Positions 1 to 39,898 of a stretch of 39,898 nt of DNA are shown here, piece after piece (within the stretch, counting starts at the first letter, position 1; the number at the start of each line of letters is the position of its first letter). The translations under genes were made by a program, and so were the position numbers. Origin of the DNA: Legionella genomosp. 1 (GTDB taxonomy: Bacteria; Pseudomonadota; Gammaproteobacteria; Legionellales; Legionellaceae). Below the pieces are notes generated by a model. That model made no database searches. It was not told where the DNA came from and saw only the letters and a program-made list of their open reading frames with translations. The stretch lies in the NCBI GenBank assembly GCA_945901965.1, contig CAMDMN010000001.1, positions 1 to 39,898 on the forward strand, written 5' to 3'.

Positions 1-86
1 GTTCCGAATAGTAAAATCCCGGTTGCTGCTAACCAGGCTACGTGTATTTATAAACAAATTTACACAGATAAGGCAGCGCCAATAAT

Positions 87-893
87 ATGAATACGCCTCT
101 TTGCAAAGAAACAATAATCCAACAATTAAAAATAAAACATTTCAATAAACCAATTAATTTACAGATATATGACTCTATCGACTCAACCAATAGAATATTA
201 AAAGATTTACCAAAATCTACCTCAATAGAAATAGCCGCTGCCGAAACGCAAACCAAAGGACGAGGACGCTTTGGTAGAGATTGGCACTCACCATATGGCG
301 AAAATATTTACTGCTCATCTAAATGGGATTTTATTTTTGACCCTATAAAATTCTCAGCGCTAAGTTTAATTGTGAGTCTTGCTATATTAAAAACAATCGA
401 AGAATTCGGCATTAAGGAAGATATTAGCATTAAATGGCCAAATGATATTTATTGGTTTAATAAAAAAATATCTGGCACCCTAATTGAGCTAAACAAAGAT
501 GATGATCAAAATATTGAGGTAATAATAGGTATAGGATTAAATGTAAACTCAGATTTTACTAAAGCTCAGCTTAATATGTTATCTGACAAACCTTGGGGTT
601 CTTTATACAACATTAGTGGAAAATATTTTGATCGTAATTTATTAATTGCGAGCTTAATTAGCAATTTAGAACAATATTTAACTAAATTTATAGATAATGG
701 TGCCAAAGAATTTTTAACGCAATGGAAAGAAGTTGATTACTTAAACGGGAAAAAAATAACTATACATAAAGGAAACGAAACCTTATATGGAACCGCTATG
801 GGAATAAATGAAGGAGGACTTCTTATATTATTAGACGAAAAAGGAGAAACCCACTATCTATCATCAGGAGATGCATCTTTACATTACGCTTAA
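87..893 (+). CDS. birA: Biotin--[acetyl-CoA-carboxylase] ligase, class I (lacks N-terminal HTH repressor domain)
   Basis: 268-aa ORF with the biotin-protein-ligase signature GRGRFGRDW and IDSTN at residues 31-35. An in-frame TAA at 69-71 excludes an N-terminal extension. Confidence 0.85.
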   Translation: MNTPLCKETIIQQLKIKHFNKPINLQIYDSIDSTNRILKDLPKSTSIEIAAAETQTKGRGRFGRDWHSPYGENIYCSSKWDFIFDPIKFSALSLIVSLAILKTIEEFGIKEDISIKWPNDIYWFNKKISGTLIELNKDDDQNIEVIIGIGLNVNSDFTKAQLNMLSDKPWGSLYNISGKYFDRNLLIASLISNLEQYLTKFIDNGAKEFLTQWKEVDYLNGKKITIHKGNETLYGTAMGINEGGLLILLDEKGETHYLSSGDASLHYA

Positions 894-925
894 AAAAGCC
901 TAATTATGTATCTAGATATTCGTAG

Positions 926-951
926 GGTGGGCAAAGCTACGCGTGCCCACC
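926..951. terminator. GC-rich perfect hairpin between convergent birA and csrA (bidirectional terminator or REP-like palindrome)
   Basis: GGTGGGCA (926-933) pairs with TGCCCACC (944-951) around a 10-nt loop. It is the only GC-rich palindrome in the 69-nt convergent gap. There is no adjacent U-tract on either strand, so a canonical intrinsic terminator is uncertain. Confidence 0.3.
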
Positions 952-962
952 AACTACTCTAT

Positions 963-1157
963 TTAAACTACTTCTTCGCTTTCACTACCTTGTTTTTCTT
1001 GCTGAATACGCATATAAATCTCTTCACGATGTACAGAAACATCTTTTGGTGCATTTATACCTAAACGTACCTGATTACCTTTGACACCTAAAACAGTGAT
1101 GTTTACATCATCACCAATAATTAAAGTTTCACCTATGCGACGAGTCAAAATTAACAT
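963..1157 (-). CDS. csrA: Carbon storage regulator CsrA (RNA-binding global regulator)
   Basis: 64 aa. [48 protein letters not shown] matches the canonical CsrA/RsmA sequence almost residue for residue. Confidence 0.97.
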
Positions 1158-1287
1158 GACTAAATCTCCCTAAGAATGACGACCACTACTTTTCCATAGA
1201 ACGCTTCCATGGTGCTCTTTGTGGTCACAAAATAAGCAATTAACTGTTGTTCGTTTTACATTTTACAAAATGAATCTTAACGCAACA

Positions 1288-2325
1288 TTAAGAGGGAAAG
1301 TATTCTACAACTTTATTAGTAGATTTACCATTTCGTCCAGCTTTAAACCTTAAAGCCAAAACAATTAACGGCATATATGACACAACTAAACCAAATAATC
1401 CGTCTACAAATCCTAACACTACGAAAACTGCTAATGGTAATAACCAAAAAATATTAATTATTAATACAGATAATGTTACCTTTGTATGACTGGCAAACTG
1501 GGTGGCAGCATGTTGATAAGCATGATCTTTATGTGCTTCTGAAAGTTTCATGCCAAAAAATAATCGACTAAAAAGAGTTACAGTGGCATCAACCACAAAA
1601 ACACCTAAGAGAATTAAAAAAGCCCAAAATAAATTTTGATCAAACCATGCGGCATTTATCGATATAACGCCCAAAAACAATCCTAAAAAACCAGAACCAG
1701 AATCACCCATAAAAATACGCGCGGTAGGAAAATTCCAATATAAAAAACCTGCAACAGCAAAACTTAAAACCAAAGGCAATCCAATCAAAGCATAATTATT
1801 ATCTAGCATATATAAAATTACCGCGGATATTGAAACCGTAATAGCTTCAATTGCGGCTATTCCATTAATACCATCCATAAAATTATATAAATTAATAAAC
1901 CAAACCAGATAGAAAACTGCTATAAAATTTAAATAAATAGATGCAGGAACCAACCAACCTAAAATATTTAAAGATGGCATGCCGCCAAGTAAATATAAGG
2001 CAGAACTACTGGCAATAATGTGGCCAATTAAGCGAATAGATGCAGAAAGACCACGAAAATCATCTATAAGCCCTAACGCTACGATTAATAAAAAAGAACC
2101 AAAAAACAGACCTTTTGGTAATGTTATAAAACCAAAATAGCCTAAAAATGGAGCGGCAAACAAAAATACAGCAATAAACGCCAAACCACCACCACGAGGT
2201 GTTATCTTAACATGAGAGCTTCTATGATTAGGAACATCAATAATATTTTTAGCCAAAGCATAGCGCTTTAAACCAAAGGTAAGAAATAAAGACAGAAAAA
2301 ATATTACAATCAATAAATAAGCCAT
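1288..2325 (-). CDS. Polyprenyl-phosphate HexNAc-1-phosphate transferase, MraY/WecA/WbpL family (initiating transferase)
   Basis: 345 aa and highly hydrophobic with many TM segments. Family motifs are present: LIDDFRGL, NLYNFMDGINGIA, FMGDSGSGFLG. Confidence 0.85.
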   Translation of the reverse strand: MAYLLIVIFFLSLFLTFGLKRYALAKNIIDVPNHRSSHVKITPRGGGLAFIAVFLFAAPFLGYFGFITLPKGLFFGSFLLIVALGLIDDFRGLSASIRLIGHIIASSSALYLLGGMPSLNILGWLVPASIYLNFIAVFYLVWFINLYNFMDGINGIAAIEAITVSISAVILYMLDNNYALIGLPLVLSFAVAGFLYWNFPTARIFMGDSGSGFLGLFLGVISINAAWFDQNLFWAFLILLGVFVVDATVTLFSRLFFGMKLSEAHKDHAYQHAATQFASHTKVTLSVLIINIFWLLPLAVFVVLGFVDGLFGLVVSYMPLIVLALRFKAGRNGKSTNKVVEYFPS

Positions 2326-2388
2326 GCTTTTTGTACTCTCTAATGATATATTTCGATTTATTAATAATAAAAATTATGTTGAAATTAC

Positions 2389-3873
2389 ATGGATCAAAAG
2401 CCTAAAACTATAGCCTGGAAGGCTTTACAAGACCATGCTCATAAAAGTCTATTTCATATTGGGCAAATTGACCATCAAACATCAAATTTAAGATGTGATA
2501 AGTTTACCGCGTCTTCATCTAATATTCACCTAGATTATTCAAAACAGCATGTAACTTCAGAAACTTTGAGTTTATTATTTAAGCTTAGCGATGCATGCAA
2601 CTTAAAGGAAAAGATTAAGGCACTATTTCAAGGTGATAATGTAAATATTAGCGAATCAAAGCCTGCCCTACATACTGCATTGAGAAATTTAGACAATAGC
2701 CCAATCATTATTAATGATAAAAATATTATGCCTGAAATTAATGCAACCCTTAATGAAATGTGCATAATTTCTGAAAAAATTCGCGATAAATCTTGGCTTG
2801 GATTTTCCGGAAAACCTATTAAAGATATTGTAAATATAGGTATAGGTGGCTCAGATATAGGCCCTCGATTTGCATTAAATGCACTAAGAGATTACAGCTC
2901 CAGGGAATTAAATTATCATTTTATTTCAGATGCCGATCCTGATGCCTTTAAAAATATTATCGAAAATTTATCTAGAGAAACAACTCTATTTATTATCTCG
3001 TCAAAGTCCTTTACCACCCTAGAAACTTTATATAACGCTGAAAAAGCTTTTAACTGGATAGGACAAAAAAATCACTTTGAAAAGCACTTTATCGCTATAA
3101 CTGCAAATATAGAAAAAGCGCGTGGTTATGGTATAAAAACTGTTCTCCCAATCTGGGATTTTGTCGGCGGAAGGTACTCTTTCTGCTCATCAATAAATTT
3201 AATTACCGCGATTGCCATAGGCTTTACTCAATTTGAACAAATTCTTGAGGGTGCTAATAGCATGGATAATAATTTTAAGCTCGCTGATTACTCAGAAAAT
3301 CTTCCAATTCTTTTAGCATTACTAGGAATTTGGAATAATAATTTTTTACATATTAATAATTTATTAATCTTAACCTATACAAAGCACCTAGAATATTTTC
3401 TCCCATTTATTCAACAATTAGACATGGAAAGTAATGGAAAATCTATTGATAATAAAGGAAGAGATGTTACCCACAGCACAGGCCAAATTGTCTGGGGAGG
3501 CTTGGGCAACCAAGCACAACACAGTTATTACCAATTACTCTGCCAAGGAACCCATAAAGTGACGGCAGATTTTATAAGTTTAACTTTAAATGATAATGAG
3601 ATAGTCAATGAAATGTGCAAGGCAAAAATTAATGTTCTAAGTAATGGTATTAATAAAGAAAATAAAACTAATGGATATATACCGGGAAACATCCCTTTAA
3701 ATAATATAAGAATTAATAACTTCTCCCCTTTTACTGTTGGTGCATTGGTGGCACTTTATGAACATAAAATATATGTTATGAGCGTGATGTGGGATATAAA
3801 CCCTTTTAATCAGCCTGGGGTTGAGTCTGCAAAAAAAGTTTATTTAAAAGAAGATTCATCACTTAATGTATAA
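2389..3873 (+). CDS. pgi: Glucose-6-phosphate isomerase
   Basis: 494 aa with PGI signatures GIGGSDIGP, ISSKSFTTLET, FVGGRYSFCSS, DMESNGK and GNQAQHSYYQLLCQG. Confidence 0.95.
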   Translation: MDQKPKTIAWKALQDHAHKSLFHIGQIDHQTSNLRCDKFTASSSNIHLDYSKQHVTSETLSLLFKLSDACNLKEKIKALFQGDNVNISESKPALHTALRNLDNSPIIINDKNIMPEINATLNEMCIISEKIRDKSWLGFSGKPIKDIVNIGIGGSDIGPRFALNALRDYSSRELNYHFISDADPDAFKNIIENLSRETTLFIISSKSFTTLETLYNAEKAFNWIGQKNHFEKHFIAITANIEKARGYGIKTVLPIWDFVGGRYSFCSSINLITAIAIGFTQFEQILEGANSMDNNFKLADYSENLPILLALLGIWNNNFLHINNLLILTYTKHLEYFLPFIQQLDMESNGKSIDNKGRDVTHSTGQIVWGGLGNQAQHSYYQLLCQGTHKVTADFISLTLNDNEIVNEMCKAKINVLSNGINKENKTNGYIPGNIPLNNIRINNFSPFTVGALVALYEHKIYVMSVMWDINPFNQPGVESAKKVYLKEDSSLNV

Positions 3874-3892
3874 CATAAGCATCTAAGCCAGA

Positions 3893-4666
3893 TTGTTACT
3901 AAAGGAGCTAAATAAAATTATTATTCGTCATGTTATTGAAATGCTAGTTAATCCTTTTTTTATCTGCTTGATGATCTTTTTGACTTTTTTAACGATGCTT
4001 TGTCTACATAACACATCTCCATTAATCCGCAATGGTTTTATACTAACCTTTATTTTATTATTAATATTAAGTACTGGGTATCTGCCAAAAATCATAACTC
4101 ACCATCTTGAAGGCCAATTTCCTGTTGTGACAGAAACTGATTCCCACATTAACTGGATTGTAGTATTAGGCGGTGGGCAAACCGAAGTGCCTAATATGCC
4201 ACCGAATTCATTACTCAATTCTGTAAGTATCGATCGTTTGGTAGAAGGAGTTAGACTTTATAGACAACTGCCTCATGCTAAGTTGATATTATCGGGTGGC
4301 GGTGAAAATGCTAAAATATCAGAGGCTAATCATTTATCACAGGTTGCTGCCTGGTTTGGCATTCCTAAAGAAAACATTTTACTCGAAACAAAATCTGTAA
4401 ACACCAAAACTGAAGCTCGAGCCATTAAACCGATGATAGGAAAAGAACCATTTTACCTTGTAACTTCAGCAATTCACATGCCGCGAGCAATGGCACTTTG
4501 TCAAGCGCAAGGATTAAATCCAATTGCAGCCCCGACAGATTTTAGTTATTACTGGAATAATAAAAGTTGGGGATTAATGATAATACCAAGCCCTTATAAT
4601 CTTTGTTATTTAAGCATTGCTATGCATGAGATACTTGGAGATATTGTAAAAAATTCTAAATATTAA
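3893..4666 (+). CDS. DUF218 (ElyC/YdcF/SanA-like) membrane-anchored protein
   Basis: N-terminal hydrophobic helices followed by a DUF218-type core with VVLGGGQ and LILSGGG glycine motifs. The ORF as given starts at TTG 3893; ATG 3941 is an alternative start. Confidence 0.65.
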   Translation: MLLKELNKIIIRHVIEMLVNPFFICLMIFLTFLTMLCLHNTSPLIRNGFILTFILLLILSTGYLPKIITHHLEGQFPVVTETDSHINWIVVLGGGQTEVPNMPPNSLLNSVSIDRLVEGVRLYRQLPHAKLILSGGGENAKISEANHLSQVAAWFGIPKENILLETKSVNTKTEARAIKPMIGKEPFYLVTSAIHMPRAMALCQAQGLNPIAAPTDFSYYWNNKSWGLMIIPSPYNLCYLSIAMHEILGDIVKNSKY

Positions 4667-4679
4667 TATCTGATATGTT

Positions 4680-5135
4680 TCATTTAAACTTTGGAGAAGC
4701 ATATAAATTATTTGGATTTAAAACATCATTCTCTATAAATGGTACGTCTTTATTTGTCTCAAGACCATTTACAATAATATAACTTACAAAAATAAATCTT
4801 TTAACTACCGCCACGCCCACATAATGAGCTAATTAAAAGTACTATTAATATAATGTATTGATATTATTCCTTCATATCAACACTCGTAATATCAAAAACA
4901 ATAGAAATGATTAACAAATAAATAACACCATCTTATCCATTAAGACTTAAAGTCCGATCATTTTCCTTGTCTATTATTTTCAAATAAATTTTAACTTTTA
5001 GACTTTATAAATTATCTACAGTCCTATTAATTAATCATCTTAAATAAAATTCATTATATTTAATAAAGAATTAATCGAATGAATTCCAATAAATCTGCCA
5101 GCACCATTTACCAGGACGGATAAACACTTTGGTTG
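4680..5135 (-). pseudogene. Decayed N-terminal half of an extended-SDR NAD-dependent sugar epimerase/dehydratase
   Basis: My minus-strand translation across shifting frames gives SDR landmarks in the correct order. These are VLVNGAGRFIGIHSINSLL (Rossmann GxxGxxG-like), TVDNL, DGVIYLL (cf. D-x-V-x-H-L-A), then VNGLETNKDVPFIENDVLNPNNLYASPKFK (cf. VYG...P-x-E...P-x-S-x-Y-x-x-S-K). Several stops and frameshifts interrupt it. Confidence 0.4.
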
Positions 5136-5139
5136 TATA

Positions 5140-6312
5140 TCAATCATTATTTGCCGCGATAAATCTTCGATACTCTTCAACAACCAATCTAGAAAATTGC
5201 CTACTATCAAATTCTTTTTGCGCTCTATATTTTGCATTTTCACTCAATTTATTTCTTAAATCATGATCATCTAAAATGGATATTAATGCACCGGTCAATT
5301 TCTCAACCTGTTTGGGCTCAACCAAAATCCCTGTAACTCCATCAATAATAGCATCACTCAAACCATAAATACGTGTTCCTACAGTTGGAACTCCCATGGC
5401 TGCCGCTTCAATAACCACCGTTCCAAATCCTTCACGATAACTAGGCAAACACAGCACATCAGCAATAGCTATATATTGCTCTGGTTTATGAGTGAACCCT
5501 GTAAAAATAATTTTTTCCCCACATAATGATTTTGCATGAGAACGAATTGACTCTTCAATTTGATTTTCAAAATCTCCAACTACTAACAGAGCTTTATTTT
5601 CTATATGATTAATATTTTTAAAGGCTGATATCAATTCATAGACACCTTTTTCCTCTGTTATTCGACCAACAAAAAGAATAATATTAGTTTTTTCATTCAA
5701 CCCAAGGGTTGATCTCAAGGTTGATTTTTCTTCGCAAGAAAAATTATCTTGTGAAAATCTAGCAAGATCAATTCCAGCAAGGGAACCACTACCTAACACT
5801 TTTATTTTATCAGGCGAACAAATATTATTTTCGATTAAAAAATCACGTTGACTAATACTATCAGCATAACAACATGTATTTAAACGACCAATTACGCGAT
5901 CACAAAACTGCAAAAGAGTTCTTTTGAACCCTCGCTTAGTAACCCAAGGTTGACCTGTAAAAGTATGTAAACAAACTGGAACACAAGCTAATTTGGCTGC
6001 AATCGCACAAAGTAATCCAGCTTTAGGTGTAATTGAATGCACAATATTAAATTTATTAGTTACAAAAAAATAACTTAATCTAAATAAACTAATTAAATCA
6101 ATTAATAAACTAATTTCACGTCGAATCATAATTGGTTTAAATTTCACAAAATCGAGTCGTGAAAATGACGTACTCAATTCATCTTTAGTCGATATAATAG
6201 TTATTTCACAACCTGCATTATGAATGGCTTCCAACTGCGGGCAAAGTTGGGTTAATGTTGAAAATGTAGTTGTCGCCACTCGTGCAACTTTTATACCTAG
6301 TAATTCTGTCAA
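5140..6312 (-). CDS. Glycosyltransferase, GT-B fold (CAZy GT4-like, glycosyl transferases group 1)
   Basis: 390 aa. The C-terminal donor-binding region LPSYREGFGTVVIEAAAMGVPTVGT is typical of group 1 GTs. The TTG start lies 6 nt after the upstream stop. Confidence 0.85.
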   Translation of the reverse strand: MTELLGIKVARVATTTFSTLTQLCPQLEAIHNAGCEITIISTKDELSTSFSRLDFVKFKPIMIRREISLLIDLISLFRLSYFFVTNKFNIVHSITPKAGLLCAIAAKLACVPVCLHTFTGQPWVTKRGFKRTLLQFCDRVIGRLNTCCYADSISQRDFLIENNICSPDKIKVLGSGSLAGIDLARFSQDNFSCEEKSTLRSTLGLNEKTNIILFVGRITEEKGVYELISAFKNINHIENKALLVVGDFENQIEESIRSHAKSLCGEKIIFTGFTHKPEQYIAIADVLCLPSYREGFGTVVIEAAAMGVPTVGTRIYGLSDAIIDGVTGILVEPKQVEKLTGALISILDDHDLRNKLSENAKYRAQKEFDSRQFSRLVVEEYRRFIAANND

Positions 6313-6318
6313 TTTTAA

Positions 6319-7506
6319 TTACCTATTTAAAAAATTATTCATTTTAATTTCACTCATTAGCAGCAGTGGATAAAAATAAAACAATGGGGCAAGCGTCTGC
6401 TTATATCTAATGGCAGATCCTGGATTAAAAATTCCCATGGGGTAATTTATAGTTAAACCGATTAAAACGGCTGGGATAAACCCCAAAATTATAAATGAAT
6501 TATATTTAGGATTATCTATAGAAAATTTAATTGTTTTAACAATTAAATATACAAAAAGACCCAAAGAAAATAAGCCTTCCAATAAGGCTGGAAACAATAT
6601 AGGTCTAATAAAAGCTTCATGCAAAGTTGGTCCTATAATAGATATTGGCACTCCCCACCATAAATTAAAAATAAAATCACCCGTATTTTCCCAGATTATA
6701 TTTAGCCTAGTAGTTCTAGCAGAAGTTTGACTTAAAAAATAATCAAATTTGATGTGTTTCATTAATTTAAGTAAATAAATAGATATAGAATCCCAAAAAA
6801 TAAAAAATAATATGAAAACAAATGATGTAATTAAAATTAACGTAATAGTAGAGTTTTTAGGAGTATCAAGAAATTTATTTTTTAAATTAATAAGAAAAAA
6901 TGTTATCAATAATAAATAACCATAAGGCAATAAAAATTGTGGTCTTATTATCAAAGGTATAATTAACCCTATCATCAATGGAAAAAATTTAATTTTATTT
7001 CTAATGGTCAAATCTACACATGAACTAATTACCAGTAAAAAACTTGCAATTAGTAAAATATCTTTACCAACAACTCCAGACCATATCAAAAAATGTGGCA
7101 AACAAAGTGCACTATAAAAAAGGGACTTATTCAAAAACTTATAACTTCTTTTAAATACATACCATAAAACATAAGATGTTAAAAACGATACAAAAATATT
7201 AACGGCTAAATCCTTTATAAAAATTGACTTTAGTGAATAAAATAATATATGAGCGATAGTTGTACGATGAGATCCAAGGAAGCAATATCCAGAACAGGAA
7301 GATAAATAGTAAGCAGCATCTACAAATGGAGTAAACTTTGAATAAATAAAATAGGCAAAAAAAGTTGCAATTAATTTAATTGCTAAAATAATCCAAAATA
7401 ATTTAGAATAAAAAAATCTGATCTTTAAACTATCAATAATTGAACTTTCTTGACCACTTATATTTATTAAATTATTGTTTCCAGCCCCACCTAAACTTTG
7501 ATTCAC
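6319..7506 (-). CDS. Polytopic inner-membrane protein, candidate Wzy-type repeat-unit polymerase (family not resolved)
   Basis: 395 aa, about 10 or more hydrophobic segments, very AT-rich, and located between a GT and a Wzx. I see no recognisable catalytic motif, so the call rests on context and topology only. Confidence 0.4.
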   Translation of the reverse strand: MNQSLGGAGNNNLINISGQESSIIDSLKIRFFYSKLFWIILAIKLIATFFAYFIYSKFTPFVDAAYYLSSCSGYCFLGSHRTTIAHILFYSLKSIFIKDLAVNIFVSFLTSYVLWYVFKRSYKFLNKSLFYSALCLPHFLIWSGVVGKDILLIASFLLVISSCVDLTIRNKIKFFPLMIGLIIPLIIRPQFLLPYGYLLLITFFLINLKNKFLDTPKNSTITLILITSFVFILFFIFWDSISIYLLKLMKHIKFDYFLSQTSARTTRLNIIWENTGDFIFNLWWGVPISIIGPTLHEAFIRPILFPALLEGLFSLGLFVYLIVKTIKFSIDNPKYNSFIILGFIPAVLIGLTINYPMGIFNPGSAIRYKQTLAPLFYFYPLLLMSEIKMNNFLNR

Positions 7507-7677
7507 TAAATCCTCTCATTTAAAATGTCTCTAAATTTATACGACTATTATCTACAAAAATATATTTCTATATCAAATAAAATTGGTAATATAATATCAA
7601 AAAATTACTTAAAAAATCCAAAAAAAATATTCTACCATAATGACTTAATTAATAACCAATCGAATTTGCAACTATAA

Positions 7678-8967
7678 CTAAGCACTTCCTAAATTTATCT
7701 TCGAGTTTAACAACTCACTATTTCTCCTAACAAAATACAAAATAAATAATACTACTGAAATTATAAAATATAAAAAGCAAGTTATGTCATAAGATAGGAT
7801 AATACTTCGTAAATCATGGTGATGTTGCAAAGATAAATAGCTTAAAATTACAAATAATAAACCTTGAAAAACCTCACCTAACAAATATAATTTGATTGAA
7901 GCTCTTGAAATTACCACAAAACCTATAACCCAACCCAATACTCTAAAAAAATCGCCAATCATTTGTAAAAGCATTAAATTATTAATTGGTAAAAATTCTA
8001 TAGATAAAATTATGCGGATAATTAAGTTATTAAAAACAAAATATACAGCCATCATTAAACAAAAAGAAGAGCCAATAATTAACATCACTCTGTTTACCTC
8101 TTTTACAATTTTAGGCTTTTCAAATATAGATGCAATTATAGGTAAAAAATAAAAAGTTAAAAAAAGTGAATAAAAACTCAAATATGCGGCGGATAACTTA
8201 GATATCGCTTGCCAAAAACCTGCTGTTGTTAATCCAAGATTTTCTTTTATAAGATTGGTAACAATTATCTCAACCACTGGGAAACAAATTGCGCTCCCAA
8301 ATCTCATTAAACTAAATTTAACTAACATATGAGAATCGTTAAAAAAGGAATCGAACCTCATTTTTCTAACTATGCCGTTTTTTAACATATAATATGTTAC
8401 TGGAATAAAAGGAAATATTGTCGGGGCCATAATAGCCAGTATCATGCCCCATAACCCATAATTTCTTATAGCAAAATAAGAAAATATAATTGCTATTAAA
8501 TTACCACCAACCAAAAAAAAGGCATATGCACTATTTTTTTTAAGACCATTAACCATGCCATACGAGAAATTATTAATCGATACTATAAGTTGAGCTGTTA
8601 AGAAAAAATAAATAAAACCACGATAATCTTGATTGGAAAAAACAACGTTCGTTAATTGGCCAATAAAAACCAACCCGATCACTAAAGTCAATAATGAAAA
8701 AAACATCGTATAAGCTAATGCGCTACCTGCAAAACTATCTTGTCTTTTTGATAATCCAGAATATTCTGCTAGATATTTAATTATACCTGATAAAATACCA
8801 CCTCCACCCAAAGTTGAGGCCAAAGAAACCAACGTCAAAAAATTACCGATAAAACCCAAACCTATGGGGCCGTGGGAAATGGATATTTGTTTGATAATAA
8901 ACAAAACTGTCAATAATTTACTTAAGTATGCGAGGCCAGTTAAGCTGGCAACCTTTAGCCATTTCAC
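7678..8967 (-). CDS. wzx: Wzx-type oligosaccharide-lipid flippase (MOP superfamily, WzxE-like), copy 1
   Basis: 429 aa and polytopic. The N-terminus LSKLLTVLFIIKQISISHGPIGLGFIGNFLTLVSLASTLGGGGILSGIIKYLAEY parallels the WzxE pattern (GP-x-GLG-x-x-GNF ... G-x-x-KY-x-A-x-Y). Confidence 0.75.
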   Translation of the reverse strand: MKWLKVASLTGLAYLSKLLTVLFIIKQISISHGPIGLGFIGNFLTLVSLASTLGGGGILSGIIKYLAEYSGLSKRQDSFAGSALAYTMFFSLLTLVIGLVFIGQLTNVVFSNQDYRGFIYFFLTAQLIVSINNFSYGMVNGLKKNSAYAFFLVGGNLIAIIFSYFAIRNYGLWGMILAIMAPTIFPFIPVTYYMLKNGIVRKMRFDSFFNDSHMLVKFSLMRFGSAICFPVVEIIVTNLIKENLGLTTAGFWQAISKLSAAYLSFYSLFLTFYFLPIIASIFEKPKIVKEVNRVMLIIGSSFCLMMAVYFVFNNLIIRIILSIEFLPINNLMLLQMIGDFFRVLGWVIGFVVISRASIKLYLLGEVFQGLLFVILSYLSLQHHHDLRSIILSYDITCFLYFIISVVLFILYFVRRNSELLNSKINLGSA

Positions 8968-9154
8968 CTATTGATGATCCTTAAATAATCTATAAATTTA
9001 CTAGTAACTAATAAAAATTATTAGCTAAAAAATGTCAAAAAAATACCGACAAGATAACAAAGGCTATTTTATTTGTGTATAAGTATATATGCAATAATAA
9101 CGTATATTTTTCATAGTAATATTTTAATCTATAAACAATATAATTTATTTAAAC

Positions 9155-10369
9155 TCAAGTGTTCAACTTATTTAGCCAAACTAAAAGACGTGATACCAAG
9201 ATTTCCTTATCAAATTCTGTAACACTGGCGGCTAAACCACGAGCCCCCATTTCTTTACGCTCTTCGTGGGATTTATTTGCTAATTTCATAACCGCATCTG
9301 CTAAAGCTCCACCATTTCCTGCCATCGTAGATAAGCCTGCACCAAACTCCTCTACTATATTTGCTCCTTCTCCATTTAACATCGCTAATATCGGAATACC
9401 TGCTGCTAAATATGATTGGAGTTTGCCTGGTATAGTCATAGAAAAAACAGGACTATCTTTAAGAGATAGAAGAAGTATATCTGCATGTTTATAAAAAGAA
9501 GGCATGCGCTCTAATGAATAATGACCTAGCATAAAAAATACATTACTCAAATTTCGCTTGATTACTTCAGATCTCACCCAATCAGCAGCTCTACCATCTC
9601 CTACAATCAACCAACGAACTGGTTTTTTTATAAGAATTTCTGCTGCATCTAATATGGCAGGAAAATCTTGAGCATCTCCAATATTCCCAGCAAACATAAT
9701 ATTAAAACTTCCTTTATTAATAGGTACTTCTGTTGCCAAATCAACCATTGAAAAATTAAACTCAATATCTGACCAGCTTGGAAAATACTCCACTTGCTTA
9801 TGAGCACAACAATATTTTTTAATTTGTGGAATAAAACTCTTTGATTGAGCAAGAATAAGATCACATCGTTTATATATAAATTTAACTAAACTTTTAACTA
9901 AGTTTAAAAGGATTGGAGAACGAACGACCCCTAATGCCTCTAAAGTCTCAGGCCAAAGATCCAACACCCAAAATACTACCGGAACCTGCTTTAACCACCT
10001 AAAAAAAATAGCAGGAACACCAACAGTAACTGGAGATGGTTGAAAAACAAAGATCACATCAAAATTTTTACCACGTAATCGCCATGATCCAAACATGATT
10101 GCACTTAACATGAAAGTTAAATAATTAAGCACTAACCGAATAACACCTTTTCCTCGCGGTATCAAAGGAACTCTTACAATTTTTGCTCCCTGATAGTTAG
10201 AATAATGTGATTGATTTGCACGAAACTCTGGAAAAATCTTCCCGGAAGGATAATTAGGTTGCCCTGTTAACACAGTCACATCATTACCACGTTCAATGAA
10301 AGAAGTAACAAGATCATTGATCCGAAAATTTTCTGGCCAAAAATATTGACTTACAACAAGAATTTTCAT
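9155..10369 (-). CDS. WbuB/WbjE-like glycosyltransferase (probable L-FucNAc transferase, GT4)
   Basis: 404 aa. The N-terminus MKILVVSQYFWPENFRINDL is typical of the WbuB family, and the gene lies directly downstream of fnlA-fnlB-fnlC. Confidence 0.75.
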   Translation of the reverse strand: MKILVVSQYFWPENFRINDLVTSFIERGNDVTVLTGQPNYPSGKIFPEFRANQSHYSNYQGAKIVRVPLIPRGKGVIRLVLNYLTFMLSAIMFGSWRLRGKNFDVIFVFQPSPVTVGVPAIFFRWLKQVPVVFWVLDLWPETLEALGVVRSPILLNLVKSLVKFIYKRCDLILAQSKSFIPQIKKYCCAHKQVEYFPSWSDIEFNFSMVDLATEVPINKGSFNIMFAGNIGDAQDFPAILDAAEILIKKPVRWLIVGDGRAADWVRSEVIKRNLSNVFFMLGHYSLERMPSFYKHADILLLSLKDSPVFSMTIPGKLQSYLAAGIPILAMLNGEGANIVEEFGAGLSTMAGNGGALADAVMKLANKSHEERKEMGARGLAASVTEFDKEILVSRLLVWLNKLNT

Positions 10370-10379
10370 ATCAACCTTT

Positions 10380-11510
10380 TTAATATTTTTTCCAAATCAC
10401 ACGATTAACGTAATCTGTATAGCTATGAATAATTCTTAAAACTTTGTCAGATACATTAGGCATGTTGTAATCATATACTTGCCTAAGCAACCGATTCTTA
10501 CCTCGACCCTGATCATCTAATATTCGCAGAGCCTGCATTATACGATCAACTTCTAAACCAACCATCATAACGCTAGCTTCCTCCATTCCCTCTGGTCGCT
10601 CATGTGCTTCACGTAGATTAAGAGCAGGAAAATTAAGAATAGAAGACTCTTCATTAATCGTGCCACTATCAGATAATACTGCCTTAGAAGCAAGCTGTAA
10701 TTTATTATAATCTTTAAAACCTAATGGCTTTAAAAATTGAATTTGCTTATGAAAAATCACCTCTGTAGAATTAATTTGCTGCTGAGTTCTAGGATGCGTA
10801 GAAACAATAACTGGCAAATTATAGATCTCTGCAATATTATTTAATACACTCAAAAATTTCCTAAAATTACTTACTGAGTTAACGTTTTCTTCTCTATGAA
10901 CACTTACCAAGAAGAACTTCTCCGAATTAAGTCCTAATCTCACCAACACATCTGATTCCTCAATTCCAGGAAGATAATGTGTCAATACTTCACACATAGG
11001 ACTACCTGTTTTAATCGTCATATCTGGCGCTAACCCTTCATGTAACAAGTACTCCCTAGCAATAGTGCTATAAGTCAGATTGATATCAGCTATATGATCA
11101 ATAATACGGCGATTAATTTCTTCAGGAACACGCATATCAAAACAACGATTTCCGGCCTCCATATGAAAAGTAGGAATCTTACGGCGTTTGGCTGGTAATA
11201 TTGACATGCAACTATTGGTATCCCCCAATACAAGCACAGCATCAGGATTTTCCTGCTCAAGAACTTTATCCACAGCAATAATCACCTTGCCGATTGTCTC
11301 AGCGCTATTGTTCCCAGCGGCCATTAAAAAATGATTAGGCTTACGAATGTCTAAGTCATCAAAAAATATCTGATTTAATTCATAATCATAATTTTGCCCT
11401 GTATGAACTAATATATGATTACAGTATTCGTCTAAACGAGCTATCACTCGTGAAAGTCTGATAACTTCAGGTCTTGTTCCAACAATTGTCATAACTTTAA
11501 GTTGTTTCAT
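10380..11510 (-). CDS. fnlC: UDP-2-acetamido-2,6-dideoxy-beta-L-talose 2-epimerase (non-hydrolysing UDP-GlcNAc 2-epimerase family; FnlC/WbjD/Cap5G)
   Basis: MKQLKVMTIVGTRPEVIRLS matches the Cap5G/WbjD N-terminus. I trimmed the start from 11561 to ATG 11510, which has an AAGG about 7 nt upstream. The longer ORF would only add 17 aa overlapping fnlB. Confidence 0.85.
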   Translation of the reverse strand: MKQLKVMTIVGTRPEVIRLSRVIARLDEYCNHILVHTGQNYDYELNQIFFDDLDIRKPNHFLMAAGNNSAETIGKVIIAVDKVLEQENPDAVLVLGDTNSCMSILPAKRRKIPTFHMEAGNRCFDMRVPEEINRRIIDHIADINLTYSTIAREYLLHEGLAPDMTIKTGSPMCEVLTHYLPGIEESDVLVRLGLNSEKFFLVSVHREENVNSVSNFRKFLSVLNNIAEIYNLPVIVSTHPRTQQQINSTEVIFHKQIQFLKPLGFKDYNKLQLASKAVLSDSGTINEESSILNFPALNLREAHERPEGMEEASVMMVGLEVDRIMQALRILDDQGRGKNRLLRQVYDYNMPNVSDKVLRIIHSYTDYVNRVIWKKY

Positions 11511-12618
11511 ATTCAACCTTACACATAATCGTATCTGGTTTCTGTCGATCAAAAACCTCATTTGCCCAAAGCATCACCACCATTTCAGTCTGGCCCACAT
11601 TGGTAATGTCGTGAGTCCATCCTGGAATCGTTTCAACAACTTGTGGTTTTTCATTAGAAGTAAAAATTTCATAAGTCTCACCCGTGAAGATATGACGAAA
11701 ACGAAATTGAGCAGCCCCTTTGATGACAAGAAACTTCTCTGATTTACTATGATGATAATGCCCGCCTCTAGTTATTCCAGGATAAGCGGTAAAAAAAGAA
11801 AATTGCCCGCAATCGGGAGTTTTAAGCATTTCAACAAACTCCCCACGCTCATCATGATGCATTGGCAAATCATAAACGAATTTTGACATAGGTAAATAAC
11901 TCATATAGGTTGAGTATAGAGCCCTTATCAAGCCTACCCCTACTCGTTCAATCATCATATTAGTACGACAATTCTTGAACGCGTATAATTGTGCAGATAA
12001 ATCTGCTAACGTTATATTATAAATAGGTTCAACTGCACGCCACTGAAGACCATCTGAAAGTGTTGTCAATGAATGCAAAAATGCATTCACAACATCATCC
12101 ACATAAACTACGCTCAAACATATTTCTGGATCATTAATTTGGATTGGTAAATCATTAGCAATATTATGACAGAAAGTTGCAATCACCGAATTATAATTTG
12201 GCTTACACCACTTACCAAAAACTCCTGGCAACCGATAAATAGCCGTTGGATTTTTAGTTTCATGAGCAAACTGCTCTATAATATGCTCAGCAGCAAGCTT
12301 AGATTGACCATATGGATTTTCTAACACAGCTTGTGTGGATGAAGCTAAAAGCAATGGGATCTTTCGACCAGATGAAGCGACCATATCACAAAGTACTTTG
12401 GTAAGATCCGCGTTACATCGTTCAAACTCAGCAGTTTCCTCTGGTCGATTTACTCCAGCCAAATGCACAATAACATCTGCCTTCGACACTAGCTCATTCA
12501 ATGTATAAACCTGCTCACCTCGAACAAACTGCAGCACCTCTGTATTAGGACACTCTAAAAGCCGAACAACTATATTTTTTCCAATAAAACCTAGCGAACC
12601 AGTTACTAATACACGCAT
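11497..12618 (-). CDS. fnlB: UDP-4-keto-6-deoxy-L-sugar 3-epimerase/4-reductase, two-domain SDR + cupin (FnlB/WbjC/CapF)
   Basis: 373 aa. The N-terminal Rossmann motif is VLVTGSLGFIGKN and the C-terminal cupin segment is GITRGGHYHHSKSEKFLV, as in CapF. The gene sits between fnlA and fnlC. Confidence 0.85.
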   Translation of the reverse strand: MRVLVTGSLGFIGKNIVVRLLECPNTEVLQFVRGEQVYTLNELVSKADVIVHLAGVNRPEETAEFERCNADLTKVLCDMVASSGRKIPLLLASSTQAVLENPYGQSKLAAEHIIEQFAHETKNPTAIYRLPGVFGKWCKPNYNSVIATFCHNIANDLPIQINDPEICLSVVYVDDVVNAFLHSLTTLSDGLQWRAVEPIYNITLADLSAQLYAFKNCRTNMMIERVGVGLIRALYSTYMSYLPMSKFVYDLPMHHDERGEFVEMLKTPDCGQFSFFTAYPGITRGGHYHHSKSEKFLVIKGAAQFRFRHIFTGETYEIFTSNEKPQVVETIPGWTHDITNVGQTEMVVMLWANEVFDRQKPDTIMCKVEYETT

Positions 12619-12621
12619 AAT

Positions 12622-13644
12622 TCAAACTCCTAATGACTCACAAGGAATAATCTCTTGCTTAAACTTAAGTTTCATTAGCAATGCTTGCATACTAGACACA
12701 TCTAAACGTTCTGTATTATGAGAGTTATAATCAACAGCTCCTGAGATTTTAAGTTCACCGTGCTCAACAAATTTACCATAGTTTAAATCACGCTGATCCA
12801 ATGGGATTTTATAATAATCACCCAAATCTTCAGCAGCAACCATTTCTTCACGACTCAATAATACCTCATAAAGCTTCTCTCCATGTCGTGTACCGATAAT
12901 ATTCACCTTGTGATTAACCGCATCCATAAAATTTATCAATGCTTCTACTAATATTTTAATTGTGGCTGATGGTGATTTCTGTACAAAAATTTCCCCGGGG
13001 CCGCCATGTTTGAACGCAAACATAACTAAATCAACCGCGTCATCTAGCGTCATCATGAAACGGGTCATATTTGGATCCGTAATGGTAATTGGCTTACCTG
13101 AGCGGATTTGATCAACAAACAAAGGAATAACTGAGCCTCGCGAAGCCATAACATTTCCATAACGAGTAGTACAGATGATTGTGGAGTTATTATTTCGCGC
13201 CTTAGCAACAACAACTTTTTCCATCATTGCTTTTGATATTCCCATAGCATTAATAGGATAAACAGCCTTATCGGTGCTCAAACAAACAACACGACTCACC
13301 CCGCAAGCAATTGCCGCTTCCAGTACATTTTCCGTACCTAATACATTGGTCTTTACCGCCTCCAATGGATAAAATTCACAAGAAGGGACTTGTTTTAATG
13401 CGGCCGCATGAAAGATAAAATCAACACCACGCATTGCAGTTAAGATACTTTGATAATCACGAACATCACCAAGATAAAACCTCAACTTAGGATTTTGATA
13501 TCGTTTACGCATATCATTTTGTTTTTTTTCATCACGACTAAAAATACGGATTTCTTTAACATCAGTCCGTAAAAAACGATCCAATACAGCATTCCCAAAA
13601 GAACCAGTACCCCCAGTAATCAGTAATGTTTTTTCGGAAAGCAT
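12622..13644 (-). CDS. fnlA: UDP-N-acetylglucosamine 4,6-dehydratase/5-epimerase (FnlA/WbjB/CapE)
   Basis: 340 aa. LITGGTGSFGNAV and TRYGNVMASRGSVIPLF are typical of the CapE/FlaA1 family. Context with fnlB and fnlC favours FnlA over PseB. Confidence 0.88.
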   Translation of the reverse strand: MLSEKTLLITGGTGSFGNAVLDRFLRTDVKEIRIFSRDEKKQNDMRKRYQNPKLRFYLGDVRDYQSILTAMRGVDFIFHAAALKQVPSCEFYPLEAVKTNVLGTENVLEAAIACGVSRVVCLSTDKAVYPINAMGISKAMMEKVVVAKARNNNSTIICTTRYGNVMASRGSVIPLFVDQIRSGKPITITDPNMTRFMMTLDDAVDLVMFAFKHGGPGEIFVQKSPSATIKILVEALINFMDAVNHKVNIIGTRHGEKLYEVLLSREEMVAAEDLGDYYKIPLDQRDLNYGKFVEHGELKISGAVDYNSHNTERLDVSSMQALLMKLKFKQEIIPCESLGV

Positions 13645-13674
13645 ATCCGCACCTCATAAAATTTTCTAAATAAC

Positions 13675-14931
13675 TTAGTACTTACGTTGTATTTTATATA
13701 AATAAATACTTAAACAAAACGAAAACAGCGCCGCACAAAAGAAACCATAACCTAGGCCTATAAATCCATAGGATTTCATCATCACAAAACATAATATCAC
13801 CAACATTACATTATAACTACATGAACTAATCATACTCAAAATAATATTTTTCTTCGCCAATACTGCCGCATCAAGCATCATAGCTAAAACAGAAAACAAA
13901 GCACCTAATCCAATAAAAACCAAAAGTGACTCCATTGGAATAAATACTTCACTAAATAAAACTCTAATAATAAATTCTCTAAAAAAAAACATTCCCATTA
14001 CAGACAGTATCATAAATGGTAAAAAAAACCGAAATGCTTCAACTAAGTAATTTCTAGTTTCTTCTTTATTTTTTGAGGCGGATAATTTAGGTAGGTAATG
14101 AATAACAAATGACGTCATGAAAATTAAATTATAATATAATCCTATTCGAGATGCAGCCTCCCAATCACCAGCAAAATCTAATGAAAACTCTTTCTGTACA
14201 ATACTTCTGATGTATATTGCCGAAATAGAAACCATAATACCACTACTCAAAGATGCAGCGCTATAAGACAATAAATTTCTTAGAATAGTGTAATCAATAT
14301 TTTTCCAAATATTATAAAAATTATAAATAAACTTATATTTTTTATAAGTAAATAAAATCGTTATCCCAACGGACATGAACTGCACAGATACAAGCGCGAC
14401 TAAAGAACCAGCAAGGCCAAACTGCATTGTAAGAAAAATTGAAATAAAAAGTGTTATCACTGAAAGTATGATATTAAGTAAAGTATATAATCTAATTTCT
14501 CCTAGACCATTAAAAATTGACAAGGCATATAAATTCAAAGAATAAAAAACTATAGAAAATCCTAGAAAATAAAATATGTATGAATACTTTACTGTATACA
14601 TCAACTCAACAGAAAATCTAGGAGCCCAAATAAAAATAATTAAAGAAGACACAACCGAAAAAACAACAGATAAAAATAATGCATTCTTCATCATTTTTTT
14701 CAATAAGATCTGATCTGTAACATTATAATCAGCAGTATATTTAACAATACCTGTTTGGATGGAGCCATTAGAAAAAGTAAAGACAACTGTAATAAAATTT
14801 TGAAATTGACCTAAAAGAGCTAACCCAGCAGGACCTAAATAAACAGCGATAATTTTGTTCATTATAAGACCCGAAAGAATTTTTAACCCAGTTTGTAGTC
14901 CTGTAAAAAAAAACGTGTTTTTTATGTTCAA
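13675..14931 (-). CDS. wzx: Wzx-type flippase (MOP superfamily, WzxE-like), copy 2
   Basis: 418 aa and polytopic. [24 protein letters not shown]...GIVKYTADY matches the WzxE-type N-terminus. The TTG start overlaps the upstream stop (TTGA). Confidence 0.72.
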
Positions 14932-16019
14932 ACCAAATCCTTCAATACCAAAATTACTTTATCAATATCTTTATTTGATAAATGTGGACCAATTGGTAAG
15001 CTTAATACCTGTTTATGTATTTTTTCAGAAATAGGAAACTTTAGAGAATTAAAATCACTATATGCATTTTGTTTGTGTGGCGGTATAGGATAATGAATTA
15101 ACGTTTGAATACCATGATCACTTAAATCTTCTCTTAATTTATCTCGTTCTACATGACGAATTACAAATTGGTGCCATACCGGTGAGGTTTGTTTTAAATA
15201 CTGCGGCATTACTATATCTGTAAACTCAATTAAACTATCTATATACATTATGGCTTGTTGATTTCTAATAATGTTCCACTGTTGTAAATATTTTAATTTA
15301 ACACGAAGAAAAGCAGCTTGAATTTCATCTAAACGAGAGTTTTCTCCTGGAACATCATTATAATACTGTCTTTTTGAACCATAATTACGCAATGCGCGAA
15401 TGCGATCTGCTAATAGATCATCATTTGTGGTTACAGCACCAGCATCACCTAAAGCGCCTAAATTTTTACTAGGATAAAAACTAAATCCTGCTGCATGCCC
15501 AAGGGCACCAGCCATAACCCCATTATATTTTGCCCCATGAGCCTGTGCTGCATCCTCAATTACATATAAATTATATTTTTCAGCCAATTGTAAAATCGGA
15601 GACATATCACAAGGTTGGCCATATAAATGAACAGGCATTATTGCTTTTGTTTTAGATGTTATCGCTGACTCAATAAGATCTGGGTTAAGATTATAAGTCG
15701 TAATTTCAGGCTCAACTGGCACAATAGTAGCACCGACATAAGTAATGGCTAACCATGTTGCAATATAAGTATTTGCAGGAACAATTACTTCGTCTCCGCT
15801 ACCAATACCATAGGCCTTTAAAATTAATTTTAATGCCTCTAATCCGTTTCCAACACCTATACAATGTTTAGTACCACAATATTCAGAAAACTCCCGCTCA
15901 AAAGCTGCTAGTTCCTCACCCAAAATATACCAACCCGAAGCAATAACTCGATCATATGCTTGATTTAACTCTAATTGACATTGAGCATTAACATTTTTTA
16001 AATCTAAAAAGCTGATCAT
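14928..16019 (-). CDS. fdtB: dTDP-3-amino-3,6-dideoxyhexose aminotransferase (DegT/DnrJ/EryC1 family; FdtB/QdtB-like)
   Basis: 363 aa. The PLP-lysine region is [16 protein letters not shown]. The gene is co-linear with the fdtA-like and fdtC-like genes, with an ATGA overlap to fdtC. Confidence 0.8.
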
Positions 16020-16486
16020 AAATTTATTCCATCAACAATTTTCCGATAAAATCTCGCTGGATTACCTAACCAAATCTCCCCAGGAGGTATTGATTTAGTA
16101 ACTACTGATCCTGCTCCAACCATAGATTTTTCACCGATAACCAGGCCGGGTAATATTGTACTATTGGCTCCAATTGATACACCATGACAAACTCTTGTTT
16201 TCGGAAAAATATCTTGGTGGATTTTAGACCTTGGATAAACATCATTTGTAAATGTCACATTTGGGCCAATAAATACATCATCCTCTAAATAAATACCATC
16301 CCAAATTTGGACTCCAGATTTAATTGTTACTCGATCACCAATAAATACATCATTCTCGATAAAGCAATGGGCGCATATATTGCAATCCCTTCCCAAAACT
16401 GCACCTGACAAAATTACCACAAACTGCCATACTCTAGTTCCGGCACCTATACTTAATGAATGTACATCCGCAAGATCATGTATCAT
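16016..16486 (-). CDS. fdtC: dTDP-3-amino-3,6-dideoxyhexose N-acetyltransferase, left-handed beta-helix (FdtC/QdtC-like)
   Basis: 156 aa with hexapeptide repeats ([45 protein letters not shown]). It lies between the isomerase and the aminotransferase. Confidence 0.8.
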
Positions 16487-16874
16487 TTAACACCATTTTC
16501 TTAAATAAATGATAATCACGAATATAATCTTCTTCATCATAAGAGGCTGATACAATAAACATTAATACACAATCAGAAGAAAACTCAAATAATTCGTGCC
16601 AAATCATTTTTTCAATAAGCAGGCCTTCACTATCTTTATTTACAGAAATAATAGTTTCAATATACCCACTATCAAGTTTAATACGGCAGCTTCCAGCTAA
16701 GCACAACATTAATTGTCTTAAATTTCTATGAGCATGAAATCCACGAGGACTATCATTTAAATCAGTTAAACAATATATTCTTTGAATTAGAAAATTTAAA
16801 TCATCAGATGCGATAGTAATTATTTTACCTCGATGATCAATAATTTTTTTAATTGTTTTCCATTCTATATTCAT
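16476..16874 (-). CDS. fdtA: dTDP-4-keto-6-deoxyglucose 3,4-ketoisomerase, cupin (FdtA/QdtA-like; product stereochemistry not resolvable)
   Basis: 132 aa. [11 protein letters not shown]...QRIYCL...[26 protein letters not shown]...[30 protein letters not shown] closely parallels FdtA as I recall it. Confidence 0.8.
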
Positions 16875-16905
16875 ATGTAAATACTCATTAAGTACTAATA
16901 TATAT

Positions 16906-18132
16906 CTAATTTTTTATTGAATCTAAATTTTCAAATTTCTTTTGTGAAGTAATAATTTTTTTAAGAAAATTATTATATGATATTAATCCGAAAACATAAT
17001 ATTGTAATATAATCTGAAAAATATATGTCGCAATAAAAAAGAAATCTGAAAATATAGACAATACGATAGAATGCAACAAAATAATTAAAATAAAACCATC
17101 AGTTAATCGACCTTTTAGTAAAAATTTATAGTAATAATAAAATGATATGAATGAGGCAAAATAATAAAATATTAACGAGCCAACATAACCATATGCTGTT
17201 AAAAAATGAGGCATGAAAGATGCTACATTAAAAGCTGGATTAGCTAAATTAATTGTTACTGGCGCCTCAAGAATGCTTCTCAATAAAGTTGGGAATGTGG
17301 AGAAAATCATTACATAAGGTTGAAATGAAAAATCCGGGAATTGATATATTATATTACTAATGTTCATTAATGGGGTTGTAACATACAAATAAAACCAAAT
17401 GAAACTTTTTGGCAACCAAATTGGGTAGTCTTCAGATATATTAAAAGCTTTATAAATCAAATCAGAATCATCTATTACGCCAATATACCGAAACTCGCCC
17501 ATCAATCCAAAAAAAACAATAAAAAACATAGCAAATAAAAATAATTTAACTAATGATATTGTACGTAATGAACTGAAAACTAAAAATGTAAATAGAGCCT
17601 CTAAAACCATAGATGTAAGCATTCCACGATTTAAAGTAAATAAAGGAAAAAGTAAAGTAAGTATAAAAAAATACAAATATCGACGATTTTTAATAGTCAA
17701 ATATAGATATAACATATATATTGAAATCGATTGTAAAATTGCATTAAGAAAACCTTGTAAAGAAGTAATACCATAATCAGCATAAGTCATATGACTCCAA
17801 CCAAAAATAGTGAGTATTGGTAAGTCATGAAGATATATTAATGTTATACAAGTACCAATAACCCATGTAGCAAATAAGCATCTAATTTTAAAAAATGTAT
17901 CATTGCTAATACAACTATCATAAACATGATATTTAGGAAATCTTACTTTATAAAGAATTAATTTTGCAGTTATCCAGGCAAGACATACCATTACTACGCT
18001 TAACAAAATATAAACTACTGTTTTAGAATTTAATGGTGTTAATATATTGCTAAAATGAAGCTGATATAGGCTCAAAGCCAATAACCAAACTACAGAGTAA
18101 ATAATTGCTGGATTAATTAAAAAAATATTCAA
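16906..18132 (-). CDS. Polytopic membrane protein, candidate Wzy-type O-unit polymerase
   Basis: 408 aa, about 10-12 hydrophobic segments, extremely AT-rich (a sampled line is about 23% G+C). The gene is embedded between sugar-synthesis and GT genes. The call rests on context and topology. Confidence 0.45.
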   Translation of the reverse strand: MNIFLINPAIIYSVVWLLALSLYQLHFSNILTPLNSKTVVYILLSVVMVCLAWITAKLILYKVRFPKYHVYDSCISNDTFFKIRCLFATWVIGTCITLIYLHDLPILTIFGWSHMTYADYGITSLQGFLNAILQSISIYMLYLYLTIKNRRYLYFFILTLLFPLFTLNRGMLTSMVLEALFTFLVFSSLRTISLVKLFLFAMFFIVFFGLMGEFRYIGVIDDSDLIYKAFNISEDYPIWLPKSFIWFYLYVTTPLMNISNIIYQFPDFSFQPYVMIFSTFPTLLRSILEAPVTINLANPAFNVASFMPHFLTAYGYVGSLIFYYFASFISFYYYYKFLLKGRLTDGFILIILLHSIVLSIFSDFFFIATYIFQIILQYYVFGLISYNNFLKKIITSQKKFENLDSIKN

Positions 18133-19064
18133 AGCATACCCCGATTATATTTAATATTCTGTAAATAAAGCCAAAATGATTTTGGTAACCAAGTTAATAA
18201 ATAAACAATAAAATATTTCCAATTAACTAACACGTGTTTTTTTATGGCCAATCTAGCTTCAGAGTAACTATTTTTATTTATATGAAACTGAAATTCATAG
18301 TAAGCAGCCCTCGCATAGGCTTCTTCAAAAGCTTTTTTATACTTAATACTAATATTTTTATTTACTTGAATAATTTTGTTTAAAGTATAACGTCTTTCTT
18401 CAGCCCATTTATCAATAGTTTTACCCGTTAAAGAATCACTATGTACTCGGTATTTAACTAATGCTTGATTTAATGAAATAAATTCTGTAGTTACAGCTAA
18501 CTGCATAAATAAACAATACTCCTCTGATGCATGTATGTTAGCATCAAAAGAGAAACCACGATCATTTATATGCTTCAAACTTATCAGAGAACACACAATA
18601 GGGATATCAAATTGATATAGTAAATCTTGAAAAAAGTTTCCCTGTTTTGCCTTTGGCAAATAGCGCTTGATTTCCTTACCTTGATTATTTATATCAATCT
18701 GTCCAGCATAAGCTAATGCATAATCACCAGAACATACAGCAGTTAATAAAGTATCTATAGTATTTGGTAGCCAAATATCGTCTGTATCCAAAAAAGCAAC
18801 GTATTCACCTTGACAATGCTTCAGTCCAAAATTTCTTGCCTCACCTAATGGGATATTTTTTTCTGTTTTAAAATAGTTAATCGGATAATTATTAGCAATA
18901 TTCTTACTATTGTCAGTTGAACAATTATCTATAAAAATAATTTCATATTTTTTATAGCGTTGGGCTAAAATACTATCTAGTGCCTCGGCTATATATTTCT
19001 CACCGTTATAACAATTCATTAATATAGATACAAGTGGCTTATCAGTTTTCATTATAAAACTCAT
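18129..19064 (-). CDS. Glycosyltransferase family 2 (GT-A fold)
   Basis: 311 aa. VSILMNCYNGEKYIAEALDSILAQRY..YEIIFIDNCSTDNS and the DTDD motif (FLDTDDIW) are typical of GT2. The start could be ATG 19052 instead of 19064. Confidence 0.85.
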   Translation of the reverse strand: MSFIMKTDKPLVSILMNCYNGEKYIAEALDSILAQRYKKYEIIFIDNCSTDNSKNIANNYPINYFKTEKNIPLGEARNFGLKHCQGEYVAFLDTDDIWLPNTIDTLLTAVCSGDYALAYAGQIDINNQGKEIKRYLPKAKQGNFFQDLLYQFDIPIVCSLISLKHINDRGFSFDANIHASEEYCLFMQLAVTTEFISLNQALVKYRVHSDSLTGKTIDKWAEERRYTLNKIIQVNKNISIKYKKAFEEAYARAAYYEFQFHINKNSYSEARLAIKKHVLVNWKYFIVYLLTWLPKSFWLYLQNIKYNRGML

Positions 19065-20163
19065 TGATTGATTTAATTACATAATCTTGATCATCTAAGG
19101 TTAAATCATAATGACAAGGTAATGTCATTATTTCGTTATAAAGATTTTCCACATTTGGTAATGAGTAAGAAGTTTTATACTTACTTAATAAATGATTTGG
19201 TTTATAGTGAATACCAGTTTCAATACCTTTTTTTAATAAGTAATTTCTTAAATTATCACGATTTGTCGCTTTAATAACCACAATATGTGGCACTATAGAT
19301 TTATAATCAAAATTAAAAAAATTCACGTCGTTAATCTGTAACCCATCAAGATAGCGGCGCATAATGTTTTGGCGTTTATTTATAAATAAATCGATCCTAG
19401 ACAATTGCACACGGCCGATGGCTGCCATAATATTACTCATATGATAACGATAACCTTGAAGCTTAACATCAAAATCCCAGCTACGCTGCCCTAAGTAACG
19501 CATTTCAGTATCTTTCTCTACACTTAATAACCTCATATCTTTTAAACGCTGCATTAAACTAGCGTCAGAAGAAATAACTACACCACCCTCGCCTGATGTA
19601 ATATTTTTAATACCATCAAAACTAAAACAAGCGATGTCTCCAATTGAACCAATTTTTGCACCATTGGAAAAACATCCCCCAAATGAATGCGCGGCGTCCT
19701 CAACTACTCTTAAATTATATTTTTTTGAAAAGTCATAGATTTCTTTAAGACCGGCAACGCTACTTGCATAATGTACAGGCATAATCGCCTTTACTTTATT
19801 TGACATACGGCGCGTTGCATCACCTACATCAATAAATCCTGTTTTTTCATCAACATCACATGCAACCGGAGTTGCGCCAGTAGCGCTTATAGCCTGAAAT
19901 GAAGCAATATAAGTCAATGACGGAACCAAAACCTCATCGCCAAAGCCTATTCCTAAAGCAGCTAAAGACAAATGCAAGGCTGATGTTCCTGTATTAACAC
20001 AACAAACTTCAGCATCAGTCATTAAATAAGACTTAAGCTCCGACTCAAATAAATTAACTTCCTCACCCATGCCAAGATATTCTTTTTGAAGAACATCACA
20101 CACAGCATTTTTTTCTAATATTGATATGGATGACTTTGATAAACGAATAGTTCTGCTACTCAT
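19042..20163 (-). CDS. Sugar-nucleotide aminotransferase, DegT/DnrJ/EryC1 family (probably CDP-sugar specific by context)
   Basis: 373 aa. The PLP lysine is retained in FSFDGIKNITSGEGG, so this is a transaminase rather than an RfbH/E1-type dehydrase. The gene overlaps the upstream cupin gene by 8 nt. Confidence 0.8.
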   Translation of the reverse strand: MSSRTIRLSKSSISILEKNAVCDVLQKEYLGMGEEVNLFESELKSYLMTDAEVCCVNTGTSALHLSLAALGIGFGDEVLVPSLTYIASFQAISATGATPVACDVDEKTGFIDVGDATRRMSNKVKAIMPVHYASSVAGLKEIYDFSKKYNLRVVEDAAHSFGGCFSNGAKIGSIGDIACFSFDGIKNITSGEGGVVISSDASLMQRLKDMRLLSVEKDTEMRYLGQRSWDFDVKLQGYRYHMSNIMAAIGRVQLSRIDLFINKRQNIMRRYLDGLQINDVNFFNFDYKSIVPHIVVIKATNRDNLRNYLLKKGIETGIHYKPNHLLSKYKTSYSLPNVENLYNEIMTLPCHYDLTLDDQDYVIKSINEFYNEN

Positions 20164-20557
20164 AATTTAATTCACTTAAGTCTTTTGTGTTAAATTCTTC
20201 TGGACCATGGGGGATATTTGCAATATTAAGCAAAAGATTTAGATTCTCACCAACACCTCGAAAAGCCATCCATAAACCTGGAGATACGGTTAATCTTTGA
20301 TAATTTTCACATGAAAGGCTTATTTTTAGATGATTGATTCCATCATGTAAAATAAATTCTATCTCCCCTTGAGGCACAATAAGATTAAGGGTCATTTTAT
20401 TATGACGTTTCCAACCCTTGATTTCTTTATATTTTACAGTTGAAAAGTAAGCCTCTCCAAACCCATTATATCCTGAGTCAGAAGCTTTCATAGCATGCAA
20501 CACATTCCCTTTAGTACCGTGAATAATTTTCAATGGGGTTAAAATTACTCCATCCAT
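20156..20557 (-). CDS. Small cupin, RmlC/FdtA-superfamily sugar-nucleotide epimerase or ketoisomerase
   Basis: 133 aa. FGEAYFSTVKYKEIKGWKRHNKMTLNLIVPQGEIEFILHD resembles the RmlC-type core (S-x-S-x-x-G-x-x-R-G-x-H ... K-L-V-x-V-x-x-G-x-x-x-D-V). It sits between CDP-glucose 4,6-dehydratase and the aminotransferase. Confidence 0.5.
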   Translation of the reverse strand: MDGVILTPLKIIHGTKGNVLHAMKASDSGYNGFGEAYFSTVKYKEIKGWKRHNKMTLNLIVPQGEIEFILHDGINHLKISLSCENYQRLTVSPGLWMAFRGVGENLNLLLNIANIPHGPEEFNTKDLSELNYE

Positions 20558-21651
20558 GATTGTCCTTTAACTCTAGAAATATCTTGATATTCTTCAATTT
20601 GCTGACATGTCTTAGACCACATATCAGTCATTTTATGAAAATAATAGTTATGATACCAAGAACCTGTAAAGTTTACAGTTTTATCATAATCTAAACTAGC
20701 TTGCCAAGTTAAATAGCTTAGTGCTTTATCACAATTTAATTTTAATAAAGTGGCCTCATGGAAAGGGATATTATCGATTATATTATATAGTTGGCTATCA
20801 TCAACTAACCCCCATGTTTTAGCCAAAGACTGTAATAAATCAATAACAGTTCTGTTTTGATCGGCGCGTGGACCAAAATTAAAGGCCTCTCCATTAAACT
20901 TTATATCACCTAACAATTTTGAACCTAGTACTAAATATCCACTTAAAGGCTCTAAAACATGCTGCCAAGGTCTAGTTGCCATAGGGCAACGTATATCTAC
21001 TTTCTTCTTGTTGCTCCATGCTTGCATGCAATCAACAACTATCCTATCTTTAGCCCAATCTCCTCCACCTATAACATTACCAGCCCTGGCAATTGCTATC
21101 CTAATGTTATTACTGCCTTGTGAATTAAAGTATGAATGAAAATAAGATTTTATTATTAGTTCAGCACTCCCCTTAGAACCGCTATAAATATCTTTTCCCC
21201 CAAGAAAATCATCTTCTTTATAGCCCCAAACTTGCTCAACATTATCATAGGCTTTGTCACTGGTAATAATGACTGCAGTACAGCTACCTTTATATAACCT
21301 TAAGACCTCCAACAAATTAGCTGTTCCCATTACATTAGTTGATATAGTCTCAATTGGATTTAGGTATGATTCTGAGACAATTGCTTGAGCAGCTAAATGA
21401 AAAATAAAATCTGGCTTTTCCTTCTCAAAAATTTCTCTAAATGTCGATAAATCTCTGACATCTTCCAAATAATGAGTTAATTTATTACTTAATTGTAAAC
21501 AATCAAATAAAGAAGGCTGAGTAGGAATTTTATTAGATATCCCAACAACCGTTGCTCCCAAATTTATAAGCCAAGTAGCTAGCCATGAGCCCTTAAAACC
21601 TGTGTGGCCAGTAATTAGAACTTTTTTTCCTTCATAAGTTTGATTAAACAC
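20545..21651 (-). CDS. rfbG: CDP-glucose 4,6-dehydratase
   Basis: 368 aa. The N-terminus KKVLITGHTGFKGSWLATWL and the overall length are typical of RfbG/DdhB. It has a GTG start and is linked to rfbF. Confidence 0.9.
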   Translation of the reverse strand: MFNQTYEGKKVLITGHTGFKGSWLATWLINLGATVVGISNKIPTQPSLFDCLQLSNKLTHYLEDVRDLSTFREIFEKEKPDFIFHLAAQAIVSESYLNPIETISTNVMGTANLLEVLRLYKGSCTAVIITSDKAYDNVEQVWGYKEDDFLGGKDIYSGSKGSAELIIKSYFHSYFNSQGSNNIRIAIARAGNVIGGGDWAKDRIVVDCMQAWSNKKKVDIRCPMATRPWQHVLEPLSGYLVLGSKLLGDIKFNGEAFNFGPRADQNRTVIDLLQSLAKTWGLVDDSQLYNIIDNIPFHEATLLKLNCDKALSYLTWQASLDYDKTVNFTGSWYHNYYFHKMTDMWSKTCQQIEEYQDISRVKGQSWME

Positions 21652-21654
21652 TAA

Positions 21655-22875
21655 TTATCCTCTTATTCTTTTCCATAACGAATATAATTTGCTATGTAGT
21701 AATAATGATTTTTCCAATTCGTGAAATGTTAATTTCGTATTATTTAATCCCTCTATTAAACAATCAGCTGCAACTTTTATAGAGTGATTTTTTTGATAAT
21801 GATCAAAAGTCTTCTGTGATAGTAAACTTGATGTTGATTTCAAACTAATAACTATATCTTTTAATGTATGACCTTCATTTTTATAAAAATTAGTGTTTAT
21901 TTGCTGAGCCAAACTAAAATCATCGATTTCAAATAGCCACTTATAAAGATAATTATATTTTATTGGCTTAAAACTATAGTCAAGACGCACTGTTGGGACG
22001 CCTAACTTAGCACCTTCTAACGCAGAAGTACCCATTGCAAATAATATATCAACACCTAACAGAAATCCATTTAAATCATCAGGCAAAATCTCTTCAATAC
22101 ACTTGATAGTGATATTATCATAATTATAAAGATCTAATTGTCCGGATTTTTCTCCTGAGCCAACAATAATAAACTCTATAAATTGATCTAAAATAGCAGC
22201 TATATTACTTGCATCTTGAATTAGTTTATTTAAAATATGAATTTTAAAATCTGCCAATCTCCCAACCCAGGCAAAAACAAGTCTATTTTTATTTTTTTCA
22301 CTTACGCAGCCATTAATATATTCATTACTTAATTTTTTATCACTAAACAATGGCATAATTACCGGTAATTTAATATCAATTCTTAAATTTTTCTTAATAT
22401 TATTTACGATGTCATAATCAAGATATGCTACTGCTGAACAATCCTCTATCAATATTAAAAAATCTTGCATTTTTTTATATTCCTGATAAAGAATGCTATG
22501 CCAAATCAACCATGAGAAAAACTTAGGTTCAGCCATTTTTGATCTAAATATTGGCAAAAATGGATAGGCATTAATTGGGATAGTTGTAATAAAATATAAT
22601 TTCACCTGATTATCTATCTTTAACATTGGATAAATAGACCAAGGAGTCATTGTTTGTAAAACTAGAAAACAACCAGCAGGAATGTTTAATTTAATTTCAT
22701 CGCTATATTCAAGAAACTCTATCATTCCTGGTAAGTTTTTAGACATATATCCATCTTTGTAATCAATAACAGATACCTGATATCCTTGTTCAAATAAATA
22801 AATTGCCAATCGAATAAATAACAATGATACTCCACCAACTCCTTTATAAGGAAAACAAAAAATAATTTTATTCAT
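21655..22875 (-). CDS. Putative GT-B fold glycosyltransferase (divergent)
   Basis: 406 aa. It has an N-terminal FPYKGVGGVSLLFIRLAIYLFEQGYQVSVID and a C-terminal GTSALEGAKLGVPTV, a pattern like group 1 GTs, but there is no clear EX7E motif. Confidence 0.5.
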   Translation of the reverse strand: MNKIIFCFPYKGVGGVSLLFIRLAIYLFEQGYQVSVIDYKDGYMSKNLPGMIEFLEYSDEIKLNIPAGCFLVLQTMTPWSIYPMLKIDNQVKLYFITTIPINAYPFLPIFRSKMAEPKFFSWLIWHSILYQEYKKMQDFLILIEDCSAVAYLDYDIVNNIKKNLRIDIKLPVIMPLFSDKKLSNEYINGCVSEKNKNRLVFAWVGRLADFKIHILNKLIQDASNIAAILDQFIEFIIVGSGEKSGQLDLYNYDNITIKCIEEILPDDLNGFLLGVDILFAMGTSALEGAKLGVPTVRLDYSFKPIKYNYLYKWLFEIDDFSLAQQINTNFYKNEGHTLKDIVISLKSTSSLLSQKTFDHYQKNHSIKVAADCLIEGLNNTKLTFHELEKSLLLHSKLYSLWKRIRG

Positions 22876-22878
22876 TAA

Positions 22879-23658
22879 TTACTCTGACCAAACTCGCCAC
22901 TCTGCACATCCATCATCCCAAAGTTGATTAAGCTTCACTTTATCACGAAGTGTATCCATTGGCATCCAGAAACCAGTATGTTTATATGTAAAAATTTCAC
23001 CATCAATTGCCAATTCATTTAGTGGAGCCTGTTCAAATACCGTAGAATCTCCATCCTTTATATAATCAAAAACAGCTGATTCACAAACAAAATAGCCAGC
23101 ATTAATCCAACTACCGTCACCTTTAGGTTTTTCTCTAAATTTCTCTACCCTACCTATTTCATTAATATCTAAGGCACCAAAGCGACCATCAGGCTGTGAT
23201 GAAGTCATCGACATTAACTTACCATGTCCACGATGAAATTTAAGTAATTTATTAATATCTATATCTGCTACACCATCTCCATAAGTCAACATAAATGGTT
23301 CATTACCAATAATCTCTTGAGCTCTTTTAATTCTCCCTCCTGTCATTGAATCTAGCCCAGTATCTAAAAGAGTTACTTTCCATGGCTCAGAACAAGACTT
23401 ATGAATTTTAAGCTCATTTTTTACTAAATCTACCGTAACACTACTTTGATGAAGAATATAATTCGCAAAATATTCCTTAATGTAATATCCCTTATAACCT
23501 AATAAAATAATAAATTCATTAAACCCATAATAAGAGTATGTTTTCATAATATGCCAAAGTATTGGCTTTCCACCAACTTCAACCATAGGCTTAGGTCTAA
23601 GATCAGTTTCCTCACTTAAACGTGTACCAAAACCTCCAGCTAATATCAAAACTTTCAC
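22879..23658 (-). CDS. rfbF: Glucose-1-phosphate cytidylyltransferase
   Basis: 259 aa. KVLILAGGFGTRLSEETDLRPKPMVEVGGKPILWHIMKTYSYYGFNEFIILLGYKGYYIKEYFANY matches RfbF/DdhA. It has a GTG start. Confidence 0.92.
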   Translation of the reverse strand: MKVLILAGGFGTRLSEETDLRPKPMVEVGGKPILWHIMKTYSYYGFNEFIILLGYKGYYIKEYFANYILHQSSVTVDLVKNELKIHKSCSEPWKVTLLDTGLDSMTGGRIKRAQEIIGNEPFMLTYGDGVADIDINKLLKFHRGHGKLMSMTSSQPDGRFGALDINEIGRVEKFREKPKGDGSWINAGYFVCESAVFDYIKDGDSTVFEQAPLNELAIDGEIFTYKHTGFWMPMDTLRDKVKLNQLWDDGCAEWRVWSE

Positions 23659-23673
23659 TTAAATTCTCCCTAA

Positions 23674-24726
23674 CTAATAATCTCTGCAATATTCTTTTAA
23701 ATGCTCGTAAATATAATCAATCTCAAATTTTCTTTGGGTATTTTTCCATAAACCAACACCACTCATTGAATCCTCAGGTTTAAAATATTTTTTTGGATTT
23801 ATATGTACAGTAGCATCCTCTCCAAGAAATTTATAAATTTTACATCTTGTCTTATCATAATCTAGAACCAAATCCTCAAAATATATCATCAAAATCCTCG
23901 AGTCTAAATTAGGACAATTAACTGCTGATCGCTCACGTAAGGTACGATATCTATAAACATAATTTTTTATATCTTCACTGCCACTAAATAATCCCTGTGT
24001 TTTTGAAAACCAATTATTAAAACAAGTTGATAAATACAAATCACGAGGATCTCTGTCAATAATAATTTGTTGAGCGTTTCCTAATAAATCTAAAGATAAT
24101 TTAGGATTATAAGGCTCACAAGCATTAAGTAGAACCATGGTTTTAGCATTATTATTAAAATATATGATTTCCTTAAATAATTTTTCTAAATAAATATTTG
24201 TAATTTTTAAAAAATTCTCTCTTTCATAAATAGTAAAAAACATTTCTTCTGAAAAAAAATGCATGTCAGGGTAAAATCGATATATCAATTTTCTAATAGA
24301 ATTATTCAATTTATTTCTATTTTGAAATGGGTATGAAGATAATCCAATATGTTGGCACTTAATTAATTGATCTGTATATTGCCTAGTAATATTTATAAAT
24401 TCATTATTAAAATAGTGATTATATCGCATACCTGTAGATAGAACCCTACCAAGTAAATTAAACCACTTTGGATTTTGTGCAATTTCTGTAGTTAATTTTA
24501 TAAATTGCTTAATAGCTGTATCTGAGCGTGAAGGAGACCAATTTTCAATTAGATCTTGATAAAGGTTAACCAAGCCATTTTTAATACGCAAAAGAGCAAA
24601 CTCAAAACTATAATGGGGCAGGCAGTATTTTTCATTAAATTCACGCAATAAATCAATAACGGCTCCTTTACCAGATGCACCAAATCCAGACAAATCTAAA
24701 AATTTAATTGTATTCATTAATTTCAT
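23674..24726 (-). CDS. Sulfotransferase-like protein
   Basis: 350 aa. It has an N-terminal P-loop-like LSGFGASGKGAV (5'-PSB-like), IIIDRDPRDLYLS matching the R-[DN]-P-x-D-x-x-x-S 3'-phosphate-binding motif, and a C-terminal IYFEDLVLDYDKTRCKIYKFLGED (the YEDL...FLG pattern of sulfotransferases). Confidence 0.55.
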   Translation of the reverse strand: MKLMNTIKFLDLSGFGASGKGAVIDLLREFNEKYCLPHYSFEFALLRIKNGLVNLYQDLIENWSPSRSDTAIKQFIKLTTEIAQNPKWFNLLGRVLSTGMRYNHYFNNEFINITRQYTDQLIKCQHIGLSSYPFQNRNKLNNSIRKLIYRFYPDMHFFSEEMFFTIYERENFLKITNIYLEKLFKEIIYFNNNAKTMVLLNACEPYNPKLSLDLLGNAQQIIIDRDPRDLYLSTCFNNWFSKTQGLFSGSEDIKNYVYRYRTLRERSAVNCPNLDSRILMIYFEDLVLDYDKTRCKIYKFLGEDATVHINPKKYFKPEDSMSGVGLWKNTQRKFEIDYIYEHLKEYCRDY

Positions 24727-24815
24727 AACTCATTATATTAATTTTAAAAATATCGAGAAATATCTGTGGGTGATTTCTTAAATTATCAACAATCACCTTT
24801 TAATTTAATCTTATT

Positions 24816-25709
24816 TTATAAATTTTTTACAATAAACGACGCTACTCTCGGAACAAAAACCCCGACTTTAGGTTGGTATGCATATTCCTCTTTAAATTCT
24901 ATAAGAGTAAACCCTGCCTGAGTAAGTTGATCAATTACCTCCCGACAATCACGATATAAAAAAATATGATCGGCATGTGGTGCTGTTAAGGCTGCAGTAA
25001 TAAAGGCAACACCATTTTTTTGAAGCATACCACGCAAAGCACTCAAAAAACTTATTGGATCGTCTAAATGCTCTAAAACTTCTACTGATATTAGAAATGG
25101 GAACTTCTCCATTATTTTATTTTCAAGGATATTAAGTTTATTTATACTCCATCTTTCACTAACACCAAAAGCATTAACATGTCTACGAGAAAACTCAATA
25201 GATGCGTCACTTATATCAAAAGCATTAATCCTCAATTGAGGAATATCAGTAAGGCTTATACGACTATAAAATCCAGTACCAACTCCAACATCATACATGT
25301 GTTTCTCATCACTAAGAGCAACCAAAGGCAAAAATTTCTCTCTGAAATAATGTGACTGCCTATAGTGATGTGGCCAAAGATAATGACTTAACATTAGACC
25401 TGGAAGATATTGTGAAAGCATATAATCTTTATTATGATAAACCTCAGCAACTGCATCATCATATTTTTTATATATATATATCCCATCTTTTTCAAACTTG
25501 TTTTGTAGCCGTAAAGTGTCCATTACAAATTGGACATATCCCTTAACTGCATTTTCTATACCTGCATCTGTATAAAACACCTGCAACATTTCTTCAAACT
25601 CATTCGTCCAAATATTTCCATTTTGCATTTTATTTCTTAAAACAACATCTTTCATAAAAGGTGCTGTTTTTTTCATCGTAGCATCTAGAAATGTAATAAG
25701 AGATTCCAT
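24816..25709 (-). CDS. Class I SAM-dependent methyltransferase with a ~130-aa N-terminal extension
   Basis: 297 aa. SAM motif I is YDVGVGTGFYS, followed by downstream FDISDASIE and ISVEVLEHLDDP. It lies immediately downstream of the ACP gene. Confidence 0.8.
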   Translation of the reverse strand: MESLITFLDATMKKTAPFMKDVVLRNKMQNGNIWTNEFEEMLQVFYTDAGIENAVKGYVQFVMDTLRLQNKFEKDGIYIYKKYDDAVAEVYHNKDYMLSQYLPGLMLSHYLWPHHYRQSHYFREKFLPLVALSDEKHMYDVGVGTGFYSRISLTDIPQLRINAFDISDASIEFSRRHVNAFGVSERWSINKLNILENKIMEKFPFLISVEVLEHLDDPISFLSALRGMLQKNGVAFITAALTAPHADHIFLYRDCREVIDQLTQAGFTLIEFKEEYAYQPKVGVFVPRVASFIVKNL

Positions 25710-25970
25710 TTAAGCATCCTGAAATGTTAAATCTAAAGCATCACACACCGTCATACATACCAACTGGAAGCTTCTCATTTCTAAAACCTGACTATCAGAA
25801 AACGTAACATTAAACTCTTCTTCCAATGATACAATTAAATTCATCTGCCCAATAGAATCCCATGACTGAATTGTTTCAGGAGAGGATAAAGGAGTTATTT
25901 CATTTAAATCAATCTCAAAAAGCCTCGAGATAATCTTTTTCACACAATCTTCTACTTGTTGCTTAATCAT
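25710..25970 (-). CDS. Acyl carrier protein (stand-alone)
   Basis: About 86 aa from ATG 25970, which forms an ATGATTAA overlap with the upstream stop. The phosphopantetheine-site context is QSWDSIGQMNLIVSLEEEF (a DS-L/I type motif). Confidence 0.8.
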   Translation of the reverse strand: MIKQQVEDCVKKIISRLFEIDLNEITPLSSPETIQSWDSIGQMNLIVSLEEEFNVTFSDSQVLEMRSFQLVCMTVCDALDLTFQDA

Positions 25971-27705
25971 AAATAAATTCCTTATTAACGTAATCACAAA
26001 AATTTGGTAATTTTAAATTTAAATCATAAGAATACTTTTTAACCCCATTATCAGTAATTAATAGGATAAAACCTAACTGTTCATATAGATTAGATACCGG
26101 AATATTCTTTACCGTTGGAATATATTCTCCATAGAGTATTTTTATACCTGATTTTTTTAGGTCACTAATAACTGACTCAAAAAAAGCAAATTCAATTTTT
26201 CTCCCCATAACTCGACAACTTAACAAAAATGTATCAATACTTGCGGATAACCCATTACTGTCAAATTTAATAATTAACAAACCAACCGTTCCGGCGTCTC
26301 CAAATCGATCAGATACATCTATTGCATAAACCCGACAATACTCTGAAGCAATAAATTTGCGCATTTCTGTTTCGGAGTAACGATAAGTTGTTAAGTTAAA
26401 CTGATTGGTTTTCTGTGTTAATTGAGAAAGACGAGCGACTTTAAAGAGAGGATCTATTCTTATAGATAATGATAGCTGCAAATAACGAAGATAATCATCC
26501 AAACTTTCAAATTCATTTTTTATTCTCATACGCTCATCTTCCAATTGATACATTTTTAATCTTTGCGCATCCTCTAGAGTTTGAACTAAGCCAAAAAAAC
26601 TATTAGCTAGTTTTCTTATAATTGCTGGATATTCATATAAATTACGTGGAACTTGAACTACATCGACCTCTGGAAGCATCTTTCTAATTAAATTAACTTC
26701 AAAATCACTATCATCAACAAATACAATACTATCTAAACCAATATTTAGGGTATTAGCCATATTGATTATATTTATATGTTTTTCCTCCCAATTAACCTTG
26801 CGAATACAAAGATCATTCTCACTTAGTCTCATAGTTTTATCTATTAAAAACAGTTCTTTGACATCTTCATCATTATTTTTACTACAAATTCCAACTAACA
26901 CTCCTCTTTTAATTAGAGCAGCAATAATTGTTTGAACATCTCGATATGGATAACCAATTGGAGTCTCATATTTTTCCAAAATACCTTCTACCCCATCTTC
27001 ACCAACAACTCCTGGCCAAAGTGTATTATCACAATCTAAAATTAGCATTTTTTTAATTTTTCCACGAAGAAATATCAATGGATGCTTAATTTGAGAAGTA
27101 AACACTTTCATCATATTAAGGGTATACAAAGCTTTATGTATGTAATAATTTTGTGGGCTTATTGCGCTGGATACTCCTATGCTTCCAATAATTCTATCTA
27201 TATTTACAATTTGTACATTTTTTCCAATACAAGATTCGAGTATAGAATTCATCGAGTCTACAATCAGATCAAAATTATCTGGTTGTACTTGATTATAGTT
27301 GAATGCCAAAGAAGAAAATCGGTTAAAAAGTACCAAAGGTACATTTTCTAAAATACGGAACAATAATTGTAGCTCAAGCTTACATTTATTCAAAAGCTCA
27401 TCTATTTCTTTATTTGATAAAAGATTAGCCATGTAACTTAGGCTAGGAATATAATTTGCTGCCTCCCAAAAAATAATAACAGCATCACTATCAGAGTATT
27501 TTTCTGCATCTTGAAGAATATTATCATAATCACCAATAATAACATCCGCTTTTATTCCCTCTATTCCTAATTGATATTCCAAAAGATCCTTTATTAAGTT
27601 AACAGTAATATTTGTAAGGACGACAATACGAAAAGGCAAACCACACAATTTTTTCTTCATTTCTCTATTTTGGATTACAATTTCAGAAAAAGATACTTCA
27701 CTCAT
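25963..27705 (-). CDS. FkbH-like HAD-IIIC phosphatase/acyl-loader with C-terminal GNAT-like domain
   Basis: 580 aa. HAD motif I plus the FkbH signature appear as LILDCDNTLWPGVVGEDGVEGI, together with GICSKNNDEDV. The C-terminal ~150 aa (FGDAGTVGLLI...LLSCRVMGRKIEFAFF) are acyltransferase-like, as in the FkbH-domain family. Confidence 0.8.
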   Translation of the reverse strand: MSEVSFSEIVIQNREMKKKLCGLPFRIVVLTNITVNLIKDLLEYQLGIEGIKADVIIGDYDNILQDAEKYSDSDAVIIFWEAANYIPSLSYMANLLSNKEIDELLNKCKLELQLLFRILENVPLVLFNRFSSLAFNYNQVQPDNFDLIVDSMNSILESCIGKNVQIVNIDRIIGSIGVSSAISPQNYYIHKALYTLNMMKVFTSQIKHPLIFLRGKIKKMLILDCDNTLWPGVVGEDGVEGILEKYETPIGYPYRDVQTIIAALIKRGVLVGICSKNNDEDVKELFLIDKTMRLSENDLCIRKVNWEEKHINIINMANTLNIGLDSIVFVDDSDFEVNLIRKMLPEVDVVQVPRNLYEYPAIIRKLANSFFGLVQTLEDAQRLKMYQLEDERMRIKNEFESLDDYLRYLQLSLSIRIDPLFKVARLSQLTQKTNQFNLTTYRYSETEMRKFIASEYCRVYAIDVSDRFGDAGTVGLLIIKFDSNGLSASIDTFLLSCRVMGRKIEFAFFESVISDLKKSGIKILYGEYIPTVKNIPVSNLYEQLGFILLITDNGVKKYSYDLNLKLPNFCDYVNKEFIYD

Positions 27706-28892
27706 ACCATAACTCCCCCGCCATTTACCCGCAAAGTCTCACCCGTAATAAAGTCAGAGTCAGAGCTCATTAAATAGGAAACCGCAGATGCTACATCACT
27801 AGGTTTACCCATACATTTTAATGGGGTTGAACTCTCTATTAATAAACGATTTTTCAATGGAATATCAGCGACTAAATTTGTATCGATCATACTTGGAGAA
27901 ACAAGATTAATTCTTACTCCATATGGAGCAATTTCAACAGCAACTGACTTAACATACCCTACTAGAGCAGACTTTGCGGCGATATAATGAGCCCATTTAG
28001 CCACAGGTTGATCTACAGCTTGTGTTGAAAGAACAACTATTTTCCCATATTTTTCATCAATAAACTTGGGAATGATATTGCTACTTATATTATAAAATCC
28101 CTTCAAATTAACTTCAATTTGGTCATTGATGTCATGCCATCTAAGCACACTAGAATTTAATGATGGAAGTTTAGGAGTAGGGCAAAACACAAACCCAATA
28201 ATATTTGGCATCCTTTTATTTACTTGCAAAATCATTTCTCTTACCGAATCTTCATTTGTTACATCAGCTTGAAATAAAAATACTTGGCTGGAATCAGATG
28301 CAATTTCAGAACGAAGTTTATGAGCCTGATCAGCATTTTTATTATAATGCACAGCAATATCAAAACCATCACCTGAGAGCCTTCTACAAATTTCTCTCCC
28401 TATCCCTCCAGTAGCACCTACTACAAGAACTGCTGGCTTTTTCTGTTTTTTACCAAGATCTACAGAATTTTTCTCAAGATCTTGTTCTTCAATCACCTTT
28501 ACTTTTGCATGACCACTGGTCAATAATTCATTGTGTTGATTAAATATGTTGGTTGTTAATTCAATTACTTCATCACGTAAATACTTTTTAATTACTTCTG
28601 CGCGAACTCTAAGAATATCACCAACTCGAGCTGGCTTTAAAAAATTTAATTGCTGTGACATCCAAAGAGAACCATCTCCAGGGAGCTTCGTACCAATTAT
28701 TGTAGAAATAAAAGAAGCACCTAACATTCCATGTGCTACAGGCATTTTAAAATATGTACGTGAAGCATACAACTTATCAACATGCAGACGATTGTCATCA
28801 CCCGTCAAAGTAACAAACCTCGAAATATCTTCATCAGTAATTTTATGACAGACCTCAGCAAAATCACCAACTTTAATTTCTGAAAATTTCAT
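27702..28892 (-). CDS. Bifunctional MaoC-like (R)-hydratase/dehydratase + short-chain dehydrogenase/ketoreductase fusion
   Basis: 396 aa. The N-terminal hot-dog domain carries the hydratase motif LTGDDNRLHVD. The C-terminal SDR has VVGATGGIGREI (TGxxxGIG) and YIAAKSAL (YxxxK). Confidence 0.85.
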   Translation of the reverse strand: MKFSEIKVGDFAEVCHKITDEDISRFVTLTGDDNRLHVDKLYASRTYFKMPVAHGMLGASFISTIIGTKLPGDGSLWMSQQLNFLKPARVGDILRVRAEVIKKYLRDEVIELTTNIFNQHNELLTSGHAKVKVIEEQDLEKNSVDLGKKQKKPAVLVVGATGGIGREICRRLSGDGFDIAVHYNKNADQAHKLRSEIASDSSQVFLFQADVTNEDSVREMILQVNKRMPNIIGFVFCPTPKLPSLNSSVLRWHDINDQIEVNLKGFYNISSNIIPKFIDEKYGKIVVLSTQAVDQPVAKWAHYIAAKSALVGYVKSVAVEIAPYGVRINLVSPSMIDTNLVADIPLKNRLLIESSTPLKCMGKPSDVASAVSYLMSSDSDFITGETLRVNGGGVMV

Positions 28893-28897
28893 TATCC

Positions 28898-29464
28898 TTA
28901 CAATTCCTTTTTCTGTAAACGTGACTTGACAACCCTACCAGGATTCCCCACTACAATTGAATAAGGAGGAATAGGACCACTCACTACTGATCCAGCTCCA
29001 ATCACTGACCCTGTACCAATATGTGCACCAGAAAGCAAAATGGCATTTGGGGCAATCCACACATGATCTTCAATTACAATACTATATAATTTATTATTAA
29101 AAATAATGGTTTTAAAATCATGTCCTTGTTCTATAAAAGGAAGATTTAAGTCATCAAAACGATGGTTAGCCGTTCTAACCCAAGCCCCTCGCGAAACCCA
29201 AACATGATTACCAATCCAAATCGGATAAGAATCTCCTGCAGCAATACTTGCAGATTCTCCTATCATAAAATTATCACCAACATTAATCATATTTTTAATC
29301 CCAATACTGGATCCACGCTCAAAAATAGCTTGTTTACCAATACGATCTTTCAATATATATTCCCAATATTTTCTCCGAAGCCATCTTCCTAATTGGGTTT
29401 CAGGATAATAAATAATAATAAAACTAATCCACTGCTTAATCTCAATAATGAATAATTTAAACAT
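28898..29464 (-). CDS. Hexapeptide-repeat (LbH) acyl/acetyltransferase
   Basis: 188 aa with hexapeptide repeats ending IAPNAILLSGAHIGTGSVIGAGSVVSGPIPPYSIVVGNPGRVV. It has a hydrophobic N-terminus. Confidence 0.8.
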   Translation of the reverse strand: MFKLFIIEIKQWISFIIIYYPETQLGRWLRRKYWEYILKDRIGKQAIFERGSSIGIKNMINVGDNFMIGESASIAAGDSYPIWIGNHVWVSRGAWVRTANHRFDDLNLPFIEQGHDFKTIIFNNKLYSIVIEDHVWIAPNAILLSGAHIGTGSVIGAGSVVSGPIPPYSIVVGNPGRVVKSRLQKKEL

Positions 29465-29606
29465 AAAGATCCTTGCCTATAAATGATAATTTATTACTGT
29501 TAATATAAATTTAAAAAATTAAAATCAATATTATGAGAGTTATAAAATTTATTTTTAAAAATAAATTAACTTTAACTAACTTTATAAGAGTTAAATTGAT
29601 TTGATT

Positions 29607-30233
29607 TTAATTAAAAATTATTTCCTCATTTGATTTTATCAATTTATTTTTTAAAACTTCAACACCAAACCTGTCAGACAAATTATGCAATATAAACTGG
29701 TGTCCAACTTCAACATAACCATAATCATAAGAGTCTAACCAAAAATTAAAATGTCCAATCTCCCTTAAAGAATTATTATTATCAAAGCCAGTAAAAGTAA
29801 CAACATTAACACCTCGTTCTATCGCTACTTCTACAGCATTACATATATTTTTAGATTTTCCGGAGCTACTAATTGCAATTAGCATATCACCTGATTTAAT
29901 AAATTGTGATAATACTCTAGAGTATGCATTCTCATAACCAAAATCATTTGCCATACAAGTAATCAGCGATGATTCGTGTAATACTTGCGCATTGATCTTT
30001 GCAACATTAACAAAATCAACTTGGGCATGACTTGCAACGGCCGCACTACCACCATTGCCAATAATATAAAGCGACTGTTTGTCTTGACGAATCTTTCGTA
30101 GATTGTCCAATACTTGTAACATTGCTAATTCAAGATTAACTATGTTCATTTCTTCATTTGTACAAACTGTATTGGTGATAATCTGAGCGAATTCAGTAGC
30201 GCGATGGTTAAGTTGCATTTTATTTAATTCCAT
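29607..30233 (-). CDS. SIS-domain sugar-phosphate isomerase, GmhA/DiaA-like
   Basis: 208 aa. IIGNGGSAAVASH and GDMLIAISSSGKSKNI match the phosphoheptose-isomerase-type SIS motifs. Confidence 0.8.
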   Translation of the reverse strand: MELNKMQLNHRATEFAQIITNTVCTNEEMNIVNLELAMLQVLDNLRKIRQDKQSLYIIGNGGSAAVASHAQVDFVNVAKINAQVLHESSLITCMANDFGYENAYSRVLSQFIKSGDMLIAISSSGKSKNICNAVEVAIERGVNVVTFTGFDNNNSLREIGHFNFWLDSYDYGYVEVGHQFILHNLSDRFGVEVLKNKLIKSNEEIIFN

Positions 30234-31162
30234 ATTAATTCTCCATTTTCTTTTATTTTTTCAAAATTTTTTATTACCATTAAACCCATTGCTTCAATAG
30301 CCTCTGAAGTACTACCACCTATGTGACTTGTTGCAAAAAAATTATCTAATGCAAGTAATTTTTCAGACACTTTCGGCTCTTCCTCAAATACATCTAAAGC
30401 TGCTGCTAAATATTTGCTTTTTAATACCTGATACAACGCCACTTCATCAACTAACCCCCCTCGAGCGGTATTAATTAGAATTGCCCCTTTTTTCATTGCG
30501 TTTAATTCATCAAACCCAATAAAATGATGGTTTTCTGGAAGTAATGGAATATGGAGTGAGATTATATCTGACTGTTCTAACAGTGTGTTAAGCTTCACCT
30601 GCTTTACATGTGTCATTAAATTATCATGGGTTTGAATATCATAAATTAAACATTTACAACCGAACCCTTGGAGTAATAAAGCCAAATCTTGGCCAACAGC
30701 ACCAAACCCAATAATACCAACAGTCTTATTTGAAAGTTGACTTCCAGTAGGTTGCTGCCATTGTCCTTTCTTAATCTTTTCATAAACTATATGTAAATGA
30801 CGCTGTATTGTAAAAATTAGACCTAAGACTAATTCTGATACTGAACGCTTATTCAATCCAGGAGTAGCTGCAAAACCTATACCACGACGCTCCAAAGCGT
30901 TAAGGTCAATCTTGTCTATACCAGTACCCATTTTACAAATTACTTTCAAATCTGGTAAATAGTCAAGAAGTTTATCATCAATGACTTCTAAGCCAATAAT
31001 TGCATGTGTCGCTCCATGCAAAAATTTAATTAATGCTTCATCAGCCAACTTAATTCCAGCATCATTAAATTTTACATTAGTAAATTTCTCTCGCAATCTT
31101 TGACGAAGGATATTATTTTTTGAAAATGAACGAGATGTAACTGCAACTAATTGTTTATTCAC
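30224..31162 (-). CDS. D-isomer-specific 2-hydroxyacid dehydrogenase (SerA/PdxB-like), NAD-binding
   Basis: 312 aa. Motifs are the NAD motif GIIGFGAVGQDLA, NTARGGLVDE, LDVFEEEP and TSHIGGST. It has a GTG start. Confidence 0.85.
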   Translation of the reverse strand: MNKQLVAVTSRSFSKNNILRQRLREKFTNVKFNDAGIKLADEALIKFLHGATHAIIGLEVIDDKLLDYLPDLKVICKMGTGIDKIDLNALERRGIGFAATPGLNKRSVSELVLGLIFTIQRHLHIVYEKIKKGQWQQPTGSQLSNKTVGIIGFGAVGQDLALLLQGFGCKCLIYDIQTHDNLMTHVKQVKLNTLLEQSDIISLHIPLLPENHHFIGFDELNAMKKGAILINTARGGLVDEVALYQVLKSKYLAAALDVFEEEPKVSEKLLALDNFFATSHIGGSTSEAIEAMGLMVIKNFEKIKENGELIWN

Positions 31163-31176
31163 AATAAAACATATCC

Positions 31177-31932
31177 TTATTCATGCTCAAAAAAATTACT
31201 TATTTTCTCAATGTGAGAACCTGCAGAAGCATAATCAATATACCAAGATATATCTCTACTTGGTTTAAGTAGTTGAATAGGATATTCAAACTCACCTAAA
31301 TTACTAAATACAGATTTAACCACATGAGCTTTAGATTCACCTGCAACAAGAACGGCTACTAATATTGCAGAATTTATTGCTTGCAAAGTTAAACTAATAC
31401 GACGCGATTGTAAATGTTTAACATCGATATTTACGACTATATTATTAGAATTTAATGACTCCTTATCGTCAGGAAATAATGAGGCAATATGACCGTCTAC
31501 TCCAACCCCCAATAACACAAAATCAAATTGTGGAAGGCCTTTTTCATTTTTAGGTAAATTTGAATTTAGCTTATTTTCATAAAGAATAGCTGATTCATGC
31601 GGAGTAATATCTTCCGTTTTTATACGATGGATATTTGCAACATTAAGTGAGACGTGACTCAGAAATCGAGAACTAATCATATTAAAGTTATTATCTATAT
31701 GAGATTCTGGCACAAATCGTTCGTCAGTTTGATAAATATGTACAAATTGCCAATCGATTTGATCAACATAAGGTTTGTTAGCTAAAAGAGAATAAAATAA
31801 CTGTGGCGTGTTTCCTCCAGATAGAGCAACATGAAAACTACCAGAATTACTAATATTAAATTTTGCCTGATTAACAAATTGTTGTGCAAGCATATGACTA
31901 AGTTGCTCTAAATTTTTTTTAACATATTGCAT
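31177..31932 (-). CDS. 6-phosphogluconolactonase-family protein (Pgl/DevB/NagB fold)
   Basis: 251 aa. ALSGGNTPQLFY, YQTDERFVP and LLGVGVDGHIASLFP match Pgl signatures. Confidence 0.8.
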   Translation of the reverse strand: MQYVKKNLEQLSHMLAQQFVNQAKFNISNSGSFHVALSGGNTPQLFYSLLANKPYVDQIDWQFVHIYQTDERFVPESHIDNNFNMISSRFLSHVSLNVANIHRIKTEDITPHESAILYENKLNSNLPKNEKGLPQFDFVLLGVGVDGHIASLFPDDKESLNSNNIVVNIDVKHLQSRRISLTLQAINSAILVAVLVAGESKAHVVKSVFSNLGEFEYPIQLLKPSRDISWYIDYASAGSHIEKISNFFEHE

Positions 31933-31975
31933 GCAATCATTCCAATATTATTAACCAATTGAAATTAAAAAACAT

Positions 31976-33115
31976 CTAAACCAACATATTAGATTTGGTA
32001 AAAGCAATTTTTTCTTGAGATTTAATAGCCCTCCCACTTAATAAATAAAGTCGACATAGATCTTTAAATAGCTGATCATTAGCAATATTTGCTTTAGAAA
32101 TTAAGCTATGTTGATTAAGTAAAATTAAACTCAACACATCATTACCTGTATTTTTTTTATCCTTAGAGATTGCTCGTAGGAATGCATCTAACGGAATAAA
32201 TTCCTGAGCATAATCAATATAATTTTGGGCTAATACTGCATGCATTCTAATATAATGTTCAGATGTTGTTAAATTAGTTTCCATAGCAATATAATTCGCC
32301 ATATCCATACCAATCGTTACTGCAATTCCATGAGGAATCTTATACTCTGTGGCTGACTCAATTGCATGACCAAAGCTATGGCCATAATTCATCACCTGCC
32401 GTATATCTCTATCAAATTCATCTTGTTCTATAATCTCTTTCTTAATTTCTAATGACCGACGAATATAATACGTCATCAATTCATTATTTTCGAAAAGACC
32501 ATCATAATCTTTTGATATTTGATTAAATGATTTCTCGCCGTCAATTGCATGTACCTTTAACATTTCACCAATTCCAGATCTAATAGCCTGAATATCTAAT
32601 GTCTTGAGAAATTCTAAATAAATAAAAATCTGCTTGGGTGGAGTAAAAGTTCCCAATATATTTTTAGCATCCCCACAATTTATAGAACTTTTAGAACCGA
32701 TGCAAGAATCTGCCTGAGCAAGAAGTGTAGTCGGGACAAAATACCATTCTACCCCGCGCAACATATTAGCAGCTAAAAAACAGGTAATATCTTGAATAAT
32801 ACCACCGCCAATCGCGATTAATTGCTGATTGCGCCGAAGCTTATTTTTTACTAAATGTTCAACATAAGCTGGCATTTTCTCTAGAGATTTATTTTTTTCA
32901 TCCGCTTCAATTGTTAAAACAGATATGGCAGATGTCAATATCTCTTTAAGTTGGTCGTGATAAAGAGTAAATATATTTTTATCTATTATGATATGGCTTT
33001 GATGAATGATTTCCTTATCAAGTTGAAATTTATTTCCCTCCATAAAACTTACACTATACCTTCCCTTATGAGATTGAACTTCAAATGAATAATTAGACAC
33101 GGGTAAATCCTCCAT
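31976..33115 (-). CDS. 3-dehydroquinate synthase-family sugar-phosphate cyclase (divergent AroB paralog)
   Basis: GGGIIQDITCFLAANMLRGVEWYFVPTTLLAQADSCIGSKSSIN, AKNILG, SGIGEMLK, RQVMNYGHSFGHAIE, HGIAV and SKDKK align motif by motif with AroB. The start is ambiguous between GTG 33136 and ATG 33115, and both overlap the upstream SDR stop. Confidence 0.85.
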   Translation of the reverse strand: MEDLPVSNYSFEVQSHKGRYSVSFMEGNKFQLDKEIIHQSHIIIDKNIFTLYHDQLKEILTSAISVLTIEADEKNKSLEKMPAYVEHLVKNKLRRNQQLIAIGGGIIQDITCFLAANMLRGVEWYFVPTTLLAQADSCIGSKSSINCGDAKNILGTFTPPKQIFIYLEFLKTLDIQAIRSGIGEMLKVHAIDGEKSFNQISKDYDGLFENNELMTYYIRRSLEIKKEIIEQDEFDRDIRQVMNYGHSFGHAIESATEYKIPHGIAVTIGMDMANYIAMETNLTTSEHYIRMHAVLAQNYIDYAQEFIPLDAFLRAISKDKKNTGNDVLSLILLNQHSLISKANIANDQLFKDLCRLYLLSGRAIKSQEKIAFTKSNMLV

Positions 33116-33812
33116 CAACAGCAATATTTTGCCCACTTAAATAAGTATTTTCTTCACTCACTAACCATAAAACAAATCTAGCAATCTCATCAGGCTGACC
33201 TAATCTACCAATTGGAATTTGCTGCACGATTTCAAGTATTTTATCTTCGCCTAAAATCTGTTTGGTCAAGTCAGTTTCAATAAATCCAGGCGCTACACAA
33301 TTAGCTAAAATTCCATATGAAGCTACTTCAGCAGCCAATGCAGCTGTCATACCATCTAACGCAAATTTACTAGCAGAATAAGGTGCACGCCAAGATTTAC
33401 TCACTTTACCTAAAACAGAACTCAAGTTTACTATTCTTCCCCATGCCTTTTTACGCATCCCAGGAATCACTGATCTACACAAAATAAATGGAGCGTTAAG
33501 ATTTACTCGTTGTATATTATTAAAATTTTCTAAGGTTGTGTTTTGAAAGGGAGCTATAATATTAATTCCTGCGTTGTTAATCAAAATATCTGGTTCTAAT
33601 TCAGCAAGTATTTCCGCAAATTTCTCCGTGCTTTTTTCACACAGAAAATTAACCGAATAATATTGAAAATCATCAGAAATTGTAGTCTTTTCACTTGTTC
33701 CAGTAATTAACACTTGTGCGCCAGCAAATTTAAGTTGCTGAGCTATAGCAAGCCCAATTCCTCTATTAGCTCCCGTTACAACAGCCATTTTACCATTTAA
33801 CTCAATTGTCAT
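33093..33812 (-). CDS. Short-chain dehydrogenase/reductase (FabG-like)
   Basis: 239 aa with VVTGANRGIGLAIA, NNAGI and YSASKFAL (YxxxK). Confidence 0.9.
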   Translation of the reverse strand: MTIELNGKMAVVTGANRGIGLAIAQQLKFAGAQVLITGTSEKTTISDDFQYYSVNFLCEKSTEKFAEILAELEPDILINNAGINIIAPFQNTTLENFNNIQRVNLNAPFILCRSVIPGMRKKAWGRIVNLSSVLGKVSKSWRAPYSASKFALDGMTAALAAEVASYGILANCVAPGFIETDLTKQILGEDKILEIVQQIPIGRLGQPDEIARFVLWLVSEENTYLSGQNIAVDGGFTRV

Positions 33813-33845
33813 TTAATGCTACTTCTTCTGTTATTTATTTGTAGA

Positions 33846-34916
33846 TCAGTCAATAAGTTCAAAATTTAATTTTTTGCTTTTAGATTTAGCTTTTAAAGAC
33901 CAACGGTCACTCCATGCTAGATCTGCATAGTATATTTGATACACAAGCGACATAGTATTATAAGCATCTTCTAAAGTGCCATGCTTGATCTCAGCTTTAC
34001 CTAAAATTGCATCAGCAAATTCTGCAATTTCATATTTCCAAGAATTATCTTCATTATAACGAGTAGTTTGTTCTTTAGGGTCACCACAGTCGTCTTGGGT
34101 TGCCCAAGCGATAGTCATTTTTTCAGAGCCATAACTTTTTGAACCTGAAAGAATTCCACTTAGAGTAATAGCCCCCTTTTCTAAACTAATATCTAACTGA
34201 AATTGATGACGCCATTGAGTTGCTGAAGAATGCAACATCGCCACAATTTTATTTTTAGTACGCATCAGTGCATATGCATTATCTTCAACATCATGTTTCC
34301 AAAAATCATTCGAAATAAAACTATGAACTTCACTAAACTCTCCACCAAATAAGCGTAAGAGATCAACCATATGAATTCCTTGATCAAGCAATATTCCTCC
34401 ACCTGCTATAGCACGCTGACTTCGCCAATCAGAATTTTGACCAAAATTAATTATTTTTGATTTACCATACACCCCACGCAAATTAATTACATCACCTAAT
34501 TCCTTGGAATTAATTATACTTAGAGCCGCTGAAACGGAATCATGATATCGATGATTAAATCCATATTTTAACTTAAGATGTGGATGTTTTTTCTTACAGG
34601 CGACTACCAGATCCATATCAGATAAATCACGTCCAGGTGGCTTTTCACAAAAAACATGCAACCCTCTTTCTAACCCCGCAACAGTAACTTCTGCAGCAAT
34701 ATCATTTGTCAAACACACGAAAAGAATATCTAAATCTTGAGCCAGCAACTCTTTATAATTAGAAAAATAAGGGACACCGCTATCCATTTTACCACTGCTC
34801 ATAAAATGTCGGTCACAAATAGCAACTACTTTTAAATTAGCATGCAAATCGATATGAAAATGACGACGCTTTCCAACAACACCATACCCTGCAATACCAA
34901 CCCTTAATTTTTCCAT
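33846..34916 (-). CDS. Gfo/Idh/MocA-family NAD(P)-dependent sugar oxidoreductase
   Basis: 356 aa with N-terminal VGIAGYGVVGKRRH, the EKP motif VFCEKPPG and GFNHRYH. It is the first gene of the long minus-strand operon as currently arranged. Confidence 0.9.
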   Translation of the reverse strand: MEKLRVGIAGYGVVGKRRHFHIDLHANLKVVAICDRHFMSSGKMDSGVPYFSNYKELLAQDLDILFVCLTNDIAAEVTVAGLERGLHVFCEKPPGRDLSDMDLVVACKKKHPHLKLKYGFNHRYHDSVSAALSIINSKELGDVINLRGVYGKSKIINFGQNSDWRSQRAIAGGGILLDQGIHMVDLLRLFGGEFSEVHSFISNDFWKHDVEDNAYALMRTKNKIVAMLHSSATQWRHQFQLDISLEKGAITLSGILSGSKSYGSEKMTIAWATQDDCGDPKEQTTRYNEDNSWKYEIAEFADAILGKAEIKHGTLEDAYNTMSLVYQIYYADLAWSDRWSLKAKSKSKKLNFELID

Positions 34917-34966
34917 AAAACATCCTAATTTATAAAAAATACAGTTATTTTTTTAGTAAGCCCTAA

Positions 34967-35117
34967 ACAATAAATATTGGTGCATATGCCCTTCAACTTT
35001 TTCAATGTCATTTGGACTATCAACAGAAAATGAATGTCGATAAGGATATGGCGCTATGGGCTGTTTTAATCCATGATCCATTATACAATTACTGTCACAA
35101 CGTTCTTTTAATTCTAA
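34967..35117 (+). pseudogene. IS3-family transposase (OrfB) C-terminal remnant, part 1 (interrupted by IS5-like insertion)
   Basis: The plus-strand frame reads ...MNVDKDMALWAVLIHDPLYNYCHNVLLIL. It continues in frame with 36289-36437 once the IS and one CTAA copy are removed. It is 5'-truncated near 34960. Confidence 0.6.
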
Positions 35118-35259
35118 CACCTCGTTACTAATTTGTAACGGATAAATTTTTCATTTTTAAGCTTTCTATTTTTTTATCGGATATACCAGAGTCAACTTTT
35201 TAGCTCATTAATTTTTTTGACTGTTGTCACAAAATTAGATCATCTAACGCATCCTGTAA

Positions 35260-36177
35260 CAACGCCCCCCTTGGCTAACTATTTGTGCCAATTTATCAAT
35301 GAGGCATGTGGTGTTGTAGGTGGATATGGCGGTTTACAAAAGCGCCTTATAATTAATAAGGGTATAAACCATCAGCTTCATCCCGAAATGCTGTGTGCTT
35401 GATCCACAAAAATAGTCGCTTGAATTCGTCATCCAAGGAGAACACGCGCACTATTGTTCTTAACTGATCTTCGAATATGGCCTTATCAAAAAACCGGTTT
35501 CTGCCTCGCTTTTTAGCATTTCTATTACTCTTGTTTTCATTGATATTTGGCGCCATACCCACATTGAAAATCATTTTTTCTATTTTTTTAGAGTCATATG
35601 CCCCATCCAGACTTATAAATGAACGTAAAACATCCATACTAACGGCTTTTGCAATATCTTTAAGTTTGTTAAATGCGCCTGGAAATAGTTTGGTCTCATT
35701 CGCATTGTCAGGTCCGGTAACAATGGGGGCAACGACATTACAGTTCCTATCACACAACGCGACTATTTTATCTCCTGTCAGATGATTGTGGTCGCTTTTG
35801 CCAATATTATCGCAACTTTTTTTGCAGAGGTTATTGTGCTGTTCCCGTGAAGAACGCTGGTGTCTAAAAGAGACTCCCTCTCTAACTTTGCAACCGATGA
35901 TTCAAAAACTCGGTCAAAAAACCGCTGTTAACCCAGTTTTGGAAGTGTCTAAATAATCGAGAGTAACTTATCTCGGTCCTTCAAAATGGATCTTTATCTA
36001 TAGTGAGTTTATACCACTGGCATCCCGCGCGCATTAAGATCAAAAAATAATCAAGCATCTTAAAATATGAGATTTTTGGTTGTGGTCCTTGGCAACCTCC
36101 CTTTATGTGCGCAAAAACAAATTAATTAAAGCCAGACTAGGATAATTCAGTGGGTTCCAGCTGTAGCACGTCTTCAT
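35260..36177 (-). pseudogene. IS4/IS5-type DDE transposase, multiply frameshifted and stop-interrupted
   Basis: Minus-strand fragments appear in three frames: LDEDVLQLEPTEL, GGCQGPQPKISYFKMLDYFLILMRAGCQWYKL, the 134-aa ORF 35353-35757 (DGAYDSKK...NRNAKKRGRNRFFDKAIFEDQLRTIVRVF...FKRL) and a YKALL tail. The order matches IS5-family transposases. Confidence 0.7.
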
Positions 36178-36191
36178 CCAGGAGATTCCCC

Positions 36192-36284
36192 AATTTCTAT
36201 TAATTGTGTACCGCGAGCATGATACACCAGAAAACCCTTACCTACACTGAATTTAAAGGAAATTAGAAACTAGCAACGAGGTGA
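36192..36284. repeat. 93-bp IS5-like transposase-proximal end, copy 1
   Basis: My ungapped alignment to 39517-39609 gives 82/93 identical positions. Both copies end in ...AGAAACTAGCAA[C/G]GAGGTGA. Confidence 0.88.
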
Positions 36285-36288
36285 CTAA

Positions 36289-36437
36289 AAGTTGAATTAA
36301 TTCATGAATGTGCTTATAAAACACCTGAGCAAGCAAGTCTTAGCATATTTCAATACCTGGAAGTATATTATAATAATAATTGAATGCATTCAGCTATTGA
36401 CTATAATACTATATTTGAGTTCAAATGTGCTGGGTGA
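36289..36437 (+). pseudogene. IS3-family transposase (OrfB) C-terminal remnant, part 2
   Basis: The frame reads (K)VELIHECAYKTPEQASLSIFQYLEVYYNNN*MHSAIDYNTIFEFKCAG*. This matches the IS3-family tail pattern Y-x-T-x-E-x-A-x-x-x-I-F-x-Y-I-E-x-x-Y-N-x-x-R-x-H-S-x-x-x-Y-x-x-P-x-x-F-E. There is one internal TGA where Arg is expected. Confidence 0.7.
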
Positions 36438-36692
36438 TTGTCAAAGATCGGTATCCACTAAAACACGTAAGATTATCATGATACACCAGAATCTGCAGCT
36501 CGAAATGTTACGAATATTTGGTAAGGTTTAAGTCTCAGTATTGTAATTTATCAGATGAATTACTTGGCCGAGTTGAATCCACGTTAAGTGATGTCGTTTC
36601 TGAAAGAAAGTACAAGATGAAACTTTCATTAACTTATTGATGCTGATTAAGTTAAATTAAATATAAGTTATGATTTTTATGGAGAGATTGGC

Positions 36693-37691
36693 ATGAGAGA
36701 AGTGGACATTAGACCAGAAAATATTTTTAGTGAATACTTACGCTTAACTCAAATAGATGCGGAGACATTTTTCACAAACTCAGAATGTGTTGATATAGAT
36801 TGTCCAGCTTGCGCTGCCCTTGATAAAAAGTACGCTTTCACGAAACAAGGGTTTGATTATCAAGTCTGTCAAAACTGTGAAACACTGTATCAATCACCAC
36901 GCCCTCTTAAAGTTTTATTTGATAATTTTTATTTTGACTCACCATCATCAACTTTCTGGGGAGAGCAATTTTTTCCTGCTGTTTCTGAAATTAGACGTGA
37001 AAAAATATTTAAGCCTCGATGTGAAGCAATCATCAATAAATGCCAAAAATGGGATTTTGAGCCAAAAACAGTAATAGATGTAGGTGCTGGATTTGGTGTT
37101 CTTCTCGAAGAAATGCAAAAACTGGCTCCAACTGCAGAGTATTTGGCTATCGAGCCCGGACATATTTTATCCAAAGTGTGCATGGATAAAGGCTTCGATA
37201 CACTTATATCAACAGTTGAGGAAGCTCATGAATGGCATGACAAAGCTGACTTACTTACATGTTTTGAAGTAATTGAACATACCTATAACCCATTAGAGTT
37301 TGTCGCGGCTTTAAAAAACATCCTGAAGCCAGGTAAAAAAGTATTAGTGACCGGCTTGTGTGGTGATGGATTTGATATAAAAATATTATGGGAACATTCA
37401 AAAAATATTTCACCCCCTCATCACATAAATTTTATGTCGGTAGAAGGATTTAAATTACTTTTTGAAAGAGCAGGATTTGTTAATGTTAGTGTTGAAACGC
37501 CTGGAAAATTAGATGTGGATATAGTTCTTAACGCATTGAATGATGAGAGTATAAGAAAAAATCTAAACTTAAGTAGACTTGAATCTCATTTGGTAGCGCA
37601 ATTCAAGGATAATCCACATACGTTACAACAATTTCTTGCTGACAACCAATTGAGTTCACATTGCTGGATCTGGGCTGAGAGACCATTGTAA
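36693..37691 (+). CDS. Class I SAM-dependent methyltransferase with N-terminal Cys4 zinc-ribbon
   Basis: 332 aa. The zinc-ribbon cysteines are CPACAAL...CQNCETLY, SAM motif I is VIDVGAGFGVLLEEM, and CFEVIEHTYNP follows. A GGAGAG Shine-Dalgarno lies about 8 nt upstream of the ATG. Confidence 0.8.
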   Translation: MREVDIRPENIFSEYLRLTQIDAETFFTNSECVDIDCPACAALDKKYAFTKQGFDYQVCQNCETLYQSPRPLKVLFDNFYFDSPSSTFWGEQFFPAVSEIRREKIFKPRCEAIINKCQKWDFEPKTVIDVGAGFGVLLEEMQKLAPTAEYLAIEPGHILSKVCMDKGFDTLISTVEEAHEWHDKADLLTCFEVIEHTYNPLEFVAALKNILKPGKKVLVTGLCGDGFDIKILWEHSKNISPPHHINFMSVEGFKLLFERAGFVNVSVETPGKLDVDIVLNALNDESIRKNLNLSRLESHLVAQFKDNPHTLQQFLADNQLSSHCWIWAERPL

Positions 37692-37713
37692 TTTTAAAAA
37701 GAGAGTTAAACTA

Positions 37714-38487
37714 ATGAGACAATTTACCCTAAAACAAAAACTACAAACTGGGAAATTAACCTTAGGGGCTTGGATAACATTGGGACATACTGCCATTGCG
37801 GAAATTTTTGCTCAGGCAGGTTTCGATTGGGTGGTTGTTGACCTTGAGCACAGTACTATCTCTATCGAGAAAGCAGGTGATTTGATCAGAGTCATTGACC
37901 TTGCGGGTGTTCCTGCATTAGTGCGGCTGACATCAAACGATGATTGTCTCATCAAACGAGTGATGGATGCTGGTGCCTATGGTATTGTGGTGCCGATGAT
38001 CAACTCATCTGAGGAAGCTGTTAAAGCAGTAATGGCAACACGTTACGCTCCTCACGGAACGCGTGGTGTTGGATTGGCACGAGCACAAGGATATGGACGA
38101 AATTTTAAAGATTACCTTGAGTGGCAGGAAGATTGCCCACTGGTTATTGTGCAGATAGAGCATGTTAGTGCTCTTAATAATTTAGAAGCAATATTTAGCG
38201 TTGATGGTGTTGATGGGTTTATTATTGGACCATATGATTTGTCCTGCTCTATGGGGATACCTGGTCAATTTGATCACCCTGATTTTATAAGTGCTATGGA
38301 GTCCATTAAAACCACGGGAGAACGAATGGGGTGTCCTGCTGGTATTCACATTGTGGAACCAAGTCCACAGCAGTTAGAACAAAATATTGCTGCAGGGTAT
38401 CAATTTATCGCATATAGCGTTGATATTCGTATGCTAGATGTTAGCGCGCTTAATGGTATTAGTGTGTTTAAGGAGCTTAATAAATGA
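37714..38487 (+). CDS. HpcH/HpaI-family class II (metal-dependent, pyruvate-specific) aldolase
   Basis: 257 aa. AGFDWVVVDLEHS, VRL, RVMDAGAYGIVVPMINSSEEA, YAPHGTRG, VQIEHVSALNNLEAI, VDGFIIGPYDLSCSMG and HPDF parallel the HpcH/GarL/RhmA family. Confidence 0.88.
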   Translation: MRQFTLKQKLQTGKLTLGAWITLGHTAIAEIFAQAGFDWVVVDLEHSTISIEKAGDLIRVIDLAGVPALVRLTSNDDCLIKRVMDAGAYGIVVPMINSSEEAVKAVMATRYAPHGTRGVGLARAQGYGRNFKDYLEWQEDCPLVIVQIEHVSALNNLEAIFSVDGVDGFIIGPYDLSCSMGIPGQFDHPDFISAMESIKTTGERMGCPAGIHIVEPSPQQLEQNIAAGYQFIAYSVDIRMLDVSALNGISVFKELNK

Positions 38488-39263
38488 ATGTCCTTGGTAT
38501 TATTCCAGCGCGTCTTGCCGCGAGCAGGTTTCCAAATAAACCTTTAGCAAAATTACTTAACATGCCTATGATTGGTCATTGTTACCATCGAACATGTTTG
38601 GCTCTTGGAGCTGAGAGAACTTATGTGGCAACATGTGATGATGCTATTGCCGAGTATGTTCATTCTATTGGCGGCAAGGTTGTGATGACTTCAATTGAGC
38701 ATAGTCGCGCTACAACGCGTACTGCTGAAGCGTTAGAAATAATAGAGAAAAAGACAGGTAATAAATCAGATGTAATCGTTATGGTTCAAGGTGATGAGCC
38801 ACTTATTCCCCCTCAGACTATTGCGGACACACTATTACATTTCAATGATCTTTCGTTGGATGTTGTAAATGTGATGTCAAAATTAAAAACATTGGATAAA
38901 TTTATAGACAAAAACAATGTTAAAGTTGTGGTAGATCGGAATAGCAATGCATTGTATTTTTCTAGAGAACCTATTCCATCCTTATGGAAAGGATGGGAGC
39001 ATATCCCTCGTTACATGCAAACTGGTATTATTGCTTTTCGCCGCAATATGTTATTGCATTTTAATAGTATGCCTGAAACCGAACTTGAGCAAATTGAATC
39101 AGTCGACATGAATAGGTTGCTTGAAACAGGAAGTAAGATTCGTATGGTATTAACAGAGGCAGTAACCATTGGTGTAGATACGCCAGACGAGTTGAAAGAA
39201 GCTGAGCAGTTGTTGCAAGATGATTTGTTTATTAGCCGCTATCTTGAAATGCACAGACAGTAA
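38484..39263 (+). CDS. KdsB-family cytidylyltransferase (CMP-3-deoxy-ulosonate synthetase paralog)
   Basis: 259 aa. GIIPARLAASRFPNKPLAKLLNMPMIGH, YVATCDDAI, GGKVVMTS, HSRATTRTAEA and VQGDEPLIPP match KdsB motif by motif. An ATGA overlap links it to the aldolase gene. Confidence 0.85.
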   Translation: MNVLGIIPARLAASRFPNKPLAKLLNMPMIGHCYHRTCLALGAERTYVATCDDAIAEYVHSIGGKVVMTSIEHSRATTRTAEALEIIEKKTGNKSDVIVMVQGDEPLIPPQTIADTLLHFNDLSLDVVNVMSKLKTLDKFIDKNNVKVVVDRNSNALYFSREPIPSLWKGWEHIPRYMQTGIIAFRRNMLLHFNSMPETELEQIESVDMNRLLETGSKIRMVLTEAVTIGVDTPDELKEAEQLLQDDLFISRYLEMHRQ

Positions 39264-39299
39264 AGTTTGGTAATAAATGTTATTTTGGAATAAAACCGA

Positions 39300-39609
39300 T
39301 GTTCCGCGTCTAATTTGAAGTAATTTTCAATTAAAAGGGGATGAAAGTCCCAATTGAGTTCCAATCAAGACAAAGATCAAATCAATAAACGTAGTAATAC
39401 CATATGGTAGCGCGTGCATTTTTTTAATTTTTGAAGCCATGTTATTAAATCGCGATACCGTAAGTAGCGAACAGTTGAGTCATCTTAGATTGATGTGGTT
39501 TAATTAAAGCACATCAAATTTCTATACATTGTGTACCGCGCGTATGATACACCAGAAAAACCTTAGCTAAACTGATGTTAAAGGGAATTAGAAACTAGCA
39601 AGGAGGTGA
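39300..39609 (-). mobile_element. Truncated second copy of the IS5-like element (end plus decayed transposase N-terminal region)
   Basis: Positions 39517-39609 are 88% identical to the end of the 35118-36284 element. Upstream minus-strand fragments (KMHALPYGITTF..., WNSIGTFIPF) resemble the W-R-x-L-P...G-x-W-x-T-V-Y...W-x-x-x-G region of IS5-type transposases. The body is missing beyond about 39300. Confidence 0.5.
39517..39609. repeat. 93-bp IS5-like transposase-proximal end, copy 2
   Basis: Direct repeat of 36192-36284, 82/93 identical with no gaps. Confidence 0.88.
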
Positions 39610-39721
39610 TATTTTTATTATTTATATAATATCTTGTTGTAATTATTTACCCCATATGTTTTCGATATTAAATATATTTATAAAGGTTAACATTAATCAT
39701 TTTTTCTGTTCTAAATGTTAT

Positions 39722-39898
39722 CTAATCCTCACCAACTAAAGATAATAAATAGTTTCCATAATTATTTTTTTGTAAATTTTTTGCTATATCTTTCAAATTA
39801 GATGATGACAACCAACCATTACCATATGCAATTTCCTCTAAACAAGCAATTTTATAACCTTGACGTTTTTCAATAGTCTCAACGAACTGTCCTGCTCC
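39722..39898 (-). CDS. rmlA: Glucose-1-phosphate thymidylyltransferase, 3' end only (continues beyond window)
   Basis: My minus-strand translation GAGQFVETIEKRQGYKIACLEEIAYGNGWLSSSNLKDIAKNLQKNNYGNYLLSLVGED* matches the conserved RmlA C-terminus (F-x-x-T-I-E-K-R-Q-G-L-K-V-A-C-x-E-E-I-A-Y...G-Y-G-x-Y-L). It is absent from the supplied ORF track because it is partial. Confidence 0.8.
   Translation of the reverse strand, partial: GAGQFVETIEKRQGYKIACLEEIAYGNGWLSSSNLKDIAKNLQKNNYGNYLLSLVGED

Follow-up and report, generated by a model that had tools for sequence, protein, structure and literature searches.

A five-gene cassette with a putative free-standing DH-KR-FkbH-ACP unit in a surface-polysaccharide locus of a Legionella relative

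Gene content and organization of the cassette

Five consecutive genes occupy positions 24816-29464 on the minus strand of the window, the 39,898-nucleotide stretch of DNA analyzed here. They encode an LbH (hexapeptide-repeat) acyltransferase (28898..29464; 188 aa; Hexapep 41 bits), a MaoC dehydratase/SDR ketoreductase fusion, hereafter DH-KR (27702..28892; 396 aa), an FkbH-family HAD-IIIC protein (25963..27705; 580 aa), an acyl carrier protein (ACP; 25710..25970; 86 aa), and a class I SAM methyltransferase (24816..25709; 297 aa). The original prediction had described these five genes and their domain inventory; all five ORFs lie where it placed them, and profile searches bore out the domains (FkbH TIGR01686, PP-binding, MaoC_dehydratas, and adh_short). 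The host is an uncultured Legionella relative and the setting is a surface-polysaccharide (O-antigen-type) locus.

A 5-nt spacer separates the LbH gene from the fusion gene, the fusion and FkbH genes share an ATGA overlap, the FkbH stop and the ACP start overlap as ATGATTAA, and the methyltransferase ATG comes immediately after the ACP TAA. All five genes are translationally coupled. The ACP likely starts at the ATG at 25970, which gives 86 aa and matches the public gene call, rather than at the GTG at 25997. The ORF list runs the ACP out to that GTG (25710-25997).

Recurrence in other genomes

For an unbiased neighbourhood test, genomes were searched with the DH-KR fusion alone, yielding 80 loci. 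About 80 species-level genomes, spread over at least 15 phyla, carry the triad of DH-KR fusion, FkbH, and ACP with its gene order unchanged. Cultured strains among the carriers are Phormidium tenue FACHB-1050, Winogradskyella eckloniae EC29, and Gelidibacter gilvus IC158. In 79 of 81 loci, FkbH lies after the fusion on the same strand (median gap -4 nt), and an ACP comes after FkbH in 72 of 81; fusion and FkbH are immediate neighbours in 72 of 79. Such an arrangement is far beyond chance; the full five-gene cassette is also present in an unrelated contig (L001) and the three-gene core in about 80 genomes.

Glycan-synthesis genes (DegT, GT2, GT4, Wzx, NeuB, and nucleotide-sugar enzymes) abound in the triad loci. 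About 21 of these loci add genes for a FabH-like KAS III, FabG, an MBL-fold protein, and an AMP-ligase, together with a second small ACP-sized ORF that has no Pfam match. In four related loci, Cj1295-like DUF4910/DUF2172 and AAC(3)-like genes are found near the triad.

Features of the encoded proteins

The FkbH-like protein exceeds the cut-offs of both TIGR01686 (FkbH; 260.6 bits versus 146.65, residues 217-546) and TIGR01681 (HAD-IIIC; 61.5 bits versus 35.75). It consists of an N-terminal domain (residues 1 to ~215), a HAD-IIIC phosphatase domain, and a C-terminal GNAT-fold domain with Cys497. Across 79 homologues, the HAD motif residues D224/D226/T228, S275, K309, and D331/D332 are at least 95% conserved, as is the stretch S496-C497-R498...G501-R502; conservation of Cys497 (SCRVxGR) reaches 99%. 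When an AlphaFold2 model (pLDDT 85.9) was compared using Foldseek, the N-terminal and HAD parts matched 3slr and the C-terminal ~155-175 residues matched many GNATs (target-normalised TM 0.6-0.75), which substantiates the predicted GNAT-like tail as a fold. Cys497 stands right ahead of an RxxGRK stretch in this tail, which we take to resemble the GNAT pantetheine-binding motif A.

It had also been suggested that the tail transfers an acyl group to a sugar. This is improbable because the tail falls inside the FkbH model, carries the near-invariant Cys497, and is also present in FkbH domains embedded in polyketide synthases (PKSs), where there is no sugar substrate. Most likely, it forms part of the FkbH domain, holds an acyl-S-enzyme intermediate, and loads the ACP. 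The mechanism described for OzmB proceeds through a phosphoglyceryl-S-enzyme to glyceryl-ACP (PMC9057759). On the basis of its sequence, the window protein is proposed to be a glyceryl-ACP synthase with 1,3-bisphosphoglycerate as substrate. The ACP matches PP-binding at 25.4 bits (cut-off 20.8), and its W46-D47-S48 phosphopantetheine site is kept across 73 homologues.

In the DH-KR fusion, MaoC_dehydratas covers residues 16-114 (55.5 bits) and adh_short/adh_short_C2 covers residues 154-392 (135-150 bits; adh_short: 154-344). The corresponding PDB sequence matches are the (R)-specific enoyl-CoA hydratase 5cpg (residues 3-137) and FabG (residues 154-393). Full-length homologues of ~395 aa, with 48-53% identity, are spread over many phyla. 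The hydratase-2 residues D32/H37, the GxxGGIG motif, and K307 of YxxxK are conserved in at least 97% of 77 homologues, and Y303 of YxxxK is invariant in a 16-sequence alignment. Reading the alignment by eye, the catalytic Ser position is occupied by Thr in the window's DH-KR family. FabG-like SDRs usually act on 3-oxo rather than 2-oxo thioesters; this habit and the Thr both count against the lactyl reading developed below.

The methyltransferase matches generic class I families only (Methyltransf_12/31/23/11/25) and sequence comparison yielded no informative relative for it, so its initial description as FkbG-type is not supported. Its family (cluster 5) adjoins the triad in 35-36 of ~80 loci (about 44%), independent of which sugar pathway is there. 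We propose that it tailors the ACP-bound acyl group, for example by 2-O-methylation to 2-methoxypropanoyl; alternatively, its substrate could be the sugar, or the methyl group could go to carbon.

For the LbH protein, the best NCBIfam names are WcaF/WbbJ-type O-acetyltransferases, far under cut-off (70.5 versus 192), and PDB sequence matches are DapH, QdtC, and maltose/galactoside O-acetyltransferases. Orthologues (148-216 bits) immediately precede the DH-KR gene in three loci (L001, L043, and L061), in one of which (L043) the orthologue is fused to a GT2. Both LbH types adjoining the triad look like O-acetyltransferases. As a candidate for the final transfer, the enzyme may place on a sugar either the acyl group from the ACP or just acetyl, and could, judging from its relatives, be an O-acetyltransferase of the common acetyl-CoA-dependent kind. 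The transfer step varies, because in other loci GNAT, AAC(3)-like, FabH-like, or unknown proteins accompany the triad instead. A D-2-hydroxyacid dehydrogenase (PGDH-like; 30224..31162, minus strand; 2-Hacid_dh_C 181 bits) is a possible accessory of this cassette subtype: homologues (81-254 bits) occur near the cassette in L001, L043, and L061 and, in L061, directly upstream of the LbH gene.

Candidate sugar acceptors

Two candidate acceptor pathways are encoded in the window. The first, a CDP-glucose branch on the minus strand (19042..23658), comprises a glucose-1-phosphate cytidylyltransferase (22879-23658; TIGR02623 388.6 bits), a CDP-glucose 4,6-dehydratase (20545-21651; TIGR02622 468.7 bits), a small FdtA-like cupin (20156-20557), and a DegT aminotransferase (19042-20163; DegT 296 bits). 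It also holds a 406-aa ORF of unknown kind. With both TIGRFAM matches above cut-off, the DegT gene, and a further FdtA/LbH/DegT set at 14928-16874, the amino-sugar genes said to adjoin the cassette are real. RfbF/RfbG homologues (254-400 bits) lie no more than 8 kb from the triad in six other loci (L023, L026, L029, L044, L047, and L081).

The second pathway, on the plus strand (36693..39263), comprises genes for a methyltransferase, an HpcH/HpaI-type aldolase (HpcH_HpaI 123 bits), and a KdsB-like cytidylyltransferase (CTP_transf_3 146 bits), with NF009905 at 276.9 bits, above cut-off. In L061, methyltransferase, HpcH aldolase, and KdsB-like genes follow directly after the ACP in the window's order (224-236 bits), and L001 likewise carries a KdsB-like gene with the cassette. 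The CDP-glucose genes are absent from L001, L043, and L061. As the closest relatives, L001 and L061, pair the cassette with a KdsB-like gene, the amino-sugar adjacency that had been read as a clue to the acceptor is not decisive. Acceptor candidates are the CDP-amino-6-deoxyhexose encoded downstream and a CMP-activated, aldolase-derived sugar of the 3-deoxy-ulosonic type.

Polyketide synthase counterparts

Two PKSs, one encoded by plasmid pT173a of Ensifer canadensis and the other by Burkholderia sp. FERM BP-3421 on its plasmid p1, have an N-terminal loading module in which the triad's four domain families are arranged as in the window: MaoC_dehydratas - adh_short - FkbH - PP-binding, with KS next. 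We infer that the Burkholderia PKS is Fr9C, judging from the identity of the strain and the order of the genes. Biochemical detail of the FR901464 loading module has reportedly been provided by Zhang et al. 2011. FERM BP-3421 produces FR901464/spliceostatins (PMC10190677), and a title cited in PMC5640593 describes the FR901464 cluster as ‘using glycerate as starter units’. On pSGRIFU1, lankacidin-type PKS genes have separate genes for MaoC-SDR, ACP, and FkbH-like proteins next to them. The lankacidin starter is pyruvoyl- or lactoyl-ACP formed from 1,3-bisphosphoglycerate, of which only the lactoyl intermediate accumulates (PMC6162330).

The window FkbH-like protein shares 33% identity over 384 aa with a PKS-embedded FkbH domain, LDCDNTLW and LLSCRVxGR included, and 32% with the lankacidin-cluster protein. 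In sequence, the window's DH-KR fusion shows only a remote relationship to the DH-KR regions of the PKS systems (20-23% identity, E about 1e-7 to 1e-8); its chemistry is presumed equal to theirs on the basis of family, order, and linkage. FkbH-plus-ACP pairs also occur separately without DH-KR, as on S. meliloti pSymB, which suggests that the DH-KR changes the product.

Proposed pathway and alternatives

With moderate confidence, we propose that the triad is a free-standing DH-KR-FkbH-ACP unit that makes a lactate-type acyl group on the ACP for transfer onto a sugar. Units of this kind provide some PKSs with a lactate-level starter drawn from glycolysis. As family membership and conserved residues suggest, the FkbH-like protein would use 1,3-bisphosphoglycerate to form a 3-phosphoglyceryl thioester on Cys497, its HAD-IIIC domain, with DxDxT and the other HAD motifs intact, would strip the phosphate, and the glyceryl group would be handed to Ser48 of the adjacent ACP. 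By analogy with the PKS systems, the MaoC half of the fusion would then dehydrate glyceryl-ACP to the enol of pyruvoyl-ACP and the SDR half would reduce pyruvoyl-ACP to lactyl-ACP. More tentatively, gene linkage hints that the co-translated methyltransferase acts on this acyl group, most simply giving 2-methoxypropanoyl-ACP. In the weakest step, the LbH protein, encoded immediately upstream, might move the acyl group to a sugar hydroxyl or amino group of the O-antigen-type polysaccharide.

The idea that a C3 hydroxy-acyl group is built on the ACP is supported. Glyceroyl, lactoyl, and O-methylated groups had all been offered; lactyl, optionally O-methylated, is clearly favoured over glyceroyl, because the DH-KR adjoins FkbH in most loci and its PKS counterparts are tied to lactoyl/pyruvoyl starters from 1,3-bisphosphoglycerate. 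The accompanying caution, that acyl group and acceptor are not readable with certainty from sequence, is upheld.

An acyl group that remains glyceroyl or O-methyl-glyceroyl, without leaving the oxidation level of glycerate, is unlikely; the DH-KR would then serve, for example, to epimerise C2 by a dehydration/rehydration or oxidation/reduction cycle. Nature does provide a glycerate-derived N-acyl sugar of this type in Campylobacter pseudaminic acid: C. jejuni CMP-Pse bears a 5-N-(2,3-di-O-methylglyceroyl) group (PMC3068675), and its locus includes the FkbH-domain gene cj1302 (PMC7099621). The Cj1295-like and AAC(3)-like genes near the triad, as well as the methyltransferase linkage, are in keeping with this reading. 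However, it sits poorly with a DH-KR fusion that has conserved catalytic residues and is so regularly adjacent to FkbH, with PKS systems in which this domain set gives a lactate-level unit, and with the separate pairs that lack the DH-KR.

Quite unlikely, too, is that the C3 thioester serves as a primer or building block for a longer hydroxy-acyl chain, a higher-carbon sugar acid, or a lipid. The DH-KR-FkbH-ACP unit primes chain extension in PKSs, about 21 triad loci have the FabH-like set described above, and both the window and L061 link the cassette to an HpcH pyruvate aldolase; HpcH aldolases, though, act on free pyruvate. Among window ORFs of at least 90 aa there is no ketosynthase, thiolase, AMP-ligase, or second ACP, so extension machinery is not encoded beside this cassette.

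A fatty-acid-type (R)-3-hydroxyacyl product is distinctly improbable, despite 3-hydroxybutanoyl being the commonest non-acetyl N-acyl group of bacterial glycans. The hydratase and reductase would act on crotonyl-/acetoacetyl-ACP, in line with the closest relatives of the MaoC half ((R)-specific, PhaJ-like enoyl-CoA hydratase) and of the SDR half (FabG and PhaB-like, acetoacetyl-CoA reductases), while the FkbH-like protein would do no more than load or prime the ACP. Yet that protein keeps all HAD phosphatase motifs and the Cys, which fits only an acyl donor that is phosphorylated, 1,3-bisphosphoglycerate for instance, and the identical PKS domain set is tied to glycerate-derived starters. Hydratase and ketoreductase would moreover each lead to a 3-hydroxyacyl thioester by a route of its own rather than acting in succession, leaving the conserved fusion unexplained, and the window has no C4 source (no KAS III, no thiolase). 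Very improbable is that the FkbH-like protein is a bifunctional sugar-phosphate phosphatase/N-acyltransferase acting on a sugar intermediate, for example in a KdsB-linked ulosonic acid pathway, with the ACP and DH-KR put to another purpose: its HAD domain and GNAT fold, the phosphatase requirement of Kdo-type pathways, and the KdsB-like genes in the window, L001, and L061 would suit such a role, but the curated FkbH model recognises its entire HAD-plus-tail region above cut-off, its 32-33% identity is to FkbH domains that work in PKSs without sugar, Cys497 is near-invariant, and an ACP is adjacent in most loci.

If the triad does make a lactate-type acyl group, the cassette represents, in a glycan locus, a kind of machinery hitherto described only for antibiotic-type (polyketide) pathways. 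The parallel with DH-KR-FkbH-ACP loading modules drawn in the original prediction is seen both in the two PKS N-termini and, as discrete proteins, in the lankacidin-type cluster.

Genetic organization of the cassette

A single long polysaccharide operon of the O-antigen/LPS type dominates the window and extends on the minus strand from about 34916 down to 5140. The original prediction had placed five consecutive genes and their domains within it, and profile searches recovered every open reading frame where it was expected and bore out each family. In order of transcription on the minus strand, the domain searches identified an LbH (hexapeptide-repeat) acyltransferase (28898-29464), a MaoC-dehydratase/SDR fusion (27702-28892), an FkbH-family HAD-IIIC protein (25963-27705; 260.6 bits to TIGR01686 against a cut-off of 146.65), an acyl carrier protein (ACP; 25710-25970/25997), and a class I SAM methyltransferase (24816-25709). 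These genes are translationally coupled. A 5-nt spacer separates the LbH gene from the fusion gene, the fusion and FkbH-like genes share an ATGA overlap, the FkbH-like and ACP genes overlap at ATGATTAA, and the methyltransferase ATG directly follows the ACP TAA.

GC content is approximately 32% across the operon and its profile shows no compositional break at the cassette; a horizontal origin therefore cannot be argued on this basis. The nearest named homologues of the flanking phosphoglucose isomerase are all from Legionella species (57-60% identity), so that an uncultured Legionellales-like gammaproteobacterium is the probable source. Promoter-like and terminator-like sites were scanned from 23500 to 36800 and compared with shuffled sequence. 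Promoter-like sites occurred at the shuffle level, and terminator-like sites at about three times that level (14 against a mean of 5.1). In the scanned range, neither gap flanking the cassette contained a terminator-like site, and given this and the promoter result the cassette is not callable as a separate transcription unit. A single ops-like match, GGCGGTAG at 4805-4812 on the minus strand, is probably meaningless, since it is no more than expected by chance (20 of 100 shuffles) and does not lie upstream of the operon.

Distribution and conservation of the triad

The fusion protein (approximately 395 aa) has at least 120 full-length relatives sharing 48-53% identity across many phyla, while full-length relatives of the FkbH-like protein (approximately 580 aa) number in the thousands at 40-47% identity. 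To survey gene neighborhoods, the fusion protein alone was used as the query with one genome per species, and 80 loci were returned. As the fusion was the sole query, the linkage observed between the fusion, the FkbH-like protein, and the ACP is unbiased. Of 81 fusion-bearing loci, 79 have an FkbH homologue next in line on the strand of the fusion, with a median gap of -4 nt, and the ACP comes next after FkbH in 72 of the 81; in the window, too, the ACP gene overlaps the FkbH-like gene. One of the closest relatives (L001) has the identical five-gene order, and its proteins are 60-71% identical to those of the window. Homologue alignments show conservation of the hydratase residues D32/H37 in the MaoC half of the fusion, and of the glycine motif and K307 in its SDR half.

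Carriers of the triad include Omnitrophota, Bacteroidota, Geobacterales, Elusimicrobia, Cyanobacteria, Nitrospirae, Nitrospinota, Ignavibacteria, Chlorobiota, Gemmatimonadota, Bdellovibrionota, Clostridia, and several proteobacterial classes, as well as one MAG labelled Woesearchaeota. Among cultured strains, the triad is carried by Phormidium tenue FACHB-1050, Pseudanabaena sp. lw0831, Winogradskyella eckloniae EC29, Gelidibacter gilvus IC158, Autumnicola psychrophila F225, and Algoriphagus sp. 4150. This breadth was previously unremarked. In most loci the triad is surrounded by genes for glycan synthesis, among them DegT aminotransferases, GT2/GT4 glycosyltransferases, Wzx, NeuB (11 related loci), 4,6-dehydratases, FdtA-type isomerases, and C-methyltransferases. 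A DegT aminotransferase is found near the triad in 50 of 79 loci, which is weak evidence for N-acylation given that aminotransferases are common in glycan loci anyway. The methyltransferase family of the window adjoins the triad in 35-36 loci, irrespective of the sugar pathway encoded there.

Three variant architectures were also observed. Approximately 21 loci (e.g. L016 at 6400-16200, L025, L020, and L057) carry an extended conserved version with the order 98-aa ORF, FabG, MBL-fold protein, FabH-like KAS III, methyltransferase, the triad (DH-KR, FkbH, ACP), AMP-ligase, GNAT, and DegT; its product could be a longer hydroxy-acyl chain grown on the C3 primer. Three Thiothrix loci (L036, L051, L054) represent a separate sub-architecture, in which a divergent FkbH-like protein (114-125 bits), an ORF of approximately 95 aa, and the DH-KR fusion occur in reversed order. 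On pSymB of S. meliloti (L083, 5148-10182), genes for an MBOAT protein, an unnamed protein, an ACP, and an FkbH-like protein (628 aa) are found together without a DH-KR gene. This last set looks Dlt-style and could export a glyceryl group for extracytoplasmic O-acylation.

The FkbH-like protein as a probable loader of the ACP

Two curated models identify the FkbH-like protein. The match to TIGR01686, the FkbH domain model, spans residues 217-546 and exceeds the curated whole-protein cut-off, and the HAD-IIIC model TIGR01681 scores 61.5 bits against a cut-off of 35.75. In an alignment of 79 homologues, the HAD phosphatase motifs (D224-x-D226-x-T228, S275, K309, D331-D332) are at least 95% conserved, as is the motif S496-C497-R498...G501-R502 in the C-terminal part, where Cys497 reaches 99%. 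Cys497 aligns with the LLSCRVLGR of the FkbH domains embedded in polyketide synthases (PKSs) and of that in the lankacidin cluster. The RxxGRK stretch directly after it resembles what we take to be the pantetheine-binding motif A of GNATs. The partner ACP retains the W-D-S48 phosphopantetheine attachment site in the alignment of its homologues.

An AlphaFold2 model of the FkbH-like protein (pLDDT 85.9) was searched against the PDB. Its N-terminal and HAD domains match 3slr (target-normalised TM 0.78), which comes from structural genomics and covers the N-terminal part of BF1531 from Bacteroides fragilis, and its last 155-175 residues or so match many GNAT acyltransferases. The GNAT-like tail proposed initially is thus real as a fold, but a role for it as a sugar acyltransferase is unlikely, as the tail lies inside the FkbH model. 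OzmB forms a phosphoglyceryl-S-enzyme, dephosphorylates it, and hands the glyceryl group to an ACP (PMC9057759). By analogy with this mechanism, Cys497 would be the nucleophile that carries the acyl-S-enzyme. Taken together with its position inside the FkbH model and its presence in PKS-embedded FkbH domains, the OzmB precedent means that the tail is best read as the part that would hold the acyl-S-enzyme intermediate and load the ACP.

Predicted pathway and alternative products

We propose that the cassette produces a C3 acyl group in up to four steps. The FkbH-like protein and the ACP would probably convert 1,3-bisphosphoglycerate to glyceryl-ACP. The MaoC half of the fusion would then turn glyceryl-ACP into the enol of pyruvoyl-ACP and the SDR half would yield lactyl-ACP, a sequence of events that we moderately favour from gene linkage and conserved catalytic residues. 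The methyltransferase may tentatively be assigned the formation of 2-methoxypropanoyl-ACP or another methylated form. An acyltransferase would finally move the acyl group to a sugar; the adjacent LbH protein is a plausible candidate for this enzyme, if not quite a favoured one. That the methyltransferase family adjoins the triad regardless of the sugar pathway argues for the acyl group, and against any one sugar, as its putative substrate. The enzyme itself (297 aa, against approximately 220 aa for FkbG/OzmF) matches only the generic models Methyltransf_12/31/23/11/25 and has no informative relative in the PDB.

Two other products were considered. A 3-hydroxybutanoyl group is the less likely product on three counts: no C4 source is encoded in the window, making such a group would not call for both a hydratase and a reductase in one fusion, and the conserved phosphatase motifs and cysteine make sense only for a phosphorylated acyl donor.

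The second alternative, methoxymalonyl-ACP, draws on a close biochemical precedent. In the FkbGHIJK/OzmBDEFG route, an FkbH-family enzyme and a dedicated ACP load a glyceryl group derived from 1,3-bisphosphoglycerate, and the unit is completed by a SAM methyltransferase; the gene set also requires a 3-hydroxyacyl-CoA dehydrogenase (FkbK/OzmG) and an acyl-CoA dehydrogenase (FkbI/OzmD) (PMC9057759). The window shares the loader, the ACP, and a SAM methyltransferase with this pathway. However, its FkbH-like protein has an N-terminal domain that OzmB (366 aa) lacks, and neither the FkbK/OzmG nor the FkbI/OzmD family was found in any ORF of the window. Methoxymalonyl-ACP is excluded as the product by the absence of both required oxidising enzymes. 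The window instead has the dehydratase-reductase fusion, which argues that the unit is reduced rather than oxidised.

Transfer step and candidate acceptor sugars

The lactyl or 2-methoxypropanoyl group predicted here would have to be passed from the ACP to a sugar. The LbH protein can be assigned only generically, on its LbH fold and hexapeptide repeats: its best NCBIfam scores, to the WcaF (70.5 bits, cut-off 192) and WbbJ (58.1 bits, cut-off 243) families, both fall below threshold. In the PDB, its sequence matches the N-acetyltransferase QdtC and maltose/galactoside O-acetyltransferases alike. Orthologues of this LbH type lie directly upstream of the fusion in three related loci (L001, L061, L043), and a second LbH type, which likewise resembles O-acetyltransferases, follows the ACP in nine others; PDB sequence searches with either type did not separate N- from O-acyl transfer. 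Further loci carry GNAT, AAC(3)-like plus Cj1295-like DUF2172, FabH-like, or unknown proteins instead of LbH. In a Marinisomatales MAG (L043), the gene directly upstream of DH-KR (8467-10002) encodes a 511-aa fusion of a GT2 glycosyltransferase with the window-type LbH. This fusion hints at action on a growing glycan.

Two candidate acceptor pathways are encoded in the window. The first is a CDP-glucose branch just downstream, with a 4,6-dehydratase, a cupin, and a DegT aminotransferase; six unrelated loci (L023, L026, L029, L044, L047, L081) likewise have such a branch with the triad. The small FdtA-like cupin (20156-20557, minus strand; a weak match of 23.5 bits) lies between the CDP-glucose 4,6-dehydratase and DegT genes. 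It could be a 3,4-ketoisomerase acting on the CDP-sugar, leading to an unusual CDP-3-amino-3,6-dideoxyhexose. The second pathway consists of three genes at 36693-39263 on the plus strand, identified by profile matches: one for a methyltransferase, one for a pyruvate aldolase of the HpcH/HpaI type, and one for a KdsB-like cytidylyltransferase (277 bits to NF009905, cut-off 255). This trio occurs in the same order directly after the ACP in a Bacteroidia MAG (L061, 13199-15697), and L001 has the KdsB-like gene. Among the closest relatives this pathway is the partner that is conserved, and the trio suggests a pyruvate-aldolase (rather than PEP-synthase) route to a CMP-activated 3-deoxy-ulosonic acid.

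Upstream of the cassette, a six-gene minus-strand block (29607-34916) encodes GFO/IDH/MocA, FabG-like SDR, AroB-related, 6-phosphogluconolactonase-like, PGDH-like 2-hydroxyacid dehydrogenase, and GmhA-like SIS isomerase proteins. The AroB-related member matches the model for a 'putative sugar phosphate phospholyase (cyclizing)' (TIGR04425, 470 bits, cut-off 400). Some genes of this block (2-hydroxyacid dehydrogenase, GFO, SIS, and AroB-related cyclase) recur near the cassettes of L001, L043, and L061, and the product of the block could be a cyclitol or unusual sugar. Between the cassette and the CDP-glucose genes lies a gene for a sulfotransferase-like protein (23674-24726, minus strand; PF13469, 35 bits) with a P-loop-like GxGxSGKG motif. 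The polysaccharide may be sulfated; a homologue of this protein was found in none of the 80 related loci. Finally, two Wzx-like flippase genes (7678-8967 and 13675-14931, minus strand) share one operon with two unannotated ORFs of membrane-protein size (6319-7506 and 16906-18132), and the locus also has an FnlABC set (10380-13644) and an FdtA/LbH/DegT set. It may encode two different repeat units.

Significance

The small non-acetyl acyl groups that decorate O-antigens, capsules, and flagellin sugars influence antigenicity, phage recognition, and immune evasion. To our knowledge, biosynthetic genes have yet to be assigned to most of these groups. Our literature search returned no report tying FkbH-type loading to polysaccharides, O-antigen, or lactyl groups, or HAD-IIIC proteins to glycosylation, and the NCBI curated models name the cassette proteins only generically. 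While the chemistry and domain logic are known, the glycan setting, the partners (LbH and a dedicated methyltransferase family), and the breadth of occurrence are new.

If lactyl- or methoxypropanoyl-ACP is indeed the product, the triad would provide a genome signature for predicting such decorations, one conserved in approximately 80 species-level genomes and hundreds of metagenomic contigs. It would also suggest concretely how glyceroyl-type groups arise in Campylobacter-like systems, and would connect glycan tailoring with polyketide loading modules in evolution. The hypothesis can be put to a direct test with only four or five soluble proteins of small size, and it makes the source of several small acyl decorations a testable question. 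In its most extensive form, our reading is that free-standing lactoyl-ACP cassettes, with or without the methyltransferase, are a widespread and unrecognised route of glycan decoration in at least 15 phyla, delivering glycolysis-derived lactyl or 2-methoxypropanoyl groups to surface glycans as esters or amides; that they are the evolutionary pool for the DH-KR-FkbH-ACP modules of PKSs; and that the acceptor here is an unusual sugar acid activated with CMP and made via the pyruvate aldolase, rather than a classical amino sugar. That all of these parts hold together is less likely than not.

Comparison with known systems

Among glycan systems, Vibrio cholerae O1 has a dedicated ACP within the tetronate genes rfbK-O of its O-antigen cluster, where it builds a small hydroxy-acyl group for N-acylation of a 6-deoxy amino sugar. 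Likewise, AntD of Bacillus anthrose synthesis is an LbH N-acyltransferase that moves a non-acetyl hydroxy-acyl group. Both differ from the cassette in using an acyl-CoA/AMP-ligase or CoA thioesters, rather than FkbH and 1,3-bisphosphoglycerate, and in their acyl groups.

A nearer glycan parallel, compared here through published papers and Pfam family identity (DUF2172), is found in Campylobacter jejuni. In the genome annotation, its cj1295-cj1304 locus includes ACP and methyltransferase genes. This flagellin glycosylation locus contains the FkbH-domain gene cj1302 (PMC7099621), and strain NCTC 11168 produces a pseudaminic acid derivative, 5-N-(2,3-di-O-methylglyceroyl), in dependence on Cj1295 (PMC3068675). 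The sugar bears a glycerate-derived, O-methylated acyl group in amide linkage, and the glycan locus has an FkbH-domain gene as in the window. The genetic evidence concerns Cj1295 only, and the link between FkbH and the glyceroyl group is putative. The C. jejuni product retains both glycerate oxygens, consistent with a pathway that has no DH-KR step, and neither a nonulosonic-acid synthase (NeuB/PseI pathway) nor a Cj1295-like DUF2172 gene was found among the ORFs of the window. Four related loci (L041, L046, L053, L065) are tied to the Campylobacter system by Cj1295-like proteins (DUF4910, DUF2172, and HTH_47) near the triad, accompanied in L041, L046, and L065 by AAC(3)-like N-acetyltransferases.

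The closest known systems are polyketide loading modules. When plasmids were searched by tblastn with the FkbH-like protein as the query, a giant PKS was found on pT173a of Ensifer canadensis; its N-terminus comprises MaoC_dehydratas (19-96), adh_short (293-479), FkbH (approximately 705-1067), PP-binding (1159-1220), and KS (1265 onward) domains. Over 384 residues, the FkbH domain of this PKS and the window protein share 33% identity, with both LDCDNTLW and LLSCRVxGR in the aligned stretch. On plasmid p1 of Burkholderia sp. FERM BP-3421, another PKS begins with a loading module that has the same MaoC, adh_short, PP-binding, and KS layout and, over 99% of its length, shares 53.8% identity with the Ensifer module. 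Genes for a regulator and a trans-AT protein lie upstream and an NRPS gene follows; this PKS is presumably Fr9C. For the FR901464 system, Zhang et al. 2011 reportedly found that the DH and KR of the loading module turn glyceryl-ACP into lactyl-ACP. Bryostatin BryA is another example of a DH-KR-FkbH-ACP loading module. Burkholderia sp. FERM BP-3421 is the FR901464/spliceostatin producer (PMC10190677), and the FR901464 cluster was published, by its title as cited in PMC5640593, as a glycerate-starter system. The 4-acetoxy-enamide end of spliceostatin (PMC7431757) fits a lactate-level starter.

The likeness to such modules suggested by the original prediction is upheld by the Ensifer and FERM BP-3421 PKSs, in which the same domain families occur in the same order as in the window (MaoC_dehydratas, adh_short, FkbH, PP-binding), together with the DxDxT and SCRVxGR motifs. 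In contrast to the PKS modules, the window has three separate proteins in a polysaccharide locus with no ketosynthase following, its DH is a single hot-dog domain of approximately 140 aa, its DH-KR is 20% identical to the PKS region, and its FkbH-like protein has an extra N-terminal domain of approximately 215 aa. Among ORFs of at least 90 aa, the window contains no KS, C domain, thiolase, or AT. The triad would work like a DH-KR-FkbH-ACP starter unit but is not part of a PKS.

A dissociated form is also present on pSGRIFU1 of Streptomyces griseofuscus, where discrete genes for MaoC-SDR (499 aa), ACP (84 aa), and FkbH-like (540 aa) proteins adjoin lankacidin-type PKS genes and a gene for a PQQ-binding-repeat protein. 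Judged by these annotated neighbors, the region would be the lkc cluster. As in the window, the proteins are separate and the FkbH-like protein, 32% identical over 361 aa, has an N-terminal extension. Unlike in the window, the ACP precedes FkbH with an MFS gene between them, there is no LbH or cassette-type methyltransferase, and the acyl group of the lankacidin pathway goes to an NRPS/PKS rather than a glycan. The lankacidin starter is a pyruvoyl- or lactoyl-ACP made from 1,3-bisphosphoglycerate, of which only the lactoyl intermediate accumulates, and in the final product it forms an N-lactoyl amide (PMC6162330), which is chemically closely analogous to the N-acylation of an amino sugar. As the DH-KR parts are only 20-23% identical, the argument is one of family, order, and linkage rather than of close orthology. 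Judged by these sequence features, the triad of the window is a dissociated copy of a unit that two natural-product systems tie to a lactate-level C3 thioester derived from glycolysis.

Follow-up and report, generated by a model that had tools for sequence, protein, structure and literature searches.

Among the relatives of 3-dehydroquinate synthase (DHQS), NCBIfam lists a family of unknown function, TIGR04425, under the name 'AroB-related putative sugar phosphate phospholyase (cyclizing)'. KdsB-type cytidylyltransferases form another family that bears on the present locus, and all of their known substrates are, to our knowledge, 2-ulosonic acids. Proteins of the LIC12162 and TIGR04326 families accompany neuABC elsewhere (PMC6679464). 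We analysed a stretch of 39,898 nucleotides from Legionella genomosp. 1 (contig CAMDMN010000001.1, hereafter the window), an O-antigen-type locus in which a TIGR04425 gene stands in a cassette with five others. An earlier note on this DNA had not recognised the gene set. Indeed, no paper describing the pathway was found in the literature, but NCBIfam already lists the hypothetical family; the set is uncharacterised rather than unrecognised.

Organization and enzymes of the cassette

The six ORFs were confirmed at 29607-34916 on the minus strand of the window, where they come first in a minus-strand polysaccharide gene array of roughly 30 kb. In order, they encode a Gfo/Idh/MocA NAD(P) oxidoreductase (Gfo, 33846-34916), a FabG-like classical SDR (33093-33812), a DHQS paralog of the TIGR04425 family (31976-33136), which is the signature enzyme of the module, a 6-phosphogluconolactonase-class (Pgl-class) protein (31177-31932), a D-isomer 2-hydroxyacid dehydrogenase of the phosphoglycerate dehydrogenase (PGDH) type (HADH, 30224-31162) and a SIS sugar-phosphate isomerase that resembles GmhA and whose catalytic tetrad is altered (29607-30233). 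The successive junctions measure +33, -44 (or -23), +43, +14 and -10 nt. The SDR gene extends at its 3' end past the start of the DHQS paralog; this start is probably at 33115, since the database protein has 379 aa. ORFs, strand and junctions all agreed with the tight co-oriented packing that the earlier note had described, and profile-HMM comparison upheld each of its six family calls (Pfam E-values from 1e-15 to 1e-62).

The Gfo protein (PF01408, PF22725 and PF02894) shows EKP and D-x-x-x-H motifs. Its PDB matches were at family level only, and the nearest named NCBIfam models, inositol 2-dehydrogenase and levoglucosan dehydrogenase, were both far under cutoff. We propose that it acts as a sugar-phosphate C1 (or ring-hydroxyl) dehydrogenase. 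The SDR (adh_short_C2, 1e-49) reached no NCBIfam equivalog cutoff and is proposed to reduce the ketone remaining after the DHQS-type reaction. In the HADH (2-Hacid_dh_C, 1e-53), the motifs TARG, FEEEP and SHIGG of an Arg/Glu/His catalytic triad can be recognised. Its best models, PGDH, glyoxylate/hydroxypyruvate reductase and PdxB, all stayed short of cutoff; the best PDB match was P. horikoshii PGDH (1.7e-52), and a probable 2-ketogluconate reductase was matched at 9e-34. The proposed role is that of an aldonate-phosphate C2 dehydrogenase yielding a 2-keto acid.

The SIS protein (SIS_2, 2.6e-15) missed the cutoff of the gmhA model TIGR00441 (76.7 bits; cutoff 209). Every PDB match was a phosphoheptose isomerase, and the GNGGS motif, the S-x-S-G-x-S phosphate loop and H61 of E. 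coli GmhA are kept, so that its description as GmhA-like was sound. In the catalytic tetrad, however, E65 is replaced by D in 18/18 members and Q172 by E in 17/18, while H180 is kept in 15/18. As the catalytic Glu and Gln have become Asp and Glu, the substrate of the isomerase may not be sedoheptulose-7-P.

The DHQS paralog

The DHQS paralog scored 470 bits against TIGR04425 (cutoff 400) and only 273 bits against the aroB model TIGR01357, under its cutoff of 305. These scores indicate a dedicated paralog and not a housekeeping aroB, as had been suspected. The best PDB matches were bona fide DHQS (1.9e-47), far above the carboxylate-free cyclases DOIS (3.6e-28), EEVS ValA (8.8e-26) and DDGS (9.4e-21). 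All 13 DHQS catalytic or substrate-binding residues that were checked are identical to those of E. coli AroB. Among 71 family members, R127, D143, K149, N159, E191, K232, R246, N250, H253, H257, H269 and K327 are invariant and K194 is kept in 96%; the two carboxylate binders, counterparts of A. nidulans K250 and R264, are retained. The family also has invariant polar residues of its own (Q115, S148, E237, Y251, D278, N281 and N305), which adjoin conserved active-site residues. Since both carboxylate and phosphate binders are kept, the residue pattern favours a DAHP-like 2-ulosonate 7-phosphate as substrate, in line with the compound put forward in the earlier note.

The cytidylyltransferase segment

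No activating enzyme had been seen in the cassette itself. One is present 3.6 kb upstream, on the opposite strand: a KdsB/KpsU-type CMP-ulosonate cytidylyltransferase (38484-39263, plus strand; CTP_transf_3, 2.2e-42). It passed the KdsB subfamily model NF009905 (277 bits; cutoff 255), missed the kdsB equivalog TIGR00466 (152.8 bits; cutoff 155.2) and had as best PDB match the E. coli capsule CMP-Kdo synthetase 1gq9 (2.2e-39). Its start overlaps by 4 nt the stop of a gene for an HpcH/HpaI class II pyruvate aldolase (HpcH, 37714-38487, plus strand; PF03328, 1.4e-35). HpcH missed the HpaI, GarL and RhmA equivalog cutoffs, and its best PDB match was YfaU, a 2-keto-3-deoxy sugar aldolase (1.5e-42). 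Next to it lies MT2 (36693-37691, plus strand; Methyltransf_23, 3e-20), a SAM methyltransferase that carries a Cys4 zinc ribbon at its N terminus, and directly upstream of MT2 is a frameshifted C-terminal remnant of a putative transferase of the LIC12162 family (PF27859; 36438-36640, plus strand). With the LIC12162-family protein of locus L043, the closest relative, as tblastn query, the remnant gave 70% identity over 47 aa and a second piece; in translation, its last ~60 codons are divided between two frames. The whole segment is flanked by 93-nt direct repeats (36192-36284 and 39517-39609, plus strand) that are 88% identical; their 29-nt core is present at exactly two places in the window and at none in shuffles.

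In L043 the genes run in one direction as LIC12162-MT2-HpcH-cytidylyltransferase...Gfo-SDR-DHQS-HADH-SIS-Pgl. The LIC12162-family gene preceding MT2 is intact there, and cassette, HpcH, methyltransferase and cytidylyltransferase form one operon. Identity between window and L043 is 91% for MT2, 91% for HpcH and 96% for the cytidylyltransferase. We conclude that these three genes belong to the module of the cassette and reached the opposite strand through local rearrangement.

Distribution of the module

The neighbourhood search suggested in the earlier note showed the same families clustering with the DHQS paralog in 36 non-redundant loci, which span Proteobacteria, Nitrospirota, Acidobacteriota, Gemmatimonadota, Chloroflexota, Bacteroidota, Actinomycetota and CPR bacteria. 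Because 7 of the 36 are short contigs, partner counts are lower bounds: at least 35 loci for the SDR, 30 for Gfo, 28 for the KdsB-type cytidylyltransferase, 26 for HADH, 17 for SIS and 12 for HpcH. Such recurrence across phyla means that the arrangement is not due to chance. Among the partners, Gfo is conserved best, with 59-66% identity between phyla, and the SDR gene adjoins or overlaps the DHQS paralog in 35/36 loci. In 28/36 loci, a KdsB-like gene or CTP_transf_3-cupin fusion is found no more than 10 kb from the paralog, often in the same translationally coupled operon; in the eight-gene operons of L020 and L048, with overlapping stops and starts, it stands between SIS and SDR. HpcH adjoins the cytidylyltransferase in most of its 12 loci and shares none of the 36 with a second-Gfo/HisC-like pair, and in other loci MT2 was found only where HpcH is present (9/36).

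The Pgl-class protein exceeded the pgl model TIGR01198 (183 bits; cutoff 124), and NCBIfam would name it 6-phosphogluconolactonase. The lactonase assignment thus held at the level of family but not of core membership, since only 3/36 other loci have a Pgl gene at 10 kb or less from the cassette. Its four forms (window, L043, L005 and L048) share ~30% identity with one another and stand at different positions. We regard the protein as a lineage-specific accessory, with a proposed role as sugar-acid-phosphate lactonase; the core consists of Gfo, SDR, DHQS paralog, HADH and SIS, to which the lactonase is added in this window.

Several loci carry further genes. The L034 cassette contains genes for a transaldolase/FSA, a HAD phosphatase and an FGGY kinase, and in L048 the cassette is part of a flagellar locus that also encodes a Maf-like protein. 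Genes of DUF386/YhcH, which we take to be a sialic-acid-associated family, occur in four cassette variants. Within 21 kb in L043, there is no NeuB gene and the sole CTP_transf_3 gene is that of the cassette, and genes of the LIC12162 and TIGR04326 families are both there.

Proposed pathway and alternatives

Our preferred but tentative reading is that the module would yield an acidic, sugar-like building block, activated with CMP, for surface and flagellar glycans, via C7 sugar phosphates and a probable carbocycle. The analysis establishes the gene families, the intact catalytic residues, the status of the DHQS protein as a paralog and a conserved synteny to which the cytidylyltransferase belongs; every substrate, the order of steps, ring closure and the aldolase's partner for pyruvate are those that we infer. 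The GmhA-like protein would convert sedoheptulose-7-P to an aldoheptose-7-P, which Gfo would oxidise at C1 to a lactone, opened by the Pgl-class enzyme or, at other loci, spontaneously or by a housekeeping lactonase. HADH would then oxidise C2, and the hept-2-ulosonate 7-phosphate so formed would be a DAHP analogue bearing a further hydroxyl group. On this compound the DHQS paralog would carry out NAD+-dependent oxidation, phosphate elimination and re-reduction, and the product would probably ring-close, as with DAHP, to a dehydroquinate-like carbocycle whose ketone the translationally coupled SDR would reduce. In this subtype, pyruvate aldolase and methyltransferase would then elaborate the product, and the KdsB-type enzyme would activate it with CMP. 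The seven-carbon route is supported by the exclusive match of SIS to GmhA structures, by its phosphate loop and by the transaldolase/FSA, HAD phosphatase and FGGY kinase genes of L034, the lactone step by the recurrence of four mutually divergent Pgl-class genes near the cassette, and the 2-keto-acid step by the closeness of HADH to enzymes for phosphorylated aldonic acids. Recurring lactonases and the transaldolase variant also fit the zwf-like oxidation of a seven-carbon sugar phosphate envisaged earlier. The sedoheptulose-7-P scheme of that note remains plausible, but it left out the aldolase, methyltransferase and CMP steps.

Some observations sit less easily with the scheme. HADH is missing from 10/36 loci and SIS from 19/36, seven loci being short contigs. 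The nearest named relatives of Gfo oxidise ring hydroxyls of inositols and glycosides, which speaks against C1 oxidation; the pyruvate aldolase has no obvious aldehyde acceptor; and the proposed ulosonate is, by stereochemical reasoning, presumably epimeric to DAHP at C4. As to the carbocycle, a saturated tertiary carbocyclic alcohol esterified with CMP cannot, by known chemistry, serve as glycosyl donor. The transferase families neighbouring the cassette are those seen with CMP-ulosonic acids, and CMP activation together with LIC12162, TIGR04326 and Maf-type transferases argues for a transferred unit in which a true anomeric centre is required; DUF386/YhcH genes would likewise point to true ulosonic acids.

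These features make a 7-deoxy-hept-2-ulosonic acid that bears no carbocycle a serious rival, which we consider somewhat less likely than ring closure. Such a compound would be a smaller counterpart of 9-deoxy nonulosonic acids. The early steps would be unchanged and the DHQS paralog would be an NAD+-dependent phosphate eliminase only, acting on the aldonate 7-phosphate before C2 oxidation, or followed by interception of a 6-keto/enol intermediate by the SDR. The KdsB-type enzyme, found inside the operon and with the cassette in 28/36 loci, would then activate a true anomeric centre for transfer by LIC12162, TIGR04326 or Maf-type enzymes. The substrates of its family, the gene content of L043, the flagellar locus with its Maf-like protein and the four DUF386/YhcH variants all fit, and an obligate SDR partner (35/36) is expected if a reactive keto intermediate needs trapping. 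An isomer of the carbocycle, this product therefore fits the entire sequence evidence just as well. It is disfavoured in that the full DHQS active site is conserved, the DHQS enol-pyranose intermediate cyclises spontaneously given a C2 ketone, no member of the DHQS family is known to us to halt at a deoxy compound, and both Gfo paralogs are most like inositol dehydrogenases, which fits cyclitol chemistry.

It is improbable that HpcH provides the entry step by joining pyruvate to erythrose-4-P (or another aldose phosphate) to give a DAHP stereoisomer, which the DHQS paralog would cyclise and the SDR reduce to a quinate-like acid, with Gfo, HADH and methyltransferase as tailoring enzymes. HpcH is a class II pyruvate aldolase nearest to 2-keto-3-deoxy-sugar-acid aldolases, belongs to the module at 12 loci and would suit the DAHP-type site of the paralog, but the 24/36 loci without it still have Gfo, HADH and cytidylyltransferase. 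Its mutual exclusion with the second-Gfo/HisC-like pair suggests alternative late tailoring rather than entry, and its coupling to the cytidylyltransferase resembles that of NeuB to NeuA. SIS, Pgl and transaldolase would be unexplained, and HADH would be left without a substrate because quinate-type alpha-hydroxy acids are tertiary. Slightly less probable still is a non-sugar acid that forms no glycosyl unit and serves as N- or O-acyl substituent on a CDP-derived 3-amino-3,6-dideoxyhexose encoded downstream. A CDP-glucose module (cytidylyltransferase, 4,6-dehydratase, FdtA-like protein, DegT and GT2) does follow the cassette in the window and in L043, L003, L007, L012, L017 and L019, RfbF is present in 10/36 loci and RfbG in 12/36, and acyl-handling genes for a hexapeptide acyltransferase, MaoC-SDR and FkbH lie immediately downstream in the window. 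However, the CDP-hexose module is missing at many loci, the cassette has no conserved ligase or adenylating partner, and the activating enzyme that is conserved is of the KdsB type, not known to us to activate carboxylates. A chance grouping of housekeeping aroB, pgl, serA or pdxB, gmhA and fabG beside an O-antigen locus is effectively refuted by synteny. It would accord with the NCBIfam name of the Pgl-like protein and with the KdsB subfamily score, but the aroB, gmhA, PGDH and FabG equivalog cutoffs were each missed, the combination repeats in 36 loci of many phyla, often translationally coupled, and it is found in loci for O-antigen or flagellar glycosylation.

The six genes form the core of a widespread module, centred on a copy of an enzyme of the shikimate pathway, whose most likely product is an unusual CMP-activated, seven-carbon-derived acid, either ring-closed or 7-deoxy. 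The O-antigen-type locus of the window, the flagellar locus of L048 with its Maf-like protein, and the LIC12162 and TIGR04326 neighbours support use in glycans, and the product of the module most likely serves surface and flagellar glycans.

Gene content and organization of the cassette

The window (G+C content ~32%) is dominated by one long minus-strand polysaccharide array, whose first six genes form the cassette. In 5' to 3' gene order, these minus-strand genes encode a Gfo/Idh/MocA oxidoreductase (Gfo, 33846-34916), an SDR (33093-33812), a dehydroquinate synthase (DHQS)-like protein (31976-33136, with a likely ATG at 33115), a Pgl-like protein (31177-31932), a D-2-hydroxyacid dehydrogenase (HADH, 30224-31162) and a SIS protein (29607-30233). 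The earlier note had described six tightly packed ORFs, and this packing was borne out; all its family calls were confirmed by Pfam, with E-values from 1e-15 to 1e-62. The successive junctions measure +33, -44 (or -23 when the ATG at 33115 is used), +43, +14 and -10 nt. A scan of positions 25500-39898 revealed no convincing terminator inside the cassette, and promoter-like sites in the same region were not in excess (66 versus a shuffle expectation of 66.9).

Three further genes are carried by the plus strand, the first beginning 1.8 kb upstream of Gfo. They encode a zinc-ribbon SAM methyltransferase (MT2, 36693-37691), an HpcH/HpaI class II pyruvate aldolase (HpcH, 37714-38487; PF03328, 123 bits for a cutoff of 25) and a KdsB/KpsU-type cytidylyltransferase (38484-39263; CTP_transf_3, and NF009905 with 277 bits for a cutoff of 255). 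The coordinates of the cassette should be widened to take in 36693-39263.

Directly after the SIS gene, a minus-strand block (23674-29464) encodes a hexapeptide acyltransferase, a MaoC-dehydratase/SDR fusion, an FkbH-domain protein, a SAM methyltransferase and a sulfotransferase-like protein, and its genes look suited to building an acyl, glyceryl or sulfate substituent. The FkbH-domain protein has no Pfam match; it was recognized by the NCBIfam FkbH model (260 bits), and a homologue is present in L030 (handles of this form denote loci with a DHQS paralog in other genomes). A CDP-glucose module follows on the minus strand (18129-23658), with genes for a glucose-1-P cytidylyltransferase, a CDP-glucose 4,6-dehydratase, an FdtA-like cupin, a DegT aminotransferase and a GT2. 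Such a module also lies just downstream of the cassette in L043, L003, L007, L012, L017 and L019, over several distant lineages, and this suggests that the products of cassette and module are used together in one glycan. The window also contains two Wzx-like flippase genes (7678-8967 and 13675-14931), an FnlA/B/C-like set for the L-FucNAc route (10380-13644) and an FdtA/FdtC/DegT-like set (14928-16874). Since these are more sugar pathways than one simple repeat unit usually requires, the locus may be composite.

A conserved module that includes a cytidylyltransferase

Species-representative genomes were searched with the DHQS paralog and the corresponding contigs looked up, giving 36 non-redundant loci with a family member of at least 40% identity. 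They span Alpha-, Beta- and Gammaproteobacteria, Nitrospirota, Acidobacteriota, Gemmatimonadota, Chloroflexota, Bacteroidota, Cloacimonadota, Actinomycetota and CPR bacteria. Magnetospirillum moscoviense BB-1, Paramagnetospirillum caucaseum, Hyphobacterium sp. HN65 and Joostella sp. CR20 are carriers available in culture. Partner genes were counted within 10 kb, and the counts are lower bounds, seven loci being short contigs. An SDR gene, nearly always overlapping the DHQS gene, was present in 35 of the 36 loci, followed by Gfo (30), a KdsB-like cytidylyltransferase or a CTP_transf_3-cupin fusion (28), HADH (26), SIS (17), the HpcH aldolase (12) and MT2 (9). A second Gfo gene occurred in eight loci, six of which also had a HisC-like aminotransferase, and a Pgl-class gene in three. 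A neighbourhood search of this kind had been proposed in the earlier note, and the cassette families do recur together in other loci. Synteny effectively rules out a chance cluster of housekeeping genes.

The same note had seen no activating enzyme. This point was overturned, both by the KdsB-type gene of the window and by its counterparts in 28 of 36 loci. In the operons of L020 and L048, where stop and start codons overlap, this gene is flanked by SIS and SDR. This position, together with its frequency, indicates that the cytidylyltransferase is an integral and conserved member of the module. The window protein narrowly misses the kdsB equivalog TIGR00466 (152.8 bits, cutoff 155.2). Its embedding in cassettes, including that of L014, a MAG labelled Actinomycetes, argues against a housekeeping role in LPS synthesis.

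HpcH and the second Gfo were never found in one locus (0 of 36), and they look like alternative late tailoring modules. Identity to the window cytidylyltransferase is mostly 41-95% in loci with HpcH (about 35% in three with a divergent HpcH) and 30-37% in loci with a second Gfo. This split, combined with the mutual exclusion of the two genes, suggests at least two product subtypes. In L018, L021, L023, L026, L031 and L034 (Nitrospirota, SAR86, Bacteroidota and Cloacimonadota), a fusion of ~400 aa, with CTP_transf_3 followed by a C-terminal cupin, takes the place of the KdsB-like gene. DUF386/YhcH genes were detected in four variants, three with this fusion (L018, L021 and L031) and L048. One further architecture, a 580-aa protein with HAD-family and DHQS domains (P0101), is apparently a HAD-DHQS fusion.

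In L048/L049 (1-16581), the gene order is Gfo-SIS-cytidylyltransferase-SDR-DHQS-HADH-methyltransferase. The cassette is located immediately downstream of flgM-flgN-flgK-flagellin-csrA-fliW and PseB/PseC-like genes, and is followed by genes for a GT2, a GT61 and a Maf/MptE-like protein. No NeuB gene was found within 10 kb of it. Its product may be a component of a flagellin glycan.

Rearrangement of the window copy

The closest relative of the window locus, L043, is a 47.9-kb metagenomic contig that carries the genes as one co-directional operon. It encodes, in order, a protein of the putative transferase family LIC12162 (PF27859), the methyltransferase, HpcH, the cytidylyltransferase, an unknown 493-aa protein, a protein of a second putative transferase family (TIGR04326), DegT, Gfo, SDR, DHQS, HADH, SIS and Pgl, and then the CDP-glucose module. 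Identity to the window proteins reaches 91-96% for the methyltransferase, HpcH and the cytidylyltransferase, 84% for Gfo and 68-72% for SDR, DHQS, HADH and SIS; the Pgl protein is only 30% identical to that of the window and its gene occupies a different position.

Relative to L043, the MT2-HpcH-cytidylyltransferase segment of the window is inverted. Two copies of a 93-nt direct repeat, 88% identical, lie on either side of it (36192-36284 and 39517-39609), and the C-terminal remnant of the LIC12162 gene, broken by a frameshift, precedes MT2 (36438-36640, plus strand). The interval between Gfo and MT2 (34917-36692) is ORF-poor debris. A 134-aa ORF located there (35353-35757) had no Pfam match; inspection by eye suggested a resemblance to the C-terminal DDE region of an IS5-like transposase. 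Genes for the 493-aa protein, the TIGR04326 protein and DegT are missing from the window. We conclude that its copy of the module has been rearranged and has lost what was presumably its dedicated transferase. The nine biosynthetic ORFs are all intact.

The DHQS paralog retains the DHQS active site

The proposal that the DHQS-like gene is not a housekeeping aroB was supported by profile searches. The protein passes TIGR04425 (470 bits, cutoff 400, model positions 1-345 of 348) and falls below the aroB equivalog TIGR01357 (273 bits, cutoff 305). TIGR04425 is a hypothetical equivalog named 'AroB-related putative sugar phosphate phospholyase (cyclizing)', a name that NCBI also gives to the homologues. 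The module is thus already flagged in databases as a hypothetical family. Searches at E <= 1e-20 and E <= 1e-60 gave 7610 and 5045 proteins, respectively, both totals including ordinary AroB-type proteins. No shikimate (aro) genes were found beside the paralog in the window or in the 36 related loci.

When the PDB was searched by phmmer, true DHQS was the best match (1.9e-47), before DOIS (3.6e-28), EEVS ValA (8.8e-26) and DDGS (9.4e-21), which at the level of sequence comparison places the paralog unambiguously within DHQS. It shares with DOIS, EEVS and DDGS the use of a DHQS-superfamily enzyme on a sugar phosphate, possibly one derived from sedoheptulose-7-P, but it is far closer to true DHQS and its loci are glycan loci, not antibiotic or sunscreen clusters.

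The alignment comprised 71 family members, E. coli AroB and seven relatives at 26-31% identity that are presumably canonical AroB. The paralog is ~29% identical to E. coli AroB and 40-72% identical to members of its own family. It keeps 13 DHQS residues (R127, D143, K149, N159, E191, K194, K232, R246, N250, H253, H257, H269 and K327), which correspond to R120, D136, K142, N152, E184, K187, K226, R240, N244, H247, H251, H264 and K323 of E. coli AroB. We take the equivalent metal, phosphate, carboxylate and catalytic set of the A. nidulans enzyme to be R130, D146, K152, N162, E194, K197, K250, R264, N268, H271, H275, H287 and K356. Among the 71 members, 12 of the 13 residues are invariant and K194 is found in 96%. 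K232 and R246 are the counterparts of the A. nidulans carboxylate binders K250 and R264. This Lys/Arg pair is kept in the paralog, whereas DOIS, EEVS and DDGS need neither residue, as judged from their carboxylate-free substrates rather than from a residue comparison.

The paralog thus has the Pfam domains, the fold family and the 13 checked residues of AroB, and on this basis it would probably perform the same chemistry, namely NAD+-dependent oxidation, beta-elimination of phosphate and re-reduction on a 2-ulosonate 7-phosphate. It differs from AroB by an SDR partner, by its setting in glycan loci with a cytidylyltransferase and by invariant polar residues of its own beside the DHQS site (Q115, S148, E237, Y251, D278, N281 and N305). 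Read most simply, these alignments suggest that the enzyme performs DHQS chemistry and that its substrate is a 2-ulosonate 7-phosphate resembling DAHP but probably with more hydroxyls.

A proposed route from a seven-carbon sugar phosphate

The lactonase is the only one of the other five cassette proteins with a specific equivalog match (pgl TIGR01198, 183 bits, cutoff 124). The Pgl copy of L043, at its unrelated position, also passes this model (159.5 bits, cutoff 124). Pgl-class genes by the cassette take four forms, ~30% identical to one another (window, L043, L005 and L048), as if a lactonase had been recruited repeatedly. HADH is nearest to phosphoglycerate dehydrogenase, PdxB and hydroxypyruvate or 2-ketogluconate reductases, a position that puts it in the branch handling phosphorylated aldonic acids. 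Gfo is nearest, at the family level only, to inositol, levoglucosan and glycoside 3-dehydrogenases and aldose 1-dehydrogenases. SIS matched only GmhA structures in the PDB, and it does not reach the gmhA equivalog TIGR00441 (76.7 bits, cutoff 209). The phosphate loop is kept, as are two residues of what we take to be the catalytic and metal tetrad of E. coli GmhA (H61, E65, Q172 and H180): H61 and H180 are retained, and E65 is replaced by D and Q172 by E, consistently over 18 cassette SIS proteins. HpcH falls short of the named equivalogs (HpaI, 188 for a cutoff of 369; GarL and RhmA likewise), and shows a candidate catalytic Arg (LVRL) and candidate acidic metal ligands (QIEH and GPYD), picked out in the sequence itself rather than from a reference alignment.

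It had been proposed that a ketose phosphate, for instance sedoheptulose-7-P, is isomerized to the aldose phosphate, oxidized to the lactone, opened to the aldonate phosphate, oxidized to the 2-ulosonate phosphate, cyclized by the DHQS paralog and finally reduced by the SDR. The gene content favours the seven-carbon, zwf-like part of this scheme: the isomerase is GmhA-like, the DHQS site requires a C7 2-keto acid 7-phosphate, lactonases seem to have been recruited more than once, and HADH belongs with enzymes of phosphorylated aldonic acids. The interleaving of a small transaldolase/FSA gene, a HAD phosphatase gene and an FGGY sugar kinase gene with the cassette of L034 (Cloacimonadota, 7841-12479) points the same way. 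A free sugar phosphate, probably C7, would thus be converted to the lactone phosphate, the aldonate phosphate and the 2-keto-aldonate phosphate, with HADH running the C2 step in the oxidative direction, and the phosphate would be removed by the DHQS-type lyase instead of a phosphatase. The scheme fully uses the minimal conserved set of Gfo, HADH, DHQS, SDR and cytidylyltransferase, and organisms lacking the SIS gene could draw on a housekeeping GmhA. The earlier proposal is partly supported: its C7 phosphate and lactone logic is favoured; the CMP step was overlooked, and it complicates the carbocyclic ending.

Possible ring closure and CMP activation

Every KdsB/NeuA-family enzyme known to us acts on a 2-ulosonic acid, at its anomeric hydroxyl, and we know of no chemistry by which the CMP ester of a saturated tertiary cyclohexanol could serve for glycosyl donation. 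That a carbocycle can undergo nucleotidyl activation is known from GDP-valienol (validamycin and acarbose biosynthesis), but the donor ability of this compound comes from allylic activation, which a saturated tertiary CMP ester would not have. The cassette also keeps sialic-acid-like company: LIC12162, TIGR04326, Maf/MptE-like and DUF386/YhcH proteins occur nearby, and NeuB genes are found near the cassette in 7 of the 36 loci. In Herbaspirillum, genes of the LIC12162 and TIGR04326 families follow neuABC (PMC6679464). In L043, the cytidylyltransferase of the cassette is the sole one within 21 kb and NeuB is absent, so that the transferases of this locus presumably use the cassette's own CMP product. 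Both the neighbours and the KdsB-type activation would be readily accommodated if the ring did not close and the product were a 7-deoxy-heptulosonic acid, an isomer of the carbocycle and no less consistent with the sequence data. Against such a non-cyclized ending, which we regard as only slightly less likely than ring closure, the DHQS site is fully conserved and the Gfo paralogs are inositol-dehydrogenase-like. The enol-pyranose intermediate of DHQS cyclizes spontaneously, and this, with the conserved site and the nature of the Gfo paralogs, puts ring closure slightly ahead.

There are two other ways to resolve this. In loci with HpcH, pyruvate may be added after ring closure, creating a new ulosonic centre on a carbocyclic core; alternatively, CMP may have some other role. 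Taken together, the data make it very probable that the module is dedicated to the synthesis of a CMP-activated, C7-derived acid destined for glycans. For the full scheme as initially proposed, including ring closure, our confidence stays somewhat short of even. More tentative still is the idea of a new CMP-activated, monosaccharide-like class whose skeleton is forged by the DHQS paralog: a carbocyclic acid of the carba-ulosonic, hydroxyquinate type or, in loci with HpcH such as the window, a C10 ulosonic acid carrying or fused to that carbocycle, which would be placed on O-antigens and flagellins of many environmental and host-associated bacteria by sialyltransferase-like machinery.

Relation to known pathways

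Full-text literature searches found no paper on the cassette, and its members fall outside AroB, GmhA and the KdsA/NeuB-dependent clusters, in agreement with the earlier note, which did not recognize a characterized pathway in this gene set. The module borrows DHQS chemistry, Zwf/Pgl-type oxidation, KguD-type formation of a 2-keto-aldonate, KdsB-type activation and a context of nonulosonic acid type.

The CMP-Kdo pathway (KdsD, KdsA, KdsC and KdsB) is similar in its SIS enzyme acting on a ketose phosphate, its 2-keto acid phosphate, the loss of phosphate and CMP transfer by a KdsB-family enzyme. It differs in that the keto acid of the cassette would be formed by oxidation at C1 and C2, or else by a class II pyruvate aldolase, and in that SIS is GmhA-like, not KdsD-like. 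No Pfam match to NeuB or to a DAHP/KDO8P-synthase (the PEP-dependent KdsA/NeuB type) was obtained among window ORFs of at least 100 aa; the window shares a CTP_transf_3 gene with the CMP-ulosonic acid clusters (Kdo, Neu, Pse and Leg), and has the HpcH aldolase instead of the PEP-dependent synthase. Nonulosonic acid clusters (Neu, Pse and Leg) also produce a CMP-activated acidic sugar, in O-antigen and flagellin loci with LIC12162, TIGR04326 and Maf-type proteins, but they start from nucleotide-linked HexNAc and use NeuA/PseF/LegF-like cytidylyltransferases, whereas the cassette would start from free sugar phosphates, without a NeuB-type condensation of its own, and has a KdsB-like enzyme. The Zwf-Pgl steps of the oxidative pentose phosphate pathway, followed by a KguD-type 2-keto-6-phosphogluconate reductase, match the proposed sequence, except that the dehydrogenase is Gfo/Idh/MocA instead of Zwf, the substrate is probably C7 and the C2 step would be oxidative.

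Caryose and bradyrhizose are carbocycle-containing O-antigen constituents, as the cassette product would be. A paper on bradyrhizose (PMC4743980) reports that its biosynthetic genes were not known, describes a candidate 11-gene cluster with a dTDP-glucose 4,6-dehydratase and nowhere mentions a dehydroquinate synthase; a mapping of the cassette onto bradyrhizose biosynthesis was rejected on these grounds.

Two orphan CMP species of Magnetospirillum gryphiswaldense, CMP-203.0794 and CMP-217.0950 (named by residue mass), show neither DMB labelling nor CO2 loss and lack an alpha-keto acid (SugarBase preprint, bioRxiv 10.64898/2026.04.20.719630, SI Excel 6). Their formulas correspond to amino-hydroxyquinate with one and two methyls, respectively, but HexNAc and methyl-HexNAc are isobaric with them. 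A HisC-like aminotransferase and three methyltransferases are encoded in the Magnetospirillum cassettes L008 and L011 (from M. moscoviense and Magnetospirillum sp. LM-5); no M. gryphiswaldense homologue was present among the 120 best matches to the M. moscoviense protein. We regard these CMP species only as a tentative lead.

Significance

The module is very probably a CMP-activated sugar-acid pathway, and it could well lead to a class of monosaccharide that is new. Through the cassette, the recruitment of AroB, a primary-metabolism enzyme, into glycan biosynthesis without loss of its active site can be put to a direct test, and the labels aroB, pgl, serA, gmhA and kdsB that pipelines give to these genes may mislead metabolic reconstruction. 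If the proposed pathway is correct, it would be a third route to CMP-activated acidic sugars, beside those of KdsA and NeuB, leading from a free heptose phosphate by shikimate-type chemistry. Because the family is large, spread over many phyla and found in O-antigen and flagellin glycosylation loci, the product would then be common but so far unseen on bacterial surfaces, with a bearing on serotyping, phage receptors, immune recognition and glycomics databases.

Follow-up and report, generated by a model that had tools for sequence, protein, structure and literature searches.

By sequence, the AroB-like ORF of Legionella genomosp. 1 described here is a member of an already named, uncharacterised protein family, TIGR04425, and the enzyme that it encodes probably acts on a phosphorylated seven-carbon sugar acid. 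The gene lies in a stretch of 39,898 nucleotides (the window), within a gene cassette (Table 1) that we found in surface-glycan loci of many phyla. The explanation that we consider best, and hold tentatively, is that the protein is a paralogue of dehydroquinate synthase (DHQS) with a dedicated role, which would need NAD+ and a divalent metal and would not be an enzyme of the shikimate pathway. Judging by its active site, it very probably carries out the same oxidation, phosphate-elimination and reduction chemistry as DHQS.

Table 1. Features of the cassette region in the window, with the match on which each assignment is based.
Feature	Position	Strand	Match
SIS-domain sugar-phosphate isomerase, GmhA-like	29607..30233	minus	Pfam SIS_2; NCBIfam gmhA 1.9e-21, below cut-off
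D-isomer 2-hydroxyacid dehydrogenase	30224..31162	minus	Pfam 2-Hacid_dh_C 1.3e-53
6-phosphogluconolactonase (Pgl)	31177..31932	minus	TIGR01198 pgl 183 bits vs cut-off 124
AroB-like sugar-acid phosphate phospho-lyase (predicted)	31976..33115	minus	TIGR04425 member, 379 aa
Classical SDR	33093..33812	minus	Pfam adh_short_C2 1.1e-49
GFO/IDH/MocA oxidoreductase (GFO)	33846..34916	minus	Pfam GFO_IDH_MocA and C-terminal domains
IS5-family transposase fragment	35353..35757	minus	tblastn ~51% identity, E 1e-32 to 1e-33; no Pfam match
SAM-dependent methyltransferase	36693..37691	plus	Pfam Methyltransf_23 3e-20
HpcH/HpaI class II pyruvate aldolase	37714..38487	plus	Pfam HpcH_HpaI 1.4e-35
KdsB-type CMP-ulosonic-acid cytidylyltransferase	38484..39263	plus	NF009905 277 vs cut-off 255; NF003952 255 vs cut-off 193

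The reading frame runs from an ATG at 33115 to a stop at 31976, and a longer form starting from a GTG at 33136 is possible. The protein matched the Pfam domains DHQ_synthase (7.7e-34) and DHQS_C (1.8e-34). The TIGR04425 model aligned with it end to end (residues 13-358 on model positions 1-345 of 348) and scored 470.3 bits, above the cut-off of 400, whereas the aroB model TIGR01357 gave 273 bits, below its equivalog cut-off of 305. In NCBIfam the family is a hypothetical equivalog named [quoted passage not shown]. This name is already in use for RefSeq homologues, many other sources label the homologues "3-dehydroquinate synthase", and a cluster look-up of ten of them returned generic names only. 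There is no sequence-level difference between the ORF and the family. Literature searches with the family name or its accession brought up no paper on the family or the cassette, nor did searches that combined the name of the enzyme with cytidylyltransferase, HpcH or KdsB, with O-antigen, or with carbocyclic or heptulosonic. On plasmids, tblastn retrieved no annotated homologue. Bradyrhizose, a carbocyclic O-antigen sugar, was dropped as a lead, the one relevant paper making no mention of dehydroquinate.

To compare active sites, 28 curated sequences of sugar-phosphate cyclases, covering DHQS, aminoDHQS, EEVS, EVS, DDGS and DOIS, were obtained from the source data of an eLife 2015 article (PMC4426668) and aligned with the ORF (MAFFT L-INS-i); positions follow the Aspergillus nidulans DHQS numbering unless they are those of the ORF. 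All 13 active-site residues of the A. nidulans enzyme are kept in the ORF (ORF = A. nidulans: R120 = R130, D136 = D146, K142 = K152, N152 = N162, E184 = E194, K187 = K197, K225 = K250, R239 = R264, N243 = N268, H246 = H271, H250 = H275, H262 = H287 and K320 = K356). The Arg, Lys, Asn, Glu and His residues that the first-pass annotation had matched by eye are thus the DHQS set, and the spacing K-x13-R-x3-N-x2-H-x3-H that it had claimed is exact. Independently of MAFFT, HMMER pairwise alignments to the H. pylori and S. aureus DHQS gave an identical register. The 13 residues are also kept in 120/120 of the closest homologues; with an overall identity to DHQS of 27-30%, this points to selective conservation and not to chance.

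Compared with DHQS (AroB, EC 4.2.3.4; 1DQS, 1XAG, 3CLH, 5HVN), with which the ORF has the fold and the NAD and metal sites in common, the family differs by its own clade, by a glycan operon in place of a shikimate context, and by only five family-specific substitutions among the 120 homologues: G122C, G151S, A193G, V254I and E260D. Two of these adjoin K152 and E194, suggesting that the ligand is of DAHP size but slightly different. The motif HGIAV, which the first-pass annotation had set against HGEAV of AroB, is indeed present; it is not diagnostic, as genuine DHQS also vary at this position (H, M, F, A, D).

The EEVS, DDGS and DOIS enzymes (ValA 4P53, Ava_3858 5TPR, BtrC 2D2X) belong to the same superfamily and share with the ORF the fold, the metal ligands, K152, N162 and R130. 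However, in these enzymes K250 has given way to M, N268 to D, A or E, H275 to P and R264 to G or D, and K356 has changed as well; in the ORF all five are conserved. In the alignment, EEVS presented M250, D268 and P275, with 264 and 356 variable; DDGS presented M250, D264, A268 and P275, with 356 variable; and DOIS presented G264, E268 and N356. The remark of the first-pass annotation that several residues are replaced in these cyclases was correct (250/264/268/275/356 in EEVS and DDGS, 264/268/356 in DOIS), and so was the statement that the ORF follows the DHQS pattern, since neither it nor any of the 120 homologues departs from DHQS at these positions. The EEVS/DDGS fingerprint (M at 250, D or A at 268, P at 275) is replaced in the ORF by K, N and H, and that of DOIS (G264/E268/N356) by R, N and K. 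The R197 of the aminoDHQ synthases (RifG/Asm47), seen in the aminoDHQS of our alignment, is likewise absent, with K in the ORF and in the whole TIGR04425 set. An AHBA-like pathway, by analogy with RifL/RifK/RifM/RifG, was rejected for want of this K197R signature; in addition, the conserved neighbours include no recognisable aminoDAHP synthase or DHQ dehydratase.

A different situation is presented by EVS (2-epi-valiolone synthase; Amir_2000, Staur_3140), another DHQS-like enzyme that has been taken into service in a pathway other than that of shikimate. The three EVS sequences keep 12/13 of the residues, the sole difference being K356R. EVS is reported (Asamizu et al. 2012) to act on the neutral sedoheptulose-7-P (S7P) and yet keeps K250, R264, N268 and H275, so that the residue pattern alone is not decisive for an acid substrate. 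It could consequently be proposed that the enzyme is a cyclase of this type, in which the Lys and Arg would be ancestral leftovers and from which a C7 cyclitol, a valiolone isomer, would reach the glycan. Against this proposal, the ORF and its family have K at position 356, as DHQS does, and all three EVS have R.

In the phylogenetic analysis, the protein and 19 homologues formed a clade with 100% bootstrap on a long branch, with identities of 55-72% inside the clade versus 20-30% to any other group. DHQS alone was its sister in 114/200 replicates (57%), which also speaks against the EVS type. The clade fell inside DOIS in 0/200 replicates and inside EEVS/DDGS in 3/200; its position within the most recent common ancestor of EVS, in 32/200, favours the neutral-substrate proposal, the support of the EVS clade itself being only 37%. 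EVS grouped with EEVS/DDGS, while TIGR04425 grouped mostly with DHQS. The phylogenetic check that had been suggested thus placed the ORF outside the EEVS/DDGS and DOIS clades and not as a tight orthologue of housekeeping AroB, and the divergence from AroB noted at first sight holds in identity, in the aroB score and in the separate clade. The AF2 model (pLDDT 88.9) retrieved in Foldseek DHQS structures as all of its top 22 PDB matches, with TM values of 0.77-0.81 to the DHQS fold, and sequence searches of the PDB gave E-values of 1e-47 for DHQS versus 1e-20 to 1e-28 for EEVS/DDGS/DOIS.

The full DHQS active site, these best PDB matches in sequence and structure, and the wide annotation of homologues as "3-dehydroquinate synthase" are also what would be expected from an ordinary DHQS, either the housekeeping AroB or an aromatic/shikimate isozyme, located by chance in a glycan locus. 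We regard this as highly improbable, because the protein falls short of the aroB cut-off but passes that of TIGR04425, has the same low identity to DHQS of any lineage on a long separate branch, and is encoded in a context of SDR, GFO and 2-hydroxyacid dehydrogenase genes across 79 loci, in none of which aroK lies next to it.

These 79 genome loci, from many phyla, were the sample for the analysis of the neighbourhood; presence was counted on the 55 loci of at least 16 kb, and adjacency on 74. The cassette occurs in Pseudomonadota, Elusimicrobiota, Acidobacteriota, Actinomycetota and candidate phyla including candidate division WWE3, and the neighbours in the window and in the 79 loci bear out the glycan operon setting first read from the window. 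The order of the core is fixed: GFO, SDR, AroB-like gene and SerA-like 2-hydroxyacid dehydrogenase. GFO is the most conserved partner of the cassette (50/55 loci, median identity 63%). An SDR homologue was present in 55/55 loci and directly upstream of the AroB-like gene in 55/74; the 2-hydroxyacid dehydrogenase was present in 48/55 and directly downstream in 43/74. A KdsB-type cytidylyltransferase was detected by tblastn in 48/55 loci, typically immediately upstream of the GFO gene, and a methyltransferase homologue in 21/55, mostly between the cytidylyltransferase and GFO genes. Optional members are an aminotransferase and a second GFO, which occur as a pair, and TIGR04326 "surface carbohydrate biosynthesis" proteins lie alongside the cassette in 29/79 loci, although none was found in the window. 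No phosphatase was found among the core genes of the surveyed loci, which fits the removal of phosphate by the lyase.

The HpcH aldolase and the GmhA-like SIS isomerase were found in 26/55 and 28/55 loci, respectively. Both were present in 8 loci versus 8.1 expected, that is, they are statistically independent. The idea that they are alternative entry points was rejected, as no anti-correlation was observed; each occurring in about half of the loci, neither of the feeder routes proposed below would be universal.

In the window, the 3' end of the SDR gene shares 23 nt with the start of the AroB-like gene, an overlap that makes translational coupling of the two genes probable, and the cassette is split by a 1.8-kb gap in which the IS5 fragment lies. 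The best PDB relatives of the GFO are inositol 2-dehydrogenase, glucoside 3-dehydrogenases, glucose-fructose oxidoreductase and aldose-aldose oxidoreductase, which oxidise C1 or ring hydroxyls. The 2-hydroxyacid dehydrogenase is nearest to phosphoglycerate dehydrogenase (SerA) and PdxB; its best NCBIfam and PDB matches are PGDH, and one PDB relative is a 2-ketogluconate reductase. All top PDB matches of the SIS isomerase are phosphoheptose isomerases, of the type that isomerises S7P. The aldolase matched the NCBIfam models for HpaI, GarL and 2-keto-3-deoxy-L-rhamnonate aldolase, all below cut-off; class II pyruvate aldolases of the HpcH/HpaI type make or cleave 4-hydroxy-2-keto acids. Both models for which the cytidylyltransferase exceeds the cut-off are named "3-deoxy-manno-octulosonate cytidylyltransferase".

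The SerA/PdxB-like dehydrogenase, the KdsB-type enzyme and the HpcH/HpaI aldolase come from families concerned with 2-keto or 2-hydroxy acids, and hence the context supports an acid substrate. The first-pass annotation had argued for a ulosonic-acid phosphate from the residues; these by themselves do not decide against a neutral ketose phosphate, as EVS illustrates, but the claim remains plausible with the acid-handling neighbours in its favour. We consider it reasonably probable that the substrate is an acidic C7 phosphate. The neutral-cyclitol proposal draws support from the GmhA-like S7P isomerase, which roughly half of the loci encode, and from the inositol-dehydrogenase-like GFO and the optional aminotransferase and second GFO, which resemble aminocyclitol pathways. 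Nevertheless, it leaves the three acid-family partners without a role, the isomerase would draw S7P off instead of feeding the cyclase, and EVS genes sit in secondary-metabolite clusters while those of TIGR04425 sit in glycan loci. We therefore judge an EVS-type activity improbable.

The length of the substrate is another point to consider. The gene between those of the AroB-like protein and the SerA-like dehydrogenase encodes a true 6-phosphogluconolactonase, and among the relatives of the GFO and of the 2-hydroxyacid dehydrogenase there are glucose C1-oxidising enzymes and a 2-ketogluconate reductase, respectively. A six-carbon route could be drawn from these, in which 6-phosphogluconate formed by Pgl would be converted by the dehydrogenase to 2-keto-6-phosphogluconate, or KDPG would be supplied by HpcH, and the AroB-like enzyme, by eliminating the phosphate, would form either a carbocycle with five ring members or a 6-deoxy hexulosonic acid. 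However, the ORF and DHQS have the same set of ligand-binding residues, which would imply the same carboxylate-to-phosphate distance and a pyranose, i.e., seven carbons; furthermore, the isomerase is of the phosphoheptose type. The position of Pgl is unique to this window: elsewhere weak relatives (25-31%) were found near the cassette in 4/79 loci, never at this position, and it was rejected as a general member. A six-carbon substrate consequently appears quite improbable.

For the preferred dedicated DHQS paralogue, we propose that the enzyme would bind a seven-carbon 2-ulosonic acid 7-phosphate in its pyranose form. In ORF numbering, the C1 carboxylate would be held by K225 and R239, and the phosphate by K142, N152, N243, H250, K320 and R120' of the ORF; this division into carboxylate and phosphate binding we take to be that of the A. 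nidulans DHQS-carbaphosphonate structure (Carpenter et al. 1998). As in DHQS, NAD+ would oxidise the C5 hydroxyl, phosphate would be beta-eliminated from C7, and the hydride would be returned. The substrate may be DAHP or a stereoisomer of it, coming from primary metabolism or from the HpcH aldolase (pyruvate and erythrose-4-P). Alternatively, it may be C1-oxidised S7P: the GmhA-like isomerase would turn S7P into a heptose-7-P, the GFO, helped in this window by Pgl, would take it through the heptonolactone to heptonate-7-P, and the 2-hydroxyacid dehydrogenase would produce 2-keto-heptonate-7-P. Given an acidic C7 phosphate, cyclisation is the rather likely outcome, as in every characterised relative, and would yield a carbocyclic keto acid resembling dehydroquinate. 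Its ketone would then be reduced by the SDR, the product of the overlapping gene, and the final product would enter the O-antigen or capsule encoded by the window.

A carbocyclic product would leave the linked KdsB-type enzyme without an obvious role, because the KdsB family activates the anomeric hydroxyl of true ulosonic acids; the contacts that a paper on KdsB names for Kdo are limited to the C5-OH. This consideration leads to another possibility, in which the enzyme is a phospho-lyase that does not cyclise. After oxidation and phosphate elimination on a C7 ulosonate 7-phosphate, the hydride would go back to C7 or the SDR would intercept the intermediate, giving a keto-7-deoxy-hept-2-ulosonic acid, which the SDR and GFO would reduce or epimerise and the KdsB-like enzyme would convert to CMP-7-deoxy-heptulosonic acid, a new surface sugar of the Kdo type. 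Only this scheme gives all core genes, including the KdsB-type one, chemically ordinary roles, and it needs no phosphatase, of which the core has none. The TIGR04326 proteins in the neighbourhood are in line with it, and so is the presence of the cassette in genomes of Actinomycetota and of candidate division WWE3. In organisms of these kinds, Kdo-lipid A is expected to be absent, and their cytidylyltransferase must then serve an acid sugar specific to the cassette.

The overlapping AroB-like/SDR pair also mirrors the dehydratase/ketoreductase pairs of NDP-hexose metabolism (RmlB/RmlD, Gmd/Rmd). In both, transient NAD+ oxidation beside the arm carrying the leaving group would be followed by elimination and by reduction through a co-encoded SDR. 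This is a mechanistic analogy only, valid only if the AroB-like enzyme does not cyclise: the 4,6-dehydratases have an unrelated fold, lose water and not phosphate, and act on nucleotide-linked substrates. Moreover, all characterised members of the superfamily cyclise, every residue that DHQS uses is retained, and the enol-pyranose intermediate of DHQS is said, from the work of Bartlett and Knowles, to cyclise spontaneously. To our knowledge, no bacterial glycan contains 7-deoxy-heptulosonic acid; in the accessible papers none was found, which also counts against the scheme. We thus regard a lyase that does not cyclise as rather unlikely.

The cassette can also be compared with the Kdo activation module (KdsD/KpsF - KdsA - KdsC - KdsB/KpsU). 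In common with it, the cassette has a SIS isomerase, a C-C bond-forming enzyme yielding 2-keto-3-deoxy acids and a cytidylyltransferase of the KdsB subfamily. The differences are that the isomerase is GmhA-like instead of KpsF-like, that HpcH depends on pyruvate and KdsA on PEP, that there is no KdsC-type phosphatase, the AroB-like phospho-lyase being the sole phosphate-removing enzyme, and that there are three extra oxidoreductases. A somewhat speculative extension is that the TIGR04425 enzyme, together with the GFO, the SDR, the SerA-like dehydrogenase and the KdsB paralogue, could make a new class of CMP-activated C7 surface acid. This might be a 7-deoxy-hept-2-ulosonic acid, in which case the DHQS-fold enzyme would serve as a "4,6-dehydratase" that eliminates phosphate, or else the carba-analogue of some ulosonic acid, and the route could start from C1-oxidised S7P.

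Sugar-phosphate cyclases with the DHQS fold are known from shikimate, antibiotic and sunscreen pathways; we know of none in the assembly of cell-surface glycans. Here, a single clade in which the DHQS pocket is fully conserved is tied to a cassette containing a cytidylyltransferase, in hundreds of genomes belonging to many phyla, and the label "3-dehydroquinate synthase" given to such genes in metagenomes is probably wrong. Identification of the product would add to bacterial surfaces either a carbocyclic acid or a C7 sugar that is new and Kdo-like, with a bearing on serotyping, on phage and immune recognition and on glyco-engineering, and it would show how much reuse the active site of DHQS allows while its residues stay the same.

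The AroB-like ORF keeps the complete active-site set of dehydroquinate synthase (DHQS). It was aligned with 19 homologues (MAFFT L-INS-i) to the curated DHQS, aminoDHQS, EEVS, EVS, DDGS and DOIS sequences that Osborn et al. supplied as source data (eLife 2015, PMC4426668). In A. nidulans numbering it has R130, D146, K152, N162, E194, K197, K250, R264, N268, H271, H275, H287 and K356 (R120, D136, K142, N152, E184, K187, K225, R239, N243, H246, H250, H262 and K320 in the ORF itself). The register is the same in independent HMMER alignments to DHQS of H. pylori and S. aureus, and the motifs that the first-pass annotation had matched by eye to AroB were all correctly placed. In a second alignment all 13 positions were conserved in 120/120 of the closest database homologues; with an identity of the ORF to any DHQS of 27-30%, this conservation reflects selection and not chance. 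The claim that the ORF follows the DHQS pattern is therefore borne out, and the signatures of aminoDHQS (R197), EEVS (M250, D268 and P275, with 264 and 356 variable), DDGS (M250, D264, A268 and P275, with 356 variable) and DOIS (G264, E268 and N356) are excluded. The invariant residue of the family differs from the invariant residue of DHQS at only five positions (G122C, G151S, A193G, V254I and E260D), of which two flank K152 and the metal ligand E194; the family thus has in essence the DHQS pocket, which leaves space for a slightly different ligand. From the carbaphosphonate complex 1DQS, we take K250 and R264 to bind the carboxylate, and K152, N162, N268, H275, K356 and R130' the phosphate.

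Both halves of the DHQS fold are matched in the ORF (Pfam DHQ_synthase, 7.7e-34; DHQS_C, 1.8e-34). By its sequence it is one more member of a family already catalogued as NCBIfam TIGR04425 (470 bits, cut-off 400), and it fails the aroB equivalog (273 bits, cut-off 305). The TIGR04425 name is already in use for some RefSeq homologues, and many of those from metagenomes bear the label 3-dehydroquinate synthase. The biochemistry of the family appears unstudied, since a literature search turned up no paper on it or on the gene cassette described below. Neighbour joining with 200 bootstraps united the ORF and its homologues in one clade, fully supported (100%) and set on a long branch; its sister was DHQS alone in 114/200 replicates, and it fell inside DOIS in 0/200 and inside EEVS/DDGS in only 3/200. 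The AlphaFold2 model predicted from the family alignment was confident (pLDDT 88.9, pTM 0.88), and its 22 best PDB matches were all DHQS, the first DOIS ranking 23 and ValA 35. As the first-pass annotation had held, the protein is thus neither of the EEVS/DOIS type nor a housekeeping AroB orthologue, but a divergent relative encoded in a glycan operon. The ORF shares all 13 residues with DHQS but differs from it by its low identity, separate clade and aroB score below the cut-off, which makes an ordinary DHQS very improbable.

A genome scan with one genome per species gave 367 loci with relatives, of which the best 79 were used; their sources include Coxiellaceae and other Gammaproteobacteria, Rhodospirillales, Hyphomicrobiales, Desulfovibrionales, Elusimicrobiota, Acidobacteriota, Actinomycetota and candidate division WWE3. 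Every window protein was compared by tblastn with the 55 loci of at least 16 kb. Homologues were found of the SDR in 55/55 (median identity 55%), the GFO oxidoreductase in 50 (63%), the 2-hydroxyacid dehydrogenase in 48 (45%), the KdsB-like cytidylyltransferase in 48 (38%), the SIS isomerase in 28 (33%), the HpcH aldolase in 26 (46%) and the methyltransferase (MT) in 21 (41%), and no other window gene showed comparable linkage in this search. The usual order, on one strand, is [HpcH][KdsB-like][MT] GFO - SDR - AroB-like - 2-hydroxyacid dehydrogenase - [SIS], with the SDR immediately upstream of the AroB-like gene in 55/74 loci and the dehydrogenase immediately downstream in 43/74; HpcH and SIS are each found in roughly half of the loci, and the presence of one does not depend on that of the other. 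Near the cassette, some 15 loci present a HisC/CobD-like class I/II aminotransferase together with a second, inositol-dehydrogenase-like GFO, a pair that suggests amino derivatives of the cassette product in some lineages; a HisC-type instead of a DegT-type aminotransferase is unusual in a sugar pathway. Other optional additions are FkbM methyltransferases and a PseF-like cytidylyltransferase. Large proteins (500-630 aa) of the uncharacterised "surface carbohydrate biosynthesis" family TIGR04326 occur with the cassette in 29/79 loci, as candidate transferases using its product; none is encoded in the window. One metagenomic family member (JGI sample 3300072015, 60.5-kb contig) is a 580-aa fusion with a C-terminal HAD phosphatase domain. 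Its gene also comes after an SDR, in a neighbourhood different from the usual cassette, with NeuB, inositol-monophosphatase-like and PIG-L genes, four radical-SAM/B12 genes and an ABC exporter.

The window itself is a low-GC (26-36%) surface-polysaccharide locus, with glycosyltransferases encoded on the (-) strand between 5.1 and 34.9 kb. Its two flippase candidates may mean that it encodes two glycans or is mosaic. The GC minimum (25.8% at 6001-8000, 30-36% elsewhere) coincides with ORFs without a family match and a weak flippase match. Three further nucleotide-sugar modules are recognisable, and the decoration genes point to a glycan substituent of glyceryl or hydroxyacyl type that may be sulfated. 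These are followed on the (-) strand by the genes for the GmhA-like SIS isomerase, the SerA-like 2-hydroxyacid dehydrogenase, 6-phosphogluconolactonase (Pgl), the AroB-like protein, the SDR and the GFO/IDH/MocA oxidoreductase; the methyltransferase, HpcH/HpaI pyruvate aldolase and KdsB-subfamily cytidylyltransferase lie on the (+) strand, beyond a 1.8-kb gap (34917-36692) containing an IS5 fragment. This HpcH-MT-KdsB part is inverted with respect to the usual order; in other genomes its genes adjoin GFO-SDR-AroB-like and run in the same direction, and the inversion here suggests an IS-associated rearrangement. The first 23 nt of the AroB-like gene (33093-33115) are shared with the 3' end of the SDR gene, whose TAA (33095-33093) lies inside the AroB-like frame; an alternative in-frame GTG at 33100 would reduce the overlap to 8 nt, and with either start, translation of the two genes is probably coupled.

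Features of the glycan locus around the AroB-like gene
Feature	Coordinates	Strand	Remarks
Membrane-sized ORF	6319-7506		no Pfam match
Flippase candidate	7678-8967	-	Wzx/Polysacc_synt type
Flippase candidate	13675-14931	-	Wzx/Polysacc_synt type
Membrane-sized ORF	16906-18132		no Pfam match
Membrane-sized ORF	21655-22875		no Pfam match
FnlA/FnlB/FnlC-like set	within 10380-16874 and 19042-23658	-	UDP-L-FucNAc type
FdtA isomerase, hexapeptide acetyltransferase, DegT aminotransferase	same regions	-	3-acetamido-3,6-dideoxyhexose type
Nucleotidyltransferase, 4,6-dehydratase, weak FdtA-like protein (133 aa), DegT	same regions	-	
Decoration genes	23674-29464	-	sulfotransferase-like, methyltransferase, FkbH-domain (HAD-IIIC, glyceryl loading type), MaoC dehydratase-SDR fusion, hexapeptide acyltransferase
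Pgl	31177-31932	-	TIGR01198, above cut-off; bona fide
AroB-like gene	ATG 33115, stop 31976	-	379 aa; start extended to GTG 33136 in the mechanical ORF list
IS5-family transposase fragment	35353-35757	-	~51% identity to annotated IS5 transposases, E ~1e-32; no Pfam match

The first-pass annotation had also argued from the residues for a ulosonic-acid phosphate substrate. Taken alone, they do not prove a carboxylate-bearing one, because EVS differs from the ORF solely in having R356 for K356 (12/13 residues kept) and reportedly acts on neutral sedoheptulose-7-P (S7P; Asamizu et al. 2012). The stronger argument for an acid is the company of the AroB-like gene, constantly associated with 2-keto- and 2-hydroxy-acid enzyme families: the SerA-like dehydrogenase is PGDH/PdxB-like, the KdsB-type cytidylyltransferase scores above its subfamily cut-off, and the HpcH aldolase belongs here too. 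We infer a seven-carbon 2-ulosonic acid 7-phosphate; an EVS-like cyclase of neutral S7P seems improbable, and a six-carbon substrate still more so.

With chemistry as in DHQS, bound NAD+ would oxidise C5, the C7 phosphate would be beta-eliminated and the hydride returned; the core cassette contains no phosphatase, which fits the AroB-like lyase as the phosphate-removing step. The substrate could be DAHP or one of its stereoisomers, drawn from primary metabolism or made by the HpcH aldolase (pyruvate plus tetrose-4-phosphate), or it could arise oxidatively from S7P. In the latter route the GmhA-like isomerase, whose top PDB matches are all phosphoheptose isomerases, would give heptose-7-P, the GFO enzyme, with glucose-fructose and aldose-aldose oxidoreductases among its relatives, would oxidise C1, a lactonase would open the lactone and the SerA-like dehydrogenase would yield the 2-keto acid. 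Both sources fit the gene content. In the window the oxidative route is favoured because a bona fide Pgl gene sits precisely at the junction of the AroB-like and 2-hydroxyacid dehydrogenase genes, where it splits the best-conserved gene pair of the cassette and hints at a phospho-aldonolactone intermediate. Among the best 79 of the 367 loci, Pgl was found at this junction in none and is not part of the cassette outside the window.

To our knowledge all characterised relatives cyclise, and since the ORF has all the DHQS catalytic residues, we tentatively adopt, at somewhat less than an even chance, a dehydroquinate-like keto-carbocyclic acid as the product, which the coupled SDR would then reduce. 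KdsB-type enzymes work by activating true ulosonic acids at their anomeric hydroxyl, and a carbocyclic product would leave this strongly linked enzyme without its ordinary role. Elimination without cyclisation would instead give a keto-7-deoxy-heptulosonic acid, to be reduced by the SDR and CMP-activated, a keto-deoxy product that only then would resemble that of NDP-hexose 4,6-dehydratases; this offers a sensible use for every core gene, but set against the cyclising relatives and the intact catalytic residues it is rather unlikely, though our main alternative. The ORF is thus a DHQS paralogue of a widespread kind that keeps its pocket unchanged and is firmly tied to a glycan cassette with a cytidylyltransferase; the substrate hypothesis that follows from this finding can be tested directly.

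Follow-up and report, generated by a model that had tools for sequence, protein, structure and literature searches.

Among the key determinants of cell surfaces are CMP-activated ulosonic acids such as Kdo and the sialic, legionaminic and pseudaminic acids. To our knowledge, all of the described routes to these compounds start with a PEP-dependent synthase, among them the Kdo pathway (KdsD, KdsA, KdsC and KdsB, with the duplicates KpsF/KpsU in the E. coli capsule locus). In Shewanella, tailoring to Kdo8N involves an oxidase, KdnB, and an aminotransferase, KdnA, which act before KdsB. The KdsB cytidylyltransferase relies on K19 and two Asp residues for catalysis and binds Kdo in its C-terminal domain (PMC3149649).

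The window analysed here, a 39,898-nucleotide stretch of DNA from Legionella genomosp. 1, carries a methyltransferase, a pyruvate aldolase and a KdsB-like cytidylyltransferase (CT) that a sequence-only reading had proposed as an aldolase-based route to such a sugar. The trio consists of three intact open reading frames on the forward strand (36693-37691, 37714-38487 and 38484-39263), and the combination of long ORFs, strong family matches and conserved synteny lies far beyond random expectation. Profile searches of the 40 window ORFs that are 100 aa or longer found no NeuB-type or KdsA-type (NeuB-family or DAHP_synth_1-family) synthase, in agreement with the suggestion of a glycan-biosynthesis setting that lacks a PEP-dependent enzyme. 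Both here and in related loci the trio is always surrounded by glycan biosynthesis genes and never by a catabolic operon. A literature search found no published account of the pathway, which the earlier reading had likewise failed to recognise. The trio is not autonomous but belongs to a nine-gene cassette, widespread and undescribed, of which it forms one half. The product of this cassette is most likely a CMP-activated acidic sugar of the cell surface, distinct from Kdo and made without a PEP-dependent synthase.

The first gene of the trio encodes a 332-aa SAM-dependent methyltransferase (Pfam Methyltransf_23, 3e-20, 73 bits), the presumed tailoring enzyme of the cassette. Its proposed N-terminal four-Cys zinc ribbon stands, because the CxxC...CxxC pattern (C37, C40, C59, C62) is invariant in 25/25 homologues from related loci; SAM motif I of the Rossmann fold, DVGAGFG, is conserved in 25 homologues and places the protein among class I SAM methyltransferases. 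Homologues with 39-48% identity adjoin the aldolase-CT pair in five related loci, and the homologue in L087, the locus most closely related to the window, is 92% identical. After a gap of 22 nt follows a 257-aa class II (metal-dependent) aldolase, assigned to the HpcH/HpaI superfamily by a PF03328 match over residues 18-239 (1.4e-35; 123 bits against a cut-off of 25). Five residues align with the catalytic and metal-binding positions of YfaU and are invariant across 27 members of its clade: E45, the catalytic His H46, the pyruvate-binding Arg R71, and the metal ligands E149 and D175. The aldolase belongs to a distinct, highly conserved clade of the family, with thousands of homologues at 67-73% identity in unrelated phyla. 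In fold, metal ligands, catalytic His and Arg it matches HpaI, GarL and RhmA/YfaU, but identity to these enzymes is only ~35%, and the NCBIfam equivalog models for HpaI, GarL and RhmA score far under their cut-offs (188 against 369, 166 against 407 and 156 against 441, respectively). Those aldolases are catabolic, whereas the one in the window sits in a biosynthetic context and is translationally coupled to a nucleotidyltransferase.

Direct reading of the sequence bears out the ATGA stop/start overlap between aldolase and CT at 38484-38487, and the same 4-nt overlap is conserved in four related loci, L087 among them. The CT (259 aa; PF02348, 2.2e-42, 146 bits) is a KdsB-like, CTP-dependent enzyme of an aldolase-associated subclade, in which the motifs attributed to it earlier, IIPARLAASRFPNKPL, VATCDD and QGDEP, could all be located. 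It retains the KdsB catalytic residues R10, R15, K19, Q96, D98, K141, R155 and D225, which include the Arg and Lys of the P-loop and both Mg-binding Asp of the CTP_transf_3 fold (R10, R15, K19, D98, D225). The NCBIfam subfamily models NF009905 (277 against a cut-off of 255) and NF003952 are passed; the kdsB equivalog cut-offs are not (TIGR00466, 152.8 against 155.2; NF003948, 177 against 281). The nearest solved structure is E. coli KpsU (2e-39). At nine positions the enzyme carries C51, R75, A76, M94, Q172, I176, F178, D201 and M202, where KdsB has D, S, G, N, H, Y, Y, E and Q. The sugar-domain motifs HxGIYAYR and LEQLR, whose residues presumably contact Kdo, have become QTGIIAFR and VDMNR, and these replacements are fixed in the clade, while four distinct solved KdsBs retain H, Y, Y, E and Q. 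Because KdsB-invariant positions differ despite the retained catalytic residues, and with scores under the equivalog cut-off, the CT is a diverged relative of KdsB and not a plain copy of kdsB. Positions 94, 172, 176 and 202 read M/Q/I/M in every aldolase-linked CT compared and N or C/I/F/S in cassettes that have no aldolase; three of these (172, 176, 202) fall in the C-terminal domain that in KdsB binds Kdo (PMC3149649). The conserved overlap and a signature that tracks aldolase presence support the view that aldolase and CT are functionally tied, and the signature offers a handle for predicting which variant of the cassette a genome carries.

The other half of the cassette, which we call module X, comprises six intact ORFs at 29607-34916 on the strand opposite to the trio. 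Pfam profiles identify a Gfo/Idh/MocA (GFO) oxidoreductase (33846-34916), a proposed sugar-phosphate dehydrogenase that is 59-66% identical to its counterparts in cassettes of many phyla and 84% to that of L087; a classical SDR ketoreductase (33093-33812); and a D-isomer-specific 2-hydroxyacid dehydrogenase (2HADH, 30224-31162) that, within the PDB, most resembles phosphoglycerate dehydrogenase and glyoxylate reductase. The SDR gene is always directly upstream of the gene for a putative AroB-related sugar-phosphate phospholyase (31976-33136), ~670 nt away and fixed in position in 13/13 well-flanked loci. This AroB-like protein (DHQS-like; TIGR04425, 470 bits against a cut-off of 400) probably starts at 33115, giving 379 aa, and it scores below the model for aroB proper (TIGR01357, 273 against 305). 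On our assumed mapping to A. nidulans DHQS numbering, all of the DHQS active-site motif residues for Zn, phosphate and carboxylate binding are invariant in 25 members of TIGR04425 (D136, K142, N152, E184, K187, K225 and R239, together with N243, H246, H250, H262, K320 and R120), and we take the invariant Arg and Lys to be those that bind the DAHP carboxylate in DHQS. Among solved structures it comes closest to true DHQS enzymes rather than to DOIS or EEVS. Module X also encodes a 6-phosphogluconolactonase-like protein (31177-31932; TIGR01198 pgl, 183 bits), proposed to act as lactonase on an oxidised sugar phosphate, whose gene recurs in L087, L105 and Nitrosomonadaceae loci, and a GmhA-like SIS sugar-phosphate isomerase (29607-30233; SIS_2). 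The nearest PDB entries to the latter are phosphoheptose isomerases (3e-16), and it retains the GNGGS, NDFGYE, SSSGKS and GH..H motifs of GmhA; its score against the GmhA equivalog TIGR00441 is 77 against 209, and it departs from B. pseudomallei GmhA at two of four Zn-site positions (E to D, Q to E). A hexapeptide-repeat acyltransferase (28898-29464, reverse strand, Pfam) often accompanies the cassette, with homologues adjoining the aldolase or CT gene in seven related loci, and it is possible that this enzyme O-acetylates the sugar.

In L087 both modules lie in one co-directional operon, MT-HpcH-CT-...-GFO-SDR-DHQSlike-2HADH-SIS-pgl (MT, methyltransferase; HpcH, aldolase), as they do in L015, L016, L019 and other loci, and Sulfuricella, Cellvibrionaceae, Leptospirales, Gemmatimonadetes and further taxa share the order HpcH-CT-MT-GFO-SIS-SDR-DHQSlike-2HADH. 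Within 8 kb of the aldolase gene, 44 of 59 well-flanked loci have a CT, and no CTP_transf_3 gene was found at that distance in the remaining 15. The most constant partner is 2HADH (52/59 aldolase loci and 13/13 DHQS-like loci), followed by a phosphate-removing enzyme (50/59), with NeuB in only 8/59. Some related loci also bear NeuB or NeuC, or Maf-like transferases. Aldolase-less cassettes occur as well, with the order GFO-SIS-CT-SDR-DHQSlike-2HADH, a KdsB-like CT and neither NeuB nor KdsA. Module X is independent of the aldolase, in that its enzymes form no groups according to whether one is present: identity between cassettes of the same and of different type is 0.53 vs 0.55 for the DHQS-like protein and 0.61 vs 0.63 for GFO. 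In sister cassettes an IMPase-like or HAD phosphatase stands in place of the AroB-like enzyme, aldolase-less sisters have an extra oxidoreductase (GFO) and a HisC-like aminotransferase before the KdsB-like CT, and a Nitrosomonadaceae-type cassette reads CT-HpcH-2HADH-extended SDR-HAD phosphatase, without SIS or GFO. A TIGR04326-family protein accompanies aldolase-type cassettes only, and was not found in the window. The speculative link drawn earlier between the trio and the DHQS-like gene is therefore well supported by the shared operons. A metabolic relay from the aldolase to the DHQS-like enzyme is unlikely, because the DHQS-like module pairs with a KdsB-like CT in the absence of an aldolase and does not co-vary with it.

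From gene families, catalytic residues, synteny, translational coupling and the co-variation of CT signature with aldolase presence, we infer the following substrates, step order and product. The two modules would make a CMP-activated, non-Kdo 2-ulosonic acid for the polysaccharide of the locus, oxidatively and without a KdsA- or NeuB-type synthase, a proposal that we favour on balance and with modest confidence. Methyltransferase, aldolase and CT would form the terminal module of the nine-gene cassette and module X the other. The SIS isomerase may convert sedoheptulose-7-P to an aldoheptose-7-P; GFO and the lactonase-like protein would then oxidise C1 to the lactone and on to the aldonate, and 2HADH would oxidise C2, giving the 2-keto acid hept-2-ulosonate 7-phosphate, a 3-hydroxy analogue of DAHP. 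The AroB-like enzyme is predicted to eliminate phosphate, the SDR reducing the resulting ketone, a step for which the IMPase-like or HAD phosphatase would substitute in sister cassettes. Were the AroB-like enzyme instead to cyclise its substrate like DHQS, the product would be a carbocycle, an unlikely glycosyl donor. The class II aldolase would make or remake the C3-C4 bond with a pyruvate-type enolate, the KdsB-like CT would attach CMP, and the methyltransferase would methylate the sugar at some stage of this sequence. Because module X and CT also occur without an aldolase, the aldolase may remodel the sugar rather than build it. The most specific version of this proposal is tentative, and in its full detail we think it unlikely to be right: that the cassette makes CMP-activated C7 hept-2-ulosonic acids, built oxidatively from sedoheptulose-7-P and not by PEP condensation, 7-deoxy in the AroB-like variant, with the AroB homologue acting as a non-aromatic phospholyase and the aldolase resetting C3-C4 stereochemistry or the 3-substituent before CMP activation. 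If true, 'mini-sialic acids' would be found on the cell surface in Prochlorococcus, SAR11, SAR86, Nitrosomonas, Leptospirales and numerous uncultured bacteria.

The three-step scheme of the sequence-only reading, in which pyruvate and an aldose are condensed, optionally methylated and CMP-activated, keeps its support from aldolase-CT coupling and the diverged CT, but it ignores the usual partners, 2HADH and a phosphate remover. Because the module X enzymes are indifferent to the aldolase and occur with a KdsB-like CT in its absence, that simple route is incomplete. A fuller version, in which the aldolase joins pyruvate to an aldose or aldose phosphate, a phosphatase or phospholyase follows and the CT activates the 3-deoxy-2-ulosonic acid, would amount to a Kdo-type pathway with HpcH in place of KdsA, SIS corresponding to KdsD, the IMPase-like or HAD phosphatase to KdsC, and GFO, 2HADH and methyltransferase serving for tailoring. 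We rate this as possible but rather unlikely. The aldolase has a complete catalytic set and is adjacent and coupled to the CT, a phosphate remover is frequent, and the CMP-activated sugars known to us are all 3-deoxy acids; moreover, the site of the AroB-like enzyme is of the DAHP type, and a DAHP isomer would result from pyruvate plus erythrose-4-P. The Nitrosomonadaceae-type cassette, with its extended SDR and HAD phosphatase, is most simply read as condensation, and fits a true condensation better. However, condensation leaves the near-universal 2HADH without a role, the equilibrium of pyruvate aldolases lies on the cleavage side, and module X, AroB-like enzyme included, is indistinguishable with and without the aldolase. 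Its occurrence with a KdsB-like CT but without aldolase, NeuB or KdsA means that the acid can form without condensation. A role for 2HADH would be restored if it oxidised D-glycerate, or acted on 3-phosphoglycerate ahead of a phosphatase, to give hydroxypyruvate as aldolase donor, yielding a Ko-like 3-hydroxy-2-ulosonic acid for the CT. Such a donor, unlike pyruvate, would need a dedicated supply enzyme; 2HADH is the tightest partner of the aldolase, their genes often overlapping, its closest solved relatives include phosphoglycerate dehydrogenase and glycerate/glyoxylate reductases, and hydroxyketoacid aldolases are known in the HpcH family (6r62). Yet aldolase-less cassettes contain an orthologous 2HADH (44-49% identity) just as constantly (13/13), and there it cannot supply a donor because there is no aldolase, and GFO, SIS and the lactonase-like protein are left unexplained, making this variant doubtful.

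Two further readings concern the trio itself. The CT could be a capsule- or O-antigen-specific CMP-Kdo synthetase like KpsU, its closest solved structure, with aldolase and methyltransferase as unrelated neighbours from sugar-acid catabolism; NF009905 would indeed name it 3-deoxy-manno-octulosonate cytidylyltransferase. We find this very improbable given the score under the kdsB equivalog cut-off, the replacement throughout the clade of nine KdsB-invariant positions, several lying within the Kdo-binding domain, the CT-aldolase coupling kept across phyla and a setting that is always biosynthetic. Alternatively, the trio here may have arrived on a mobile segment, lost the link to its partners and persisted as a stranded remnant that is possibly silent. 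Direct repeats of 93 nt bracket it (36192-36284 and 39517-39609, forward strand); these are the only two copies in the window, 88% identical, with none expected by chance, no Rfam match and no significant fold. The trio DNA is 90% identical to L087, against only 69-73% for module X, its GC content is 38.6% against 32-33% elsewhere, and it runs opposite to the remainder of the locus, module X included. A 1.8-kb scar between the two contains a decayed transposase-like ORF (35353-35757, reverse strand) neighboured by many broken ORFs; it reads like an IS5/DDE type, an assignment from sequence reading because no Pfam or NCBIfam model matched. Insertion-sequence activity most likely separated the trio from module X. 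Still, neither the three trio ORFs nor the six partner ORFs are disrupted, their catalytic residues are preserved, and a sigma-70-like match (TTGAAT-16-TATAAT, 36380-36407; 10/12 positions, a consensus match only) lies upstream of the methyltransferase. A stranded remnant seems to us improbable. The inversion, the scar and the absent TIGR04326-family protein nevertheless mean that the oxidative pathway we prefer may be impaired in this window.

The cassette brings together a class II aldolase, an oxidative dehydrogenase pair, an AroB homologue and a distinct branch of the KdsB family. Close homologues of the aldolase and AroB-like enzyme number several thousand in metagenomes, and species-representative genomes yielded 456 aldolase relatives, some of them from ecologically dominant marine and nitrifying lineages. 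The pipeline labels 3-deoxy-manno-octulosonate cytidylyltransferase, 3-dehydroquinate synthase and 2-keto-3-deoxy-L-rhamnonate aldolase are probably wrong for these proteins; identification of the product would correct many annotations and extend what is known by one class of sugar and one biosynthetic logic.

Among described systems, the Kdo pathway shares with the cassette an SIS-type isomerase, a surface-polysaccharide locus, a CT of the KdsB fold whose catalytic Arg, Lys and Asp residues are the same and, if our proposal is right, an intermediate ulosonate phosphate from which the phosphate has to be removed. By contrast, the cassette has a class II pyruvate aldolase and a GFO/2HADH pair instead of KdsA, a PEP-dependent enzyme of the DAHP-synthase fold; its isomerase is GmhA-like, not KdsD-like; phosphate removal would fall to the AroB-like phospholyase and SDR (IMPase-like or HAD phosphatase in sister cassettes), not KdsC; and the sugar-domain residues of its CT are unlike those of every KdsB compared. 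Aldolase-less sister cassettes, though not that of the window, resemble Shewanella Kdo8N synthesis in apparently oxidising and then transaminating an ulosonic acid, with GFO and a HisC-like aminotransferase rather than an Fe-alcohol dehydrogenase and a class III aminotransferase. The nonulosonic acid pathways (NeuB/NeuC/NeuA, Pse, Leg) likewise deliver an acidic keto-sugar, CMP-activated by a CTP_transf_3 enzyme, to surface glycans, but the window has no NeuB-type PEP condensation, nor do most related loci (NeuB in 8/59), its CT lies on the KdsB and not the NeuA/PseF branch, and the skeleton is likely C7 from sedoheptulose-7-P rather than C9. Compared with AroB, DOIS and EEVS, the DHQS-like protein retains every DHQS active-site motif residue, yet it stays under the cut-off for aroB and is a member of TIGR04425, a family without known function; unlike AroB, it is always flanked by SDR and 2HADH inside glycan loci and is interchangeable with plain phosphatases in sister cassettes.

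Three plus-strand open reading frames, all intact and positioned precisely as the sequence-only reading had placed them, encode a class I SAM methyltransferase (MT; 36693-37691, 332 aa; Methyltransf_23, 3e-20), an HpcH/HpaI class II aldolase (HpcH; 37714-38487, 257 aa; 1.4e-35) and a CTP_transf_3 enzyme of the KdsB branch (the cytidylyltransferase, CT; 38484-39263, 259 aa; 2.2e-42). The cytidylyltransferase motifs cited in that reading are present, and the ATGA at 38484-38487 is indeed common to the aldolase stop codon and the CT start codon. Its description of the methyltransferase as a zinc-ribbon protein is justified by a CxxC-18-CxxC pattern near the N-terminus that, like SAM motif I, is invariant in 25 of 25 alignable homologues. 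The aldolase has its metal ligands, catalytic His and pyruvate-binding Arg, and fails all three of the named catabolic equivalogs against which it was compared (HpaI, GarL and RhmA). It belongs to a very large clade in which 67-73% identity is kept among unrelated phyla; a tblastn search of plasmids returned only relatives of at most 43% identity and no member of the clade.

The trio sits in a large surface-polysaccharide locus of ~32% GC, in which the genes between 5140 and 34916 are nearly all on the minus strand. These encode glycosyltransferases, Wzx-type and Wzy-type proteins, FnlA/B/C-like proteins, FdtA/DegT/hexapeptide proteins for an acetamido-dideoxyhexose, a nucleotidyltransferase, a sulfotransferase-like protein and an FkbH-domain protein with a MaoC-SDR fusion, followed by module X (29607-34916, minus strand): an SIS isomerase, a D-2-hydroxyacid dehydrogenase (2HADH), a 6-phosphogluconolactonase-like (pgl-like) protein, an AroB-like protein (TIGR04425, 470 bits), an SDR and a Gfo/Idh/MocA oxidoreductase (GFO). 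An RmlA-like glucose-1-phosphate thymidylyltransferase gene (39722-39898, minus strand) is cut by the right window end, which leaves its 58 C-terminal residues, so the minus-strand glycan locus extends past the trio, which is thus an oppositely oriented island within it. No NeuB-type or KdsA-type synthase is present in the window. All nine cassette genes in the window are intact, and a sigma-70-like sequence, a consensus match only, lies upstream of the methyltransferase gene.

The same genes recur together across distant bacteria. Desulfocapsa, a Gallionella-like contig and a 744-kb metagenomic contig all have HpcH-CT, overlapping by 4 nt, followed by MT, GFO, SIS, an IMPase-like phosphatase and 2HADH. 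Cultivable carriers include Desulfocapsa sulfexigens DSM 10523, Nitrosospira briensis Nsp8 and Nitrosomonas marina Nm71. When species-representative genomes were scanned, 456 aldolase relatives emerged, of which the best 80 loci were kept and their partner genes tabulated by tblastn. Among the 59 of these best 80 with enough flanking sequence to be counted, a KdsB-like CT lies within 8 kb of the aldolase in 44, 2HADH is present in 52 and NeuB in only 8, and 50 encode a phosphate-removing enzyme (HAD 34, AroB-like 10, IMPase-like 6). Four cassette architectures recur: type A, HpcH-CT-MT-GFO-SIS-IMPase-2HADH (L003, L005, L012 and other loci); type B, HpcH-CT-MT-GFO-SIS-SDR-AroBlike-2HADH, which is the parts list of the window and is found in Sulfuricella, Cellvibrionaceae, Leptospirales, Gemmatimonadetes and, in part, Prochlorococcus; type C, CT-HpcH-2HADH-extended SDR-HAD, in Nitrosomonadaceae and many others; and the aldolase-less type D, GFO-SIS-CT-SDR-AroBlike-2HADH, found via searches from the AroB-like protein. 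In fifteen aldolase loci (L056 and 14 others), the sub-cassette reads HpcH-2HADH-HAD-extended SDR and CTP_transf_3 genes are missing from the surrounding 8 kb; in place of the CT, L056 encodes two B12-radical SAM enzymes, a methyltransferase and an NTP_transferase. CMP activation may not be the fate of the aldolase product in every case.

The CT was compared with KpsU and the KdsBs of H. influenzae, Yersinia and Vibrio, with residues numbered by the KpsU chain. It passes the NCBI subfamily model NF009905, and its kdsB equivalog score of 152.8 falls below the 155.2 cut-off. The CTP/Mg residues R10, R15, K19, Q96, D98, K141, R155 and D225 are kept in all cassette CTs, in which nine KdsB-invariant residues are replaced (D51C, S75R, G76A, N94M, H172Q, Y176I, Y178F, E201D and Q202M); judged by these substitutions, the CT is no plain copy of kdsB. 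The combination M94/Q172/I176/M202 occurs in every CT adjoining an HpcH-family gene, even at 29-36% identity to that of the window, apart from slight residue changes in a handful of divergent loci. In type D, position 94 of the KdsB-like CTs is always N or C, and the other three are I172, F176 (replaced by L in two CTs) and S202. Two loci seem to break the rule: L104, where the aldolase position lies beyond the contig end, and L106, which combines an aldolase with the aldolase-less signature. Three of the four positions (172, 176 and 202) lie in the KdsB C-terminal domain, which binds Kdo (PMC3149649), and this argues that the aldolase alters what the CT must recognise. A CT signature that tracks the aldolase is the strongest support for the core of the sequence-only reading, and we consider it likely that the aldolase shapes the CT substrate.

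That reading had also raised, as pure speculation, a link between the trio and the DHQS-like genes of module X. As far as genomic linkage goes it was correct, since in L087, the closest relative of the window, MT-HpcH-CT, three more genes and then GFO-SDR-AroBlike-2HADH-SIS-pgl-like form one co-directional operon. The trio DNA (36518-39295) is 90% identical to L087, whereas for module X the identity to the L087 operon drops to 69-73%; the corresponding protein identities are 91-96% and 68-84%, and GC content is 38.6% in the trio, 33% in module X and 32% in the remaining locus. A 93-nt direct repeat, with only two copies in the window (36192-36284 and 39517-39609, 88% identical), brackets the trio. 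Between module X and the trio lie 1.8 kb of broken reading frames (34917-36692) that include a remnant 134-aa transposase-like ORF without a family match (35353-35757, minus strand). The stretch is probably what remains of an insertion sequence by which the cassette was split. Taken together, the contrasts in identity and GC, the flanking repeats and the insertion-sequence scar point to the trio as a mobile segment that was imported or replaced recently. The repeat has no copy in any of the loci compared, and because no Rfam family was found anywhere in the window and folding of the repeat gave no signal (z-scores -0.9 to +0.5), we do not regard it as an RNA element.

The GFO, SDR, AroB-like and 2HADH proteins of aldolase and aldolase-less cassettes are phylogenetically intermixed: mean identities within the same cassette type and between different types are 0.53/0.55 for the AroB-like protein, 0.61/0.63 for GFO and 0.57/0.59 for both SDR and 2HADH, and the nearest neighbour is of the same type only ~53-59% of the time, near the expectation from composition. 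Searched to 10 kb, type D loci show neither an aldolase nor a NeuB or KdsA gene; in their place stand a second GFO paralogue and, in most cases, a HisC-like aminotransferase of class I/II. For both, close homologues (at least ~45% identity) occur only in loci with the aldolase-less signature or in fragments without a typable CT. Aldolase-less sister cassettes with the second GFO paralogue include L097 (4170-6433), L105 (1798-2898), L106, L107, L109, L113, L128 and L164, and this form of type D looks like an amino-sugar-acid variant. Because the module X enzymes are intermixed and type D manages without an aldolase, module X chemistry should be alike in both settings, and module X alone must then suffice to make a substrate for activation by a KdsB-type enzyme. 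Creation of the acid is therefore probably the work of an enzyme other than the aldolase.

Inferred from the canonical reactions of their families, the module X enzymes would chain together as follows. The GmhA-like SIS isomerase, which keeps the GmhA motifs, would make the aldose phosphate from its ketose counterpart, probably sedoheptulose-7-P; the GFO dehydrogenase would oxidise C1, the 6-phosphogluconolactonase homologue would open the lactone, and 2HADH, whose nearest relatives are phosphoglycerate dehydrogenase and glyoxylate reductases, would oxidise C2. The predicted product, hept-2-ulosonate 7-phosphate, amounts to 3-hydroxy-DAHP, and would fit the AroB-like enzyme, whose DHQS active-site residues are all invariant and whose nearest solved relatives are true DHQS rather than DOIS or EEVS. 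It is possible that this enzyme cyclises its substrate to a carbocycle; the AroB-like/SDR pair of type B is swappable with the plain IMPase-like phosphatase of type A, and the job of the pair would thus be phosphate removal. This suggests that the AroB-like enzyme removes the phosphate and the SDR reduces the leftover ketone, with a 7-deoxy sugar acid as the outcome. The aldolase, acting after module X and before the CT, would remake the C3-C4 bond by retro-aldol/aldol epimerisation or perform a genuine condensation, the latter favoured by type C, which is without SIS and GFO. The methyltransferase and a recurrent hexapeptide acyltransferase would decorate the sugar.

We lean towards this overall model of an oxidative route through module X, an aldolase step and CMP activation, at somewhat better than even. 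The simple scheme of the sequence-only reading, in which the aldolase joins pyruvate to an aldose and the product is optionally methylated and then CMP-activated, appears unlikely: its tie between aldolase and CT is upheld by the signature, but its assignment of the aldolase as acid-maker is at odds with the independence of module X. That independence also argues against the aldolase as feeder of the AroB-like enzyme. Hydroxypyruvate supply is rejected as the general role of 2HADH, which is equally constant without the aldolase. Donor exchange (net 3-deoxygenation) by the aldolase is rejected too, since, although chemically possible, it would be pointless if the cell has erythrose-4-P freely to hand.

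A glycosyltransferase co-occurring with the cassette was sought in the window and no convincing candidate emerged; a 580-aa protein considered as transferase for the CMP-sugar proved to be the FkbH-domain protein. This FkbH-domain/HAD-IIIC protein (TIGR01686, 261 bits), the MaoC dehydratase-SDR fusion and a hexapeptide acyltransferase (25963-29464, minus strand) look like a glyceryl or hydroxyacyl side-chain module, and FkbH-like and hexapeptide homologues also adjoin the cassette in L031. L087 encodes a 610-aa protein (5006-6838) of TIGR04326 (LIC13510, 'surface carbohydrate biosynthesis protein'; 498 bits), a family also present in L011, L012, L013, L018, L028, L035, L038 and L132 and, among loci with a typable CT, solely with aldolase-type cassettes; no homologue exists in the window. 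This protein is a candidate for a transferase or a pathway enzyme. In L010 and L016, homologues (36% and 25% identity, respectively) of the sulfotransferase-like protein (23674-24726, minus strand; PF13469, 2e-8) are encoded directly downstream of the cassette, and sulfation of the glycan is a possibility. Two Wzx-like flippases and one Wzy-type polymerase (TIGR04370) at 7678-8967, 13675-14931 and 16906-18132 (minus strand), with the FnlA/B/C-like genes (10380-13644) and the FdtA/acetyltransferase/DegT set (14928-16874), suggest a complex repeat unit or two glycans. In L088, a flagellar island, and L089, module X (GFO-SIS-SDR-AroBlike-2HADH) adjoins flagellin, FliW and CsrA genes, accompanied by PseB/PseC-like genes, a short PseF-like CT and MptE/Maf-like proteins, which suggests that its product is usable for flagellin glycosylation. 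A natural 580-aa fusion (P0221) joins a HAD phosphatase domain to an AroB-like domain.

We found no published description of this gene combination in the full-text literature, where 'heptulosaric' appears for plant RG-II only. TIGR04425 is named "putative sugar phosphate phospholyase (cyclizing)" by NCBI, and the NCBI names of this family and TIGR04326 mark both as uncharacterised. On the evidence of gene content and sequence, the finding is real and points to a pathway, uncharacterised but widespread, that would supply a CMP-activated acidic sugar; the cassette is more interesting than ordinary, and the mechanism first proposed for it needs both revising and enlarging. The AroB-like protein of the window differs from AroB in scoring below the aroB cut-off, and the cassette CT differs from KdsB in falling short of the kdsB equivalog score and of the sugar-domain motifs. 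With the PEP synthase also absent, the cassette is a member of neither the Kdo nor the nonulosonate pathways, but it is like them in its predicted passage from a phosphorylated ulosonate through phosphate removal and CMP activation to use in a surface glycan.
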